Origin: an uncultured Verrucomicrobiota bacterium
GTDB lineage: Bacteria; Verrucomicrobiota; Kiritimatiellia; CAYTQP01; CAZOLK01
NCBI GenBank assembly: GCA_964580325.1
Contig: CAZOLK010000005.1
Coordinates: forward strand, 1-54,788
Length of the DNA: 54,788 nucleotides
Direction of reading: 5' to 3'
Position numbers and translations under genes: made by a program. A model generated the notes under the pieces. It was not told the DNA's origin, ran no database searches, and saw nothing but the letters and a program-made list of their open reading frames with translations. The stretch's first letter is position 1; each line of letters starts with the position of its first letter. Shown one piece after another: positions 1 through 54,788 of this stretch.

Positions 1-453
1 GATCACAGCGCCCGCGGCCCACGCGCGCAGCCGCGGCATCTGCCATAAGCCGCTGGCGGGAATGGCACCCAGCGCCTGCGCGCCTTCATCGACCGTGCGC
101 ACGGCAAACAAGCGCTCATTTTCGCTCAGGCACTGCTTCTCGAACTGGCAAGCGTTAATCAGCACATTGCCGCTCACGCCATAGGCCTGCTCCAGGGCCA
201 CGGCCGTACGTTCGGCGCGGCCACGGCGTACGGCTGGAACCAGGATACGCAACAACAGGCCGCCCGCCGTCAACAGGGCCGCGGCCACGGCCAGTGGAAA
301 ACGCAGGCCCGCGGGCAGGTGCAGCAGGTTATCGAACCAGCAGAGCGCCAGCCAGCCTCCCAGGCAGGTGGCCAGCCACCAGCAAACGCCCAGCGCGACA
401 TGGGCCCATTTCATGGCAGCGCCAGCGTGGTTGAGTTGGGCGTGGATCTTCAT
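1..453 (-). CDS. Membrane protein, 5' part only (ORF runs off the left window edge); DUF4175-like topology (tentative)
   Basis: My own translation of complement 453->1 gives MKIHAQLNHAGAAMKWAHVALGVCWWLATCLGGWLALCWFDNLLHLPAGLRFPLAVAAALLTAGGLLLRILVPAVRRGRAERTAVALEQAY... It stays open for all 151 codons to the edge, so it is absent from the ORF track (no stop in window). It has two hydrophobic helices followed by an Arg-rich loop. The ATG at 453 lies 4 nt after the upstream stop. The family call is from memory only. Confidence 0.5.
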   Translation of the reverse strand, partial: MKIHAQLNHAGAAMKWAHVALGVCWWLATCLGGWLALCWFDNLLHLPAGLRFPLAVAAALLTAGGLLLRILVPAVRRGRAERTAVALEQAYGVSGNVLINACQFEKQCLSENERLFAVRTVDEGAQALGAIPASGLWQMPRLRAWAAGAVI

Positions 454-457
454 CGCA

Positions 458-1540
458 TCACTCCTTACCTGCTTGCACCGGCAACAGTTTGGCAGCCAGG
501 TCCGGAGAAACGACCACGGGCGGTACTGTTTCGTTTTTGGCCAGGATCCCGCGGAAAAAATAGCCGCGGCCAGCGACCATGAGCCGGTTCTCGTCGCCTT
601 CCTTCCAACGCCAGATTCCCAGGCGCCAGGGTTGCGAGCGTTTGGCGCCAAATGTGGTCTGACCGGCGCGGGTCAACATGAGCAGCGAATAGACGTCCTT
701 TGTTTTGGAATCGCGCCAGACGCCCAGCAAGGCGCGCTCGTCAAAAAAATCGCTGACATGCTTCAACTTCTCGTGCACCAGCTTTTCCAGGGCTTGCTGG
801 TCATCGCCCTCAAACGCGGGCCAGGCCACGGTCAAGGTCGGGCCAGCTTCGGCAGGCACTGCATGGATGGCCAGAAAAAGCGTGGAGCCCAAGTCCGAGG
901 GCATATGGAATGCCTTGACATCCGCCTTTTTTTCGCGGCTCCGGCAGGCCTCGAGCCGAACCAGGGCGCCATGGGTCAACGCTACGATTTCCTTGACGCG
1001 CCCCAACTCGGCAGGCGGTTCCAACATGCAGCCGCCCTCGACTGCCTGCCCGACCTGGTCGAGGGTGATGCGCACGGGATAAACCAGGTCCTCGAAAGTC
1101 TCTCCCTCCTTGCCGTGCAATTTTGAGCGCAACACAGCTTTATGGGTTTTGTTGGACGTCTGCACATAAACGACCGTGGTATATAGATGCCCTTCCACGG
1201 TTTCGCCACCGGCGAGTACAGCCGTGGCGCGAATATGGCAGGTGGGATAAGGTTTGCCGAATTTCTCCTTGCGCGTCTGGCCGGCCACGGGAAAACGCCA
1301 ACGCTGCTCCATCTTCTCCTCGACCGGCGCAAAGCGCAACTCGCGCAGCGCATCCAGTGTAAAGGTGTGCAAATTCTTCTTATCGCCATGCAACTTGAAC
1401 GCGGCGCCGTGCGAAAGCGCCAACACGCCGCTCAACGTCCCGCCGTCGGAAAACTGGACCATGCCCTGACGCACCGGCTCTGCGGCCCGCGCACCAACCC
1501 AGACCAGGATCAGCATGAGATGCATCCAGAACCTTTTCAT
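458..1540 (-). CDS. Secreted hypothetical protein (signal peptide)
   Basis: 360-aa ORF with a signal-like N-terminus, MKRFWMHLMLILVWVGARAAEP. It is tightly packed with both neighbours (1-nt and 4-nt gaps). The overlapping + strand ORF 368..1126 has Arg/Gly/Ala-rich composition typical of antisense ORFs in GC-rich DNA. I recognise no motif. Confidence 0.6.
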   Translation of the reverse strand: MKRFWMHLMLILVWVGARAAEPVRQGMVQFSDGGTLSGVLALSHGAAFKLHGDKKNLHTFTLDALRELRFAPVEEKMEQRWRFPVAGQTRKEKFGKPYPTCHIRATAVLAGGETVEGHLYTTVVYVQTSNKTHKAVLRSKLHGKEGETFEDLVYPVRITLDQVGQAVEGGCMLEPPAELGRVKEIVALTHGALVRLEACRSREKKADVKAFHMPSDLGSTLFLAIHAVPAEAGPTLTVAWPAFEGDDQQALEKLVHEKLKHVSDFFDERALLGVWRDSKTKDVYSLLMLTRAGQTTFGAKRSQPWRLGIWRWKEGDENRLMVAGRGYFFRGILAKNETVPPVVVSPDLAAKLLPVQAGKE

Positions 1541-1541
1541 A

Positions 1542-2132
1542 CTATTTACCAGATTTTATATCGGTGATGAATTGCCGTGACGGATATTTGCCGTAGAGCA
1601 CCCGGTCCGAGTTATCGCAGATTTTATCGGCAATGAACACGCACTCGGGATAAACCTTTGGGTCAAAAGCCACATCGCTTGGCTTGGTGGCACCGAACGC
1701 GTCAGGACTGTTCTGATTGAATTCGAAAAGCTCCGTGGTGCTCCGGCCGCAATGGGTTTTGCCGATATTCGCGGTGCGATAGCCTGCATCACGCAACAGC
1801 GGCGGAAAACAAACTTGCTGCTCGAACATCCGGTGACCATTGCTCCAAACGCCATGCTTGGGAATGTAGCGGCTGGTCATCATCGAGGCACGGCTGGGCT
1901 GGCAGAGCGGATAATTGCAGTACGACCGGGTGAACGTCACGCCACGAGCCGCCAAGCGGTCGAGGTTGGGCGTCTTGAGCGCTGGGTGGCGCCCCATGAA
2001 GCCGAGCATATCGCCGCGCCACTGATCAGCCATCAACCACAAAACATTAGGCCGCTCATCATAATGACGGCGCAAACTTTTGGGTGCTTGCAAGGTTCGG
2101 TCGACGCCCGGCGGATGCTGTTGTTGGCTCAT
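1542..2132 (-). CDS. Sulfatase-family protein, N-terminal fragment only (196 aa; probably truncated or pseudogenised)
   Basis: Sulfatase N-terminal hallmarks are present: PNVLWLMADQWRGD, CQPSRASMMTSRY (the C-x-P-x-R formylglycine motif) and IGKTHCG. Family members are normally over 400 aa. No sulfatase-like continuation exists in any frame downstream, and the next gene starts 1 nt after the TAG. Confidence 0.65.
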   Translation of the reverse strand: MSQQQHPPGVDRTLQAPKSLRRHYDERPNVLWLMADQWRGDMLGFMGRHPALKTPNLDRLAARGVTFTRSYCNYPLCQPSRASMMTSRYIPKHGVWSNGHRMFEQQVCFPPLLRDAGYRTANIGKTHCGRSTTELFEFNQNSPDAFGATKPSDVAFDPKVYPECVFIADKICDNSDRVLYGKYPSRQFITDIKSGK

Positions 2133-2135
2133 GCT

Positions 2136-2852
2136 TCAATCCTGTTCGATGATGGCGTAAAAGACATTCGGATAGCTCCGAATTTTGTCGTATAAACGCA
2201 ACATGGTATCACGATAGGCAAAAGTCCATACCATACGGTTGACGCGTTCGCCCACATCGGCATACAGAGCGACGGTAAATGCGATCTTGAACGCTTTGAC
2301 ATTATTGGATAGCGGGCTGTCCAGAATTTTATCGATTTCATAGCGCAGCACTTCCTCAATCCGCGACTCGGAGGAAAGGAACTTTTCGATGCTTTTCCAA
2401 TGCTTGGCCCGTTTGCGCAGAAGCGATTGGGGTGGATTGGTATAGCGGTGCAGCTTGCGGATTTCTTTTACAATGGCGCACCGGTCCTTGATCTGCGGGT
2501 CATTTACATAGCGTTTGACAAAAAGGTTGTACTGACGCTCCCACTCGCGGTGCTCTCTTTCCGAAGAAACAAGTTCGATCTCCCTCAGCCGGCGAATGAT
2601 ATGATCGATGTACAAAGCACCCATACGGCTGGTCAACAGCGCCTTGACCAGCATGATCTGCTCGTTCGACCACTGACGATGTTTGCCAATGGTATCGAGC
2701 TTTTCCGGTACGCGTACTATACGCTTCCAATAGCGGAGGTTAAAACCGGGTCGCTTCTTACTGATGAAGTTAATTCGTTGTAATTCGCGCTGATACCCGC
2801 TTTTCCTGTACAGATGCGTTATCGGATCAGGTAATAAAGGTTCTATTTCCAT
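2136..2852 (-). CDS. Hypothetical basic cytoplasmic protein
   Basis: The track ORF 2136..2861 starts at TTG. The first ATG is at 2852 (MEIEPLLPDP...). The protein is Lys/Arg-rich with no TM segment or recognisable motif. Its stop lies 3 nt before the sulfatase-fragment start, so the two are probably co-transcribed. Confidence 0.5.
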   Translation of the reverse strand: MEIEPLLPDPITHLYRKSGYQRELQRINFISKKRPGFNLRYWKRIVRVPEKLDTIGKHRQWSNEQIMLVKALLTSRMGALYIDHIIRRLREIELVSSEREHREWERQYNLFVKRYVNDPQIKDRCAIVKEIRKLHRYTNPPQSLLRKRAKHWKSIEKFLSSESRIEEVLRYEIDKILDSPLSNNVKAFKIAFTVALYADVGERVNRMVWTFAYRDTMLRLYDKIRSYPNVFYAIIEQD

Positions 2853-3030
2853 GAAACTCAAATTAATGCAATCAACATCTTATAGCAATACTCTACACTC
2901 ACAAAAAAGCAAGACTTCATGGGCGAAAATTTTTGTTTCCGATGAACTCGATGTTGATTAAACAGCTATTTGTGGTTATATTTAACGAAAATCATGTGAG
3001 AACTTTTTAATTATTGAAAGGTAACGCAAA

Positions 3031-3417
3031 ATGCCCATGCAAGCAGCTATGGGTGCACTTTGCCAATGCATGTTTGGCACCGCGCCCTGCACCATGATCG
3101 CTCTACCCACGGGGTTGGTCTTTACGACAACACCGGCAGCCAATATTATGACCAGCGTACCGCTGTTGAACCTGCCAACCTTCGGCACCTGCTCGAATCC
3201 GGCCAATCCCACAGTGGCTTCGGCTACAGCCGCAGCCAGCGGCGTGCTGACGCCCATGCCCTGCATCCCGGCCACGGGTACGCCCTGGTTTCCCGGCTGC
3301 ATCACCGTGCTGGAAGGCGGCATGCCGGGATTGAATGACTGTTCCAAATGCATGTGCTCCTACGGCGGCATGGTCTCGATATCCTTTGCCGGACAAGTGC
3401 TGGTCAATGCAACCTGA
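3031..3417 (+). CDS. DUF4280 (PAAR-like) domain protein
   Basis: 128 aa. The blocks CQCMFGTAP, PAANIM, FGTCSNPANPTVASATAAASGVLTPMPCIP and TVLEGGMPGLNDCSKCMCSYGG match my memory of the DUF4280 (PF14107) consensus over the full length. ATG start. Confidence 0.85.
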   Translation: MPMQAAMGALCQCMFGTAPCTMIALPTGLVFTTTPAANIMTSVPLLNLPTFGTCSNPANPTVASATAAASGVLTPMPCIPATGTPWFPGCITVLEGGMPGLNDCSKCMCSYGGMVSISFAGQVLVNAT

Positions 3418-3423
3418 GCGGTT

Positions 3424-3747
3424 TTGAAACAGGCACCTTATCCCTACCAGCAACATGCCTGTCCGCGCTGCGCCCAGGTGTTTAACATGGACGAAAGCCT
3501 CGAGGGCGTGCTGGTTACCTGCCCGGAATGCGGTTGGAAATTCAAAGTGCCTTCACGTTTTGTCCCCAAATACACACCCAAACCGCCTTCACGCAAACCA
3601 AGCTTTGCTGGCCTGGGCTATCTGCTGCAAGCCTTGGGCCTGTTTCTCTGCTTTCAACTGCACGTCATCACCATTCTGGCCGGCATTGCCATGCTGTTTG
3701 CCGGAACAAAACTGATCATGGGGGAAAAGAGAAGAACGAACGACTGA
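3424..3747 (+). CDS. Zinc-ribbon (MJ0042-like) protein with C-terminal TM helix
   Basis: TTG start 7 nt after the DUF4280 stop. It carries CPRC-x16-CPEC followed by GWKFKVP, then a Pro/Lys linker and one hydrophobic helix (LGYLLQALGLFLCFQLHVITILAGIAMLFAG). Confidence 0.6.
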   Translation: MKQAPYPYQQHACPRCAQVFNMDESLEGVLVTCPECGWKFKVPSRFVPKYTPKPPSRKPSFAGLGYLLQALGLFLCFQLHVITILAGIAMLFAGTKLIMGEKRRTND

Positions 3748-3798
3748 ACGAAACTCGTCCGCATGTCCAATCCCACGGAAATCACTTTCCTTTCGCAT

Positions 3799-4137
3799 TC
3801 AGCCAAAGGCGCCCATCTCGTCCAAAACTTGCTTCAAGTCATTGATGTCCACGGTCATATGCAAGGATCTGTCCACGGATTGCTCATAGAGCGGCTCCAG
3901 GAAAATCTGCTTCCAGTCACGACATTTTGCGGTCAATTCAACGTACCTGTCCGCAAGTACACATGCATCTTCAAGAACTTCCCCGAGATCCTTGACCATA
4001 CGCCGAACCAGCGCCTCTCTCTGAATCAACAAGGCCTGGACATCGGCCGGAAGTTCCTCCAGTCGTGGATGTAAAGCTTCATTGATCTCCTTCATCATTC
4101 GAGCGTATGACGTATAACGATTATCAGCCTTCATCAT
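3799..4137 (-). CDS. Hypothetical helical acidic protein
   Basis: 112-aa ATG-initiated ORF, convergent with 3424..3747. No recognisable motif. Confidence 0.45.
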   Translation of the reverse strand: MMKADNRYTSYARMMKEINEALHPRLEELPADVQALLIQREALVRRMVKDLGEVLEDACVLADRYVELTAKCRDWKQIFLEPLYEQSVDRSLHMTVDINDLKQVLDEMGAFG

Positions 4138-4828
4138 GCTCCTTATTCATTCCACTTCCGCAGAATATAACGCCTGTTCGCGGACAAGTCCAGCGGATTG
4201 CGAAGAATTGCGGAGTTACGAAACCGCTCTTACGACCAGGCAGGATGAAATGAAAGGGATGACATCGTCGAAGATCGCGACAAGGATCGGGATGAAGAAT
4301 ATGGGATCGACGAAAACCGAAACGAATATGGGAATGAAGATCGGGGGGAATAAACGGGAGTCGCAGCAGTCACTTCAAGTTACTTCGTTGCGGATTGCCC
4401 CAACAAAATCAGATTGCGTATTGCGACACCCGACATCCGACACACTCGACACCCGCCCCTCACCACCCGCCATGGCATTCGTGTTGCTAAGGAAAATCCA
4501 TAGGCTATTTTATCAACAAAAAGTGAAGGGCACGACAAAACAATGATGAATGTCAATGGGAACGATCAATCGGCGGCCACGCTGCTGCACCAATCGCGGG
4601 ATATGTACCAGGCCATACAACAGAAAGGATATTCGCTGGTCAGAAACGGAGGGCGCGACAAAACCAATAAACAGGAAGAAAAAAGCCATGATGAAGAAGT
4701 TCCCGCGTTTCCCAGGGACGGCATTGGACAGATTATCGACATCCAGGTCTGACCCGGATTGAAAAACTTAGAAGCTTTAATGCAACAAGCGAATAATCTA
4801 CAGAAGAGAAGCGCTGGAACTTGGGTGT

Positions 4829-5051
4829 AGCGAGGCATAGGAAGGCAATTCCACCCGTTATAATCTCCAGCGCTTATTCTTTTCCGCTCTAAGTGCCCTC
4901 ATAAAAAAAACATACCATTTCGAGGGCCAACGATCCATCCAGCGGCGTTGCTAAAAATCGAAATATTCCAATATTTCTGCGTTTTTGCGCCTTGCTGGGC
5001 TGGGCAACTTGGCTCCACATAAGGTCATGTTATTTTCCCGTGAACCCTAAG
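4829..5051 (+). repeat. Intergenic imperfect-palindrome repeat, copy A
   Basis: The segment 4897-5051 aligns almost base for base with 22390-22543. The AT core gaaatattccaatatttc lies at 4960-4977. The left unit (4829-4896) is degenerate. The right end overlaps the TAG (5047-5049) of the downstream minus-strand gene. Confidence 0.7.
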
Positions 5052-8000
5052 GAAGCTTGGCGCCAGTCCTATAAATTCTATATGTACCAACGTTGGTCAC
5101 AGTCAACTGTACCGCGGACCCATCAAATTTTCCTGGGACATTTAGACCATAGGGAATCCAGTTTGCGTTCAAAAGATTTGTGGTCCACCATACATCGTAC
5201 AGGCTGGTATTGGTGGACGGTGGACCGAATGTCATGATAAGTGTCTGCCCAACAGAAAGCTGCGCATTGGTTATCACATCGACCGGCACACTGTTGGAAA
5301 AGACTGGCGATGTACCCAGCGTATACTCATCCAGGTTGGAGTAGCCGTCGCCATCGCTATTCAGCGAAGCCTGCATATTGGTTTCGTTGCCGAAATACCT
5401 GCTCTCCCACCAATTGGGCATGCCATCCCCATCGCTGTCTTCCGCCGCCCCTTGGCCCAGGGTTTGTACCATTTGCGTATTCGAATGCTTGCTGACAAAG
5501 ATCGCATTGGTCGCCCTGACCCGGTAATAATACACCATCGCCGGGGTCAAGCCAGTGACCACCATGCTGGTAACATCGCCCACAGCCCGCCCCATGTAAC
5601 CACCGACAAATTCATTGGGGTAGTCGGAATTGTGCGTTTTGGGCGAGGCTTGACTGCCGGGTAAAGCCGACCACTCGCCGAAATCTGAATCCTGTGAGGC
5701 CTGGGTCACATCTGGATTGCGGTTCAAAGATTTATTCTGAAAGCTATTGGTAACAACAAGCAGGCAATCCACGCATTGCGTCGAAGCGTTGTAAAGCATC
5801 GCGCCCTCCGGACCGAATTGCGGCAACCCGTCCCAGGCGGACAATGGCGTAATAAACCATGTTGTCGTGAAGTCGGCATTGGTGTTGTCGGGATGTCCGC
5901 AAATCACGGATTCACCGGCTCCAAGCTGACCGGACAGGGTCCATTGCGTATTGCTATAGCCGCCGCCAATGGCCTTCACGCTCCAACCATCAAGCGATAC
6001 AGGGCTTTCACTGAGATTATACACCTCGATATAGCGATCGTAACTACTCGATATTGGAGCCAGTTCCGACAAAATTACGCCCTGCCCTGCCCCTCCGCCT
6101 TCACTGCCGCGAAAAGAACTGTCGCGAGCAACATCCAGAAGATAGCCGGCAGCATAGCCGACATCCTGCCAGTTGGCCCGGAATGAATTCGAAGCAATGG
6201 CATCGGCGGCATACGCCACTGGCACTGAAAAGACCGCGCCAGTGCCGGCTACCATGAAATCGAACGTGTAAATGGTGGGGTCGTTGTTGAACAGAGAGAT
6301 CGTGGCCATACGCTCGCCGGTCAGACGCGGATCAAACCCGATAACCAGGTTGGACGCGGTCATGGGCGCAACATGCGACGGCACGGACTCCACCGAGAAA
6401 TCGGCGGCGTGCTCGCCTGCGATATGGATGCCGGAAATGCTGAGCATATCGTCGCCAAAATTGGTGATCGCCAGTGTACGTGTGGAGAGGCCGGAATCCA
6501 GGTCATATGCGCCGAACTGGGTGCCGCGCGCCAGGTCCGGGGCCACATCCCCGTTCGGGATTTCGACGCCATTGACGCCGAGCACGTGCATCCGCGGTTG
6601 CCGTCTGAGCGTACGCACAGCCTGTGTATTGGAATTACCACTATACAGGCTGCCGCTATACGCACGCACCCGGTAATAGTATAGCGAGTTCTCGATCAAG
6701 CCGGTCACCATCTGGCTGGTGCTGTTGACCAGTAGATTGGAATACCCCGGCAGCATGGACAGAATCAAACCGCCCGCCTGGTCGATGCTCAAATCGTCCA
6801 GCCAGAGCTTCATGTCCTGTGCCAACGAGTATTTATAATACAAGCCCATGTGCGCCGTGGTAGTGTGATTCGTATCCGTAGCCGTACCTTGGGTGGCAAG
6901 ATTGTCAAAACCACCGTCGGCATCGATACGCAACGTCCATTCGCCGTTGGCGTTACGCATGACTTCAAAACCTGCCGCCCGGGACGTGCCAACAAGGCCT
7001 TCCCAGTTCAAACCGGAATCAATGAGCACCGTGGCAAAACCGGCATTGATCTCGTACAGTTTAACAGTGTCATCGGATTCATAGAAATTAACGCCTACGG
7101 CATACCCCTTGGCACTGCCGCCGCGGCCCATTTGCGCGGCAGGCTGATCGGCCATCAGGTAGAACGTCCAGTTATTGTTGCCTGAAGGAGCATAGCCATG
7201 GCGAACCTGGAAACGCCATATAACAGTCTGACCCAGATTCAAACCGGTCAGCGGCCTGGATACAGTGTCCGTTGAGGCATTGGTGCTGTTGTAAATATGA
7301 TGCAGCGAATAGGATCCGTTGATGGGGCTATCCGTGGAGGCGGCCCAGCGTCCCGGCGTGCTCTGCTCCCAGAGCGAAATGCTGCCGTTTTCAAAATCGT
7401 TGCTCATGAAGGAAGTTATACCGGCCGGCGTACCGAATTGCTGGTGGTCCGAAACATCCAGCCGGTAACTCACGGCCCCCGGCACGTTGCTCCAGTTGGC
7501 GGTAAAACCGGAAGCCGTCACCGGATCGGCGGGCAGCGCAACCGGCACGCCAAAACTGACTGTAATGTAATCGGTTTTGATCTCTGTATCTTCAGCAGAA
7601 AGCTGATCGCGAACATACAGACTCACGGTATAAACTCCGGAAGTGGCGTAGACATGCTGAGGGCTGACACTCGTGCTCGTGGAACCGTCGCCGAAGGTAT
7701 AGGTATGCTGGTATGGCGCCTGGCCGCCCGAAGTCAGATCCGTGAACTGCACGGTCAACGGCGCTGGACCACTGCTCGCATCAACACTGAAATTCGCATT
7801 CAGCGAAGGTGTGCCAAAGCTCTGACCCGCATTGATGCTGCCGTGCGAAGCAATGTTAGTGGCCCAAATGAAATTGTTATAAGTCGCTCCAGTTCCCACC
7901 AGTTGCAACGATTGCCCTACAGCCACGGGAGGTTCCGAAGCTTCGATGTCCACCGAATCCATGCCCATGGCCGGCCCATCTGCAGCCGTGAAGCTGCCCT

Positions 8001-8352
8001 CATAACTCAGGAACTGAATTACGGAGGTTCCGTTCCACACCAGGGCGATGCCGTCGGGATCGCCATTTTGAAGGCCGGTGAAGTCAAACCAAACCGCGCC
8101 GTACCCACTGCCTTCATCATTGATCAAACCGGTAAGGCTGACACGGTTATATTCAGAGCCGTCATTTCCGTTATAGCCGATCAATTCGTAACTGCTCAAA
8201 TCCGTGCCGGCCGTACCCGCAACTTCGACGCCTTCGTCTGCATCTCCGCCATCGTTATCGTAATGGAACTCATTGATCCACACTTCGCCAAAACAGAAAC
8301 TGCCCGATAGAACAAGGGCAATCAACATGAACATAGAGCCATTCTTTTTCAA
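5047..8352 (-). CDS. Large secreted surface protein (lamin-tail, PKD, Fn3-like and TSP3-like modules)
   Basis: The track ORF runs to 8367 (TTG). A second TTG at 8352 has GAGGAG 7 nt upstream and gives the signal peptide MKKNGSMFMLIALVLSGSFCFG. Modules seen: lamin-tail-like (WINEFHYDN..DEGVEV, and ILSELAP..YIEVYNLS); PKD (LTVQFTDLTSGG..YTFGDG..HVYATSGVYTVSL); Fn3-like (GFTANWSNVPGAVSYRLDVS, FRANWQDVGYAAGYLLDV); DSDGDGMPNWWE..SDGDGYSNLDEY. Confidence 0.85.
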   Translation of the reverse strand: MKKNGSMFMLIALVLSGSFCFGEVWINEFHYDNDGGDADEGVEVAGTAGTDLSSYELIGYNGNDGSEYNRVSLTGLINDEGSGYGAVWFDFTGLQNGDPDGIALVWNGTSVIQFLSYEGSFTAADGPAMGMDSVDIEASEPPVAVGQSLQLVGTGATYNNFIWATNIASHGSINAGQSFGTPSLNANFSVDASSGPAPLTVQFTDLTSGGQAPYQHTYTFGDGSTSTSVSPQHVYATSGVYTVSLYVRDQLSAEDTEIKTDYITVSFGVPVALPADPVTASGFTANWSNVPGAVSYRLDVSDHQQFGTPAGITSFMSNDFENGSISLWEQSTPGRWAASTDSPINGSYSLHHIYNSTNASTDTVSRPLTGLNLGQTVIWRFQVRHGYAPSGNNNWTFYLMADQPAAQMGRGGSAKGYAVGVNFYESDDTVKLYEINAGFATVLIDSGLNWEGLVGTSRAAGFEVMRNANGEWTLRIDADGGFDNLATQGTATDTNHTTTAHMGLYYKYSLAQDMKLWLDDLSIDQAGGLILSMLPGYSNLLVNSTSQMVTGLIENSLYYYRVRAYSGSLYSGNSNTQAVRTLRRQPRMHVLGVNGVEIPNGDVAPDLARGTQFGAYDLDSGLSTRTLAITNFGDDMLSISGIHIAGEHAADFSVESVPSHVAPMTASNLVIGFDPRLTGERMATISLFNNDPTIYTFDFMVAGTGAVFSVPVAYAADAIASNSFRANWQDVGYAAGYLLDVARDSSFRGSEGGGAGQGVILSELAPISSSYDRYIEVYNLSESPVSLDGWSVKAIGGGYSNTQWTLSGQLGAGESVICGHPDNTNADFTTTWFITPLSAWDGLPQFGPEGAMLYNASTQCVDCLLVVTNSFQNKSLNRNPDVTQASQDSDFGEWSALPGSQASPKTHNSDYPNEFVGGYMGRAVGDVTSMVVTGLTPAMVYYYRVRATNAIFVSKHSNTQMVQTLGQGAAEDSDGDGMPNWWESRYFGNETNMQASLNSDGDGYSNLDEYTLGTSPVFSNSVPVDVITNAQLSVGQTLIMTFGPPSTNTSLYDVWWTTNLLNANWIPYGLNVPGKFDGSAVQLTVTNVGTYRIYRTGAKLP

Positions 8353-8468
8353 GGTACTTCTCCTCAACTAACACCATGCAATCTGATTTTAAATTATCAA
8401 TTTTGAATTACCAAAACATTGTGAATGGCGAACACTACGCCAGCATTGTGCAGAGACCGTTTCCATTC

Positions 8469-8567
8469 TGTTAATAAATTGTTAAAAACTCTGTATGTAG
8501 TTGTTAATAACACGCTTTACAACCAATCCGGTAAGGTTATGTACAATGATCGACAACCTGTTAATAA
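8469..8567. promoter_or_regulatory. Three copies of TGTTAATAA in a divergent promoter region (candidate operator sites)
   Basis: Exact 9-mers lie at 8469-8477, 8502-8510 and 8559-8567. They sit in the AT-rich 572-bp gap between the divergently transcribed surface-protein gene and the GH116 gene. Confidence 0.3.
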
Positions 8568-8939
8568 CTTGTGAGTAAATTGCCGGAACGGCATATCAAC
8601 GTGCGCCAAAAATGTAATCAATGATCTTCATCGTGCTCGTAAACAGCATGTTGCATTAATACGACCAAGCTTGTCATCATACTTACACTGCTGTTGTCAA
8701 GTTGCCGTAAGCAGTCAATCCCTGTACCAGGCCTGGAACAGGCTGACAGCCCATGCCTTTAAGATCACGGGAGAAACAAGCACAATACCTTGACTATGAG
8801 CATGATACAAGCGCAGCGCGCTCATCCGAACATCCCCTGCGGCAAAGTCTTCGCGAAAACAGACTTGAACAACGCTGAAAACCTATAAATAATCGTGTTT
8901 CAATTGTACATCGAAGTTTCAAACGCGGGAGACTGAATC

Positions 8940-11468
8940 TTGGCATACAAAGCAACGACAACCAGACAATCCAAACCACGCAGCGGCATAGCCCTTGGCG
9001 GTATCGGCGCCGGGTGGTTCGAACTCCGGCAGGACGGTCAATTCTATGACTGGAATATCTTTAATAATAAACCCCTGTACCTGGGCGCACCTTTTGCCAT
9101 GGACCATGATTCGCTCTTGTTTTTCGTGATCCGTTTTCAGGTTAAAGGGGAGCAACCCAGATTGCGTCTGCTCCAGATCGAAAACAAGTTGGGCGCCGCC
9201 GCCATTCGCGGTCATGAGCACTATTACATCTTTCCCTGGCTCTCGGGTGTAGACCAAATTGATTTTCACGCCACATTCCCGTTCGCCCACCTGACGTATA
9301 CTGACCGCGATATGCCGCTTGCCGTTGAACTAGAGGCTTACACGCCGTTTATTCCACACGATGTCAAGAATTCCTCGTTGCCGGCAGCCATCTTCACTTT
9401 CAATGTGACATCGCAGTGCGACAAGCCGGTGGATGTGTTGCTGATGGCCTGCATGCGCAATGCTGTCGGTTACGATGTGGAAGACAAACTTTACGATCAC
9501 AAGGTAGTTGACGGCAAAGGGTATCGCACGATTGAAATGACGTGTAAACGCTTGCCGCGCAAGCATACTTCGGCCGGCTCCATGGGCTTGACCTCACTGT
9601 CGGGCGCATCCACCTATTACCTTGGCTGGGAGCATCACCACCCCTACTACGAAATCGTTCTGCGCAATCGTAAGCTGCCCAATTTAGACGACACCCAGGG
9701 CCGCAATCCAAAAAATAAAACCACCGACAAGAGCCAGGCCATGTCGCATGCTTATTCAACCATCGCCATGTCCAGAAAACTCAACCAGTCCGGCCATACG
9801 TTGAAACACACGTTTGCCGCAACCTGGCATTTCCCTAACGCTTATGCTCAAGACCCAGGTCCCAGCACACGCGGAAACTGCCGGGCCGCGGAACATATCG
9901 AAGGCCACTATTACGACAATTTTTTCAAATCCTCGAGCGATGTCGCCGCCTATGTCGCCGACCATCACGAGACGCTATACGAAAAAACACGCCATTTCCG
10001 CGAAGCCTTTTATGACAGCAGCCTCGATGAATTCGTACTGGATCAGGTCAATTCCAACCTGAACACCTTTTTCACCAGCAGTTGGCTGACCAAGGCCGGG
10101 CATTTCGGCATCATCGAGGGATTGAACGCCTACCAAAGCTATGCCGGGCTGGCAACGACCGACGTGGCCATGTACGGCAGCGTTTCCTACGCCTCGCTGT
10201 TCCCGGAACTGGCCATGGATGTCATCCGTACGTACCAAAAATTCCAGCACCAACGAGGATCGGTGGCTCATTCCATTCCACGCAATTTCCGCGACATCGG
10301 CGACCGGGAATCCAATCCCAAGCGGTTGGATATGCCGGCGCAGTATGCTTTTATGGCTTTACGCGCCTTTTTCTGGTCCAGCGACAGAAAATACCTCAAG
10401 GAAATCTGGCCCTCGGTCACTAAAGCGCTGGACTATGTGCTGCGCGAACGGGACATGAACAACGACCTACTGCCTGACATGGAAGGCGTGATGTGCTCTT
10501 ACGACAACTTCCCCATGTACGGCGTGGCGTCATACGTGGCCGGCCAGTGGCTGGCGGCTGTGCGCGCGGCCATGGAGGCCGCCCGAATCCTGGGCGACAA
10601 CAAGACGCTGGCTGCCTACGGGCGCGTATTCGAACGCGGTTGCGCAACTTTTGAGCAAAAGCTCTGGAATGGCAAGTATTACCGTCTCTCCAACGACCTT
10701 GAAGGCCCGCACGGTGAAAAAGACGAAGGTTGTTTGACCGATCAGCTCATTGGCCAATGGGCGGCCCACCAGATCGGCATGGGTCATATCTTTTCCGAGG
10801 CTCGGGTCAAAAAAGCGCTGGACCATGTCATGAAGTCCAATTACGTGCCCGAATACGGCCTGCGTAACTGCCAGTGGCCGTGCGATCAGTACTTTCATGA
10901 CGTGTCTGAAACGACATGGGTCGACCAGGCCAACACCTGCTGGACAGGCGTGGAACTGGGCTTTGCTTCGTTTCTCATTTACGAAGGCTTGCTCGAACAC
11001 GGACTGGAAGTCATCCGCAACGTTGACGAGCGTTACCGGCATTGGGGCATCTACTGGGATCACCAGGAATTTGGCGGGCATTACTTCCGTCCCATGTCAG
11101 CCTGGGCCATTATCCATGCCGCGCTCGGATTATCGATCTGCGACCAGGTCTACACGTTTGCGCCTAAAATCCCGGGCGACGACATCAAGCTGTTCTTCGC
11201 TTTTCACGGCGGATACGGCCATTATATACGTCAAATCGAAGAGGATGGCGCCCGCATTATCCTGCGCGCCTTGTCCGGTGCATTGACCTTGCGCAAAATG
11301 ATCACCACTATCGATGATCCGGAAAAAGTCACCTGCCTGACTATTGCCGGAGTGGAGGTCGAAGAAGAGGACTACGATGCCCAGGCCACGGACCACGGGA
11401 TTGAAATCGAATTCGATCCAGCCGTGGTGATCGATGACGGGCAAGCTCTGGAAATCGTGATCTGCTAA
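8940..11468 (+). CDS. GH116-family glycoside hydrolase (GBA2-type beta-glucosidase/glucosylceramidase-like)
   Basis: 842 aa, TTG start with GGGAGA 7 nt upstream. The N-terminal GIALGGIGAGWFELRQDG block and overall size and architecture match GH116 proteins as I remember them. Confidence 0.8.
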   Translation: MAYKATTTRQSKPRSGIALGGIGAGWFELRQDGQFYDWNIFNNKPLYLGAPFAMDHDSLLFFVIRFQVKGEQPRLRLLQIENKLGAAAIRGHEHYYIFPWLSGVDQIDFHATFPFAHLTYTDRDMPLAVELEAYTPFIPHDVKNSSLPAAIFTFNVTSQCDKPVDVLLMACMRNAVGYDVEDKLYDHKVVDGKGYRTIEMTCKRLPRKHTSAGSMGLTSLSGASTYYLGWEHHHPYYEIVLRNRKLPNLDDTQGRNPKNKTTDKSQAMSHAYSTIAMSRKLNQSGHTLKHTFAATWHFPNAYAQDPGPSTRGNCRAAEHIEGHYYDNFFKSSSDVAAYVADHHETLYEKTRHFREAFYDSSLDEFVLDQVNSNLNTFFTSSWLTKAGHFGIIEGLNAYQSYAGLATTDVAMYGSVSYASLFPELAMDVIRTYQKFQHQRGSVAHSIPRNFRDIGDRESNPKRLDMPAQYAFMALRAFFWSSDRKYLKEIWPSVTKALDYVLRERDMNNDLLPDMEGVMCSYDNFPMYGVASYVAGQWLAAVRAAMEAARILGDNKTLAAYGRVFERGCATFEQKLWNGKYYRLSNDLEGPHGEKDEGCLTDQLIGQWAAHQIGMGHIFSEARVKKALDHVMKSNYVPEYGLRNCQWPCDQYFHDVSETTWVDQANTCWTGVELGFASFLIYEGLLEHGLEVIRNVDERYRHWGIYWDHQEFGGHYFRPMSAWAIIHAALGLSICDQVYTFAPKIPGDDIKLFFAFHGGYGHYIRQIEEDGARIILRALSGALTLRKMITTIDDPEKVTCLTIAGVEVEEEDYDAQATDHGIEIEFDPAVVIDDGQALEIVIC

Positions 11469-11528
11469 AGGCTATTTCGGATTGCGGATTTGGGATTGGA
11501 TTAGTAGCCATCCGATCCGTTTGCATGA

Positions 11529-11560
11529 TCCCCTGTGGGGTTTGACTCCGCCACGGGGGA
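11529..11560. terminator. Hairpin between convergent genes (terminator-like, no U-tract)
   Basis: tcccctgtgg (11529-11538) pairs with ccacggggga (11551-11560): 10 bp including one G-U, with a 12-nt loop. It lies between the GH116 stop (11468) and the speB stop (11597). Confidence 0.3.
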
Positions 11561-11596
11561 GACTCATGCAAATATACAAACTCCAGCGTGAAATCG

Positions 11597-12469
11597 TTAA
11601 ACCATTCCCATTATGGCATAACACAGTTTGGCCGCGGTATAATCGGCTGCGTGAAAGCGGGGAATAGGCGCCAGTTCGACCACGTCAAACCCCAGGATAT
11701 GGCGCTGCCGGGCGATCAGCTTCAACAAGTGCATGGCTTGCGTCCAGGTCAATCCTCCAGGTTCCGGCGTGCCGGTGGCCGGCATCAAACCGCAGTCCAA
11801 AGCATCCACGTCAAACGTGACATATACATCGCGCGGGAAACCTGGCGGCGGAAAGGTGTCTGGCAAGCCTTTCCCATGTAAATCCGCGGCATCAAGCATC
11901 TGGATGCCGGTTTTTCGGCGAAAACAATCCTCTTCATAGCTCAAGCAGCGAACACCCGCCTGGACAATGGGCAGGCCCAATTCATGGACGCGTCGCATAA
12001 CGCAAGCGTGGCTCAAATGTGAGCCCTCATACGTGTCGCGCAAATCCGCATGAGCATCGAACTGAATCACGCCCACGGGACTGAGATGCCGGACAAATGC
12101 ACGAAGAGCGCCCAAGGTAATGGTGTGCTCCCCTCCAAGCATCACGGGCAAGGCATGATGTTCCAGAATGCCGGAGACCGAGGCCGTGATCCTTTCCAGC
12201 ACTTCTTCGCCGGTTCCCTGACAATCCAATGCCGGATGCGTGTAAAGGCCGCGATCAGCCGGCATGTTCCGGCCGTCAAACTTTTCCAACTGCTGCGATG
12301 CTTCCAGAATGGCGCGCGGGCCGAGTGCAGCGCCCGTGCCATAGGAAACCGTTTTTTCGTACGGTACAGGCAAAATATGAAAGAACGCCGCGTCAGCCGA
12401 CGCCGGCGCTGACTCGGAAGCTAGAAAATCGGGACAGGTTTTATCCGTATTCATGTCATGCATCAACAT
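11597..12469 (-). CDS. speB: Agmatinase (ureohydrolase/arginase family)
   Basis: 290 aa with the ureohydrolase Mn-site motif set: GGEHTIT, QFDAHADLRD, TFDVDALDCG, VELAP. Its start overlaps the upstream transporter stop (ATGTTGA). Confidence 0.85.
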   Translation of the reverse strand: MLMHDMNTDKTCPDFLASESAPASADAAFFHILPVPYEKTVSYGTGAALGPRAILEASQQLEKFDGRNMPADRGLYTHPALDCQGTGEEVLERITASVSGILEHHALPVMLGGEHTITLGALRAFVRHLSPVGVIQFDAHADLRDTYEGSHLSHACVMRRVHELGLPIVQAGVRCLSYEEDCFRRKTGIQMLDAADLHGKGLPDTFPPPGFPRDVYVTFDVDALDCGLMPATGTPEPGGLTWTQAMHLLKLIARQRHILGFDVVELAPIPRFHAADYTAAKLCYAIMGMV

Positions 12470-13764
12470 TCAGGGCATGGACGAGTCGATTTCACGGGCG
12501 CTATCCGGGCAACCAGCGCTGCCGACGCACAATTGCCGTAAATATTCACCGCGGTCAAAATCGGGTCAATGATCGGATGGATGGCGGTGAGCAAGATAAT
12601 GCTGACCACAACGGGCAAGCCAAAGGGTTCCAGCACAATGGCGATCATCGAAATCGCCGCCATACCGGGCGCGCTTGAAGCAGCCACACCCGCCAACAAA
12701 GCATAAAACGTGATGCCCAAGTAACCCAATCCGGACAAAGGCACATCGTAAAGCTGACACATAAATACAGCCATGAGCGCGAAACAGACGATGTTGCCAT
12801 GCGGATTCAGATTAATGCCTAGGGGAATCACCAGGTCCATCGTTTCCTTCTCAAAGCGTAAATCCTTGTGCAATGCCTGAAGAGCAAAAGGCAATGCTGC
12901 GAAACTGCTGGATGCGCCAACGGCCACGAGCAATGCGCGTTTCATGGCCATAAACGATTGCAGGAATGGCATGCCGCAACGCAACCAGATTACAACGGCA
13001 TAGATCAACAGCAACAAGAAACAAATCAGGTACATCAGCAGAATCAGCTTAAACAAGGCCATGAAAATGCCGGCACCGATCACGGATATCTGATCGGCAA
13101 ACAGAAACATCAGGCCGAAGGGCAGCCCGTACATCATCCAACCCAGCAATTTCAACAGGGCTTCGTAAGAGGCGTCGGCAAAAGAAAGCACGATATCGCG
13201 GTCAGCGCTGGTCAACGTACCTAGGGCAATGCCGATCAACACGCAAAAAAAAAGGATCGGCAGGGTCTTACCCTCGCTGATCGCCTGGAACACGTTGCAC
13301 GGGATCATTTCCATGACGAAATCGAAGCCATCTTTCATCCCACCTGAGGTGGACAAGGCCGAGGAAGACTGTTCGATTTCCATTTCCACAATCTCACGAC
13401 CCAGCAATGCTTTTTGATCCTGGGTCAGATTGGCTCCGGGACGCCCAACCAATCCCGTCAGAGCACCGAGAAAACTGACGATCAACATGCCGAAAACAAA
13501 GACCATGACCAGGCGAGAAAGGTACGAATTGGCCTTGCCGGAACGCAGCAGATTGCCCACGCTGGAAACGACGGCAGCGATCATAATCGGCAGCACACAC
13601 ATCTGCAGCAGGCCAAGATAAATAGCGCCGGGCTTTTTCATGGCCGCGGCGAGCGGCTTATGCGCAATGCCAATGTATACGCCTGCCAGGATTCCAGCGA
13701 TGACAACCAGTGGATGCAGTAGGAAAGCGCCACATATAGCTAAAAAAGAAAACTTCTGTTTCAT
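12463..13764 (-). CDS. Dicarboxylate/amino acid:cation symporter (DAACS, PF00375) family transporter
   Basis: 433 aa and polytopic. It has a DAACS-like N-terminus (YLGLLQMCVLPIMIAAVVSS) and the serine-rich HP1-type motif GASSSFAALP. Its ATG overlaps the upstream stop (ATGA). Confidence 0.8.
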   Translation of the reverse strand: MKQKFSFLAICGAFLLHPLVVIAGILAGVYIGIAHKPLAAAMKKPGAIYLGLLQMCVLPIMIAAVVSSVGNLLRSGKANSYLSRLVMVFVFGMLIVSFLGALTGLVGRPGANLTQDQKALLGREIVEMEIEQSSSALSTSGGMKDGFDFVMEMIPCNVFQAISEGKTLPILFFCVLIGIALGTLTSADRDIVLSFADASYEALLKLLGWMMYGLPFGLMFLFADQISVIGAGIFMALFKLILLMYLICFLLLLIYAVVIWLRCGMPFLQSFMAMKRALLVAVGASSSFAALPFALQALHKDLRFEKETMDLVIPLGINLNPHGNIVCFALMAVFMCQLYDVPLSGLGYLGITFYALLAGVAASSAPGMAAISMIAIVLEPFGLPVVVSIILLTAIHPIIDPILTAVNIYGNCASAALVARIAPVKSTRPCPEC

Positions 13765-14687
13765 TTCCCGTTCTCCTTGATTTCAGGCTTTTTGCTCCAC
13801 GCGTCCGATTCGATATAAAATTCGTTCAATGCTTTGAGCCGGCCAGTGGCTTCCAGGGTTTCAAGGTGCAGATTCAACCAATAAAGCAAATGCGTATCGC
13901 GCCAATGCACGGCAATAGCGATTGGATCCTCCTTATCGTGCAGAATTTTGGGCTGGACATAAAGCATCTCCTGTGGATTGTTCTGCACCCAGTCGTTGAT
14001 CGTGTAATCGTCGAAGATAGCGGCGTGAATTCTCCCCTTAACGACCTCCTGCACAGCCTGATCCCAATCGTCGTATTGCAGCAATTGAACCTTTGGATAA
14101 TAACGTTGTGAAAATTCTACATAAGAACTCTGTTTGATGGTACCCAACAGCGTATCGGATGCCTGTAGCAATAGGTCAACATTACGATTAATATCTACAC
14201 GAGAAGTTTTCAATCGATTAACTACTAATCCTTGATAGAATTTGAGGTAGGGTTTTGTGAATTGAACTTTCAAAGCTCTCTTCTGCGTGGCGCTCAAGCA
14301 AGACAGGCCGATATCGGCCTGACCTGCCGCCACGATATCGACGACTTGATCATAGGTGAGAGCGTTGCGCTGGAACTCCGGTTTCACGTTCAGCGCCTCG
14401 GCGATGCTACGGGCCAGATCGACATCAAACCCGTAAAAAAAGCCTTTTTCATCGTGCATGAACATGGGGGCGGAATCCTCATGCAGCATGGCAACCACAA
14501 TACTCCCACGTTCGACGATCCGGCGCATATCCGTGGAAAGCGTCGCGGTATTCGTGATGAGATTTCCCGCAACAACCGGACTGACCAGGGTCAGTGCAAC
14601 CCAGACGCCAATCCAGCTCGCGCCGCATATTTGTAATGCGTTGTGCCATTTTGCTTTCATAATGCCTTCCATGATGAGGTTATACAA
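13761..14687 (-). CDS. Periplasmic solute-binding protein, family 3 (amino-acid-binding type)
   Basis: 308 aa with an N-terminal signal or anchor (ICGASWIGVWVALTLVSPVVA). The SBP_bac_3 pattern is present: IVVAM..APMFMHD..GFFYGFDVDLARSIAEAL.., DIGLSCLSAT..R...V.FTKPY. Confidence 0.8.
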   Translation of the reverse strand: MYNLIMEGIMKAKWHNALQICGASWIGVWVALTLVSPVVAGNLITNTATLSTDMRRIVERGSIVVAMLHEDSAPMFMHDEKGFFYGFDVDLARSIAEALNVKPEFQRNALTYDQVVDIVAAGQADIGLSCLSATQKRALKVQFTKPYLKFYQGLVVNRLKTSRVDINRNVDLLLQASDTLLGTIKQSSYVEFSQRYYPKVQLLQYDDWDQAVQEVVKGRIHAAIFDDYTINDWVQNNPQEMLYVQPKILHDKEDPIAIAVHWRDTHLLYWLNLHLETLEATGRLKALNEFYIESDAWSKKPEIKENGK

Positions 14688-14863
14688 ATTCAGCCATCAC
14701 TCTCTATATAAAGAACCTGTATCCGTAAAACCCGATCGTTATGCATAATTTTCTATATTTAATCAAAAAAAAGTTTGCATTAACCATTCAAATTTCTCTT
14801 AATACAACCAGATTGCTTGAAAACGCAAAACATTGAATATCCATCAGGATAAGGAGCATAATT

Positions 14864-15385
14864 ATGGCAGATAAAAAAGAAAATGTAAAGACCGCGACTC
14901 CCGAAAGCGTTCCTCAAGAACGCATGGAAGCCAATAATATTATTAAAAACAACGTAATCGCATCCATGGGGCTGGGTATTGTACCCATCTTTTTGTTCGA
15001 TTTCGCGGCGATCACAGCAGTACAAATCAGAATGTTGTACAAGATATGCAAATTGTACAACATACCGTTCGCCGAAGACCGCGTGCGCATCATTCTGGGT
15101 TCTCTGCTGGGCGGCGTCATGCCTATGGCATTCTCGCTTCCTCTGGCCAGCCTATTGAAGATCATCCCTGTCGTCGGCCCTATGTACGCAGCCGCGTCCA
15201 TGCCCCTGATAGCCGGCGCTTCGACATACGCCATCGGACAGACGTTTGTCGTTCATTTCGAAAAGGGCGGCACCCTGTTCGATTTCAACGGCTCCAAGTT
15301 CAAAGAGTGCTTTAAAGAAAAGTTTGAAGAAGGCAAACAGGTCGTAACCGAAGCCCAGAAATCAACGACCAAGGCAACAGCTTAA
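14864..15385 (+). CDS. DUF697-family membrane protein (paralogue 1)
   Basis: 173 aa. The blocks AAITAVQIRMLYKICKLYNIPF.., IIPVVGPMYAAASMPLIAGASTYAIGQTFVVHFEKGG are roughly 45 percent identical by eye to 19587..20207. The DUF697 assignment is from memory. Confidence 0.7.
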   Translation: MADKKENVKTATPESVPQERMEANNIIKNNVIASMGLGIVPIFLFDFAAITAVQIRMLYKICKLYNIPFAEDRVRIILGSLLGGVMPMAFSLPLASLLKIIPVVGPMYAAASMPLIAGASTYAIGQTFVVHFEKGGTLFDFNGSKFKECFKEKFEEGKQVVTEAQKSTTKATA

Positions 15386-15438
15386 ACCAAAGCATGAGCT
15401 TTTTTTGTGGCATTCGCCAGCCGCAATGCTTTGACAGC

Positions 15439-15480
15439 AAGGGGCATCGCCCGGAAGTTCCGCGATGGTGCCCCTTTTGC
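15439..15480 (+). terminator. Rho-independent terminator after the DUF697 paralogue 1 gene
   Basis: aaggggcatcgc (15439-15450) pairs with gcgatggtgcccctt (15462-15476), with one 3-nt bulge. A ttttgcttactttt tract follows. Confidence 0.6.
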
Positions 15481-15532
15481 TTACTTTTCAGCTTTTCATT
15501 TCAATACGCTTCTTTCATAATCAACATCCACT

Positions 15533-17179
15533 ATGCAATTAGTTCAATTCCTAAGAAAAGAATCCACGGACTGCTGGCGCACCATTGCGATTATGGCAGT
15601 CATTTCAGGCATTGCCAACGGCGTGTTGTTGGCCGTAATCAATGCTGGCAGCACCGCTGCTTCTCAGGATGAAACCTCGATCCGCTATTTGGTCCTTTTC
15701 ATTATCGCCATGGCTGTTTTCATCCTGGCAAAAAAACACGCCTTGACACGCTGCACCATTGTCGTGGAATACATGATCAAGCAAGTACGGCTGCGCATAT
15801 CCGATAAGATCCGCCATTCGGAACTGTCCCTGGTGGAAAATCTTGGCCGCGGCGATCTGTACACCAAGCTGTCGCAAGATGCCAACACCATTTCACAATC
15901 CGCATTCATGATTATCAATGCCGCCCAGGAATCGATCATGCTGGTTTTCGCCGCCTTATATCTGGCTTGGCTGTCCAAAACCGCCTTCCTGATCATCGCC
16001 GCTTCCATTATCGCCGCCATCTTTATTTATATGCAGCACCGCAAGACGATCCTGGCCGATTACTGCGCCATGACCCAACGCGAAGCCTCCTTTCTGGATT
16101 CGCTGGGCCACATCATCGATGGCTTTAAGGAAATAAGGATCAACCGACGAAAAAACGACGCCCTCTTTGAAGCATTCAGCGATATTACCCATGAAACCAT
16201 GGATCTGAAAATCAGGGTGAACCTGCGCTTTATCCTCGATGTCATGTTCTCGCAGGTCTTCTTTTATACGCTCATTGCGGTTATCATTTTTCTCTTGCCG
16301 CGCCTGATTCCGACCTACAGCGACGTGGTTGTTAAAGTGACGGCCAGCATTCTCTTCATCATCGGACCGCTTGAAATGATCGTCAACACATCACCCATGA
16401 TCGCCCGTTCCAATGTGGCTCTGGAACAGATGTACAATCTGGAAGCACAACTGGATGCCAGCCTTGATCGTGTTTCCACAAAAGCAGCACGGGAACCGGT
16501 GCCTGATTTCAGCAATTTCCGCCAGATTCGGATGAAGGAAATCAGCTTCAGCTATCTTGCTCCCGATGGAACACCCACCTTTACCCTCGGCCCGCTAAAC
16601 ATCAGCATTGAACGCGGTGAAACCCTTTTTCTTCTCGGCGGCAATGGCAGCGGCAAGACCACCATGCTGAAACTGCTCTGCGGACTGTATCATGCCAAAG
16701 CCGGTTGCATTGAAATGGATGGTAAAACACTGGATGGCGACGATATGGCTGCCTATCGTGAATTGTTCTCCGTTATCTTCAGCGATTTTCACTTGTTTGA
16801 CAGGCTCTATGGACTGGAAGAAACAGATCCGCGCAAAGTACGCGCCTTGATCCACGAAATGGAACTGGATGGAAAAACCCAGTATCTTGACGGCCGTTTC
16901 ACCAACATCAACCTTTCCACTGGTCAGCGTAAGCGCTTGGCCATGATCGCGGCGCTGCTGGAGAACAAAAGCATCTGTATTTTCGATGAATGGGCCGCTG
17001 ACCAAGACCCGCATTTCCGCGAAATCTTCTACCGGAAAATTTTGAAAAACTTGAAAACACAGGGCAAAACAATAATTGCAGTCACCCATGACGATCGCTA
17101 CTGGTCATTGGCCGATCGTGTGATAAAACTGGATTTCGGCAAACCGGTAAAACAGACACCGGATACCGCTAAAGGATAG
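15533..17179 (+). CDS. Cyclic-peptide export ABC transporter (SyrD/PvdE/YojI family, fused TMD-NBD)
   Basis: 548 aa. Walker A GGNGSGKTT, signature LSTGQRKRLA, Walker B ICIFDEWAADQDP. The DEWAADQDP variant and the N-terminal MQLVQFLRKES..ISGIANGVLLAVIN are characteristic of TIGR01194-type exporters. Confidence 0.85.
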   Translation: MQLVQFLRKESTDCWRTIAIMAVISGIANGVLLAVINAGSTAASQDETSIRYLVLFIIAMAVFILAKKHALTRCTIVVEYMIKQVRLRISDKIRHSELSLVENLGRGDLYTKLSQDANTISQSAFMIINAAQESIMLVFAALYLAWLSKTAFLIIAASIIAAIFIYMQHRKTILADYCAMTQREASFLDSLGHIIDGFKEIRINRRKNDALFEAFSDITHETMDLKIRVNLRFILDVMFSQVFFYTLIAVIIFLLPRLIPTYSDVVVKVTASILFIIGPLEMIVNTSPMIARSNVALEQMYNLEAQLDASLDRVSTKAAREPVPDFSNFRQIRMKEISFSYLAPDGTPTFTLGPLNISIERGETLFLLGGNGSGKTTMLKLLCGLYHAKAGCIEMDGKTLDGDDMAAYRELFSVIFSDFHLFDRLYGLEETDPRKVRALIHEMELDGKTQYLDGRFTNINLSTGQRKRLAMIAALLENKSICIFDEWAADQDPHFREIFYRKILKNLKTQGKTIIAVTHDDRYWSLADRVIKLDFGKPVKQTPDTAKG

Positions 17180-17184
17180 GATGC

Positions 17185-18042
17185 ATGAAACTGTTCAATA
17201 AAAAAATAGGCATTCGTTTCAAGTACGGCTTGCGCAGCGTTATGCCGCATATCCTTATTTTCGTTCTGATTCTGCTTTTTTTCATCATCTATCTGGCGCC
17301 CTACATCTTCATCACCGTTCGCGCAGGTGAATCAGCCGTACTCTGGCGCCGCTTTTTTGGCGGCACTGAAACCGACAGGGTTTATGGCGAGGGATGGCAC
17401 ATGATCTGGCCCTGGGACAAGATGACCATTTACAACGTTCGCATTCAGGAGGTGCGACCGTCCATAGATGTGCTAACCAAGCGCGGTCTGAAAATAAATT
17501 TGCTCATTTCCATTCGCTATCATCCGGAACGCGATATTCTGGGCGTACTGCACCAGCGCGTAGGAACCAATTATGTCGATAAAATCGTGATTCCGGAAGT
17601 CGAATCCACGTTGCGTACCACCATCGGCACACTTGAAATCGACGAAGTTTACGGCACTAAGCGCACCATGCTGCATCAGATTCTCAACGAGGCTCTGGAA
17701 CAAGTAACCCGCAGTTATGTCAAAATCGACGACGTCATCATTCGTAAAGTGGAACTGCCCGACTTCATCAAAAAGGCTATAGAAGCCAAACTCGAGCAAA
17801 AACAGTTGTCGGAAGCGTATGAATTCAAACTCGAACGGGAACGTAAAGAAGCCGAACGCAAGGAAATCGAAGCCAGCGGCTATGCCCGGTACAACCAGAT
17901 CATCACCGTCTCACTCAACGATCAACTGCTGAAATGGCAGGGAATCCAGGCTACGCGCGAACTCGCTTCGTCAACCAATGCCAAGGTTGTGGTCATCGGT
18001 AACGGCCCCAAAGGGCTTCCTGTCATTCTCGGCGGACAATAA
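17185..18042 (+). CDS. SPFH/band-7 (prohibitin-like) membrane protein
   Basis: 285 aa with an N-terminal TM helix followed by an SPFH core (GEGWHMIWPWDKMTIYNVRIQE.., IDDVIIRKVELPDFIKKAIEAKLEQKQLSEAYEFKLERERKEAERKEIEASG). It starts 5 nt after the ABC gene stop. Confidence 0.85.
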   Translation: MKLFNKKIGIRFKYGLRSVMPHILIFVLILLFFIIYLAPYIFITVRAGESAVLWRRFFGGTETDRVYGEGWHMIWPWDKMTIYNVRIQEVRPSIDVLTKRGLKINLLISIRYHPERDILGVLHQRVGTNYVDKIVIPEVESTLRTTIGTLEIDEVYGTKRTMLHQILNEALEQVTRSYVKIDDVIIRKVELPDFIKKAIEAKLEQKQLSEAYEFKLERERKEAERKEIEASGYARYNQIITVSLNDQLLKWQGIQATRELASSTNAKVVVIGNGPKGLPVILGGQ

Positions 18043-18057
18043 ACGGATGAAACGTAC

Positions 18058-19383
18058 ATGATCCCACAGCATCTGATCGTGTCGATACCCCTTCTAGCGG
18101 CGATAATCACCGCCGCCTGGCTGCTCTATCTGGTCAGCCGTAATCTGATACGCAGCTTTGTTATCGCCACTTTGATCATCCTCTCGTTATACAGCTATTA
18201 TCGTCGCAATACCGCCAAATACGAGTATTACAAAGAGCAGCGCCGGCAATACTGCCTGCGCGACCACGATGACATCAATATTGCGCTGGTCTGGCCCACC
18301 AACACCCCCTACCAGTTTATTGAGGGCGTAACACTTGCCGCGGCGCAATTGAACACCAATGGCGTGCTGAGCAAAAAAATCCGCCTGCACACATTCAGCC
18401 CGCCCGATGACGGAAATCCGCGAACATACTGGAAAATCGCACGCCAGATCGCCAGAAACCCAGCGTTTGTCGCTGTACTGGGTTATGATTCGTCAACAAC
18501 AGCCATCGCCGCTTCGATCACATTCGATTACTATGGGATTTTATTTCTCACACCAGTGGCGACCAGTGAATCGTTGACCGAACACCGTTTCGATTACGTC
18601 CTGCGCATTATTCCTACCGATAATGAATACGCGGCCTGGATTAGCAGCGAAGTCATGTTTCGCGGCGCCACCAATGTCGCTTTGTTGCACGCACGCAACC
18701 ATGCCTATGCCGTCAACCAGGCCGATGCTTTCCGTGTTGCATTGGTTAAAAACAATATTACTATTGTTTATGATCGTTCATATCTGAAACCTAATGACGA
18801 TTTCCGTCTGATGATAGCTGAGTTGCGCGAGTTTTCATTTGACGCCATCATCATCGCCGATGTCACACCGCACGCTGCCAGACTGATCAAACAATTACGC
18901 GACCTGGGCATCTACAAACCCATCTATGGCGGTGACGGCCTCGATTCCGCCCCGGATCTAAACCAGGTGGCAGGTGCGGCAGCCAACGGAACCTACGTGG
19001 CCACCCTGTATTGCCAAGATGCCATAACCAACCTGCTGACGCATGAAGCCTTGATCGAGCATCGCGGACGCATCCCGCACGAAAACTTACTCAAACTGAA
19101 AAAATTCGTCCAGGATTTCCGCGCCAGGTTTGCCAGAGATCCTGATTTCTTTGCCGTCCAGGGCTTTGAATCCCTGACGATCCTGGCTCAGGCTTACGAA
19201 AGAACCGGCATCACCACACCGATCAGCGTCGGTAATACGCTCAAAGCCTATGACGAATGGTCGGGCCTTTATGGCAAATACAGTTTTTCCATGAACGGCA
19301 ACGTGGAAAACAAACCGATTTTCACCAAAGTCATGACGAACGGTGTTTTCCGATTGATTCCAACAGCGGAGGATGTACCATGA
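18058..19383 (+). CDS. Membrane-anchored type-1 periplasmic binding domain protein (LivK/Peripla_BP_6-like)
   Basis: 441 aa. Two N-terminal hydrophobic helices precede a LivK-like fold pattern (INIALVWP.., VAVLGYDSSTTAIAAS.., LRIIPTD.., NVALLHARNHAY.., FDAIIIAD.., IYGGDGL). Confidence 0.7.
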   Translation: MIPQHLIVSIPLLAAIITAAWLLYLVSRNLIRSFVIATLIILSLYSYYRRNTAKYEYYKEQRRQYCLRDHDDINIALVWPTNTPYQFIEGVTLAAAQLNTNGVLSKKIRLHTFSPPDDGNPRTYWKIARQIARNPAFVAVLGYDSSTTAIAASITFDYYGILFLTPVATSESLTEHRFDYVLRIIPTDNEYAAWISSEVMFRGATNVALLHARNHAYAVNQADAFRVALVKNNITIVYDRSYLKPNDDFRLMIAELREFSFDAIIIADVTPHAARLIKQLRDLGIYKPIYGGDGLDSAPDLNQVAGAAANGTYVATLYCQDAITNLLTHEALIEHRGRIPHENLLKLKKFVQDFRARFARDPDFFAVQGFESLTILAQAYERTGITTPISVGNTLKAYDEWSGLYGKYSFSMNGNVENKPIFTKVMTNGVFRLIPTAEDVP

Positions 19384-19568
19384 TCTATGTTTATTCGGCG
19401 ATTGCTTATGTAATTATGAGTATTTTGGTTGCTTTCTGCGGGTCAAACCGCAAGTTCGGATATTGGGGTTATTTCTTTGCCTGCCTGAGTTTAACGCCGT
19501 TCATCGGCATCCTGTTGGTTCTGGCCTCTGATCCCATTAAGAAAAATTTCGTTAGCAAAGATGATTGA
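19380..19568 (+). CDS. Small two-helix membrane protein
   Basis: The ATG at 19380 overlaps the upstream TGA (ATGA). The 62-aa product is MIYVYSAIAYVIMSILVAFCGSNRKFGYWGYFFACLSLTPFIGILLVLASDP... The track ORF starts upstream at 19257 inside the previous gene. Confidence 0.5.
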   Translation: MIYVYSAIAYVIMSILVAFCGSNRKFGYWGYFFACLSLTPFIGILLVLASDPIKKNFVSKDD

Positions 19569-19586
19569 AGATGGAGGAGTGAGCAC

Positions 19587-20207
19587 ATGACAACTACCCA
19601 CCCTGATCAAAACGGCCATGTCGGAAGCGAAGGCGTCCCGGATCCGGATTTGTCCCAATTGGAAGGGGAAACCCGCGAAGAACAGGCGCGACACCTGGTC
19701 AATAAATTCATGCTCGGTTCGCTGGCTGCCGGCCTGATGCCGTCTTTTATCGATGTAGCAGCCGTAACGGCAATGCAACTCAAAATGCTGCACTCCATGG
19801 GCAAGCTATACAACCTGCCTTTTTCCGAAAATGCCGTTCAATCGATTATCGCATCGCTGATTGGCGGCATCGGTGCGCGCAATATTGCCCGCGGCACATT
19901 TGGCTCCATAGTCAAGTTGATCCCGTTTGTCGGTCCTGTGGCCGGCGCCGCTACCATGCCCATGCTTTCAGCAGCTTCAACCTACGCCATAGGCACGCTG
20001 TTCGTTCAACATTTTGAATCTGGCGGCACATTCCTCGACTTCCAACCCACCAAGCTGAAGCAATACTATCGCGAACTCTTCAAAGATGGCCAGAGCATTG
20101 CCAGTGATCTGCAACAGGAAATCAAGAAGCGCAAACAGAAAAGCGAAGAAAAAACCGCTGACAAAAAAACACCAAACGAAACCGCTCCTGATAATCAGCA
20201 GGCATAG
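19587..20207 (+). CDS. DUF697-family membrane protein (paralogue 2)
   Basis: 206 aa, with GGAGGAG upstream of the ATG. The block AAVTAMQLKMLHSMGKLYNLPF.., LIPFVGPVAGAATMPMLSAASTYAIGTLFVQHFESGG is collinear with 14864..15385. Confidence 0.7.
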   Translation: MTTTHPDQNGHVGSEGVPDPDLSQLEGETREEQARHLVNKFMLGSLAAGLMPSFIDVAAVTAMQLKMLHSMGKLYNLPFSENAVQSIIASLIGGIGARNIARGTFGSIVKLIPFVGPVAGAATMPMLSAASTYAIGTLFVQHFESGGTFLDFQPTKLKQYYRELFKDGQSIASDLQQEIKKRKQKSEEKTADKKTPNETAPDNQQA

Positions 20208-20286
20208 CAACAAGCGTCGGAACAACACAGGAAGAAAAACAAGCCGACGTAGACTCAAACCAAGCTACAGGACAAGATCAGAACGG

Positions 20287-21021
20287 ATGAAGCTGTACTG
20301 TTTTCCTTTTGCCGGCGGCAATGCCAATTCGTACAAAGATTTGGCTTCCCATTTACCCAAGTCAATCGATTTCCACCCGCTGGAACCGCCCGGAAGGGGG
20401 CACCGCTTCGGTGAACCGCTATTGACGGCGTTACCCGCCATGGTCGATGATCTTTTTCCCAAACTGGATCTGACCAAACCTTATCTCTTTTTCGGCCACA
20501 GCATGGGCGCAACTCTGGCTTATCTTTTAACACGCCGCATCGCCGAAAAAAAGGGGCCTCTGCCCAAGCAACTGTTCGTTTCCGGTAGACAGGCGCCGCA
20601 ATGCGCACCTGTCCGCGGCAAGGTCAAACATCGAATGCCCCATGATGAATTCGTCAGAATGCTGAGCGATCTTGGTGGATGTCCTCCACGTCTTCTACAA
20701 GATCGCGAACTGCTGGAGCTTATCGAACCTGTTCTGAGAGCCGATTTTAAAGCCGTTGAAACCTTTGTTTATGCGCCTTTCAGTACCCCTCTCGACTGCC
20801 CGGTTACTGTATTGCGTGGCGACTGCGACGACGAGCTAACCTGCGAGGACGTCCGGCCCTGGCAGAACGAAACACGTTATCCATTGCGTATGAAACTCTT
20901 TACAGGCAATCATTTCTTTATTTTCAATCACTGGCCGGCTATTGCCTCGCTCATAGCCGAACAACAATCACTTCACCAACAGGAAACGGACCGCGCAAAA
21001 GATATTCCACTGCGAGTTTAG
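20287..21021 (+). CDS. Type II thioesterase (GrsT/PvdG-like, alpha/beta hydrolase)
   Basis: The first ATG in the track ORF gives MKLYCFPFAGGNANSY. It has the nucleophile elbow GHSMGA and a C-terminal GNHFF block. 244 aa. The upstream extension to 20086 overlaps the DUF697 gene. Confidence 0.85.
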   Translation: MKLYCFPFAGGNANSYKDLASHLPKSIDFHPLEPPGRGHRFGEPLLTALPAMVDDLFPKLDLTKPYLFFGHSMGATLAYLLTRRIAEKKGPLPKQLFVSGRQAPQCAPVRGKVKHRMPHDEFVRMLSDLGGCPPRLLQDRELLELIEPVLRADFKAVETFVYAPFSTPLDCPVTVLRGDCDDELTCEDVRPWQNETRYPLRMKLFTGNHFFIFNHWPAIASLIAEQQSLHQQETDRAKDIPLRV

Positions 21022-21102
21022 GTTCTGAATACACATTTATCCAACCATGACATTCATGTCTGGCAGGCACCCTGCCTGCCGAATGATGCGTGCACTTCCT
21101 TA

Positions 21103-21774
21103 TTGAAGCGTATTTGCAACCAGGAGGAACAGCGACGCGCAAACGCCTTCAAGGTTGAAACCTCGCGGACGCAATTTATCACAGCCCGGGTCTGGGTACG
21201 TGTGCTGCTCGCGCATTATCTCCAGATCCCCCCCCAAGCTGTGCGCTTTATCTATGACACCAACGGCAAACCCTCGATCAACACGCGACACGCGACACCC
21301 GACCCCCTGCCCGGACCTGTCATGTTCAATATATCCCACGCCGGGAATTGGATCTATATGGCGTTTGGTTTGGACGGCAAGATTGGTATAGATGTTGAAA
21401 ACGAACGTACGTTGTCGGATATGCCTGGCATTGCCATGCGCTATTTTTCAGCTCGTGAATATGCCTGGTTTGCCCAACATGCGGAAGCAGAACGACAAAA
21501 AGCCTTTTTTACTATATGGACACGCAAGGAAGCCCTGGTAAAAGCCATTGGAAAAGGGATTGGGGCACCTTTGGACCGTTTCAGCGTCCCACTCGACAAA
21601 CCATTGCCGGCCCTACTGACAGAATGCGACACCACGGTTTTCGGTCACGAGCAATGGACGATCTACGTATTGCAGGCACCTTCCGGCTATCAAGCCTCTC
21701 TGGCCCTGGACAGCGGCAGGTCCATGATAATCAGCCAAACTGAAGTCAACCGCCAGTGGTTGACCAATATGTAA
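21103..21774 (+). CDS. Sfp-type 4'-phosphopantetheinyl transferase (canonical-start minimum; the domain appears to begin upstream at about 21046)
   Basis: Motifs NISHAG, GIDVE and FTIWTRKEALVKAIG. The frame is open from 21022 and encodes ..DIHVWQAPCL.., a typical PPTase N-terminus, but no ATG, GTG or TTG occurs before 21103. See the finding on this junction. Confidence 0.85.
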   Translation: MKRICNQEEQRRANAFKVETSRTQFITARVWVRVLLAHYLQIPPQAVRFIYDTNGKPSINTRHATPDPLPGPVMFNISHAGNWIYMAFGLDGKIGIDVENERTLSDMPGIAMRYFSAREYAWFAQHAEAERQKAFFTIWTRKEALVKAIGKGIGAPLDRFSVPLDKPLPALLTECDTTVFGHEQWTIYVLQAPSGYQASLALDSGRSMIISQTEVNRQWLTNM

Positions 21775-21789
21775 ATCGATCCGGCAGCA

Positions 21790-21819
21790 ACAAGGGCAAC
21801 CTGCGGCGGCGGCCCTTGT
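21790..21819. terminator. Hairpin between convergent genes (bidirectional terminator candidate)
   Basis: acaagggc (21790-21797) pairs perfectly with gcccttgt (21812-21819), with a 14-nt loop. It lies between the PPTase stop (21774) and the VOC gene stop (21833). Confidence 0.5.
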
Positions 21820-21832
21820 ATATGCGTTCACT

Positions 21833-22204
21833 TTATCGTTCAACGATCTGCATCAGATTACCTTCGGGATCCGTGAAATTGCGGACGCGGCCACCACCCA
21901 CAGCCTGGACAATCTCCCCTTTCCAGGGAAGACCACGCATCTGCAGCTCTTCAATAGCCTTGTCCAGATTTTTCACCCGAAAAGCAAGGTGCGCATATCC
22001 AGGAGCATGACTTCCACGCTCCTGACGAAGCGTGCCATCTTCTTTCATAACTTCCAGAAAGGAACCGTCCGCGGCTTCAAGCAACCAGACCTTGCCAGAC
22101 TCCCCATCTTTTTTCTTATAATCAAGTGTCTGGCAATACCAGTCCGCCATGCCATCCACTTCATTTACCGCTACAGCCTGATGATCAATACCTGAAATAA
22201 CCAT
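21833..22204 (-). CDS. VOC-family (glyoxalase/bleomycin-resistance/dioxygenase fold) protein
   Basis: 123 aa with the VOC pattern: IDHQAVAV..VD....WY, HLAFRVKNLDKAIEEL, FTDPEGNLMQIVE. Confidence 0.8.
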   Translation of the reverse strand: MVISGIDHQAVAVNEVDGMADWYCQTLDYKKKDGESGKVWLLEAADGSFLEVMKEDGTLRQERGSHAPGYAHLAFRVKNLDKAIEELQMRGLPWKGEIVQAVGGGRVRNFTDPEGNLMQIVER

Positions 22205-22310
22205 GAGAAACTCCTTTTTATTTATTTATTCAGCAACTTGGTCATTATGAACCTATTAAATGTCTGTAAACATGTGAATAAAATTCTTCCAACACAAAAA
22301 CACTTCTAGC

Positions 22311-22543
22311 TTGCGTCCCGCAACGAAGCCGCATGGGATGAATTGCCCCTCAATGGTGAAGTTATTTTTGCGCACACCCTTAGGACCCACAGAAAAACAA
22401 CATGCCATTTTGAGGGCCAGCTATCTCATCCAGCGGCGTTGCAAAAACTCGAAATATTCTAATATTCCTGCGTTTTTGTGCCTTTGCTGGGCAGGGCAAC
22501 TTGACTCCAAAAAATGTCATGTTATTTTCCCGTGAACCCTTAG
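22311..22543 (+). repeat. Intergenic imperfect-palindrome repeat, copy B (most complete copy)
   Basis: Three arm units: 22311-22384 (+), about 22385-22445 (inverted), and about 22470-22543 (+). The core gaaatattctaatattcc lies at 22451-22468. The right end overlaps the TAA (22540-22542) of the adjacent minus-strand gene. Confidence 0.75.
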
Positions 22544-23595
22544 CCCGTAAGTGTAGCGTTGAAACGCTGTAATCCCTTCATTCCCAACCTTTTGATAGCA
22601 CCATGAGCTGCGTTGAAAGCTTTCTTGTCAATGGTGGCATTGAAAAAGTCGATGGCCCAGGCGGAATCAAGCAATTTTGAGCCGAACAATTCGCCATACA
22701 GCTTGTTGATCTTATTGTAATATGATTTGCCAAGATCTTTGTAGCCAATAGACATGCCCGATGAGCTGGCAAAAACGCCTTTACCCATCTTCGAGTGCGA
22801 TTTCGGGTATTTCGAGTCATCGGGAGACATGTCAATGCTCTTTTTCTGGCCATAAGACATGCCAGAACCGCCGTGCATACCCATGGAGGGTGTATGGGTC
22901 CATGTCTGTGTATAGTCCAGATCCTGAATCATTCTCAGGTACATCAGCAGCTCGATTTCCTTGGCCAACTGTTTCTCGTTGACTTGCGAGGATTTTGGGG
23001 CTTTGGCGAATTTTGAAGAGGTCAACGTTGCAATCGCGGCATCGCGTTGAGCAGTGGTCAATTTTGAGTTGGCGAAAATATGACGGGCTGTATCCCGATA
23101 CTTCAAAAAACACTCGCCAACGAACTGGACCAGACTGGTGAGAGCATCCGTTTCCGTGGTCCATTTCTGCGTGGAGGGGAAATTACCCCTGGTTTCCTCA
23201 AAAAGCTTCTTAGTTTTGCCTTCCAGGATTTTACCGCCAGCATCCCACAAACCGCCGACAATAAAGTTGGCCACTTTATTGGAAGAAACGAAATGAGCGG
23301 CTGCAAAAGCCTGGTTCATATTGTTTTTGCAGATCACATCCAAGGTTTTCGCCACAGCCACGGCTTTCCAGGTGGTTTGTGCAAAAACATGGGTAAGCAC
23401 GCCGCCGGAGCAGATTGTCAAAGCCATCATGCACAATTCGGTTTTTTCGGCATCCAACTTTTTCTGCGCTTCGCCGGTTTCTTTGTAGTTGCTCAAGGCC
23501 TTGGCGAAAGCTCTTGCATATGGATAGGCATGATAGAGTTCCCACCGTGTTTTCATATCTACACTGTTGTCTAATACAGTAGTCAGTTCTGGCAT
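22540..23595 (-). CDS. Orphan hypothetical protein (351 aa)
   Basis: The track ORF starts at GTG 23631. The ATG at 23595 is preceded by GAGGAGGAG with an 8-nt spacer (MPELTTVLDNS...). No TM segment, signal peptide or motif I recognise. Confidence 0.6.
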   Translation of the reverse strand: MPELTTVLDNSVDMKTRWELYHAYPYARAFAKALSNYKETGEAQKKLDAEKTELCMMALTICSGGVLTHVFAQTTWKAVAVAKTLDVICKNNMNQAFAAAHFVSSNKVANFIVGGLWDAGGKILEGKTKKLFEETRGNFPSTQKWTTETDALTSLVQFVGECFLKYRDTARHIFANSKLTTAQRDAAIATLTSSKFAKAPKSSQVNEKQLAKEIELLMYLRMIQDLDYTQTWTHTPSMGMHGGSGMSYGQKKSIDMSPDDSKYPKSHSKMGKGVFASSSGMSIGYKDLGKSYYNKINKLYGELFGSKLLDSAWAIDFFNATIDKKAFNAAHGAIKRLGMKGLQRFNATLTG

Positions 23596-24030
23596 TTTGT
23601 GCTCCTCCTCATTTTCAAACATTATTTTCACTGTTCATTTATTTGTAAACTTCACAATATCAGTTTTCCCCAATATGAAGTGACAGCAGAGCCTGGCTTC
23701 ACAAACAAGACTCGCCCATCAGAAGATGGATCTTCACCCGCACCCCAGGGATTACATAATATTCAAAAATATCAATAATATAGCATCACAATATATCTAT
23801 TCCTCACCACATTGAAATAGTACCACGCAGCAAGGGCGTTGTCAAAATCTTGTTTGAAATACATGAATGATTTTGCCTCTTCCGGCGATTGCATTGATAG
23901 TCGCCGAGAACATTGGCTTCAACTCGTTTATTAGCAATATGTTGCGGCTCATGACCAGAGTGTTTTATTCAGGTTCAGGATCGCACATCCTGAGGCGACC
24001 AGGCTTGGAAGTGTCAACATGGCGCAGAAT

Positions 24031-24066
24031 AAGGCGGTGTGCTGGTATGTCCCGCCTTTATTTCTT
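24031..24066 (+). terminator. Orphan intrinsic-terminator-like hairpin in a 0.63-kb intergenic gap
   Basis: aaggcgg (24031-24037) pairs with ccgcctt (24052-24058), with a 14-nt loop. A tttatttctt tract follows on the + strand. Confidence 0.4.
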
Positions 24067-24288
24067 AGCTGCTCCCATTTATTTGCCGGAAGACCCATGA
24101 TTTTTCATGGCGTTCATGTATCAAAAACAGTTTTGTTCACTGATAGAACCTAACGGAGCAGAATATGCACCCGGTTTCAGGGACGAGAAGAATAAATGTT
24201 TTTGAACGGATGAGCTTGCATCCACGTCAACCATGCTGTAATTTCGGGCGTTTATCTGGATCGAGTGTTTGGGGAGCAGACAGAAACA

Positions 24289-25554
24289 ATGCAATCAGAA
24301 ATGGAGCATGCGACCATGAAAAGAAAAACGGTTGGGCAGAACTGGATTCATTTGACGTCCTCAACACCAAACGGCAATCTTTTGGTATTGCTATCGTGCA
24401 CCGTGACACTATTGCTGCTAAAAGTCGGACCGGTTGTCCAAGCTTGCAGTGTACCTGTATTTCGCTATGCGCTGGAGCGCTGGCCAGCGGATCCGTATCG
24501 CATTGTGTTATTCCATCGCGGCGCACTCAACGAGGATCAGAAGAGACTGTTCGAATCCATCGAAAAAACCGACGACCCTTACGAATCCGTGCCGTTGTAT
24601 AATCTAACCATCCAGGTTGACGATAAAGTACCAGAAAACTACACCAATCTATGGACCCACCTCGAAGCGGAAAAAACGGAATTGCCGCGGTTGGTGCTGC
24701 TCTACCCTGAATACTATGGCTATAACGTACCGGTCTGGGCTGGTGAATTCACGAAGAAGAATTTGGATCTGCTGATGAAGTCACCCAAGCGTGAAGAAAT
24801 AGGCAAGCAATTAGCCTCCGGAACAACAGCGGTCTGGATCATGCTCTCCAGCGACGAACCTGAACGCGACAAACAAGCCAAAGCAAAATTGATCGAAGAA
24901 CTGAACGTGGCTGAAAAGCAATTGGAACTGCCTCATGAGCTGGACCCCGAAGATTCCACCTACGATATGTCGATGAACGACGACATTGAACTCAAAATCA
25001 GTTTTTCCGTGGTCGATGTGGACCGTAATGACCAGGCTGAAGTGGGGCTGATACAATCGTTGATGAAAAGCGGTCAGATTTTGACCGAAGGTTACGGCGA
25101 TATCACTGAGATCAAGGGACCGCTGGCCATTCCCGTTTTCGGCCAGGGACGCGCATTGACTGTACTGCCGCAAGATGAGATTACCAATTACGTGGTCCAG
25201 GTTTGCGAATTCCTGACAGGCCCATGTTCCTGCCAGGTCAAACAATTGAATCCGGGATTGGATCTGTTCATGCCTTTCGACTGGTATGCGTTGGTCGACA
25301 GCATGATCGGCGCCGATGAGGAGTTGCCGCCCCTGACTGTTCCGCTCAGCACCACCTCTAGCGTTGAATCGGTTACGAGTAAAGTAGCCCAGGCCATTGC
25401 GGAAACAAAAGCTGAGTCAGCCGCAGCGGCAGCGATCACCAACGTGGTTCAGAAATCCGGGGAAGCCAATAATTTGCGACGCAACATGCTGATTGTAGTC
25501 GCTCTGATCATACTGGCAGTGGTCATGGGCACGCTGCTTGTGATGCGCAAATAG
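24289..25554 (+). CDS. Periplasmic protein of unknown function with signal peptide and C-terminal TM anchor
   Basis: Candidate starts are GTG 24265 and ATG 24289, 24301 and 24316. Signal-like segment LLVLLSCTVTLLLLKVGPVVQA|CSVPVFRYALERWPADPY. C-terminal helix LIVVALIILAVVMGTLLVM. First gene of a five-gene operon with 4-26 nt gaps. Confidence 0.65.
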   Translation: MQSEMEHATMKRKTVGQNWIHLTSSTPNGNLLVLLSCTVTLLLLKVGPVVQACSVPVFRYALERWPADPYRIVLFHRGALNEDQKRLFESIEKTDDPYESVPLYNLTIQVDDKVPENYTNLWTHLEAEKTELPRLVLLYPEYYGYNVPVWAGEFTKKNLDLLMKSPKREEIGKQLASGTTAVWIMLSSDEPERDKQAKAKLIEELNVAEKQLELPHELDPEDSTYDMSMNDDIELKISFSVVDVDRNDQAEVGLIQSLMKSGQILTEGYGDITEIKGPLAIPVFGQGRALTVLPQDEITNYVVQVCEFLTGPCSCQVKQLNPGLDLFMPFDWYALVDSMIGADEELPPLTVPLSTTSSVESVTSKVAQAIAETKAESAAAAAITNVVQKSGEANNLRRNMLIVVALIILAVVMGTLLVMRK

Positions 25555-25566
25555 GAGAACGCACCC

Positions 25567-26847
25567 ATGAATATCTGGCGCCTTGTATTCAGGGAAATCA
25601 AGCATCGTGCCTTGAATTTTCTTCTCGCCATCCTGCTGGTCATGGTGGCATCAGCCGGTCTGTTGGGCAGCTACGTCTTGTTGCAGGCTTTTGATGCTAA
25701 AATCGAACGGATTGTGAAAGCCAATAAGCAATCTGTGGAGCAGGAGGCTGCAAAACTGGAGGAGGAATTCCGTAAAATAACCAAGCGCATGGGCTTCAAT
25801 GTCATGATCTTGCCCAAGGGTCAGGATTTGTCGGATTTTTACGAGGAGAACTATGCCACGGAAACCATGCCCCAACAATATGCCGAAACCTTGGCCAATT
25901 CGCGCGACATTGTCACCATCCGTCACCTGCTGCCCATGCTGCAAAAAAAGATCGAATGGATGGAACAAAAACGCAAAATCCTGCTGATCGGTGTGCAGGG
26001 CGAGATGCCGTGGGCCCACCGCGACAATACAAAACCGATTCTCAAACCAGTGCCGCCGGATACAGTCGCAATGGGATATGAACTGCACCAATCGCTCAAG
26101 CTCAAGGTGGGTGATATCATAACGCTCAATGGCAGGACCTTCAAAGTGCATGCTTTGCATCCGGAACGAGGTTCCATCGATGACATCACCATCTGGATAG
26201 ACCTTGCCCAGGCCCAGGAAATGTTGGATCAACAGGGCCGGATCAATATGATGATGGCCCTTGAATGCGTTTGTGCCTGGGCGAATGTAGCCAAAATCCG
26301 TAAGGAAATCCAGGGCATTCTACCTGAAACCCAGGTGATCGAGATGGCTGGGATGGCCCTGGCGCGCGCCGAATCCCGTTGGGAAGCCCATCGTTCCGCC
26401 AAGGCCAGTCGCGAAAAGGCAACCGCGCATCATCTTGAAATGCGCAAACAGCGTGAAGAGCAATTGGCCACCATTATCCCACTGGTTATTGGCGGCTGCG
26501 CTGTTCTTATCGGCGTATTGGCCTTCAGCAACGTCCGTGACCGGCGGATCGAAATCGGTATTCTGCGTGCGCTGGGCCTTCGCGGCCTGGATATTCTGGG
26601 CATCTTTTTGTGCAAAGCCATAATCGTGGGCTTTTGCGGTGCATTGCTGGGTATGGTGCTGGTGCTGGTTTCCGCGCCACTGATCGTCCCTTTCCCGGAT
26701 GGCCTAACCGTGTCCCAGGCACTGTTCCGAGGCTTTCTCACGCCAATAGTTTTGCTGGTTGCCCCCCTGATCACGGCAGCAAGCAGTTGGTTGCCAGCTC
26801 TTACAGCCGCTCGTCAAAATCCCGCTATGATCTTGAGAGAGGAGTAA
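25567..26847 (+). CDS. ABC transporter permease, FtsX/MacB/LolCE type
   Basis: 426 aa. The N-terminus MNIWRLVFREIKHRALNFLLAILLVMVASAG is followed by a large extracytoplasmic loop and a C-terminal three-helix FtsX-type bundle (..IGILRALGLRGLDILGIFL..). Confidence 0.85.
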   Translation: MNIWRLVFREIKHRALNFLLAILLVMVASAGLLGSYVLLQAFDAKIERIVKANKQSVEQEAAKLEEEFRKITKRMGFNVMILPKGQDLSDFYEENYATETMPQQYAETLANSRDIVTIRHLLPMLQKKIEWMEQKRKILLIGVQGEMPWAHRDNTKPILKPVPPDTVAMGYELHQSLKLKVGDIITLNGRTFKVHALHPERGSIDDITIWIDLAQAQEMLDQQGRINMMMALECVCAWANVAKIRKEIQGILPETQVIEMAGMALARAESRWEAHRSAKASREKATAHHLEMRKQREEQLATIIPLVIGGCAVLIGVLAFSNVRDRRIEIGILRALGLRGLDILGIFLCKAIIVGFCGALLGMVLVLVSAPLIVPFPDGLTVSQALFRGFLTPIVLLVAPLITAASSWLPALTAARQNPAMILREE

Positions 26848-26851
26848 AACC

Positions 26852-27508
26852 ATGCTGGAACTAACTACCGTTCATAAAACCTATCAGGGCCCCGAAGGCG
26901 ATGTCCAGGCCCTGCGCGATATATCCATCAAACTGGAAGCCGGTGATTTTGTGGTTGTCCAGGGGCCCAGCGGCTGCGGCAAAAGCACGTTGCTGTTGAC
27001 CTGCGGATCCATGCTAGCGCCGGACAAAGGCTCGATAACGTTTGCAGGCACTGACATGTATGCTTTGTCACCCGACCAACAAGCCAAGTTCCGCGCAAAG
27101 CATATCGGATTCGTTTTCCAGCAGTTTCATCTGATTCCTTACCTGAACGTGCTGGATAATATCCTGGCCCCATCCATGGCCTTGCAGCGTCCCGATGCAC
27201 GCGAACGGGCCATGGCCATGGTCGAGAAATACGGTTTAAAGGAGCGCGTCCGACATGTTCCAGCATCGTTGAGCACTGGCGAACGCCAGCGTGTCGGTCT
27301 GGCAAGGGCATTACTCAATGAACCCAGGATTATTCTGGCTGACGAACCGACCGGCAACCTGGATCCGGAAAACACGGAGACCATACTGCGCACATTTGAG
27401 GAATTTACACGGAACGGAGGGGTGGTGCTTATGGTAACCCATGAAACACCACTGGCTGAACGAGCCAAAGTAACAGTCAAAATGAAAGAAGGTGCCCTGG
27501 TCGCCTGA
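26852..27508 (+). CDS. ABC transporter ATP-binding protein (LolD/MacB-NBD type)
   Basis: Walker A GPSGCGKST, Q-loop FVFQQF, signature LSTGERQRVGLARAL, Walker B IILADEPTGNLD, and H-loop MVTHE. Confidence 0.9.
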   Translation: MLELTTVHKTYQGPEGDVQALRDISIKLEAGDFVVVQGPSGCGKSTLLLTCGSMLAPDKGSITFAGTDMYALSPDQQAKFRAKHIGFVFQQFHLIPYLNVLDNILAPSMALQRPDARERAMAMVEKYGLKERVRHVPASLSTGERQRVGLARALLNEPRIILADEPTGNLDPENTETILRTFEEFTRNGGVVLMVTHETPLAERAKVTVKMKEGALVA

Positions 27509-27534
27509 CATTTTGACAAGGCAAGAGGTGCAGT

Positions 27535-28230
27535 ATGTCTGTTGAAAAAAAAGAATTGCTCGCGGACGTTATCGCGGAGGCGCGCACACGCTATGCGGTA
27601 TTGTATGGGGAAGCCATGCCCCACTCAGGCGGCATCGGACATGCCGGCAAAGTGCTAATCAACCTGCCGGGACAACTGTTGCTGGAGCACGGTCATGTGG
27701 ATACCTTTGTATTGAAAGCCGATGCTGCTGTGCCGGCAAGCTTTATTGATTTGACCGAATTGGTCAACGATTTCCAAGGCATCTACACTTACGAAAGCGA
27801 TGGCTCGATTAAAATGGAAAACGACGCGCCGGTCTTTACCTACCGTGCCGGCGACGTGCGCGTTGTGCAAGCCGATCAAGGTTCCCGGCCTTTTCCCGTG
27901 CATGCTCGACAGGATAAATCCGAAACCTTCAAAGCCATCTACGGCGACGGTGTGCTTTTAACCGGTAAAGCAAGCGTCCTGCATGCACCGGCAGGTGTGG
28001 ATACTGATCGCGTTCCCGCTGATCTGGAAAAGGCCATGGAGCAGGTCAGATGCGAGCAGGAAATCACCACGGCACGTGCAATCTACATGGCGCCGTGTGT
28101 AAATGTGCTGCTGCCCAAATGCACCTGCCACGCCCTTCTCGCCGGCGAGAAGGGTGCTGTTTACCCCGAATTTTCAACTCCAGCCATGGACGAAGCGGAC
28201 CGTTTCGGCGATCCTCGCGTCATTCGATAA
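27535..28230 (+). CDS. Hypothetical cytoplasmic protein (possible cupin; weak)
   Basis: 231 aa, with AGAGG upstream of the ATG. The only cupin hint is an HxH-containing strand (LPGQLLLEHGHVDTFVL). No confident family. Confidence 0.55.
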   Translation: MSVEKKELLADVIAEARTRYAVLYGEAMPHSGGIGHAGKVLINLPGQLLLEHGHVDTFVLKADAAVPASFIDLTELVNDFQGIYTYESDGSIKMENDAPVFTYRAGDVRVVQADQGSRPFPVHARQDKSETFKAIYGDGVLLTGKASVLHAPAGVDTDRVPADLEKAMEQVRCEQEITTARAIYMAPCVNVLLPKCTCHALLAGEKGAVYPEFSTPAMDEADRFGDPRVIR

Positions 28231-28237
28231 GGAGGGC

Positions 28238-29452
28238 ATGGTGGTACAGGACAAAACTTTTCTGGGGTTTGGTTTCGGCGCCATCCAGGGCGGGCTCTGT
28301 CTGTACGAGGCTTATCGTTCCGGAAACTTCAAACGCTTGGTCGTAGCTGAAGTCGTAGCGGATCTGGTCGAAGCTGTTCGTAAGCAGGACGGAAGTTATA
28401 ATATCAACATCGCTGTACCGGATCGCGTGGAACAACATCGCATCGAGGGGATCGAAATTTACAACCCGCTGGATCCCGCTGATCACGAAATACTGGAACA
28501 GACCGTTGCGGAAGCTCAAGAAATCGCCACTGCCCTGCCCAGCGTCAATTTCTATGACCGTGGAGAAACTTCGGTTGCAGGCATCCTGGCTAGTGGTCTT
28601 GAACGCAAACGACAGGATGCCTCCTTACCCGCTGCTGTTGTATATACATGCGAAAACCACAATCATGCAGCCGAAATCTTGGAAAAGAATGTTCAAGCTA
28701 AGCTGTGTTCACCCCCTGAACGTGTTCAATACTTAAATACCGTAATTGGGAAAATGAGCGGCGTAGTCACAGACGCTGCCCAGATTCGTAATGACAAGCT
28801 GGCGCCCATGGTAAATGGTGCGGAACGCGCATTCCTGGTCGAGGCATTCAACCACATTCTCATCTCGCGCATTATGTTGCCTGGCTTCAAACGCGGAATT
28901 GAAGTATTTGAAGAAAAATCCGATCTGATGCCTTTTGAAGAAGCCAAGCTATACGGTCATAATGCCACGCATGCGCTGATCGGCTATCTGGCCCATCGAC
29001 GGGGTTGCGATTTTATGGCCGATGTAGCGAATGACCATGAAATTATGGAACTGGCACGCCAGGCCTTTTTACAGGAATCCGGACGCAGTTTGATAACATG
29101 TTACAGTGGCGTTGATCCGTTATTCAGCGACAAAGGTTACCAAGCTTATGCCGATGACTTGCTCGAGCGTATGATGAATCCCTGGCTGCGTGACCGTGTG
29201 GCCCGTGTAATTCGTGATCCACGGCGTAAACTGAGCTGGAATGACCGGCTGGTAGGCGTGATGCGGGTAGCCCTGAACGCGGGAATTCAACCAATGCGAT
29301 ACGCCCGTGGTGCAGCCGCTGCACTGGATGTGTTGCTGAAAGAAACCGGGGTTTCGCGGGAGCAATTGCTGCTGGACCTATGGCCCGAAGAACCGGCGAA
29401 CAGTGAGAGACGGCGAGAAATCACGAACTTGATCCTGACTGCCATGGAATGA
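28238..29452 (+). CDS. Mannitol-1-phosphate 5-dehydrogenase-family oxidoreductase (MtlD-like)
   Basis: ATG at 28238 with AAGGAGGG upstream. It is collinear with E. coli MtlD blocks from memory: FGFGAIQGG (FGAGNIGRG), YTCENH (IACEN), VEAFNHILIS (ETFSEWIV), EEAKLYGHNATHALIGYLA (ERKLFTLNTGHAITAYLG), MMNPWLRDRVARVIRDPRRKLSWNDRL ([27 protein letters not shown]). Confidence 0.8.
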   Translation: MVVQDKTFLGFGFGAIQGGLCLYEAYRSGNFKRLVVAEVVADLVEAVRKQDGSYNINIAVPDRVEQHRIEGIEIYNPLDPADHEILEQTVAEAQEIATALPSVNFYDRGETSVAGILASGLERKRQDASLPAAVVYTCENHNHAAEILEKNVQAKLCSPPERVQYLNTVIGKMSGVVTDAAQIRNDKLAPMVNGAERAFLVEAFNHILISRIMLPGFKRGIEVFEEKSDLMPFEEAKLYGHNATHALIGYLAHRRGCDFMADVANDHEIMELARQAFLQESGRSLITCYSGVDPLFSDKGYQAYADDLLERMMNPWLRDRVARVIRDPRRKLSWNDRLVGVMRVALNAGIQPMRYARGAAAALDVLLKETGVSREQLLLDLWPEEPANSERRREITNLILTAME

Positions 29453-29510
29453 AAAAATAAAACAAATATTAAAGGGCAGACGCCGCTTTTTGACGATCTG
29501 AAACCAATAC

Positions 29511-30041
29511 TCAGAGTGCGCTGAGATCCAGAATTGCAGACGTGCCCTGATCTGCTTTGATTACAACTTTATCCCCCAGAATCCTGATGTGCCCTCGAAA
29601 CGCGTTTTCAAGCACATGGTGCCCCAATGCTTTGAGCAGTGTGCGTTCACGCATCTCGTTGTTTTGCATAATCCGTTGCTTTTCAAAACGAAGCATTAGC
29701 AAAACCTGAAACATACCGCTGCCGCCACTGTTGTGGTAAATATGTACAACATCAATACCGTTTTTGGTCCGGCCCACACTCTCATAGGCAAAATATCCCT
29801 GATCAAAAAGCGCCTCGTCGCGATAAGTGATAACGCCTTTCTCCTCCGTAAAATCACCACAGTGCCGGTTACTGTCGTGGCAGCCTTCCAGATCAACGGC
29901 CGCATTTATCGGATGCGTATCGGCGACTTCCGGAGTCAATTCGTAAATGCAGCCCGGATGAACAGTTTTCCCCTGATAAACGAGCGGCTCCGCCAACGAA
30001 ACCGCTGCTGTGACTAAAAGCAGAAAGAGCGATCTGACCAC
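29511..30041 (-). CDS. Small secreted protein (candidate lysozyme immunity or partner protein)
   Basis: The track ORF (to 30101) overlaps the upstream gene by 50 nt. The GTG at 30041 has AGGAGA 6 nt upstream and gives (M)VRSLFLLLVTAAVSLA|EP, a clean signal peptide. 176 aa, starting 10 nt after the lysozyme stop. Confidence 0.6.
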   Translation of the reverse strand: MVRSLFLLLVTAAVSLAEPLVYQGKTVHPGCIYELTPEVADTHPINAAVDLEGCHDSNRHCGDFTEEKGVITYRDEALFDQGYFAYESVGRTKNGIDVVHIYHNSGGSGMFQVLLMLRFEKQRIMQNNEMRERTLLKALGHHVLENAFRGHIRILGDKVVIKADQGTSAILDLSAL

Positions 30042-30051
30042 GAGCGTTCTC

Positions 30052-30918
30052 CTATGCCTGAAGACCTTTGATAGTCTTACCTCCGGGATCGACACGTCCA
30101 TCCGAATTCCTGAACTTCAAAATCGAGCGCTGGAATGCATGAATAGCGGCAACAGTGCGGCGACCGATCAGACCGTCTACTTTGAGAGGCGTAAAATGAG
30201 CCCGGGAGGTGAATTTATTGAGTAAACCTTGAATCAGCTTCACATCGTCGCGATGATTGACGCCGTTTTGCCCCACTGAAGCTTTAAGCGATGCGGTCGC
30301 GGAAGCCCCTGCCACACCGGCCACCGATCCTGTTCCACCAGTTCCGACAGAAGCCATACCGCCGCTGTTACGAGCGCAGGACATGAAAAGGTTATAAACA
30401 TATTTATTGCGTTTTATACCTGGTCCGTTTCGATGCGATTGCTTTGCAGCTTCCGCCCAATCACCAGCCTCGATAGCCTTTTTCAACTTCTTGTATTTCT
30501 TCAAACCACCGCCGCCAAGGTTATAGGCCATATCGGCAAGGGCTTCCTTACACGCATCAGGTTGCTTGTCAAAACTGGATAAATACTCCTTGGCATACGT
30601 TACATGTTGGCGAAATATCGTGTCAAACTTGGCGTTAATAACGTTCATGGGAAGATCAAACTTGGTCGAGGATTTATAACGTGAAGCAACCATGCCTTTG
30701 GCCATCTTGTTCACGGCCTTCCAATCAGCTTCGATTTCAGCTCGTGATGCACGGGTAGCTGTACCGCGCTTAACAAACGCATATTGCGTGGCTTTACTCA
30801 CGGTATTGATTAAAAAACCGACGCCTACGGTAACGTATCCCTTAGTGTCCAGGTACATATGAGGAATGACACCCTCGAATTCCATGGCTTTTTTCTTTGC
30901 TGCTTCATACCAACCCAT
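30052..30918 (-). CDS. GH24 (T4-type) lysozyme with C-terminal peptidoglycan-binding domain
   Basis: The catalytic pattern E-x8-D-x5-T occurs in FEGVIPHMYLDTKGYVTVGVGF. A Gly/Ser/Ala linker follows, then PG_binding_1 (DDVKLIQGLLN..DGLIGRRTVAAIHAFQ). No signal peptide or TM segment. Confidence 0.85.
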   Translation of the reverse strand: MGWYEAAKKKAMEFEGVIPHMYLDTKGYVTVGVGFLINTVSKATQYAFVKRGTATRASRAEIEADWKAVNKMAKGMVASRYKSSTKFDLPMNVINAKFDTIFRQHVTYAKEYLSSFDKQPDACKEALADMAYNLGGGGLKKYKKLKKAIEAGDWAEAAKQSHRNGPGIKRNKYVYNLFMSCARNSGGMASVGTGGTGSVAGVAGASATASLKASVGQNGVNHRDDVKLIQGLLNKFTSRAHFTPLKVDGLIGRRTVAAIHAFQRSILKFRNSDGRVDPGGKTIKGLQA

Positions 30919-31057
30919 ATCAACACTCCTGAACGTATAACATTAAGTTTTATAAGGAAAAGGGGTTATAACCTAATTTCCATAGTATACGTAACAGATT
31001 GTTCAGCGTCAAGCTTCGGCAGGAAAAAATCTAACAGCAAAGCTAATCCACAACGTA

Positions 31058-31570
31058 TTACGTGTTAATTACGACATTGGTCGTCGGTGCATTGGTCGGT
31101 GTTACGTGTTGCGGCACCTGAGCTGTACCGTACACCGCCGAAGACAGTGCATCCTCGGTCCATGTGCCGCGCATTTCCGCGTCAGCTGTTCCGGTTGTGA
31201 CAAGGATCGTTCCATGAATGATCCCTTTCGCACCTGTTGTGGTCTGCCCCTCGATCATGAAAACCGCGCGTTGACTGTCGGCTTGTGAAATGGAACCCCT
31301 GAAAATCAAACCATTGTTGTCCACACCTTCGAGTTGATCGCCCGATTGCATTAAGTTCATGGTTATGATCGCGTTACCCGTATTCTCGAGCACGAGCGGC
31401 TGCCCGTTGCCATTATAATAAAAACCTGCCACGCGAATAGCGACCTGGCGGATAATTTCGTCAGCGGAATCCACTTCGCAACCAGTTATATATAAAGATA
31501 TTAGAACAAAAAACACCCCGACGACGACCATGCTTTGACGCAACTTATTACCAACTATCTTCAAAATCAT
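31058..31570 (-). CDS. Lipoprotein (paralogue of 45413..46273)
   Basis: 170 aa with the lipobox LYITGC after a hydrophobic helix. It shares the blocks ..Q(S/T)G(D/N)..E..DNNG....G(S/T).. and (R/E)G(T/V)W(T/L)E(D/E) with the 286-aa lipoprotein. Confidence 0.7.
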   Translation of the reverse strand: MILKIVGNKLRQSMVVVGVFFVLISLYITGCEVDSADEIIRQVAIRVAGFYYNGNGQPLVLENTGNAIITMNLMQSGDQLEGVDNNGLIFRGSISQADSQRAVFMIEGQTTTGAKGIIHGTILVTTGTADAEMRGTWTEDALSSAVYGTAQVPQHVTPTNAPTTNVVINT

Positions 31571-31670
31571 TCTCCTGAAATTTTTTGTTTTTATTCATTA
31601 GCTTGTTAATGTATACTAGTAAATCTATATGACAAGTGTCCTTTGAAAATGTTGACGGATTATTACGCTT

Positions 31671-34061
31671 ATGAAACTGGAACTTCAAGATTACGAATAT
31701 CTCAATAAGTTGCGCGAGAATCCATTCTCCACGATCTGGCTAGCGCGCCAGCTTTCCATAAATCGTTTTGTCGTGATCAAAATCATTGCTTGGGAAAACC
31801 TTCTGCCTCGTCAGGACATCGACGCTTTCTGCACCGATGTATGCACGGTTGCCAAACTTTCTCATAAACACCTGCTCAAAGTACTCGATGGCGGTGAAAT
31901 GCAGGGTAAGATTTACTACATAACAGAATACATCAAAGAGCACTCATTGAAAAAAGCACTTGGCGAGAAAGGGCGCATGAACGAAAAACCGGCTCTGAAA
32001 AGCTGCCGCGATATCGCCGAAGCACTAGATTATGCCATTCGTGAGTGCAACCTGCACCATGGCGGACTGGACAGCACAAACGTCATTTTCGATGAGCACG
32101 AGACCATAAAAGTGGCCGATTTCGCCATGTCCGGTCATATCACCGAAGTCATGCCCAACTTCATCTATCCCGACCCATCGACCAAAGCGCCGGATGGGCG
32201 CGCCGAAGTGTACAACCTGGGCGCCCTACTCTATTTCATGACGACAGGTATTGTGCCGTTTGGCGAATGCGAAGATAAGGACGTTCCCAAAGAACACCGG
32301 AAAGAACAATTGCCCGATCCCGTGGATCTGAATCCTGAGTTGTCGTTCCAAACAGCAACTCTGATCGAGAAAATGATGATCAAAGATGGAAATCGGTGCT
32401 ATCCTGACCTGACTACTCTCGCACACGATATCGATGCTGTGGTGACGGGGCGTTTTCCATGCCACGCGTGCGGCCTGGAGGAAGGCGCCAGCACTGTTGG
32501 GCGAGGCCGAAAACGACGCGAAGCCCAACTCGACGAACCGGCAGCCTTTGCGCCTCCGCCTCTGGCAGCACCTGTTGCGTTGCCTTCACAGCTTTCGCCT
32601 GTGCAACCCGAAGCTCAACCAGCCCCCCCGACCGGTATTTTAATCGGTGAAAAGCCGCCAATGCCAGCTCCTGTGCCGGAATCCCAACCCGGACCCATTC
32701 AACCAGAACCTTCATCCGGTATCCTGATCGGCGGCCCCCTTGTTAAACCCGTGGATCAGGGACAGGCAATACCCATGGCAAACCCGGTTCAGGAAGAAGC
32801 ACCAATGCCGCTTTTTGGTAAAAATGACTCTTCATCGGAATTCGACATCAAGGCCACGCCTGTTTTGAACCGCGAACCAACTCCTATTCAACGGTTGAAT
32901 GTGAATCCATGGGAAAAAGAAGAATCGCCTTTTATCAAACGAATCAATGCCCGTGAACCCGTGGCAAATCCACCCATGGCCCAACATGCTCCCGAAGCAG
33001 CGTCGGCGGAGCCTTTTGCAGCGTCTCCGTTCGCCTCTCCCGCTCAAGCCGCATCCCCCGAGCCGCCACTTGCTCAACCGATGCAAACCGCTCCTCCTTA
33101 TGCTCAGCCGGTGCCACAAGCTCAACCAGTATCATCACCATTTGCACCTCGGCCCCAACCTGCGCAACCACAACCGGCACAATTCTTTCCGCCGTATGCA
33201 CAACCCGCTCCGCCTGTCGCGCAAACCGCCCATCCTCCACTGCCCATAGCCCAACCGGTTCAACCATACGGCCAGCAACCCTACGGCCAGCAACCCTACG
33301 GCCAGCAACCCTACGGCCAACCCGGGCAAGCTTACGGCCAACCCATGCCCCTTACACAACCAGCGCAGCCAGCACCTGCATCTTCACCCGCCAAAGCACC
33401 CAAGAAATTGGTGTTATCCGCCAAAGGAGAAATTGACGAATTCAGGGAACGCAAACGCAAGCGCGCAAAAATCAAGAAAATGATCTACAAAACCATTTAC
33501 GCCCTTATCGTGATCGTGTTGGTATATGTCCTCATAAAAAACAAAGAAAAACTGCCAGGATTGATCCAGAAAGCAAAAAACTGGGTAATGAGCCATGACG
33601 ACACGGCCAAGCAAGGCATCCTCCGCAATGCCCGTGAGACCAAAGAAAGGTTAGCCAAAGAAAGGGACAAAGGCGGGGACAGAGGTTATAACGAAGATTC
33701 TATGATGGATGATCTGGATCGCTTTTCCAGACAAGCGTCCTCAAATCCTGATCGGCAGCCGGATCAATCGCAAAATCAGCCCAGACAAAGCATGCGTTGG
33801 GACAATTCCGATTATGTAAATGGCAAAAAGAAGTACAACGATGCCGTTGATCTCTTCAATAAAGCACGCACCCTTGGCGAACGGGAACGCAACCAGACGT
33901 ACGAACGCGCGGGTGAATTGGCTCGACAGGCCGGCGACCATTTCTCACGCTGCAAATCACAAGCACCATCGTATGTTTCGGTTTCGAAAATCGACCAATA
34001 TATGCGCACCGCATTTAAATTAGCCGAAGACTGCCGCCAGAGTCGACGACTCGTGCGTTGA
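31671..34061 (+). CDS. Membrane-anchored Ser/Thr-kinase-like protein (predicted pseudokinase) with Pro/Gln-rich linker
   Basis: The N-terminal ~270 aa are collinear with the Hanks kinase fold: VVIK, ITEYIKEHSL, KVADFA, APD..EVYNLGALLYFMTTGIVPF. The glycine loop is degenerate, and the catalytic loop reads HHGGLDSTN instead of HRDLKPxN. A ~290-aa P/Q/A-rich region follows, then one TM helix (IYALIVIVLVYVLI) and a ~190-aa C-terminal domain. Confidence 0.8.
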   Translation: MKLELQDYEYLNKLRENPFSTIWLARQLSINRFVVIKIIAWENLLPRQDIDAFCTDVCTVAKLSHKHLLKVLDGGEMQGKIYYITEYIKEHSLKKALGEKGRMNEKPALKSCRDIAEALDYAIRECNLHHGGLDSTNVIFDEHETIKVADFAMSGHITEVMPNFIYPDPSTKAPDGRAEVYNLGALLYFMTTGIVPFGECEDKDVPKEHRKEQLPDPVDLNPELSFQTATLIEKMMIKDGNRCYPDLTTLAHDIDAVVTGRFPCHACGLEEGASTVGRGRKRREAQLDEPAAFAPPPLAAPVALPSQLSPVQPEAQPAPPTGILIGEKPPMPAPVPESQPGPIQPEPSSGILIGGPLVKPVDQGQAIPMANPVQEEAPMPLFGKNDSSSEFDIKATPVLNREPTPIQRLNVNPWEKEESPFIKRINAREPVANPPMAQHAPEAASAEPFAASPFASPAQAASPEPPLAQPMQTAPPYAQPVPQAQPVSSPFAPRPQPAQPQPAQFFPPYAQPAPPVAQTAHPPLPIAQPVQPYGQQPYGQQPYGQQPYGQPGQAYGQPMPLTQPAQPAPASSPAKAPKKLVLSAKGEIDEFRERKRKRAKIKKMIYKTIYALIVIVLVYVLIKNKEKLPGLIQKAKNWVMSHDDTAKQGILRNARETKERLAKERDKGGDRGYNEDSMMDDLDRFSRQASSNPDRQPDQSQNQPRQSMRWDNSDYVNGKKKYNDAVDLFNKARTLGERERNQTYERAGELARQAGDHFSRCKSQAPSYVSVSKIDQYMRTAFKLAEDCRQSRRLVR
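33261..33344 (+). repeat. In-frame 15-bp tandem repeat (QPYGQ units) within the kinase-like gene
   Basis: cagcaaccctacggc occurs three times perfectly (33273-33317), flanked by degenerate copies. It encodes QPYGQQPYGQQPYGQQPYGQPGQAYGQP. Confidence 0.8.
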
Positions 34062-35198
34062 TTATTCAGTCATAAAACTCCTGATGGCATCGGCATACAA
34101 TTCCGGTTCAATCAGAAAAGAGTCATGTCCTTTTTCTGAGTGGACCGTGACCAGCTTGCAGGGAATGCCGCAGGCGCTGATAATCGTGACCATTTCGTGC
34201 TGCCCCTCTGGATAAAAACAGACATCCGAGTCAATGGAAAAAACAAGGTACTGCTGCTGACGGCACCGTGCGAACATTTCAGCGAAATCCTCGCACCCCG
34301 TGTCGCATAGCAGATCATAATGCTGCCAAGCCTCGATAATACGCAGATACGTGTTGGCATCGAACCGCTGCACAAACTTACGGCCCTGGTGCAACATATA
34401 GGACTCAACTTGATGGGTCATCTTGTATCGCTTGAGATAGTCGTCCTGCTGCACAATTTCACGATGCGAACGACGTTCGATCGTTTGCAGGGAAATGAAC
34501 GTTTTCTGCGAAATAATCCTGGCCAAAGCCAACCCTTTCAGGGGTGGGATATTCTCGTAATAATCACCGTTGTTAAAATGCAGATCCTCTTCAATGGCGA
34601 ATATCTGTTCAAAATTGTGCAACCGTTGCAAAACTGTTAGCTGCAGTCCGCAAGCAATGAGTATGACCTTGTCGACTTTGCGAGGACAGCGGGTGGCCAG
34701 ATTCAACGCCATTAAACCACCCATGGATCCACCACCGCAAGCGTGCAACTTTTCGACACGTAAATGATCCAACAATTTCAACTGGCTGTTGACGATGTCC
34801 TGGATCTGCACTTTAGGAAATGCGCTGCCGTAAGGTTTGCCCGTTTCCGGATTCGTGGATCCCGGACCTGTACTGCCGTAGCAACCACCAAGATAATTGG
34901 CGCAAATAACGAAAAAACGCTCTGTATCAATAGCTTTTCCCGGTCCAATATATCCATTCCACCAACCTATTCGGCATTCATCGGTCCAGATTTCATCGAC
35001 GCCTGGTACAGACGCAGTATGCCCGTAGGCGTGCTGACTTCCGGACAAGGCATGGAAGATCAGCACAGCGTTGTCCCTGGTCGGCGAGAGTCGCCCATAG
35101 GTTTCATAAGCGACAGTCACAGGACCCAACTTTTCGCCGCTCATCAGTCGGAGCGGCTCTTGATCCGCAAAGGTGAAAAACTGTGTTTCGGTTTTCAT
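34062..35198 (-). CDS. metX: Homoserine O-acetyltransferase
   Basis: The ATG at 35198 (MKTETQFFTF..) avoids the overlap with metY. MetX blocks: AVLIFHALSGSQH, WWNGYIGPGKAIDT..FFVICANYLGGCYGSTGP, GGSMGG. Confidence 0.9.
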   Translation of the reverse strand: MKTETQFFTFADQEPLRLMSGEKLGPVTVAYETYGRLSPTRDNAVLIFHALSGSQHAYGHTASVPGVDEIWTDECRIGWWNGYIGPGKAIDTERFFVICANYLGGCYGSTGPGSTNPETGKPYGSAFPKVQIQDIVNSQLKLLDHLRVEKLHACGGGSMGGLMALNLATRCPRKVDKVILIACGLQLTVLQRLHNFEQIFAIEEDLHFNNGDYYENIPPLKGLALARIISQKTFISLQTIERRSHREIVQQDDYLKRYKMTHQVESYMLHQGRKFVQRFDANTYLRIIEAWQHYDLLCDTGCEDFAEMFARCRQQQYLVFSIDSDVCFYPEGQHEMVTIISACGIPCKLVTVHSEKGHDSFLIEPELYADAIRSFMTE

Positions 35199-35233
35199 CG
35201 ACACCACATCATTCCTTCCTATACTATCACGAC

Positions 35234-36505
35234 TTAGCCGGCAAGCGCTTGATCGATATCCATCAGAATATCGTCGATGTGCTCGAGTCCAATAGAGAGC
35301 CTGATCAATTCTGGTTTGATACATCCCAAAAGCTGCTGTTCAAGCGTCAATTGGGAATGGGTTGTGGAAGCGGGATGGATGGCCAGCGTCTTGGCATCGC
35401 CCACATTGGCAAGATGGGAAACGAGCTTAAGCCGATCAATGAATGCAGCACCTTTTTCCACACCGCCCTTGACGCCAAAAACAACCATGGCGCCAAAACC
35501 CTTATCCAACACCTTCGATGCAATGGCATGCGCGGGATCGTCAGACAGACCAGGATAGCGGACCCATTCGACTGCGGGATGCTGATCGAGGTGGCAAGCA
35601 ACAGCCATGGCATTTTCGCAATGACGCTGCATGCGCAAAGGCAATGTTTCAATGCCCTGCAAAAAAATCCAGGCATTATCAGGCGAAATACAGGCGCCCA
35701 AATTGCGCAGGGGCACCAACCGCATGCGCAAAATATAAGCCAGAGACGACAACTCGCCGAGATCGGATGCATAACGGATATCGTGATAGCTGGGATCCGG
35801 TTCCGACAACAGCGGAAATTTCCCACTGGTCCAGTCAAATTTACCCGAATCCACCACAATCCCGCCAATGCCCGCACCATGACCGCCAAGCCACTTGGTC
35901 AGTGAATGCACGACGATGTCGGCGCCATGCTCCATAGGCCGGCATAACCAGGGTGTGGCAAATGTATTGTCAACCACCAACGGCAATCCATGAGCATGCG
36001 CTACATCTGCCAATGCAGTCAGATCCACGCAATCCAAACCCGGATTACCGATAGTTTCGCAATAAACCAGTTTGGTCTTTTCGTTGATAGCTGCGGCAAT
36101 CTGATCAGAGGCGCGCGGGTCGACGAAACAAGCTCGAATACCCATCTGGGGCAAAATATCGTTGAATTGGGTATATGAACCACCATAGAGATTATTAGCG
36201 GAAACAAATTCGTCGCCAGTCTTGCATAGGTTGATAATGCTGTAAAAAATAGCACTCGTACCGGAAGCGAGCGCCAGAGCAGCCGCACCGCCTTCCAGAG
36301 CAGACATCCGCTTTTCCAGAATATCCTGGGTCGGATTCATCAAACGAGTATAAATATTACCCAATTCTTTCAAAGCGAATAAATCTGATGCATGTTGCGT
36401 ATTACGAAAAAGATACGCACTTGTTCGATAAACCGGGATACCGCGGGACATGGTCGAGGCATCCACCTCTTGGCCGGCATGAAGCGCTAAAGTTTCAAAT
36501 TTCAT
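35234..36505 (-). CDS. metY: O-acetylhomoserine aminocarboxypropyltransferase/sulfhydrylase (PLP-dependent)
   Basis: 423 aa with [22 protein letters not shown] and the PLP-lysine block [13 protein letters not shown]. It lies immediately upstream of metX. Confidence 0.9.
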
Positions 36506-36575
36506 GTCATTTATTCTTTACTTTTAAAAAAAAGAAGTTTACTATCACGCTCATCATTTGCAAGCCTTTTTTTTC

Positions 36576-36731
36576 GGGGTTCGCGCAGAAATAACTTCGC
36601 ATTTTGAGAAGTTAAGGCATTTTGCCGGCAAGGCGCAACACCACAGGAATATTTGGAATATTTCGAGTTGTTGCAACGAAGCAGATGGATGAACGTCGTA
36701 ACGTGAAGTAGTTTCTGCGCGGACCCTCAGG
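36576..36731 (-). repeat. Intergenic imperfect-palindrome repeat, copy C (inverted orientation, two arms)
   Basis: Arms gggttcgcgcagaaataacttc (36577-36598) and gaagtagtttctgcgcggaccc (36705-36726) are 19/22 complementary. The core ggaatatttggaatatttc lies at 36646-36664. The copy aligns to the reverse complement of copy B. Confidence 0.75.
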
Positions 36732-36842
36732 ATTCAACAGTTGTGCCTGTCAGAGGTGGCATTCTTATTTTGGAGAAAGCCCACCACTGTATCGTGCGAC
36801 AGCTAGGCTAGCATAAGTACAAAAAAAGAGTGGGAGATACTT

Positions 36843-38735
36843 ATGAGTGAGAAATACGCAGACTTATTGCAAACTAAAATGAGCACAGCCAATTATCAGA
36901 AGCTGGTCGCTCTTGATAATAAAAAACTGTTTAACTTTATTGGCGAATATATCGAACTGTGCGAACCTGACACGGTATATATGTGTGATGACAGCGATGC
37001 TGACGCTGAATACATTCGTTTAAAAACACTGGAAAAAGGAGAAGAAACCCCGCTGGCCAAAGACGGGCAGACCATCCACTACGATGGGTATGGGGACCAG
37101 GCGCGCGACAAAGCAAACACCCGCTTTTTAGTCAGCCCGGAAGCCAGGGCTTCAATGGGCAACCTTAATTGTATTGATTTTGAAGAAGGCATGCAGGAAA
37201 TCCGCGATATCGCACGCGGCATCATGAAAGGCAAAGAAGCCATCGTCAAACTTTTCTGTGAGTGTCCGACCAACAGTATTTTTTCGATCGGATGCGCCCA
37301 GATTACGGATTCTTACTACGTGGCTCATTCAGAAGACATCCTGTACCGCCGTGGTTACGAGCAATTCCAACAGATGAAGGATAAAGACAGCTTCTTCCGC
37401 TTTTGCCACAGCGCCGGTCCTCTGGATGAGCGCGGTTGTACAATCAACCTGGAAAAACGCAGAATCTATCAGGATGTGGAAAATAAGATCGTTTTTTCGA
37501 TGAACGCACAATATGCCGGAAATTCCGTCGGTCTTAAAAAACATTCCATGCGTTTGGCCATCAAGAAGTCCAGTACCGAAGGCTGGCTCTGCGAGCATAT
37601 GTTTATCATGGGCTGCCAAAATAAAGAGAAAAATCGGGTCACCTATTTTTGCGGCGCCTTTCCTTCAGCTTGTGGCAAAACCGCAACAGCCATGATTCCT
37701 GGAGAAACATTGATTGGTGACGATATCGCCTATTTCAAAAACGTGGATTGCGAATTCCGCGCAGCCAATGTCGAGCGCGGTATTTTCGGTATTATCCGCG
37801 ACGTAAATGAAAAAGACGATCCAGTGATTTATCGCACCCTGATGTCATCAGGCAACGAGATGATCTTCTCTAATGTGCTGACCGGACCGGACAAGAATCC
37901 GTACTGGCAGGGAATGGGTATTGAAACGCCCAAAGCGGGTATCAACCACTCTGGTTCATGGCATGAAAACGACAAGGACGACCAGGGCGCCTTAATTCCA
38001 TTGTCTCATGGCAATGCGCGCTACACCATCCGTCTAGCCTACCTGGAAAACCTGGACCCCGAATGGGACAACAAAAACGGCGTAGTCGTGGGAGGCCTGC
38101 TGTACGGCGGTCGCGATTCGCACACATGCGTACCGGTTGAAGAATCGTTTGGCTGGGAAGACGGCATTATTATGAAAGCATGTACGCTCGAATCCGAGAC
38201 GACCGCGGCGACGCTGGGTCAAGAGGGCGTGCTCAAACCCCAGCCCATGGCTAACCTGGACTTCATCAGTTACCCCATCGGGCAGTATATTCAGAATAAT
38301 TTGGACTTCACCAAAAACATGAAAAAAGCCACGCCCGTTTTCGCCACAAACTACTTTCTCAAGAACGAGCAAGGCGAGTATTGCACCAGCAAACTGGCTA
38401 AAAAAGTCTGGTTGCACTGGGCCGAGGCACGCGTTCATGGTGAACTGGAAGCCTATGTAACACCCACGGGGCTGATTCCCAAGTACGAAGACCTGACGCC
38501 TCTGTTTGAAAAATTGCTTGGTGAAGATTATACCCATGAAGATTACGAGTACCAGTTCACGTTCCGTTGCGATGCCTGGCTGGCCAAGCTAGATCGTTGC
38601 ATCAAATACTTCAAGGAAAACATTCCTGACTGTCCTGAATTGGTCTTTAGCAAATGGGAAGAAGCACGCCGGAAAATCGAAGAAGCCAAGTCGAAATATG
38701 GCGAATTGATCGGCCCTGGAAAATATCAGGGTTGA
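36843..38735 (+). CDS. pckG: Phosphoenolpyruvate carboxykinase (GTP)
   Basis: 630 aa with the kinase-1a P-loop FPSACGKT and typical GTP-PEPCK length and blocks (IGDDIAYF, GNARYT). GGGAG lies upstream of the ATG. Confidence 0.9.
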   Translation: MSEKYADLLQTKMSTANYQKLVALDNKKLFNFIGEYIELCEPDTVYMCDDSDADAEYIRLKTLEKGEETPLAKDGQTIHYDGYGDQARDKANTRFLVSPEARASMGNLNCIDFEEGMQEIRDIARGIMKGKEAIVKLFCECPTNSIFSIGCAQITDSYYVAHSEDILYRRGYEQFQQMKDKDSFFRFCHSAGPLDERGCTINLEKRRIYQDVENKIVFSMNAQYAGNSVGLKKHSMRLAIKKSSTEGWLCEHMFIMGCQNKEKNRVTYFCGAFPSACGKTATAMIPGETLIGDDIAYFKNVDCEFRAANVERGIFGIIRDVNEKDDPVIYRTLMSSGNEMIFSNVLTGPDKNPYWQGMGIETPKAGINHSGSWHENDKDDQGALIPLSHGNARYTIRLAYLENLDPEWDNKNGVVVGGLLYGGRDSHTCVPVEESFGWEDGIIMKACTLESETTAATLGQEGVLKPQPMANLDFISYPIGQYIQNNLDFTKNMKKATPVFATNYFLKNEQGEYCTSKLAKKVWLHWAEARVHGELEAYVTPTGLIPKYEDLTPLFEKLLGEDYTHEDYEYQFTFRCDAWLAKLDRCIKYFKENIPDCPELVFSKWEEARRKIEEAKSKYGELIGPGKYQG

Positions 38736-38768
38736 TGGCCTGGTAAATCAACGCGATTGAAGTGTCAA

Positions 38769-38811
38769 AATGGCTGCAGCATTCACTCTTTTCATGAATG
38801 CTGTAGCCATT
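38769..38811. terminator. Strong hairpin between convergent pckG and the pseudopilin operon
   Basis: aatggctgcagcattca (38769-38785) pairs with tgaatgctgtagccatt (38795-38811) at 16/17, with a 9-nt loop. The U-tract (ttttgaca) is on the minus-strand side only. Confidence 0.55.
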
Positions 38812-39091
38812 GTCAGCGCCGACTCAAAACTGTCGTTTTTTCGCCGGTTTGAACGTGTCGAAACTGTCAACCATTTTCTTCGATGATCCCTGTAAATTTC
38901 TACTTCATCATGTGTATTAACAGAGGTTGTATGATATTCATCTCAGATGCGATACGGTCATTCATTCAGCAATCCAGCCCGTCGAGTCCTATCGCTTTGT
39001 GATCCAGCATGTTGCACTCCTACAGCGCCTGTATATGGCTAAATCGGCCTAAAACGTACATTTTCGCACCGCCGCTGACAATCATTTATAT

Positions 39092-39445
39092 TTATCGTTT
39101 CAGGAAGTATAACTCCAGAGAAGGAATTCCTTTTCCTTCGGGTTCAAAGCGCAACACATCCCAAACCAGGTTTTCATTTTCATCGGAAACAATTTCCGCT
39201 TTAGGAAGCCTGTTCCAAACACCATGCGATGAATAAGGCGTTTCAAGGTCAATATCCAAAGAGCGAGAAGCTTCGATATAATAACTTATATACGTGAGTT
39301 GGCGTTGCTGCTGAGCCGCAGCTTCAAGCCGCAACAACGAAATCACTGCGATGCCGATTACCGTTAGGGTCAAACAACAGATGGCCAAAGAGAGTAAAAC
39401 CTCAACCAAGGTGAATCCATCATTCCGCGCTGGATATATCCGCAT
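39092..39445 (-). CDS. Minor pseudopilin (prepilin-type N-terminal cleavage/methylation domain)
   Basis: The ATG at 39445 gives MRIYPARNDG|FTLVEVLLSLAICCLTL.., a canonical prepilin leader and hydrophobic helix. 117 aa. It overlaps the gspG end by 26 nt. Confidence 0.7.
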   Translation of the reverse strand: MRIYPARNDGFTLVEVLLSLAICCLTLTVIGIAVISLLRLEAAAQQQRQLTYISYYIEASRSLDIDLETPYSSHGVWNRLPKAEIVSDENENLVWDVLRFEPEGKGIPSLELYFLKR

Positions 39446-39941
39446 TATAGCCAGTTCCGCCAGGTTCACCATCACTCCCATAACTGAGCACTTCAAAGGC
39501 AAGCCCTTCCCGACCGGGAACACGATAAATATATGGGTTGCCCCATGGATCCAAAGGCAGTTTCAGTTTTTCCATGTAACCGCCTTCTGGATAATTACGC
39601 GGAACCGGCGGGATGGTCGGCTTCCGGACCAGGGCTTCCAAACCTTGCTCCATGGTCGGAATACGCCCTTCAGCAATCATATATTGCTTGATCAAATCCG
39701 AATACGCATGGATTTGAATGCGTGCCTTATTGACTTTAGTGGTTTTGATATGATGCATGACATTGAATCCAACCACCCCGACCAAGGCCATGATAATCAT
39801 CATGACAATCAATATTTCCGCAAGTGTAAAACCGCTTTTCGAGCCAAAGGCGTGCGCAAAAAGAAGTTCGCCATTTGTGGAGGTAAGTCGCCCAGCCGGC
39901 AAGGCGCGAATGTGCAGGAATATTGAAATATTTCGAAACAT
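39420..39941 (-). CDS. gspG: Type II secretion major pseudopilin GspG-like (start uncertain)
   Basis: G|FTLAEILIVMMIIMALVGV.., DPWGNPYIYRVPGREG and VLSYGSDGEPGGTGYNADI are classic GspG blocks. The only in-frame starts (39941 and 40022) give 41- or 68-aa leaders that lie inside repeat copy D. Confidence 0.8.
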   Translation of the reverse strand: MFRNISIFLHIRALPAGRLTSTNGELLFAHAFGSKSGFTLAEILIVMMIIMALVGVVGFNVMHHIKTTKVNKARIQIHAYSDLIKQYMIAEGRIPTMEQGLEALVRKPTIPPVPRNYPEGGYMEKLKLPLDPWGNPYIYRVPGREGLAFEVLSYGSDGEPGGTGYNADISSAE

Positions 39942-40007
39942 TCGCAACGAAGCCGGATGGGATGAATTGCCCCTCAATGGTAAATTTATTTTTTCGCACG
40001 GCCTAAG
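39844..40007 (-). repeat. Intergenic imperfect-palindrome repeat, copy D (inverted orientation), overlapping the gspG 5' end
   Basis: The core ggaatattgaaatatttc lies at 39917-39934. The right arm gcaacgaagccggatgggatgaattgcccctcaatggtaaatttattttttcgcacggcctaag nearly matches the copy B left arm. The left arm ends about 6 nt from the prepilin cleavage-site codon. Confidence 0.7.
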
Positions 40008-40033
40008 TATTTTCGCATTCATATTTCGCAGGC

Positions 40034-42292
40034 TTAACCGGTTGGGCTGATGTCAAGAATTTGAAAATCGCGATCAGGAAATGCCAAAAGCCAGATTCTG
40101 AACCACAAAGCATTGTCATCCTCATAATCTTCATAACCAGGTTTGAACCTTAAACCAGTCTCCCAACCAATACAATCCATCTTATGCTGCAGAACATAGT
40201 AATGTTCCTCAACCCGTCCTTCATCGAAATCATTTCGAACATACGCTTTGACACCCCACTTCTGTACGGGAAAATAATCAATAGCAAAAGAAGCGAGACT
40301 CTTCGAGTCCTTGCGATAGCCATAATCGGCATAGATTTTACTGTCGTTGTGCCAGGCGTACCACAACTGGCTGTCGAATTCCAATAAACCTTCACCATAC
40401 CAATCCATATCCAACTCAAAATCGAGTCTGAAATGGTCTGATGGCAGCAATTCGGCATCAATGGTTAATGGACCAAAATCGTCTTCTGCTTCCTGTTTTT
40501 CAATGCGGTAAAGCGTGTACATATCAATGTTGACCATGTCCGTCAGCCGCAACATACGCTTGGTCTGCCAACGGTTTCGCCAACCGAAAGTCACATTGTG
40601 TTCCATATCGTACGTATCGATCTCATCGAACTGATACAGCTCATGGGGTTCGATATTAGGCTCCGGCGTGTATTGATAAATAGCGTAAGGCTCCACAATA
40701 TGCCGCAGCCCAGTACCATAGCCACGCTCTTCATTGTGAATGAGCTTGTAAGCCTTAAAGGACGTTTCTACTTTAAAATCATAGAGATTGCGAAGCTCAG
40801 CATCCCCTTCGGAACCGGACTGGGAGACGACCTGCTCCTCTGTCGTTTCCACGCCATTGGTATCGACCACAGTCACGATGTTGGTAATCTGGATTGTCTC
40901 AGGTTTCAAAGCGGAGTAATAGGTTCCCCGATAACCCAGACTGGGAATGATATTAAGAAAACCGAAGTATTTTTTGACATGACTGACTTTATGTTCAGTG
41001 AAAAATCGCGTGACTTCATAGTCCTCCCGACCGGATCCGTCCGGATAAACCCTTTCCAGTCGCGACAGATAATTCTGACTGTCATAATAAAAGCGTGAGT
41101 CGCCAATATGATATGAAGGCACACTCAAATTCAATTCCGGCACCCGGTCCACGTTCTCATAAAAATCGTTAAGTCGCTTATTCAGCAATAGGCCGGAGGA
41201 AAAGTTATCACCGCGATAGGACAAAGCTATGCGGTTCTCAGGCTGCGACTGTTCGCGAAACTCACGCTCAAAAAAATCCTCGATCACTTTCGGATCACTC
41301 AAATAATGAAAATCTGCAATCAATGCCGTGCGATCCGTCAAAGCTTGATTATGCTTCAACCGTACACGGTAGCGCTCCGAATCGACGGTATCGCCGAATT
41401 CGGCTTCTTCCTCTTCATTTCTAAAAGGGCGATCATCCCATGCATAGTAGGTTTTTATCTCACCTGTTGCTGTCTCATCTGGTGTATCCCAGAAAAAGTC
41501 CTGCCCAACAGCGATGCCTCGATCCAAGCGATAATCGAGATGGGTTTTGGACTTGAACGTGTCATTCAACCGCATCCGATAAGCAACCAGCAGGAACGCG
41601 CCCCAGGAACCTTTATAACCGGGCACAATCTCCCAGGGGCTTTCTTCATCCTGTAAATCGAATTTGATCAAAGGCAAATAAAAGAAAGGAACAGGCCCCA
41701 GATAAGGCACCACATTCCAGGCTGTCACATAACGCCTGTCTTTAACCGTGGCAGTGGCGGCCTTCATCTTGAATTCTTTCTTTTCCTGATCACAGGTTGT
41801 AACCATCACCTTGTAAGCTTTGTACTTGTTCGTACTGATTTGCTCAGTTCGCTCATTGGTCATAATATAAACACTATTGGTATTATCCTGCCTATAGGTC
41901 ATCCCCTGCGGCAGGTCCAACTGCCCCGTTAGGAAATTATAGCTGCCTTCCAGTCCAGTCCCTGTCTCCCCTCCCTCTGCGACCACTACATTGCCCCTGG
42001 CATAGCAATTCATGGTTTCCGTATCGAGCTGAACAAAATCGGCGCTCAAAGATCTGCCGCCCACACGAACGAAAACATTACCTTTTCCGATCAAGTATTT
42101 ATTATTATTGCGGTATTCCATGACATCTGCTTTGAATTCAACCTGATCCCGCACCGCATTGGTCACTGCATTGGTAGACGGTACGTGTTCAGCGGCCTGC
42201 AAAAAGCAGCATGAAAGCAGATACCAATTGAATGTAATAATGTAAGTTGATTTTAACAAAACCTCACCCTTTATTCTGGTACTTATCCACAC
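40034..42292 (-). CDS. lptD: LptD/OstA-like outer-membrane LPS-assembly protein
   Basis: 752 aa with a signal-like N-terminus. The OstA-type N-terminal domain pattern is VEFKADVMEYRNNNKYLIGKGNVFVRVGGRSLSADFVQLD..ARGNVVV. A long aromatic-rich beta-barrel-like C-terminal region follows. Start (GTG 42292 or a downstream TTG) is uncertain. Confidence 0.65.
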   Translation of the reverse strand: MWISTRIKGEVLLKSTYIITFNWYLLSCCFLQAAEHVPSTNAVTNAVRDQVEFKADVMEYRNNNKYLIGKGNVFVRVGGRSLSADFVQLDTETMNCYARGNVVVAEGGETGTGLEGSYNFLTGQLDLPQGMTYRQDNTNSVYIMTNERTEQISTNKYKAYKVMVTTCDQEKKEFKMKAATATVKDRRYVTAWNVVPYLGPVPFFYLPLIKFDLQDEESPWEIVPGYKGSWGAFLLVAYRMRLNDTFKSKTHLDYRLDRGIAVGQDFFWDTPDETATGEIKTYYAWDDRPFRNEEEEAEFGDTVDSERYRVRLKHNQALTDRTALIADFHYLSDPKVIEDFFEREFREQSQPENRIALSYRGDNFSSGLLLNKRLNDFYENVDRVPELNLSVPSYHIGDSRFYYDSQNYLSRLERVYPDGSGREDYEVTRFFTEHKVSHVKKYFGFLNIIPSLGYRGTYYSALKPETIQITNIVTVVDTNGVETTEEQVVSQSGSEGDAELRNLYDFKVETSFKAYKLIHNEERGYGTGLRHIVEPYAIYQYTPEPNIEPHELYQFDEIDTYDMEHNVTFGWRNRWQTKRMLRLTDMVNIDMYTLYRIEKQEAEDDFGPLTIDAELLPSDHFRLDFELDMDWYGEGLLEFDSQLWYAWHNDSKIYADYGYRKDSKSLASFAIDYFPVQKWGVKAYVRNDFDEGRVEEHYYVLQHKMDCIGWETGLRFKPGYEDYEDDNALWFRIWLLAFPDRDFQILDISPTG

Positions 42293-42328
42293 ACGAGTCC
42301 CAACCCTTACGTATCGCTTCCCTGTATC

Positions 42329-42736
42329 TCAGTTGCGCAACCAGGGAAACAACCAACTCCAGAAACTTTTCTTCGTCTTCTTTTTTCTCTGACTTCTCAT
42401 ACTACGACGACTGCTGAATGTGGTTTTGTCACCGCCTTTTCGCTTAATCGTCACAATGCGATTTTGCGCGGCTGCCGGGATATCGATATCTTTTGGTAGA
42501 TCGATGCGAACAGTCGTCCCTTTCACATCATCGTCACCACCAGGCTCTGCGCCTAAATCCATGGAAGCATCGCCGCAATTCCCCCCTGCTCCCGTCGATT
42601 CGTGTGGAACCACAATTAAATTCTCGCAAGTCGGGCATTCTATCTCCATTCCACACATATCAGGAGGAGCATCCAAGTTTTGCGTGCAAAAAGGACAATC
42701 GAAATTGATATCTTCCGTCATAACAACCTCTTCCAT
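42329..42736 (-). CDS. Zinc-ribbon protein with basic C-terminal tail
   Basis: 135 aa with CPFC-x16-CPTC followed by ENLIVVP, the same ribbon style as 3424..3747. The C-terminus is RRSMRSQRKKKTKKSFWSWLFPWL. It lies 36 nt upstream of lptD. Confidence 0.55.
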   Translation of the reverse strand: MEEVVMTEDINFDCPFCTQNLDAPPDMCGMEIECPTCENLIVVPHESTGAGGNCGDASMDLGAEPGGDDDVKGTTVRIDLPKDIDIPAAAQNRIVTIKRKGGDKTTFSSRRSMRSQRKKKTKKSFWSWLFPWLRN

Positions 42737-42923
42737 GGCACATTAAATAAAAAACTTCTGCATAGTATATCATAAGTTCAAAAAAAGTAAACGGAAAACA
42801 AAACTCGTATTTTCATAATACCATGCTCAACAACAGAAAATTGAAAAGTATTACGAGCGTCTGTACTAGTCATAAAAGAAAAGTCTTTCCATGGAAAGCC
42901 AAAAAAAACTGTTTGGCACTTTT

Positions 42924-45329
42924 TTATTCAAACAATAGCAGGTAAATGGCATTTACCCTGTTTGTGCCCTGAAAAGGCTCTCGGCCCACCATGGTAACAA
43001 TATTTGAAAAATTATTATGCAATTTGTCAAACTTTTCCTCAAACTCCCAATTACCTGATTTCACCTGGGTCCGGTTGAACAACAAGGCACCTTCATGGTT
43101 GCTGATTCGCCCCACGACCGTCAATTCAACCAACTCATCATCAGATAAACTTGGTGCGCTCCAGCGCAAATAAGGGGTATGAAGATAAGCTTGACCCATG
43201 GAAGCGGAATACTCAAGAACATGAAAATCCTCAGGCAACCGTTCCTGGATATAAATGTTTGTAGCGGTATTCATCCTGTTTATCACCAACAAAATATAAG
43301 CCAGAATACCATTGGTGTTCACCACGGATTTACTGGCGCGTAAACTTTGAATGGTGAGATCCACTTCACTCATGCATGCATCACCGATAGAATCGCCATC
43401 ACCATCTTCCTGCCCAGGATTATAGACATAAACGCAATTATCGGTTACACTTGGAATGCCATCGCTATCATGATCGATTGCTGTTGAGATGACAGCCTGA
43501 TTGTTATACGACCTGTAATCGCTATCATCGGTAATAACCTCAGCCATGTTGGTCACAACAAAACAACAAAAAGGAGTTGCTCTAGCGTCAATAGTAACCG
43601 TGACAGGCGTACTGGTCAATACAGAGGTGATGGAACACCTAAGAACACCTTGGGAGTAACAACACATTCCCCGTGAACAAGCCGCAGATATAAATTCCAT
43701 TCCTTCGGGTAAAGAGTCGACAATTACCACGTCGTTCGCCATATCTGGACCATGGTTGGTGACGAAAAGCGTATATGATTGCACGGCATCGTTCGATAAA
43801 AGAGGTGATGATGCGCTTGTCGTCAAACTCAGGTCGACCTTGGTATCCGTCACTTCATTACTTATGGCCAAAGTATTATCGGCAAAGTAAGCATCGAGAG
43901 CCATGGATGTCACCTCAACTTTGCTGGTGAACACTCCCAACTGAGCGTTTTGAAGTCTTACCTGTATGTCGACTTTTAAATGACCGTGCGGAGGCAAAGC
44001 CTCATGAAAACACTCAAGCATATTGCCTTTATACGAATCGCACGAATCGAATTCTGATGTGACGGAAAGAATCTGAAATCCAGTGGGCATGATGTTTTTT
44101 ATCTGGACCCAGGAAGCAGTTTCCAGACTCTTGTTGGTCACGGTCAATGTAATATTGAACTCGTCACTGGCCTTGACATAATAGTCGGACATGGAATAAG
44201 ACACAGCCAGATCGGCGTAGACCATTTCTATGGCCGACAGCCATTTATTGGCCTGAGCGTCCTTAGTTGGATCAAGGCCCAGCGCCAGGTATCGGCCATC
44301 ATGTGACCAGCGCACGGCATGGACATCCGTGATCGAATCCAATCCCGCCATTTTGGTCAACGTCCTGCCAATGCGGTCGTAACGATAAATAATGCATTCC
44401 TGCATGGTATTGAATGGCTCATCTTGGGTATAAACAACAGCCAGCAGATCAGGAAAAGGAGATGCATACGGTATCCAGTGAAGCTCCATAGCCGATGAGC
44501 CGGACATCTCTTCACAGCGCAACTCCAACCGTTCAACGGTGTTATCCCAATAGTAAATTTGCAGAGGCGCCATAAAAGGACCTTCTTCACGGGCAACTGC
44601 AACTTGATCGTAACGATCTGACCAATCCACATCATTGACCTGCAAGTTGAACCTATCGTCAAAAACCATATGCAGATTAGTGCCGGCCACCTGCAGCACA
44701 GCAAGGTTCTGCAATCCGTAACGATACAAACCCACAGCAAAAACATCGCCATTGGGCCGCCAACTAAGGGCGCCCGACGATACATAATTCACTCCGGTCA
44801 AATCATAAGTGCCGCGCAATGCGGGATTCCGATCTAAATCATAGTATCTGAATATATCGGATGTGTCTGCAGTTCCAACCACAGCACGCATATTCGGATA
44901 GATGTCACGCCAGGCTATGGCTGTTGCCTTACATGTTACATTGGTTAAAACTGACAACGTGCGCTCCGAATCATCAAATTGAAATAAAGTCATCGCACCA
45001 CTAGCCAGCGAAGATTGGGCAACGAGCAGGTATTCATTGGATCCCGAATGCCATTGAACGTCATGACAGGTCTGGGGCAGATTTAAATCCATGGAATCCA
45101 ACAGAACCAACATATCATCTGTTTTGATGATTTGTAGCTCATGCGAACTGGCAGCCGAATCCAATCCAATGGCGATGTATTGATCATACCAGCTCCAGTC
45201 AATGGCAACCACTTCACCACCAGTATGATACGTACGAACCCTACTCTGAGCCAACACAATATCGGCAACCTGTAGGACTGACAAAATACAGGAAGCAAAA
45301 AGCAACCATTTCATTCTGCGTTCAGACAT
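42924..45329 (-). CDS. Secreted beta-propeller / DUF11-repeat / TSP3 protein
   Basis: 801 aa with the signal peptide MKWLLFASCILSVLQVADIVLA. The N-terminal ~370 aa carry WD/propeller-like repeats. DUF11-type repeats are present (LTVTNKS..IMPTGFQILS; LFVTNHGPDMANDVVIVDSLPEGMEFIS). There is a canonical TSP type-3 motif, DSDGIPSVTDNCVYVYNPGQEDGDGDSIGDAC. Confidence 0.8.
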   Translation of the reverse strand: MSERRMKWLLFASCILSVLQVADIVLAQSRVRTYHTGGEVVAIDWSWYDQYIAIGLDSAASSHELQIIKTDDMLVLLDSMDLNLPQTCHDVQWHSGSNEYLLVAQSSLASGAMTLFQFDDSERTLSVLTNVTCKATAIAWRDIYPNMRAVVGTADTSDIFRYYDLDRNPALRGTYDLTGVNYVSSGALSWRPNGDVFAVGLYRYGLQNLAVLQVAGTNLHMVFDDRFNLQVNDVDWSDRYDQVAVAREEGPFMAPLQIYYWDNTVERLELRCEEMSGSSAMELHWIPYASPFPDLLAVVYTQDEPFNTMQECIIYRYDRIGRTLTKMAGLDSITDVHAVRWSHDGRYLALGLDPTKDAQANKWLSAIEMVYADLAVSYSMSDYYVKASDEFNITLTVTNKSLETASWVQIKNIMPTGFQILSVTSEFDSCDSYKGNMLECFHEALPPHGHLKVDIQVRLQNAQLGVFTSKVEVTSMALDAYFADNTLAISNEVTDTKVDLSLTTSASSPLLSNDAVQSYTLFVTNHGPDMANDVVIVDSLPEGMEFISAACSRGMCCYSQGVLRCSITSVLTSTPVTVTIDARATPFCCFVVTNMAEVITDDSDYRSYNNQAVISTAIDHDSDGIPSVTDNCVYVYNPGQEDGDGDSIGDACMSEVDLTIQSLRASKSVVNTNGILAYILLVINRMNTATNIYIQERLPEDFHVLEYSASMGQAYLHTPYLRWSAPSLSDDELVELTVVGRISNHEGALLFNRTQVKSGNWEFEEKFDKLHNNFSNIVTMVGREPFQGTNRVNAIYLLLFE

Positions 45330-45351
45330 AATGCTCCCCGTATCCCCGTAT

Positions 45352-45380
45352 ATAAAAAGTGCTCAGCAAAACTGAGCACT
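45352..45380 (-). terminator. Rho-independent terminator after the lipoprotein gene
   Basis: On the minus strand, agtgctcag-ttttg-ctgagcact forms a 9-bp perfect stem (45358-45380) followed by ttttatata. It lies 33 nt after the lipoprotein stop and only about 22 nt before the ATG of the next gene. Confidence 0.65.
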
Positions 45381-45412
45381 AAAACTAAATCGAATACCAT
45401 AAGAACAGCGAA

Positions 45413-46273
45413 TTAACCGCCCTCACCACCACCACCGGAAACGCTAATCATACTTGCACCAGCAGGACGTGCAATGCCATCTACCGTCGCCTGAGAACCA
45501 CCTTCTTCCAACCATACACCTTCCAGTCGATATTGTGTATTGGCTTCGGTCAACATGTACTCAGTGCTTGTTATCGTCTGTGTCAGATCATCTGTAATAG
45601 CGTTTGAGGAGTTTAGCACCTGACGATCCGTTGTGATATCGATAACCTCACCTGTGGTTTTGTTCTTGGTAATGGTTACCGTTTCAATAATCGTCGTATT
45701 TCCTTGCTGCGTAGTCGTCGTTTCGATTATGGTGATACTCTGCCCATCATCTTCAGTCTGCGTTGTCATCGTATTATTGTTATCTGATGTTGATGTAGTA
45801 TTCTGTTCAGTGAGCGATTCATCAAGAGTTCGTGTAACCGTTTCGCCCTTGATGTCACTCACGGTTACAGCGTGTACGGAACCTACAAATGAAATCGGCC
45901 TTCCATTATTGCCTTTCATGGTCATCTGCGCGGCAGCGACTTCAATACCTGCCTGAATAGTACCGCTGCTGGCGATACTGTTAGGCGCACCAACGGTACC
46001 GCTGTATTTTGTACCATTGTTATCCGTCGCTTCTATCGAATTACCCGTCTGGCTGATCACTAAAGTATTGATAGGCGCTTGAGAACCGCCTTTTACAAGC
46101 GATCCATCGGAATGAGCGCCACGGTACACACCTGAGAAGTTAATATTGATACCGGCCCCGCCAGACGTGTTAAACGATGCGCCAGACCCACCGCTAGACC
46201 ATTCACAGCCAGTGATAAAAGCCATACTCGAAATCAGAACCACTATTAAGGTTACTTTTACAATACCATTCAT
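45413..46273 (-). CDS. Lipoprotein with Thr-rich insert (paralogue of 31058..31570)
   Basis: 286 aa with the lipobox AFITGC, and GAGGAG upstream of the ATG. It shares blocks with the 170-aa lipoprotein. The central region is Thr/Asn/Ile-rich low complexity. Confidence 0.75.
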   Translation of the reverse strand: MNGIVKVTLIVVLISSMAFITGCEWSSGGSGASFNTSGGAGININFSGVYRGAHSDGSLVKGGSQAPINTLVISQTGNSIEATDNNGTKYSGTVGAPNSIASSGTIQAGIEVAAAQMTMKGNNGRPISFVGSVHAVTVSDIKGETVTRTLDESLTEQNTTSTSDNNNTMTTQTEDDGQSITIIETTTTQQGNTTIIETVTITKNKTTGEVIDITTDRQVLNSSNAITDDLTQTITSTEYMLTEANTQYRLEGVWLEEGGSQATVDGIARPAGASMISVSGGGGEGG

Positions 46274-46376
46274 CTATTTCTCCTCTATTTCACATAATTG
46301 TTCAGATTCTAACTAAATGCGTCAAATCCGTCAAATAATTTTTCATAAAATTCAGCTTAAATAAATGTTAATCAAT

Positions 46377-46400
46377 CCGCAAGCTTTTTTTTGCTTGCAG
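46377..46400 (-). terminator. Weak hairpin after the giant gene
   Basis: ccgcaagc / gcttgcag arms surround a T8 loop, 18 nt downstream of the giant-gene stop. There is no clear U-tract. Confidence 0.25.
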
Positions 46401-46417
46401 ACCTATTTTGTGGTTTT

Positions 46418-49400
46418 TTATAGGCCGCTTTCAAGAATAATTCGATAGTAACGTGGAGTTTCACCAGAATAATCAGCAAACTGTTCCTTAAAGTTAGCTG
46501 CAGTCAAACGGTACAGGAATGACCACTGTGGATTCAGCAAGCTGGTGGTATACTCGATCCGATAACGCAATCCCGGGATTGCATCAAACTGAATCAAAGC
46601 CGGCATGCCTGGAATCACATCGATATTCGGTTTCTGATCCAAGTTCAAATTACCGAGGTTGCCCTCAGGCGTGGATGGCGTGATGGAAAAGTCCCACGTC
46701 TCCCACCAACTTCCCACACGATAGTTACCAACAGGCAATAAACCGAAATGGAAGGAATCCTGACTGTCAGTTACAGTTTGACCCAGAATCGCCCCGAGAT
46801 AATTCTGACCGAACAGTGCTACTTCCGTCTGCGACGATATATTCGTGAACGTACCAGATATCTCACCGCCTTGAACGATAGCAACATCATCTATATACCA
46901 ACCACCAGCCGTACCTTCGTTATCAGAGTTTAAAATGAAGCGGAAGAAAACATTGGTTTCATTAGCCAATATATTCAACGGTACAATCATCCTGCGCCAT
47001 TTGCCATGGGTGTTGTAATTGTTGTTACGTTGGGGAACAACCGTAATTATCGGCAATGCCTGCGCACCCGTGCCACGAATACGTTGCCACACATCAGCCT
47101 GCGATCGAGGTCGGATCGCGTCCACCCAAATCGTATCGTTGGCATCGGCCAAGTCAACCCATTCATGGAAGATCAGATAGTATTGTGAATTGTAAGTATT
47201 CGCGGTTGAATTTTCTGATGGTATGTTGAGATTGATAAGGGGCGTAAGCAATTCCATTCTTGCGTTATTTGGATAGGTCCCATCAAGATCCGTTCCATAA
47301 CAAAAACGTCCGCTATATGCATAGGTCGGAATTGCGTTTGAGTCAAGTGAAATGGATGGATGTGGAACGCCTAAACGCCACTCATCCTCCAAAGTATTCG
47401 GATTCTCTCCACCAGCCCGATGATACCACAGCTCATGTTGCTCCGTCATTAAAGCCTGTACACCCAGCATATTCAATGTTGAATAGCTGTAATATACTTG
47501 ATCGAAAGAATCGTGATACCACTCAACCGGCAAACCGTTGTAACTCGCCCAATCTCCTTCCTCGTGGCGACAGGTTTCAAAGTTGGCAACTGAATTACGA
47601 GCAACGAACGACGATGTAGGTACAGGTCCAATCCTTTTCGCGGCAAAAGGCACGGTTTCCAGAACTTTGTCCGGTTCTACATTCCTGTTAATGCTAGGAT
47701 TTCGACCAGCGGGCATTCCGCCCAATTCGTGCTCGACCCCGTCGTCTACCAGATCGAAATCGGTATCTTTTCCAGTAGGTAATGCGCCGGCAAGGCCGCC
47801 AAAGAGGAATATGCTCGATATTGGTCCTCGTTTGATAGTGGGTTCCGGCCATTTCACCATGAGAGCATTTGGAGCAAACGTCATTGTAGAATAGGCTCGT
47901 GGTGAAGGTGCATTTTGATATTGGCCATGCGGATACATGAGAACCCATTTTGAATTAAACGTATCGAAGCACCATGTATCGTTGAAGTAGGTGTTGCCAT
48001 CCGTTCCGCCATATAAGATAACCCAACTGCTATCAAGGAAATACCTGAAATCTGTACCGTCGGGTGTGCCATCGTAATTTGAACGGTTGTAATCATTGGC
48101 CCCCCAATAGACCATGGATGCACCACCTCGTGGCTGCGGCCGCTCCGGGTTGAAGAATGCTACTATTTTGCTCCAGTTCTGTTCCGCCATGGAATATTGC
48201 CACAGATCGTTCAGAGGTTTATGCGATTCATCAAAACCACCAAACATAAGAACGCGACCGTTCAAACTATCATAGGTCATACTATGCGCATAACGAGCGG
48301 GTGGTCTTGTTATTGTATTTATCAGTTCAAACGTAACATTATTTGGGTTGGGTAAGGGGTCTTCTTCATTCCAAGTCACGTTACCTTCCCAAGTATCGTT
48401 CATAATGTAATTTCCGTTGATACCGCCAAATAAAACCATTTTGGCGTCGCCAGCGTCTCTGATTTCAGACGTCGGTGGTATGGCGACAAGCCCATAACTT
48501 TTACGGCTGAACGCAGTGAAACTAGCTGTAGCACCGACCGTTGTTGTTGAGTTTGAGCCCGTACCTACGCTAGTAGTTATAAGAGAGGCTATATACCCTG
48601 AATACAACATAGCGTCGTAATTATAAGCAGGACGATATGCTACGCCAAGAACGGTACCATTTGGTGATATTTCATAGTCCGTGGTTGCATTGGTAGCTAC
48701 AAAAATGAAACCGATCTCATTGCCAATGGTCCAATTAGGATGATTTATAATATTCACGAACTCCGTTGTGATGTCTAGTGACAAGTTGTCTGGCGTTGTA
48801 TTGTCAACAGTAAATGAAACCGGGCCAGCAGTGAACCAGCCTGCCAAGCGCGCCGATGGTTCTGTTGAGTCGGTTGCTGATGAATAGTTTGTCCAAGAGA
48901 AACCATCACCAGGATGAATCTCAAGATACAAATCTGTATCAACAGGTACAGATGGTTTTCGCCCAATGGATATAATGAGTTGTACGTTGGCAATCTCTTC
49001 ACAAACACTATTGAATGCAGTGTCTGTAAAGTTCATAGCCGCCAATCCAGTAGTAGGCCGCGGAACAACGATCGTATCTTCACCAACCTTCTTTTCGATA
49101 AATACTGTTCCAGCACCGACAATGCAAAGAGGTGGTCTTTCGTTCACCACATTAAGGGTGGGAACGCCATTTGTGGCAAAATCTCTGTACTCTGTAACGC
49201 CAATGGCATTCAATTCTATGCCCAATCGCGATTCAGCAAGAGACAGGAGATCATCCTGTGATTTGTAGAAGGGACCAAATGTGTTGTAAGCATGCTTAGC
49301 AGTCCAACCGCCATGCATATACATCCAATCTACACTACCGCTGTTTAACCATGGACGCCACTTTGGGGTGCCCATATATATTTCCGAGTAACAGTAATTT

Positions 49401-52400
49401 AGCGGGGTATTCACTGGTTTGTCAGGATTGCCGCACGGGCAATCGGTGCCCCTGCCATAGATAAAAAACGGCACGGCACGTAATTCGGAGAGTCCGTCAT
49501 AACCCATACTCCGCAAGTTAACACCGCTGCTACGCCATAAATTATCACGTACGACATATTCATAGATATCACTATGACGGTATTGCCCATCGCGACCACC
49601 GACTACGATGAATTTACGATTGTCCATTAATATCAACGGCGCACAAGAAAAGTCGCCTAAGGTGGCTAAACCAGTACTGGTAAACTTATCGCATTTTCTT
49701 TCAAAGACAGGATTGTAGCATGAACTGGCTCCCCAGCGTGGCAGGGGGGGGGTACCTTCTGGATTGAGCTGAACCCAAACTGGATAGGGTATACCTTCAA
49801 TCGGCCACATCTGCCATAGATCGCCCACAGCCCGGTCGTAATGGCTCGTCTGTTCACTCACCAGATATTTCCATTGAACAACATATGCATCCACGAATTG
49901 AGTCGATGTATTGGCATACCAATCGCCATTGGGTCTCATGGTCAAATAAGTACGCGCTCCGTCAGGTTGAGAGATCTCTACAAAACGTGAGTAATTTGTT
50001 ATAGGTGCTCCATCGATCCAGGTCCAGGAAGAAGGATTGGTGGTTGTATTGAATCCACCAAGGGCTATGATATTTGCGCCTGGGATCATGTAATTGCTTA
50101 CAATCAAGCCCGTCTGATCTCCCTTTAGCACGGCCAGATCAGCGATGGCGTTGGGTACGGAGGGGTGCTGTTGACTTTGCGCCAATTGGCGCGCTTGAAA
50201 CCAGACCAGATTTGTACACCGGAAAACAGCAAAATCATTGGTCAATCTCTTTACGGATGTGTCGATTTCACCCCAGCGTGCGGACGTATCTGACGCATCG
50301 GGCAATCGATCATAGTCGCTATCCTGCTCCAAAGCATGGGAGCGGTAAACACGATCTTCCTCGCCATCGGCCAGACTATCATTATCGGTGTCAGGATTCC
50401 AAGGATGTGTACTTGTACTATAAATGATGTTTGAAATTCCACCAAGCGAAAATCGAATGTTGTATTCTCGAAGATTCCACAAACCATCGCGATCCATATC
50501 ACCATTCACCCCTACAGATGGATATCGAACAACGGTAATGTAGGAGATGCGGGATTCATCTGCGAGATCTCTGACCTCAATGGGATCGCGAGGATGCAAA
50601 CCGTGCATCGCTTCCCAACCGTCCGGCATACCGTCGCCATCGGAATCGGGATTAAAGGGATCAAGGTAATAGTCCCAGTAAAGCTGATTCAAACCATAGC
50701 TCGGATCCGATGTAAACAAGCTGGGATGCAATCCATAAAGTTGATTACGGATCAAAAACTCCTGCAAATTGGTCAAACCATCATTGTCAGGATCTTCGTC
50801 TGCATCCGTAGGATCAGATGGATTCAGCGTGGTCTCCCGTTCGCGGCCCAGATAATCAAGCACTTCAAAGTTATCAGGCATACCATCACCATCGGTATCC
50901 CAATCCGTTGGACCATCAACCATACCATCGTTATCCATATCGCCACCAGCCCACTGCGGGAAAAAACCTCCGTCGGGTATGCCATCGAGATCTCTATCCC
51001 ATACTTCACGCCCGTCCAACAGTATATCGCCGTCTGTATCAGGATTGTTTACATCGGTCATAAACACAACAACTTCCTGGAAATCGTCCAAGTAGTCACT
51101 ATCCGTATCCGTCATGGTTGGGTTGGCGCCAGCGATGAATTCAGCCAGATTTATCAGTCCATCTCCATCCAGATCCTGATTTGCATCATTGGTATGGGGA
51201 TTAAGCCCATAGAAGAATTCCCATCCATCACTCATTCCATCCCCATCCGAATCAATATCGGTCGGATTGGTCCAGTCGTTTGTATTGGGTTCACCATCAA
51301 TACCGAGGAATTCCTTGAAATTGCTCCATTCATCGAAATCGGGATCTTCATCAGCTCCACCACAGGCAATGGGATCAAGAATACGGTTTGTCGTGCCTGG
51401 TGTAGTCAACGACGCCATAAACTGATAGGTGTATTCAAAACCATCCCACATGGTGTCATCATCAGTATCGACATTATCAACCATCATATCCGACAGCACC
51501 CGTTCATTACGTGTATGCGATTCATTGATTGAACGTTCCTCGCTACCAAAAGGCTGAATGTTTTTCATAATAGTCAAAGCTGGATTCGGGGAAGGCATGG
51601 GATCGTTGTAATAGCTTTTGACTTCCGCTTCAAAACGATCACACGTTATCGCAGCAACCACTCGACCTGTACCGAAATTGTCAATACCATCCAAATAGCG
51701 ACCAGAGAAAAGAACCGCCAAGGAACTCGCTCCGATCTCAATATTCGTGTGGTAAGTGTAGGAAAGTCCAAAACGCATAGAGCCATCATAGCCGACTTCA
51801 AGATTATCCGTCAGCGTATCTTTATCGGTGTCAGCATCGAAGGGATTCGAACGCATACCGAATTCTTTAAACAACTCGAATTCGATTAGATTACTCAAGG
51901 TATCGCTATCAGGATCGTCCTCACGATGATAGAGGAAAATATTGGTATAGCCAATTTGTTCAGTTACGTCGCCAACAAGATCGTAATCCCTATCTGCGTC
52001 ATGAAGCACGAAATTGATTACCGCGGTTGCATTGGCGAACACTCGAACTTTGATAATAGGGGAAACATAATAACCGTCCTTCTCCAAATGGAAATGATGC
52101 ACACCCGGCAACAGATCGCTGACCATACTAGGGCTCGTTGATGAGTGCAATGTTCCATTGACATAAATCAAAGCATTGGAGATGACATTGCCGAATACGT
52201 CTTCCGCACGAATATCCACATTGCCAGAATTGGCATACTGCTCATTATCAAAATAGACATAGGTTTGTTTGGCTGGAAGTATAGTGAAAGGCTTAAGTGC
52301 AATACGTTTCTCGTTAGTCATGACCAAGGATGCATAATGCTCACCCACATTCATATGGAATTGAGCTGGCGTAACATAATCGGTCTCGAATCCATTGATC

Positions 52401-54788
52401 CAGATACGATGATTTGAACCATCCCGAACCTTTATCTTTACATAACCACGAGCAACATTTGTTCTAAATTGCAGGAGCGACAGCTCTCCTTCGCGCAAAT
52501 TGATGGTAACCAAAGGGTCCAACACGTTTGAACTAATAGAGATCCAATGATCACCGGCCATATACGCGCCCAGCGCCGCGGGCTTTACCGGATTGTCCAA
52601 CCAGTCAACCATCTGGTTGGTAAAGACAGCCAATGTCTGTGCGGCATAATAATCAACGAAACCTGCGGTTGCCGACGTGTTAAGTCCATTCCATACCTGA
52701 GCTTTTTTGAGGTTCAAGTACACCTCTTCAGTCGCCGAATTCATTTCCGTAGCCACACCTAACAGTGGGCGCCCAACGCCGCGCTGCAATTCAAAATGAG
52801 CTTTTTCATATATCTGTGTAGTTGTGAGATCAATGATACCATTTGTCGCCAACGTGAGGAAATTAACACCAGGATGTAATCCTTTACCAAAACCATAATC
52901 GCCGGTAAACAACTCACCATTGAAAAAATCGGCTTGGTGAGAAGGTGCAGTGGCTTTCACATAATACTTTCCGGCAGGCAACCCCCTTATTTCATAACTA
53001 CCGTCATCACTTGTTTCCGCCAAACCAAAGATCTTTCCAGGCAATACCATTCGCTGATAATTGATGACATTGGTAATCCCCCCCAAGCCGATGGCATAAA
53101 CCTTACCTCCAACGACTGCCTTACCGTTGATATCACGCACCCAGCCCTTGATGCCACGTGCGCCGTAAACCAATACATCATCCACCCACCATCCACGATA
53201 ATCGTTGTTGTAGATGGTCAATGCGGAAAACAGGAACCGTACCTCAATATTCTGATGTCCGGCAAAAGCACTGAGATCAGATACACGATGTACCCATCCG
53301 GTCTGAGTCAAACCAGTCAAGGGATGTTCGTATGTGCTGTATCCTGCCTTTTGTGAGCTGACAACAATCCAATTAGGTTTCTGGTCAGAACGTGCTTGTA
53401 CGGTCACATAATCTTTAAAAGGTTCAGTTTCATAATACTCGTTCCATTGGAGAGTTAAGTACGGCAGCCCGATTGCATCAAAAAGAGGTGTTTTCAGGTA
53501 ACACTGAATGGCTTGACCTACATTATAGGTGGCATTCAAATTGGTACCGACGCCATCAGTCATAAACGCTTCATGATCAAAAGCCATACGATAGCTAATA
53601 TTGGTGGAATGGTCATGTAGATAACGTATATCATTGGTTTTGGGATCCGGCTCGGTAGAGGTAAGGTGCCAGTAATCAAAAGGAATATAGGGTGTTGAAT
53701 TATGTGTCCAATTATCACGAGAGGATGTTTCAAAATTTTCGTCAATGAGTATGTTGAGGGAATTAGTGGCGGAAGAATCTTGAAAACCTAACTGAAAAAT
53801 ATCTCCATCACTCAAAAAACTGACAATCGTATTAGCCACGCGCGGATTGATATCATCTCCATCATCCAAACCATCGAAATCGGTATCGGCCAGAGATGGA
53901 TCCGTTCGTGCCGTATATACTTCGTATCCGTCAATTAATCCATCACCGTCCGTATCTTGATTATTAGGATCTGTTCCGTAAAAGAATTCGTTTATATCGG
54001 TCAAACCATCGCCATCGGCATCGCTTGTCGGATCATTTGAAACCACAGGATTCAAAGAATTCACGATTTCCCAACCATCAAACAACCCATCTCCATCCGT
54101 ATCTTGAATTGTAGGATTCGGGCTATGCCGATACTCAGGTCCATTGATATCACAACCAGAAACCATATAGACAAATTTGTACCACCACTCATATTCATCA
54201 ATATTTGAGACACCATCATTATCGAGATCATAATCGGGATCTTGCGTTGGATCACCATCATTAAACTCGGTTGTATCAATGCGATCCACACCATTATCCA
54301 GTGGATTCAAAGTCAAATTGTTTGTATGTTGCGGATTCAGTCTGGAATAAGTCCATTCCCATCCATCCATCATACCATCATCGTCCGTATCCCAAAAACA
54401 GGGATCGGTTCCGGCTACAGCTTCGCGTGCATTGTCCAGACAATCGTTATCCGGATCACCAGAACCTTCCCATGGTCCAGTGGTAAGCATCACGATATTC
54501 TCTTCAGTCCAACCGAATTCATCACTAGCACGAACACCAAAGCAATAAACACGTCCATTGATGAGTCCAGTCAATTCAAAAGTCAATTGGTTAGTCACTT
54601 GAGCAACGGGATTGTTGAATACATCATCTTCATCGCACAGAAGTGTCTCCCCACAACCCGCCGAAGTTGTGCTCATATAAATGGTATAAACAATGGTGGT
54701 TGATGTATTGTCGATTGCCGGCAACCAACCTAATACGACATTACCGTTGTTGCCGCCATTGGCTGTACGCAATCCGTCAAAAAAAGGC
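46418..54788 (-). CDS. Giant multidomain surface protein (over 2784 aa; 5' end beyond the right window edge)
   Basis: The frame stays open to the window edge, and the first visible residues already lie inside an Fn3-like domain. There are dozens of TSP3-like D-x-D-x-DG repeats (DTDGDGLxDGxE). Two jelly-roll/MAM-like modules end in GWWVDDVLVYG and GGWYIDDVAIVQGG, each followed by a CarboxypepD_reg-like module (GWVRDINGKAV..SDDGSYEIRGLPAGKYYV). A C-type-lectin-like module is present (WFQARQLA..WTWIDGAPITNYSRF). Kelch-like repeats are present (VLFGGINGNYIMNDTW, LMFGGFDESHKPLNDLWQY, ILYGGTDGNTYFNDTWCF). Confidence 0.9.
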   Translation of the reverse strand, partial: PFFDGLRTANGGNNGNVVLGWLPAIDNTSTTIVYTIYMSTTSAGCGETLLCDEDDVFNNPVAQVTNQLTFELTGLINGRVYCFGVRASDEFGWTEENIVMLTTGPWEGSGDPDNDCLDNAREAVAGTDPCFWDTDDDGMMDGWEWTYSRLNPQHTNNLTLNPLDNGVDRIDTTEFNDGDPTQDPDYDLDNDGVSNIDEYEWWYKFVYMVSGCDINGPEYRHSPNPTIQDTDGDGLFDGWEIVNSLNPVVSNDPTSDADGDGLTDINEFFYGTDPNNQDTDGDGLIDGYEVYTARTDPSLADTDFDGLDDGDDINPRVANTIVSFLSDGDIFQLGFQDSSATNSLNILIDENFETSSRDNWTHNSTPYIPFDYWHLTSTEPDPKTNDIRYLHDHSTNISYRMAFDHEAFMTDGVGTNLNATYNVGQAIQCYLKTPLFDAIGLPYLTLQWNEYYETEPFKDYVTVQARSDQKPNWIVVSSQKAGYSTYEHPLTGLTQTGWVHRVSDLSAFAGHQNIEVRFLFSALTIYNNDYRGWWVDDVLVYGARGIKGWVRDINGKAVVGGKVYAIGLGGITNVINYQRMVLPGKIFGLAETSDDGSYEIRGLPAGKYYVKATAPSHQADFFNGELFTGDYGFGKGLHPGVNFLTLATNGIIDLTTTQIYEKAHFELQRGVGRPLLGVATEMNSATEEVYLNLKKAQVWNGLNTSATAGFVDYYAAQTLAVFTNQMVDWLDNPVKPAALGAYMAGDHWISISSNVLDPLVTINLREGELSLLQFRTNVARGYVKIKVRDGSNHRIWINGFETDYVTPAQFHMNVGEHYASLVMTNEKRIALKPFTILPAKQTYVYFDNEQYANSGNVDIRAEDVFGNVISNALIYVNGTLHSSTSPSMVSDLLPGVHHFHLEKDGYYVSPIIKVRVFANATAVINFVLHDADRDYDLVGDVTEQIGYTNIFLYHREDDPDSDTLSNLIEFELFKEFGMRSNPFDADTDKDTLTDNLEVGYDGSMRFGLSYTYHTNIEIGASSLAVLFSGRYLDGIDNFGTGRVVAAITCDRFEAEVKSYYNDPMPSPNPALTIMKNIQPFGSEERSINESHTRNERVLSDMMVDNVDTDDDTMWDGFEYTYQFMASLTTPGTTNRILDPIACGGADEDPDFDEWSNFKEFLGIDGEPNTNDWTNPTDIDSDGDGMSDGWEFFYGLNPHTNDANQDLDGDGLINLAEFIAGANPTMTDTDSDYLDDFQEVVVFMTDVNNPDTDGDILLDGREVWDRDLDGIPDGGFFPQWAGGDMDNDGMVDGPTDWDTDGDGMPDNFEVLDYLGRERETTLNPSDPTDADEDPDNDGLTNLQEFLIRNQLYGLHPSLFTSDPSYGLNQLYWDYYLDPFNPDSDGDGMPDGWEAMHGLHPRDPIEVRDLADESRISYITVVRYPSVGVNGDMDRDGLWNLREYNIRFSLGGISNIIYSTSTHPWNPDTDNDSLADGEEDRVYRSHALEQDSDYDRLPDASDTSARWGEIDTSVKRLTNDFAVFRCTNLVWFQARQLAQSQQHPSVPNAIADLAVLKGDQTGLIVSNYMIPGANIIALGGFNTTTNPSSWTWIDGAPITNYSRFVEISQPDGARTYLTMRPNGDWYANTSTQFVDAYVVQWKYLVSEQTSHYDRAVGDLWQMWPIEGIPYPVWVQLNPEGTPPLPRWGASSCYNPVFERKCDKFTSTGLATLGDFSCAPLILMDNRKFIVVGGRDGQYRHSDIYEYVVRDNLWRSSGVNLRSMGYDGLSELRAVPFFIYGRGTDCPCGNPDKPVNTPLNYCYSEIYMGTPKWRPWLNSGSVDWMYMHGGWTAKHAYNTFGPFYKSQDDLLSLAESRLGIELNAIGVTEYRDFATNGVPTLNVVNERPPLCIVGAGTVFIEKKVGEDTIVVPRPTTGLAAMNFTDTAFNSVCEEIANVQLIISIGRKPSVPVDTDLYLEIHPGDGFSWTNYSSATDSTEPSARLAGWFTAGPVSFTVDNTTPDNLSLDITTEFVNIINHPNWTIGNEIGFIFVATNATTDYEISPNGTVLGVAYRPAYNYDAMLYSGYIASLITTSVGTGSNSTTTVGATASFTAFSRKSYGLVAIPPTSEIRDAGDAKMVLFGGINGNYIMNDTWEGNVTWNEEDPLPNPNNVTFELINTITRPPARYAHSMTYDSLNGRVLMFGGFDESHKPLNDLWQYSMAEQNWSKIVAFFNPERPQPRGGASMVYWGANDYNRSNYDGTPDGTDFRYFLDSSWVILYGGTDGNTYFNDTWCFDTFNSKWVLMYPHGQYQNAPSPRAYSTMTFAPNALMVKWPEPTIKRGPISSIFLFGGLAGALPTGKDTDFDLVDDGVEHELGGMPAGRNPSINRNVEPDKVLETVPFAAKRIGPVPTSSFVARNSVANFETCRHEEGDWASYNGLPVEWYHDSFDQVYYSYSTLNMLGVQALMTEQHELWYHRAGGENPNTLEDEWRLGVPHPSISLDSNAIPTYAYSGRFCYGTDLDGTYPNNARMELLTPLINLNIPSENSTANTYNSQYYLIFHEWVDLADANDTIWVDAIRPRSQADVWQRIRGTGAQALPIITVVPQRNNNYNTHGKWRRMIVPLNILANETNVFFRFILNSDNEGTAGGWYIDDVAIVQGGEISGTFTNISSQTEVALFGQNYLGAILGQTVTDSQDSFHFGLLPVGNYRVGSWWETWDFSITPSTPEGNLGNLNLDQKPNIDVIPGMPALIQFDAIPGLRYRIEYTTSLLNPQWSFLYRLTAANFKEQFADYSGETPRYYRIILESGL

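Follow-up and report, generated by a model that had tools for sequence, protein, structure and literature searches.

A probable MITE-type family of ~155-bp imperfect palindromes with a hairpin tip common to Kiritimatiellota-like and Desulfobacterota sequence

Four loci in the window (the whole stretch of DNA that was analysed, 54,788 nucleotides) are probably copies of a non-autonomous, MITE-type mobile element of about 155 bp, a non-coding and near-complete imperfect palindrome that is moved in trans. The window copies belong to a hairpin superfamily that is also present in Desulfobacterota; in the sulfate reducers of that phylum, related elements with this conserved tip are common. The family looks like an undescribed one of a familiar kind, that of the ERIC- and Correia-like MITEs; such an architecture had been proposed in a first-pass annotation of this DNA, and it is supported here by TWA triplets in direct orientation at the flanks, by a full copy sitting next to a half copy, and by an in-silico excision that restores a gene.

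Results

Four copies with a common palindromic core, and one remnant

All four copies listed in the first-pass annotation are present, at roughly the coordinates it gave, and 55 kb of DNA thus holds four copies and one remnant (Table 1). The window copies are 155-160 bp long, well within the size of MITEs (below some 300 bp), are devoid of coding capacity, and have in common the core TCGAAATATT-N2-3-AATATTYCTG. When written as the pattern TCGAAATATTYY(N)AATATTYCTG, this core has exactly four matches in the window, on the plus strand at copies A and B and on the minus strand at C and D, versus none in 100 shuffles of the window (0 expected, 4 observed). Similarity is not limited to the 18-nt core, a possibility raised with the original description, because the pairwise alignments span the whole element. 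A and B are 86% identical over 165 nt (E 8e-44), rather than nearly identical base for base as had been claimed; A and D are 74% identical over 137 nt in inverted orientation (E 5e-18), C and D 74% over 114 nt, and B and C 67% over 163 nt, again inverted.

The arms of the element are inverted copies of each other, as first described; in C, the 27 nt of 36577-36603 and those of 36700-36726 show 81% complementarity. Every copy has ends that pair (GGGTTCGCGCAG...CTGCGCGGACCC in C is one example), and terminal inverted repeats are therefore present. An additional arm unit had been placed to the left of both A and B. It holds for B, where 22319-22383 matches the right arm of D (39943-40007) at 89% in direct orientation, a correspondence that had also been noted before; the third arm of A (4829-4896) was rejected, its similarity not rising above shuffled controls (z 1.7 or less). 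No ORF is common to the copies, in agreement with the earlier description, and the 74-aa ORF at 22311-22535 exists at B alone.

Table 1. Copies of the element in the window, with flanking triplets read on the plus strand and scores of the covariance model R1 (see text)
Feature	Position	Strand	Core	Flanks	R1 score	Remarks
Copy A	4893..5047	-	4958-4979	TAA at 4890-4892 and 5048-5050	29.1 bits, minus	most degenerate copy
Copy B	22383..22539	-	22449-22470	TTA at 22380-22382 and 22540-22542	45.6 bits minus vs 14 plus	full element
Remnant of a second element adjoining B	22319..22379	+				3' arm only, tip and 5' arm missing; 3'-arm motif CGCAACGAAGCC
Copy C	about 36574..36731	+	36644-36666	TCG / TCA, degenerate	48.4 bits, plus	arms 81% complementary
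Copy D	39849..40003	+	39915-39936	39846-39848 (AAA, degenerate) and 40004-40006 (TAA)	50.4 bits, E 7e-10, plus	

Insertion signatures and gene context

When read on the element strand, the flanks of A are direct TTA/TTA and those of B direct TAA/TAA; we read these as an insertion signature, because a pure palindrome would give TTA...TAA. The flanks of D are AAA/TAA and those of C do not match. That the putative 3-bp duplication is seen cleanly at no more than two copies in the window, with mismatched flanks at C, counts against the MITE-type reading. B and its remnant use one common TTA, the full copy having been inserted at the flank of the half copy. Copies of other subfamilies are flanked by TA/TA, which is missing in several copies and is indistinguishable from the last bases of the inverted repeat, because TA is self-complementary.

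The copies had been described as intergenic, which is not strictly so, since A and B overlap the stop codons of their neighbours and D is located among gspG leader-peptide codons. At A, the flank overlaps the stop codon of ORF 5047-8367 (minus); at B, ORF 22540-23631 (minus) has its TAA stop at 22540-22542. Both copies follow these stop codons immediately, in the sense direction of the gene upstream, a 3' UTR position. D interrupts a minus-strand gspG-like pseudopilin gene at leader-peptide codon 5 and is antisense to both neighbouring genes. Deletion in silico of 39846-40003 (158 nt, or 155 + 3) restored the canonical GspG leader MRKYLGSKSG|FTLAEIL..., and the restored gene scored 130.7 bits against GspG TIGR01710, for which the cut-off is 88.85. 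C lies between the divergent genes 35234-36505 (minus; a Cys/Met PLP enzyme) and 36843-38735 (plus; PEPCK); the PEPCK neighbourhoods of Kiritimatiella glycovorans and a related MAG, inspected for an empty orthologous site, were non-syntenic and without copies. These natural insertions at stop codons and within a secretion-pseudopilin leader peptide illustrate how gene ends are reshaped; the family also breaks assemblies and misleads gene calling, as in the spurious 74-aa ORF at B and, at D, a gspG of 200 aa that includes an extension of 54 aa.

To judge from their translations, the genes that separate neighbouring copies have ordinary housekeeping roles; no transposase lies near the copies, and the window has no Y1/HUH gene. 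Since the element encodes nothing, it must be mobilised by a transposase supplied from another locus of the genome. Insertion would take place at T-W-A triplets in the window genome, with duplication of the triplet; related subfamilies have TA at their flanks. The mobilising enzyme may be a DDE transposase of the IS5 (IS427/IS1031-like) or IS630/Tc1 type, because the element has G-A/G termini and 2-3-bp TA/TWA flanks, features given for these families in ISfinder tables. A BLAST search with eight subfamily ends against ~0.9 Mb of related loci plus the window yielded no end pair enclosing a transposase, a weak test, confined to separate loci; the lack in this ~0.9 Mb of an autonomous parent with the same ends nonetheless counts against the MITE-type reading.

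A conserved hairpin tip and covarying arms

Matches to the core pattern came from 19 stretches of genomes and 118 of metagenomes, and in 80 of 141 instances the core formed the tip of a long hairpin. Hairpins of 140-190 nt with this tip occur at about 100 places, in Desulfobacterota MAGs, in metagenome contigs and on a Desulfosarcina BuS5 plasmid; the related copies in other contigs, about 100 in number, reach a density of up to 3 per 5-14 kb. Among plasmids, a single copy was found, on the 108-kb plasmid of Desulfosarcina BuS5, and a Desulfobacterales-type copy used as query gave no match in plasmids; the idea of a plasmid-borne element was dropped on this single occurrence.

A covariance model combining structure and sequence (R1) was built from Desulfobacterota-type copies, the window and termite-gut sequences being left out of the build. 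When applied to the window, R1 recovered exactly the four copies, each on one strand and over model positions 1-147 (Table 1); nothing else in the window scored above 14.1 bits, and the opposite strands of the copies reached ~14 bits or less. Termite-gut copies scored 54-90 bits and the BuS5 plasmid copy 40.5 bits. R1 thereby detects the family on the correct strand in both Kiritimatiellota-like and Desulfobacterota sequence.

Arm sequences differ among subfamilies yet remain paired, 41 of 58 pairs having changed on both sides; paired cells amounted to 87.6%, versus 73.3% after shuffling and 31-53% with slid partners, and within the window-type family 20 of 58 pairs were compensated. Three parts make up a conserved central module: an apical helix of 8 bp, rich in A/U (GGAAUAUU/AAUAUUUC), that contains one G.U pair and ends in a free loop of 2-3 nt; below it, a small internal loop (GCA/GA); and a lower asymmetric loop with AAGGC on its 5' side and AACG on its 3' side. 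The remaining arms covary, preserving a hairpin of ~70 bp, and copies found without the core pattern carry compensatory changes in the apical helix itself (for example GGAAUACU/AGUAUUUC and GGCAUAC/GUAUGUC). The ends vary among subfamilies, whereas the tip and loops are kept across phyla, and many copies of the termite-gut family lack the outer 12 nt on one side only. The family is thus a palindromic repeat in which the centre, not transposase-binding ends, is conserved across phyla.

A conserved centre could also denote a site in duplex DNA for a dimeric DNA-binding or nucleoid protein, with half-sites GRAATATT / AATATTYC, in the manner of the IHF sites central in Correia and in E. coli RIB/RIP, the palindrome aiding cruciform formation or bending. 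The core is indeed an 18-19-bp inverted repeat of two AATATT hexamers, and Correia elements have central protein-binding sites (PMC10969869). We nevertheless regard this explanation as very unlikely: the half-sites are separated by 2 or 3 nt of variable sequence, model-found copies change the half-sites in a compensatory rather than a conservative manner, no IHF consensus (WATCAANNNNTTR) is conserved across subfamilies by eye, and the strand asymmetry described below is meaningless for a duplex site. A CsrA-type GGA pair, a K-turn, an IHF consensus, a Xer/dif-like core and an RP4-like nic site (ATCCTG|C) were likewise dropped by eye, none being conserved across subfamilies or fitting the favoured strand.

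The hairpin folds on one strand

Each copy had been thought able to fold as a hairpin, which is true of B, C and D on one strand; A is degenerate on both. The predicted RNA fold of B has -65.3 kcal/mol on the minus strand (z -4.5) versus -42.7 on the plus strand (z -1.6), and that of C -62.1 kcal/mol on the plus strand (z -5.6) versus -49.1 on the minus strand; D folds best on the plus strand (-73.7 kcal/mol, z -6.7), and A folds weakly on both (z about -1 to -1.6). Among the relatives, the strand reading CAGGAATATT...AATATTTCGA was favoured, with the better RNA minimum free energy in 76 of 80 elements and a mean gain of 14 kcal/mol, and R1 scored it about 90 bits higher in related copies. When arm was compared with arm on this strand, purine-purine mismatches outnumbered pyrimidine-pyrimidine mismatches by 104 to 13, an excess present in 11 of 11 sequences compared, and G.U numbered 55 versus 35 A.C; the structures behind the pair counts were derived from the favoured strand, which inflates G.U there and leaves both the 76/80 energy comparison and the arm-mismatch counts unaffected. 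One-strand folding had been overlooked in the first-pass annotation, as had conservation of the tip rather than the ends across phyla, the interruption of a gene by D, and the lack of a third arm in A.

Rare variants within a 31-copy family displayed no strand bias (G.U 20 versus A.C 23); family consensus sequences retain the asymmetry, and single copies of the young family drift without it. We therefore infer that the fold of the favoured strand, as transcript or as single-stranded DNA, matters during spread or in master copies; the fold probably does not serve every site of insertion. As we read it, the fold is selected on one strand only.

The orientation of the elements relative to neighbouring genes was random (34 same, 34 opposite), and a tie to the transcription of neighbours was unsupported. 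A tie to replication strand fared no better, GC skew being negative over the entire window, in which both orientations are nonetheless present. Convergent gene pairs were over-represented around copies, accounting for 17 of 52 classified sites, and no promoter-like or intrinsic-terminator-like sites were found inside C or D.

These observations bear on whether the element is a structured RNA useful to its host, a 3'-UTR or intergenic hairpin that stabilises or terminates transcripts, is an RNase III substrate, or acts as a protein-binding decoy, kept by selection for that role, with mobility being historical. Extensive covariation, the conserved G.U in the apical helix and the purine-rich internal loops are typical of functional RNAs; A and B stand immediately 3' of stop codons in the sense of the upstream gene, and the excess of convergent gene pairs points the same way. 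Precedents exist in Correia with RNase III, ERIC with RNase E and bcr1 with its compensatory changes (PMC10969869, PMC3184786). A host role is, however, hard to square with random orientation: D is antisense to its neighbours and C lies between divergent genes, so that transcription of half of the copies would yield the strand that folds poorly. The variants of the young family are moreover not biased towards structure-preserving G.U, A is already degenerate, and C and D offered no promoter-like or terminator-like signals. We judge a host-useful RNA to be improbable.

Under the preferred reading of a MITE moved in trans, co-transcribed copies would still become long RNA hairpins at gene ends, as might be expected of A and B in their 3' UTR position, and a copy may interrupt or lengthen a gene, of which D in gspG is an example; both effects are proposed by analogy with Correia and ERIC.

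A possible single-stranded route

If the element moved by a classical cut-and-paste DDE reaction on double-stranded DNA, neither a fold confined to one strand nor a conserved centre between variable ends would be accounted for, which counts against the MITE-type reading in this form; both features are more readily reconciled with the reading of a single strand, by an enzyme or some other process. The element might accordingly be mobile via a strand-specific single-stranded intermediate (ssDNA or RNA), with an enzyme recognising the conserved tip and internal loops; in that case the pairing of its ends would follow from the hairpin, and the ends would not be inverted repeats that bind a transposase. 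Parallels are RAYT acting on REP/REPIN hairpins, the IS200/IS605 TnpA on end hairpins, and reverse transcriptase on the SINE/LINE stem-loop. Such an intermediate would account for the strand-specific fold in nearly all elements and every subfamily, and for the tip and loops being kept across phyla while the ends vary; consensus asymmetry alongside unbiased drift of copies is what would be expected if the fold were tested at each round of copying. The one-sided lack of the outer 12 nt in termite-gut copies and the failure to find a DDE-type parent agree with it as well.

Several features are at odds with a single-stranded route. Insertion of the IS200/IS605 and RAYT types makes no target duplication, whereas the direct 3-bp flanks of A and B and the 155 + 3 excision at D fit a staggered-cut DDE insertion. 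Both orientations occur in one replichore-like GC-skew domain, unlike those of elements biased to the lagging-strand template; the arms are, with one exception, without local REP-like palindromes, and no candidate enzyme is known or was seen near the copies. On balance we consider this route unlikely, if less so than a host RNA. Slightly less doubtful, and still only a tentative suggestion, is the broader proposition that the family is either a hairpin replicator across at least two phyla that is copied from one strand (RNA or ssDNA) or a new structured non-coding RNA motif, widespread and riding on a MITE. Such a replicator could, by analogy, be a counterpart of REPIN/RAYT or SINE/LINE recognition, differing in its conserved tip, free ends and 2-3-bp duplications. 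The family offers a tractable system in which to ask if selection acts on bacterial long-hairpin repeats at all and, if so, on their RNA or their ssDNA, and a route to the mobilising enzyme.

Searches for a known family

The family had been called unrecognised, and no described family was matched in Rfam, E. coli genomes, phage records or the searchable literature. At the gathering threshold, Rfam 15 returned only one tRNA from the window and seven loci, and in E-value mode only chance miRNA or snoRNA matches far under threshold; identity with a known RNA family in Rfam 15 was rejected at both settings. E. coli genomes are expected to carry ERIC, REP/BIME and RIB repeats. When copy D was compared by blastn (word size 11) with 5,426 complete E. 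coli genomes, no match was obtained at E 0.01 or less, and identity with ERIC, REP, BIME or RIB was rejected. The core had no match in IMG/VR, nor did blastn find one in phage records, which lends no support to a phage or viral origin. In the searchable literature, nothing relevant was found on palindromic repeats of Desulfobacterota or Adiutrix, on BuS5 repeats, or on the core strings.

Comparison with named repeat systems

The element resembles ERIC (IRU, ~127 bp) in being an imperfect palindrome (both ~130-160 bp) that is non-coding, dispersed near gene ends and found in either orientation. A conserved central inverted repeat is reportedly the hallmark of ERIC, as set out by Hulton et al. 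in 1991. The two differ in sequence, no similarity being detected in the 5,426 E. coli genomes, and in hosts, here Kiritimatiellota-like and Desulfobacterota; the present family also has direct evidence of insertion with a TWA flank, and its conserved apical helix and pair of internal loops recur in different phyla. ERIC folds as an RNA hairpin with an orientation-dependent effect that involves RNase E (PMC10969869).

Correia elements (NEMIS/CREE) of Neisseria are MITEs of about 100-157 bp with TA flanks and a full-length hairpin; they have a central IHF site, their transcript hairpins are cut by RNase III, and they insert into or alter genes (PMC10969869, PMC3184786). Similar size, TA-type flanks, a whole-length hairpin and a conserved centre are held in common. 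Correia is, however, restricted to one genus and has conserved ends, whereas here the ends vary by subfamily and the tip is conserved; its terminal repeat (TATAGTGGATTAA...) is absent from the present copies, in which neither an IHF consensus (by eye) nor, within C and D, promoter-like sites were found. A possible partial resemblance of GGCGTTGC...CGCCTTG to the Correia interior carries no weight in our reading.

Other repeat classes were considered as the source of the similarity, namely REPIN/RAYT doublets, integron attC sites or a CRISPR-like array, all of them exceedingly improbable despite the palindromic, similarly sized, multi-copy and mostly extragenic nature of the copies. attC sites of integrons lie in the same orientation in cassette arrays and have conserved R/L boxes at the hairpin base; the copies here are 3-17 kb apart, in both orientations and among housekeeping genes, with the tip conserved instead. 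A CRISPR-like array is contradicted by the lack of regular spacing. REPIN-RAYT systems have more in common with the family, being extragenic hairpin-forming doublets of ~100 bp that are not autonomous and depend for copying on a single-strand-reading enzyme encoded at another locus. A REPIN consists of two conserved REP ends, themselves short palindromes, around a variable spacer (bioRxiv 10.1101/2021.07.10.451892), the reverse of the conserved centre and variable ends found here. The putative flanking duplications are a further difference, no RAYT gene was seen, and the arms of A-D contained, with one exception, no local REP-like palindromes beyond those of shuffled controls.

Two further MITE-like systems invite comparison. 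Chunjie, a MITE of Geobacter uraniireducens (of the former Deltaproteobacteria), has very stable predicted RNA hairpins, and some of its copies overlap genes (PMC3184786). Host group, hairpin stability and gene overlap are thus points of likeness; by description, Chunjie differs in its 178-235 bp, its A+T-richness, its 21-bp terminal repeats and its 9-bp direct repeats, versus ~150 bp and 2-3-bp flanks here. The bcr1 element of the Bacillus cereus group (~155 bp) is dispersed, bordered by short direct repeats and transcribed, with compensatory changes that maintain its RNA structure; stability has decayed in some copies, and it has been classed as a special mobile sequence (PMC3184786). It is cruciform-like, with two stem-loops and 5-bp direct repeats, and is confined to Firmicutes, whereas the present element forms a single long hairpin with 2-3-bp flanks; the two are alike in size, dispersal, probable short flanking direct repeats, compensatory changes and the decay of some copies.

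Four copies of a hairpin-forming repeat

The window holds four matches to the core pattern TCGAAATATTYY(N)AATATTYCTG and no more, two on each strand; 100 shuffles gave none. When the window was compared with itself by BLAST, copies A and B matched at 86% identity over 165 nt (E 8e-44), A and inverted D at 74% across 137 nt, C and D at 74% across 114 nt, and B and inverted C at 67% across 163 nt; the similarity thus spans the whole element and is not limited to the core, and every copy has the form of an imperfect palindrome. The first-pass annotation had proposed four loci sharing one element, with likeness beyond an 18-nt core, and both points stand (67-86% over 114-165 nt), all four copies being read directly in the window. 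Its description of A and B as nearly identical overstates their 86% identity, and of the third arm units that it placed beside A and B only the latter is recovered: 22319-22383 is an 89% direct match to the right arm of D, whereas at A (4829-4896) similarity to any arm was no better than that of shuffled sequence.

Positions of the repeat copies and other features of the window. For copies A to D the strand is the favoured (better-folding) one; R1 is the covariance model of the hairpin superfamily.
Feature	Position	Strand	R1 score (bits)	Remark
Copy A	4893-5047	-	29.1
ORF preceding copy A	5047-8367	-		PKD/LTD surface protein; TAG stop 5047-5049
Half copy beside B	22319-22382			3' arm only
Copy B	22383-22539	-	45.6
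ORF preceding copy B	22540-23631	-		TAA stop 22540-22542
Ser/Thr protein kinase ORF	31671-34061	+
Tandem 15-nt repeat	33261-33319			within kinase ORF
Copy C	~36574-36731	+	48.4
gspG with copy D	39420-40022	-		major type II secretion pseudopilin gene, leader peptide interrupted
Copy D	39849-40003	+	50.4
DUF11 protein	42924-45329	-		801 aa
Repeat-rich ORF	46418-54772	-		2,784 aa

Insertion into gspG and at stop codons

The copies had been taken as purely intergenic, which does not hold for D or for the flanks of A and B. The clearest case of insertion among the four is copy D; in-silico deletion of 39846-40003 (158 nt, or 155 + 3) fuses ATG CGA AAA TAC TTA to GGC TCG AAA AGC GGT TTT and yields a 146-aa product, MRKYLGSKSG/FTLAEIL... 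(slash, prepilin cleavage site), which matches TIGR01710 (GspG equivalog) at 130.7 bits against a cut-off of 88.85, starting at the first model position. Since the deletion restores the GspG leader, D landed in codon 5 of the pseudopilin leader peptide. One frame of D is open, so that the 146-aa protein is replaced by a 200-aa ORF, extended at its N-terminus by 54 aa; as the G/F cleavage site is intact, the extended GspG might still be processed.

On the element strand, copy A is flanked by TTA...TTA and copy B by TAA...TAA. These triplets are direct repeats, because a pure palindrome would give TTA...TAA, and are as would be expected of a 3-bp target duplication; the flanks of C are degenerate. 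The upstream triplets of A and B overlap the stop codons of the preceding genes (TWA flanks at 5047-5050 and 22540-22542), so insertion at TAA and TAG stops seems to be tolerated, or even preferred. The half copy beside B derives from a copy of opposite orientation and breaks off exactly at a CGCAACG motif immediately beneath the connecting stem. The TTA at 22380-22382 is common to its end and to the start of full copy B, which therefore adjoins an older, truncated copy; this single triplet suggests repeated use of one target, or insertion into an earlier duplication.

Relatives in other genomes

In scans for the exact pattern the core turned up in 19 stretches of genome and 118 of metagenome sequence, and in 80 of 141 instances it formed the tip of a 120-190-nt hairpin; the others were chance matches, such as a Marinimicrobia coding site, or lay at contig ends. 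In five Marinimicrobia contigs (L001, L006, L010, L068, L103) a 23-nt core word lies at one near-identical locus without a surrounding hairpin, so the core pattern by itself is not diagnostic. Named genome hosts of the hairpin are labelled Desulfobacterales, Desulfobacteraceae, Deltaproteobacteria or Ca. Adiutrix, and the superfamily spans Desulfobacterota and one Kiritimatiellota-like genome.

The hairpins divide into subfamilies by differing arm and end sequences. The window copies group with metagenome contig L129, and elements from more than 30 contigs of metagenome sample Ga0268262 cluster with those of a Ca. Adiutrix MAG. In this termite-gut family (L007, L015 and the Ga0268262 contigs) the body, TGATTAATGAGG...GACCATTAATCA, is conserved over 131 nt. 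On the favoured strand some 12 more conserved nucleotides (TTAAGGAAGCGC) lie 5' of it, and their 3' partner is absent in most copies; the truncation is therefore one-sided and has propagated. In a related subfamily, L032:2536-2740 (= L136:2606-2810; R1 62 bits) carries an extra hairpin-capable insert of about 55 nt nested in the tip, with the outer arms intact around it.

BLAST of plasmids found an unannotated relative with 72% identity on Desulfosarcina sp. BuS5 plasmid NZ_CP087953.1, 100053-100197 (= L141:8000-8145). This plasmid, of 108 kb and with conjugation genes, carries it as a single copy, of the window-type subfamily, in a host of a different phylum from that of the window, a finding compatible with the family having spread horizontally.

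Compensatory changes in the hairpin

An alignment of 22 non-redundant elements, from which the window sequences and the termite-gut family were left out, was scored against a 58-pair consensus hairpin; 87.6% of cells were paired, against 73.3% when shuffled and 31-53% when partners were slid, and 41 of the 58 pairs had both sides changed. The six sequences of the window-type family showed compensation in 20 of 58 pairs. The eight apical pairs were nearly invariant in the 22-element set, as expected of a set chosen by core pattern. Among copies not selected by core, the apical helix carries compensatory changes (GGAAUACU/AGUAUUUC, GGCAUAC/GUAUGUC, GGAAUAUC/GAUAUUUC), indicating that the tip is a conserved helix and not merely a conserved word. 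That the element is instead a protein-binding site in duplex DNA fits less well, as its half-site changes are compensatory and its spacer is variable.

R1, built from this alignment, was applied to the window without filters and gave exactly four matches, copies A to D, all else scoring about 14 bits or less. It recovered the termite-gut family, absent from its training, at 54-90 bits and the BuS5 plasmid copy at 40.5 bits, and picked up additional copies without an exact core. By inspection, the main subfamilies, including that of the window, share an apical helix with a G.U pair, a free loop of 2-3 nt and a GCA/GA internal loop; a lower asymmetric loop, (A/U)AGGC 5' and AACG 3', is common to the main subfamilies and less clear in two small ones. 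The connecting stem is 10 bp shorter in the window family.

Strand specificity of the fold

When each strand was folded independently, that reading CAGGAATATT...AATATTTCGA gave the stabler fold in 76 of 80 elements, with a mean margin of 14 kcal/mol; DNA energy parameters gave the same direction, and R1 scores this strand about 90 bits higher. In a strand-neutral test covering 11 sequences, either subfamily consensuses or copies, the 5' arm was set against the 3' arm's reverse complement; oppositions on the favoured strand were purine-purine in 104 cases versus pyrimidine-pyrimidine in 13, with the excess present in all 11, and G.U in 55 versus A.C in 35.

Orientation was unrelated both to that of neighbouring genes, with which it agreed in 34 cases and disagreed in 34, and to GC skew, which is negative throughout the window. 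In the termite-gut family, which is young and has 31 copies, rare variants at Watson-Crick pairs were unbiased (G.U 20, A.C 23), and the family consensus retains the asymmetry (-78.4 versus -63.1 kcal/mol). We infer that selection on the one-strand fold acts during multiplication, or in source copies, rather than on every resident copy. Random orientation and neutral decay of copies fit poorly with a purely host-serving RNA role.

Nature of the element

The element is a non-coding, dispersed, insertion-prone palindrome with short flanking repeats, most likely an ERIC/Correia-like MITE and, as such, a new family within a known class of repeats. The hairpin-capable ERIC-, Correia- or MITE-like repeat of the first-pass annotation was thus a real feature, correctly characterised, and no described family matched it in the resources searched: it had no match in Rfam 15, sequence membership fails for the enterobacterial families, and literature searches by keyword or sequence string found no description of it. 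Closest in architecture are ERIC/IRU, whose central inverted repeat is conserved and whose RNA effects depend on orientation, Correia, which has flanking TA, a centre with a function and hairpins cut by RNase III, and bcr1, with RNA-level compensatory changes (PMC10969869, PMC3184786). REPINs have the opposite conservation pattern, with REP palindromes in their arms that are absent from those of the element (bioRxiv 10.1101/2021.07.10.451892); Chunjie is of another size, with repeats of 9 bp (PMC3184786).

Two unusual properties are well supported: the hairpin tip and loops are conserved across phyla, and the fold is selected on one strand. Mobilisation would be in trans; the sequence searched yielded no parent element, and by inspection the genes lying between neighbouring copies are housekeeping-like. 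The termini (G-A/G...) and TA/TWA flanks presumably resemble ISfinder entries for IS5-family subgroups (IS427, IS1031) and IS630/Tc1, and from these features the mobilising enzyme might be guessed to be of IS5 type (IS427, IS1031) or IS630/Tc1 type. A conserved centre with variable ends, together with a strand-specific fold, is unexplained by an ordinary MITE, which keeps alive the alternative that the element moves through a single-stranded intermediate and a tip-recognising enzyme.

Genomic setting

The genes of the window are ordinary chromosomal ones (sulfatase, GH116, arginase, ABC transporters, PEPCK, LptD-like protein, pseudopilins), with no transposase among them. The nearest organism-named match of the PEPCK is Kiritimatiella glycovorans (74%), the other named matches being Kiritimatiellia and Lentisphaerales MAGs; the host probably belongs to Kiritimatiellota. 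The contig itself had no match in the genome and metagenome collections searched, and PEPCK and copy C occur together only on one 3-kb Logan contig. The tandem repeat in the kinase ORF comprises 3-4 units of CAACCCTACGGCCAG, 97-100% identical, which in one reading frame would encode a short Q-P-Y-G-Q peptide repeat. Large PKD/DUF11/TSP3 surface proteins are also encoded. An acidic repeat of 25-50 nt recurs in many diverged copies (direct-repeat families D1-D5, D14 and D18) within the 2,784-aa ORF; with the adjoining DUF11 protein, which has a weak, below-threshold TSP_3 match, it may form a large surface-protein cluster.
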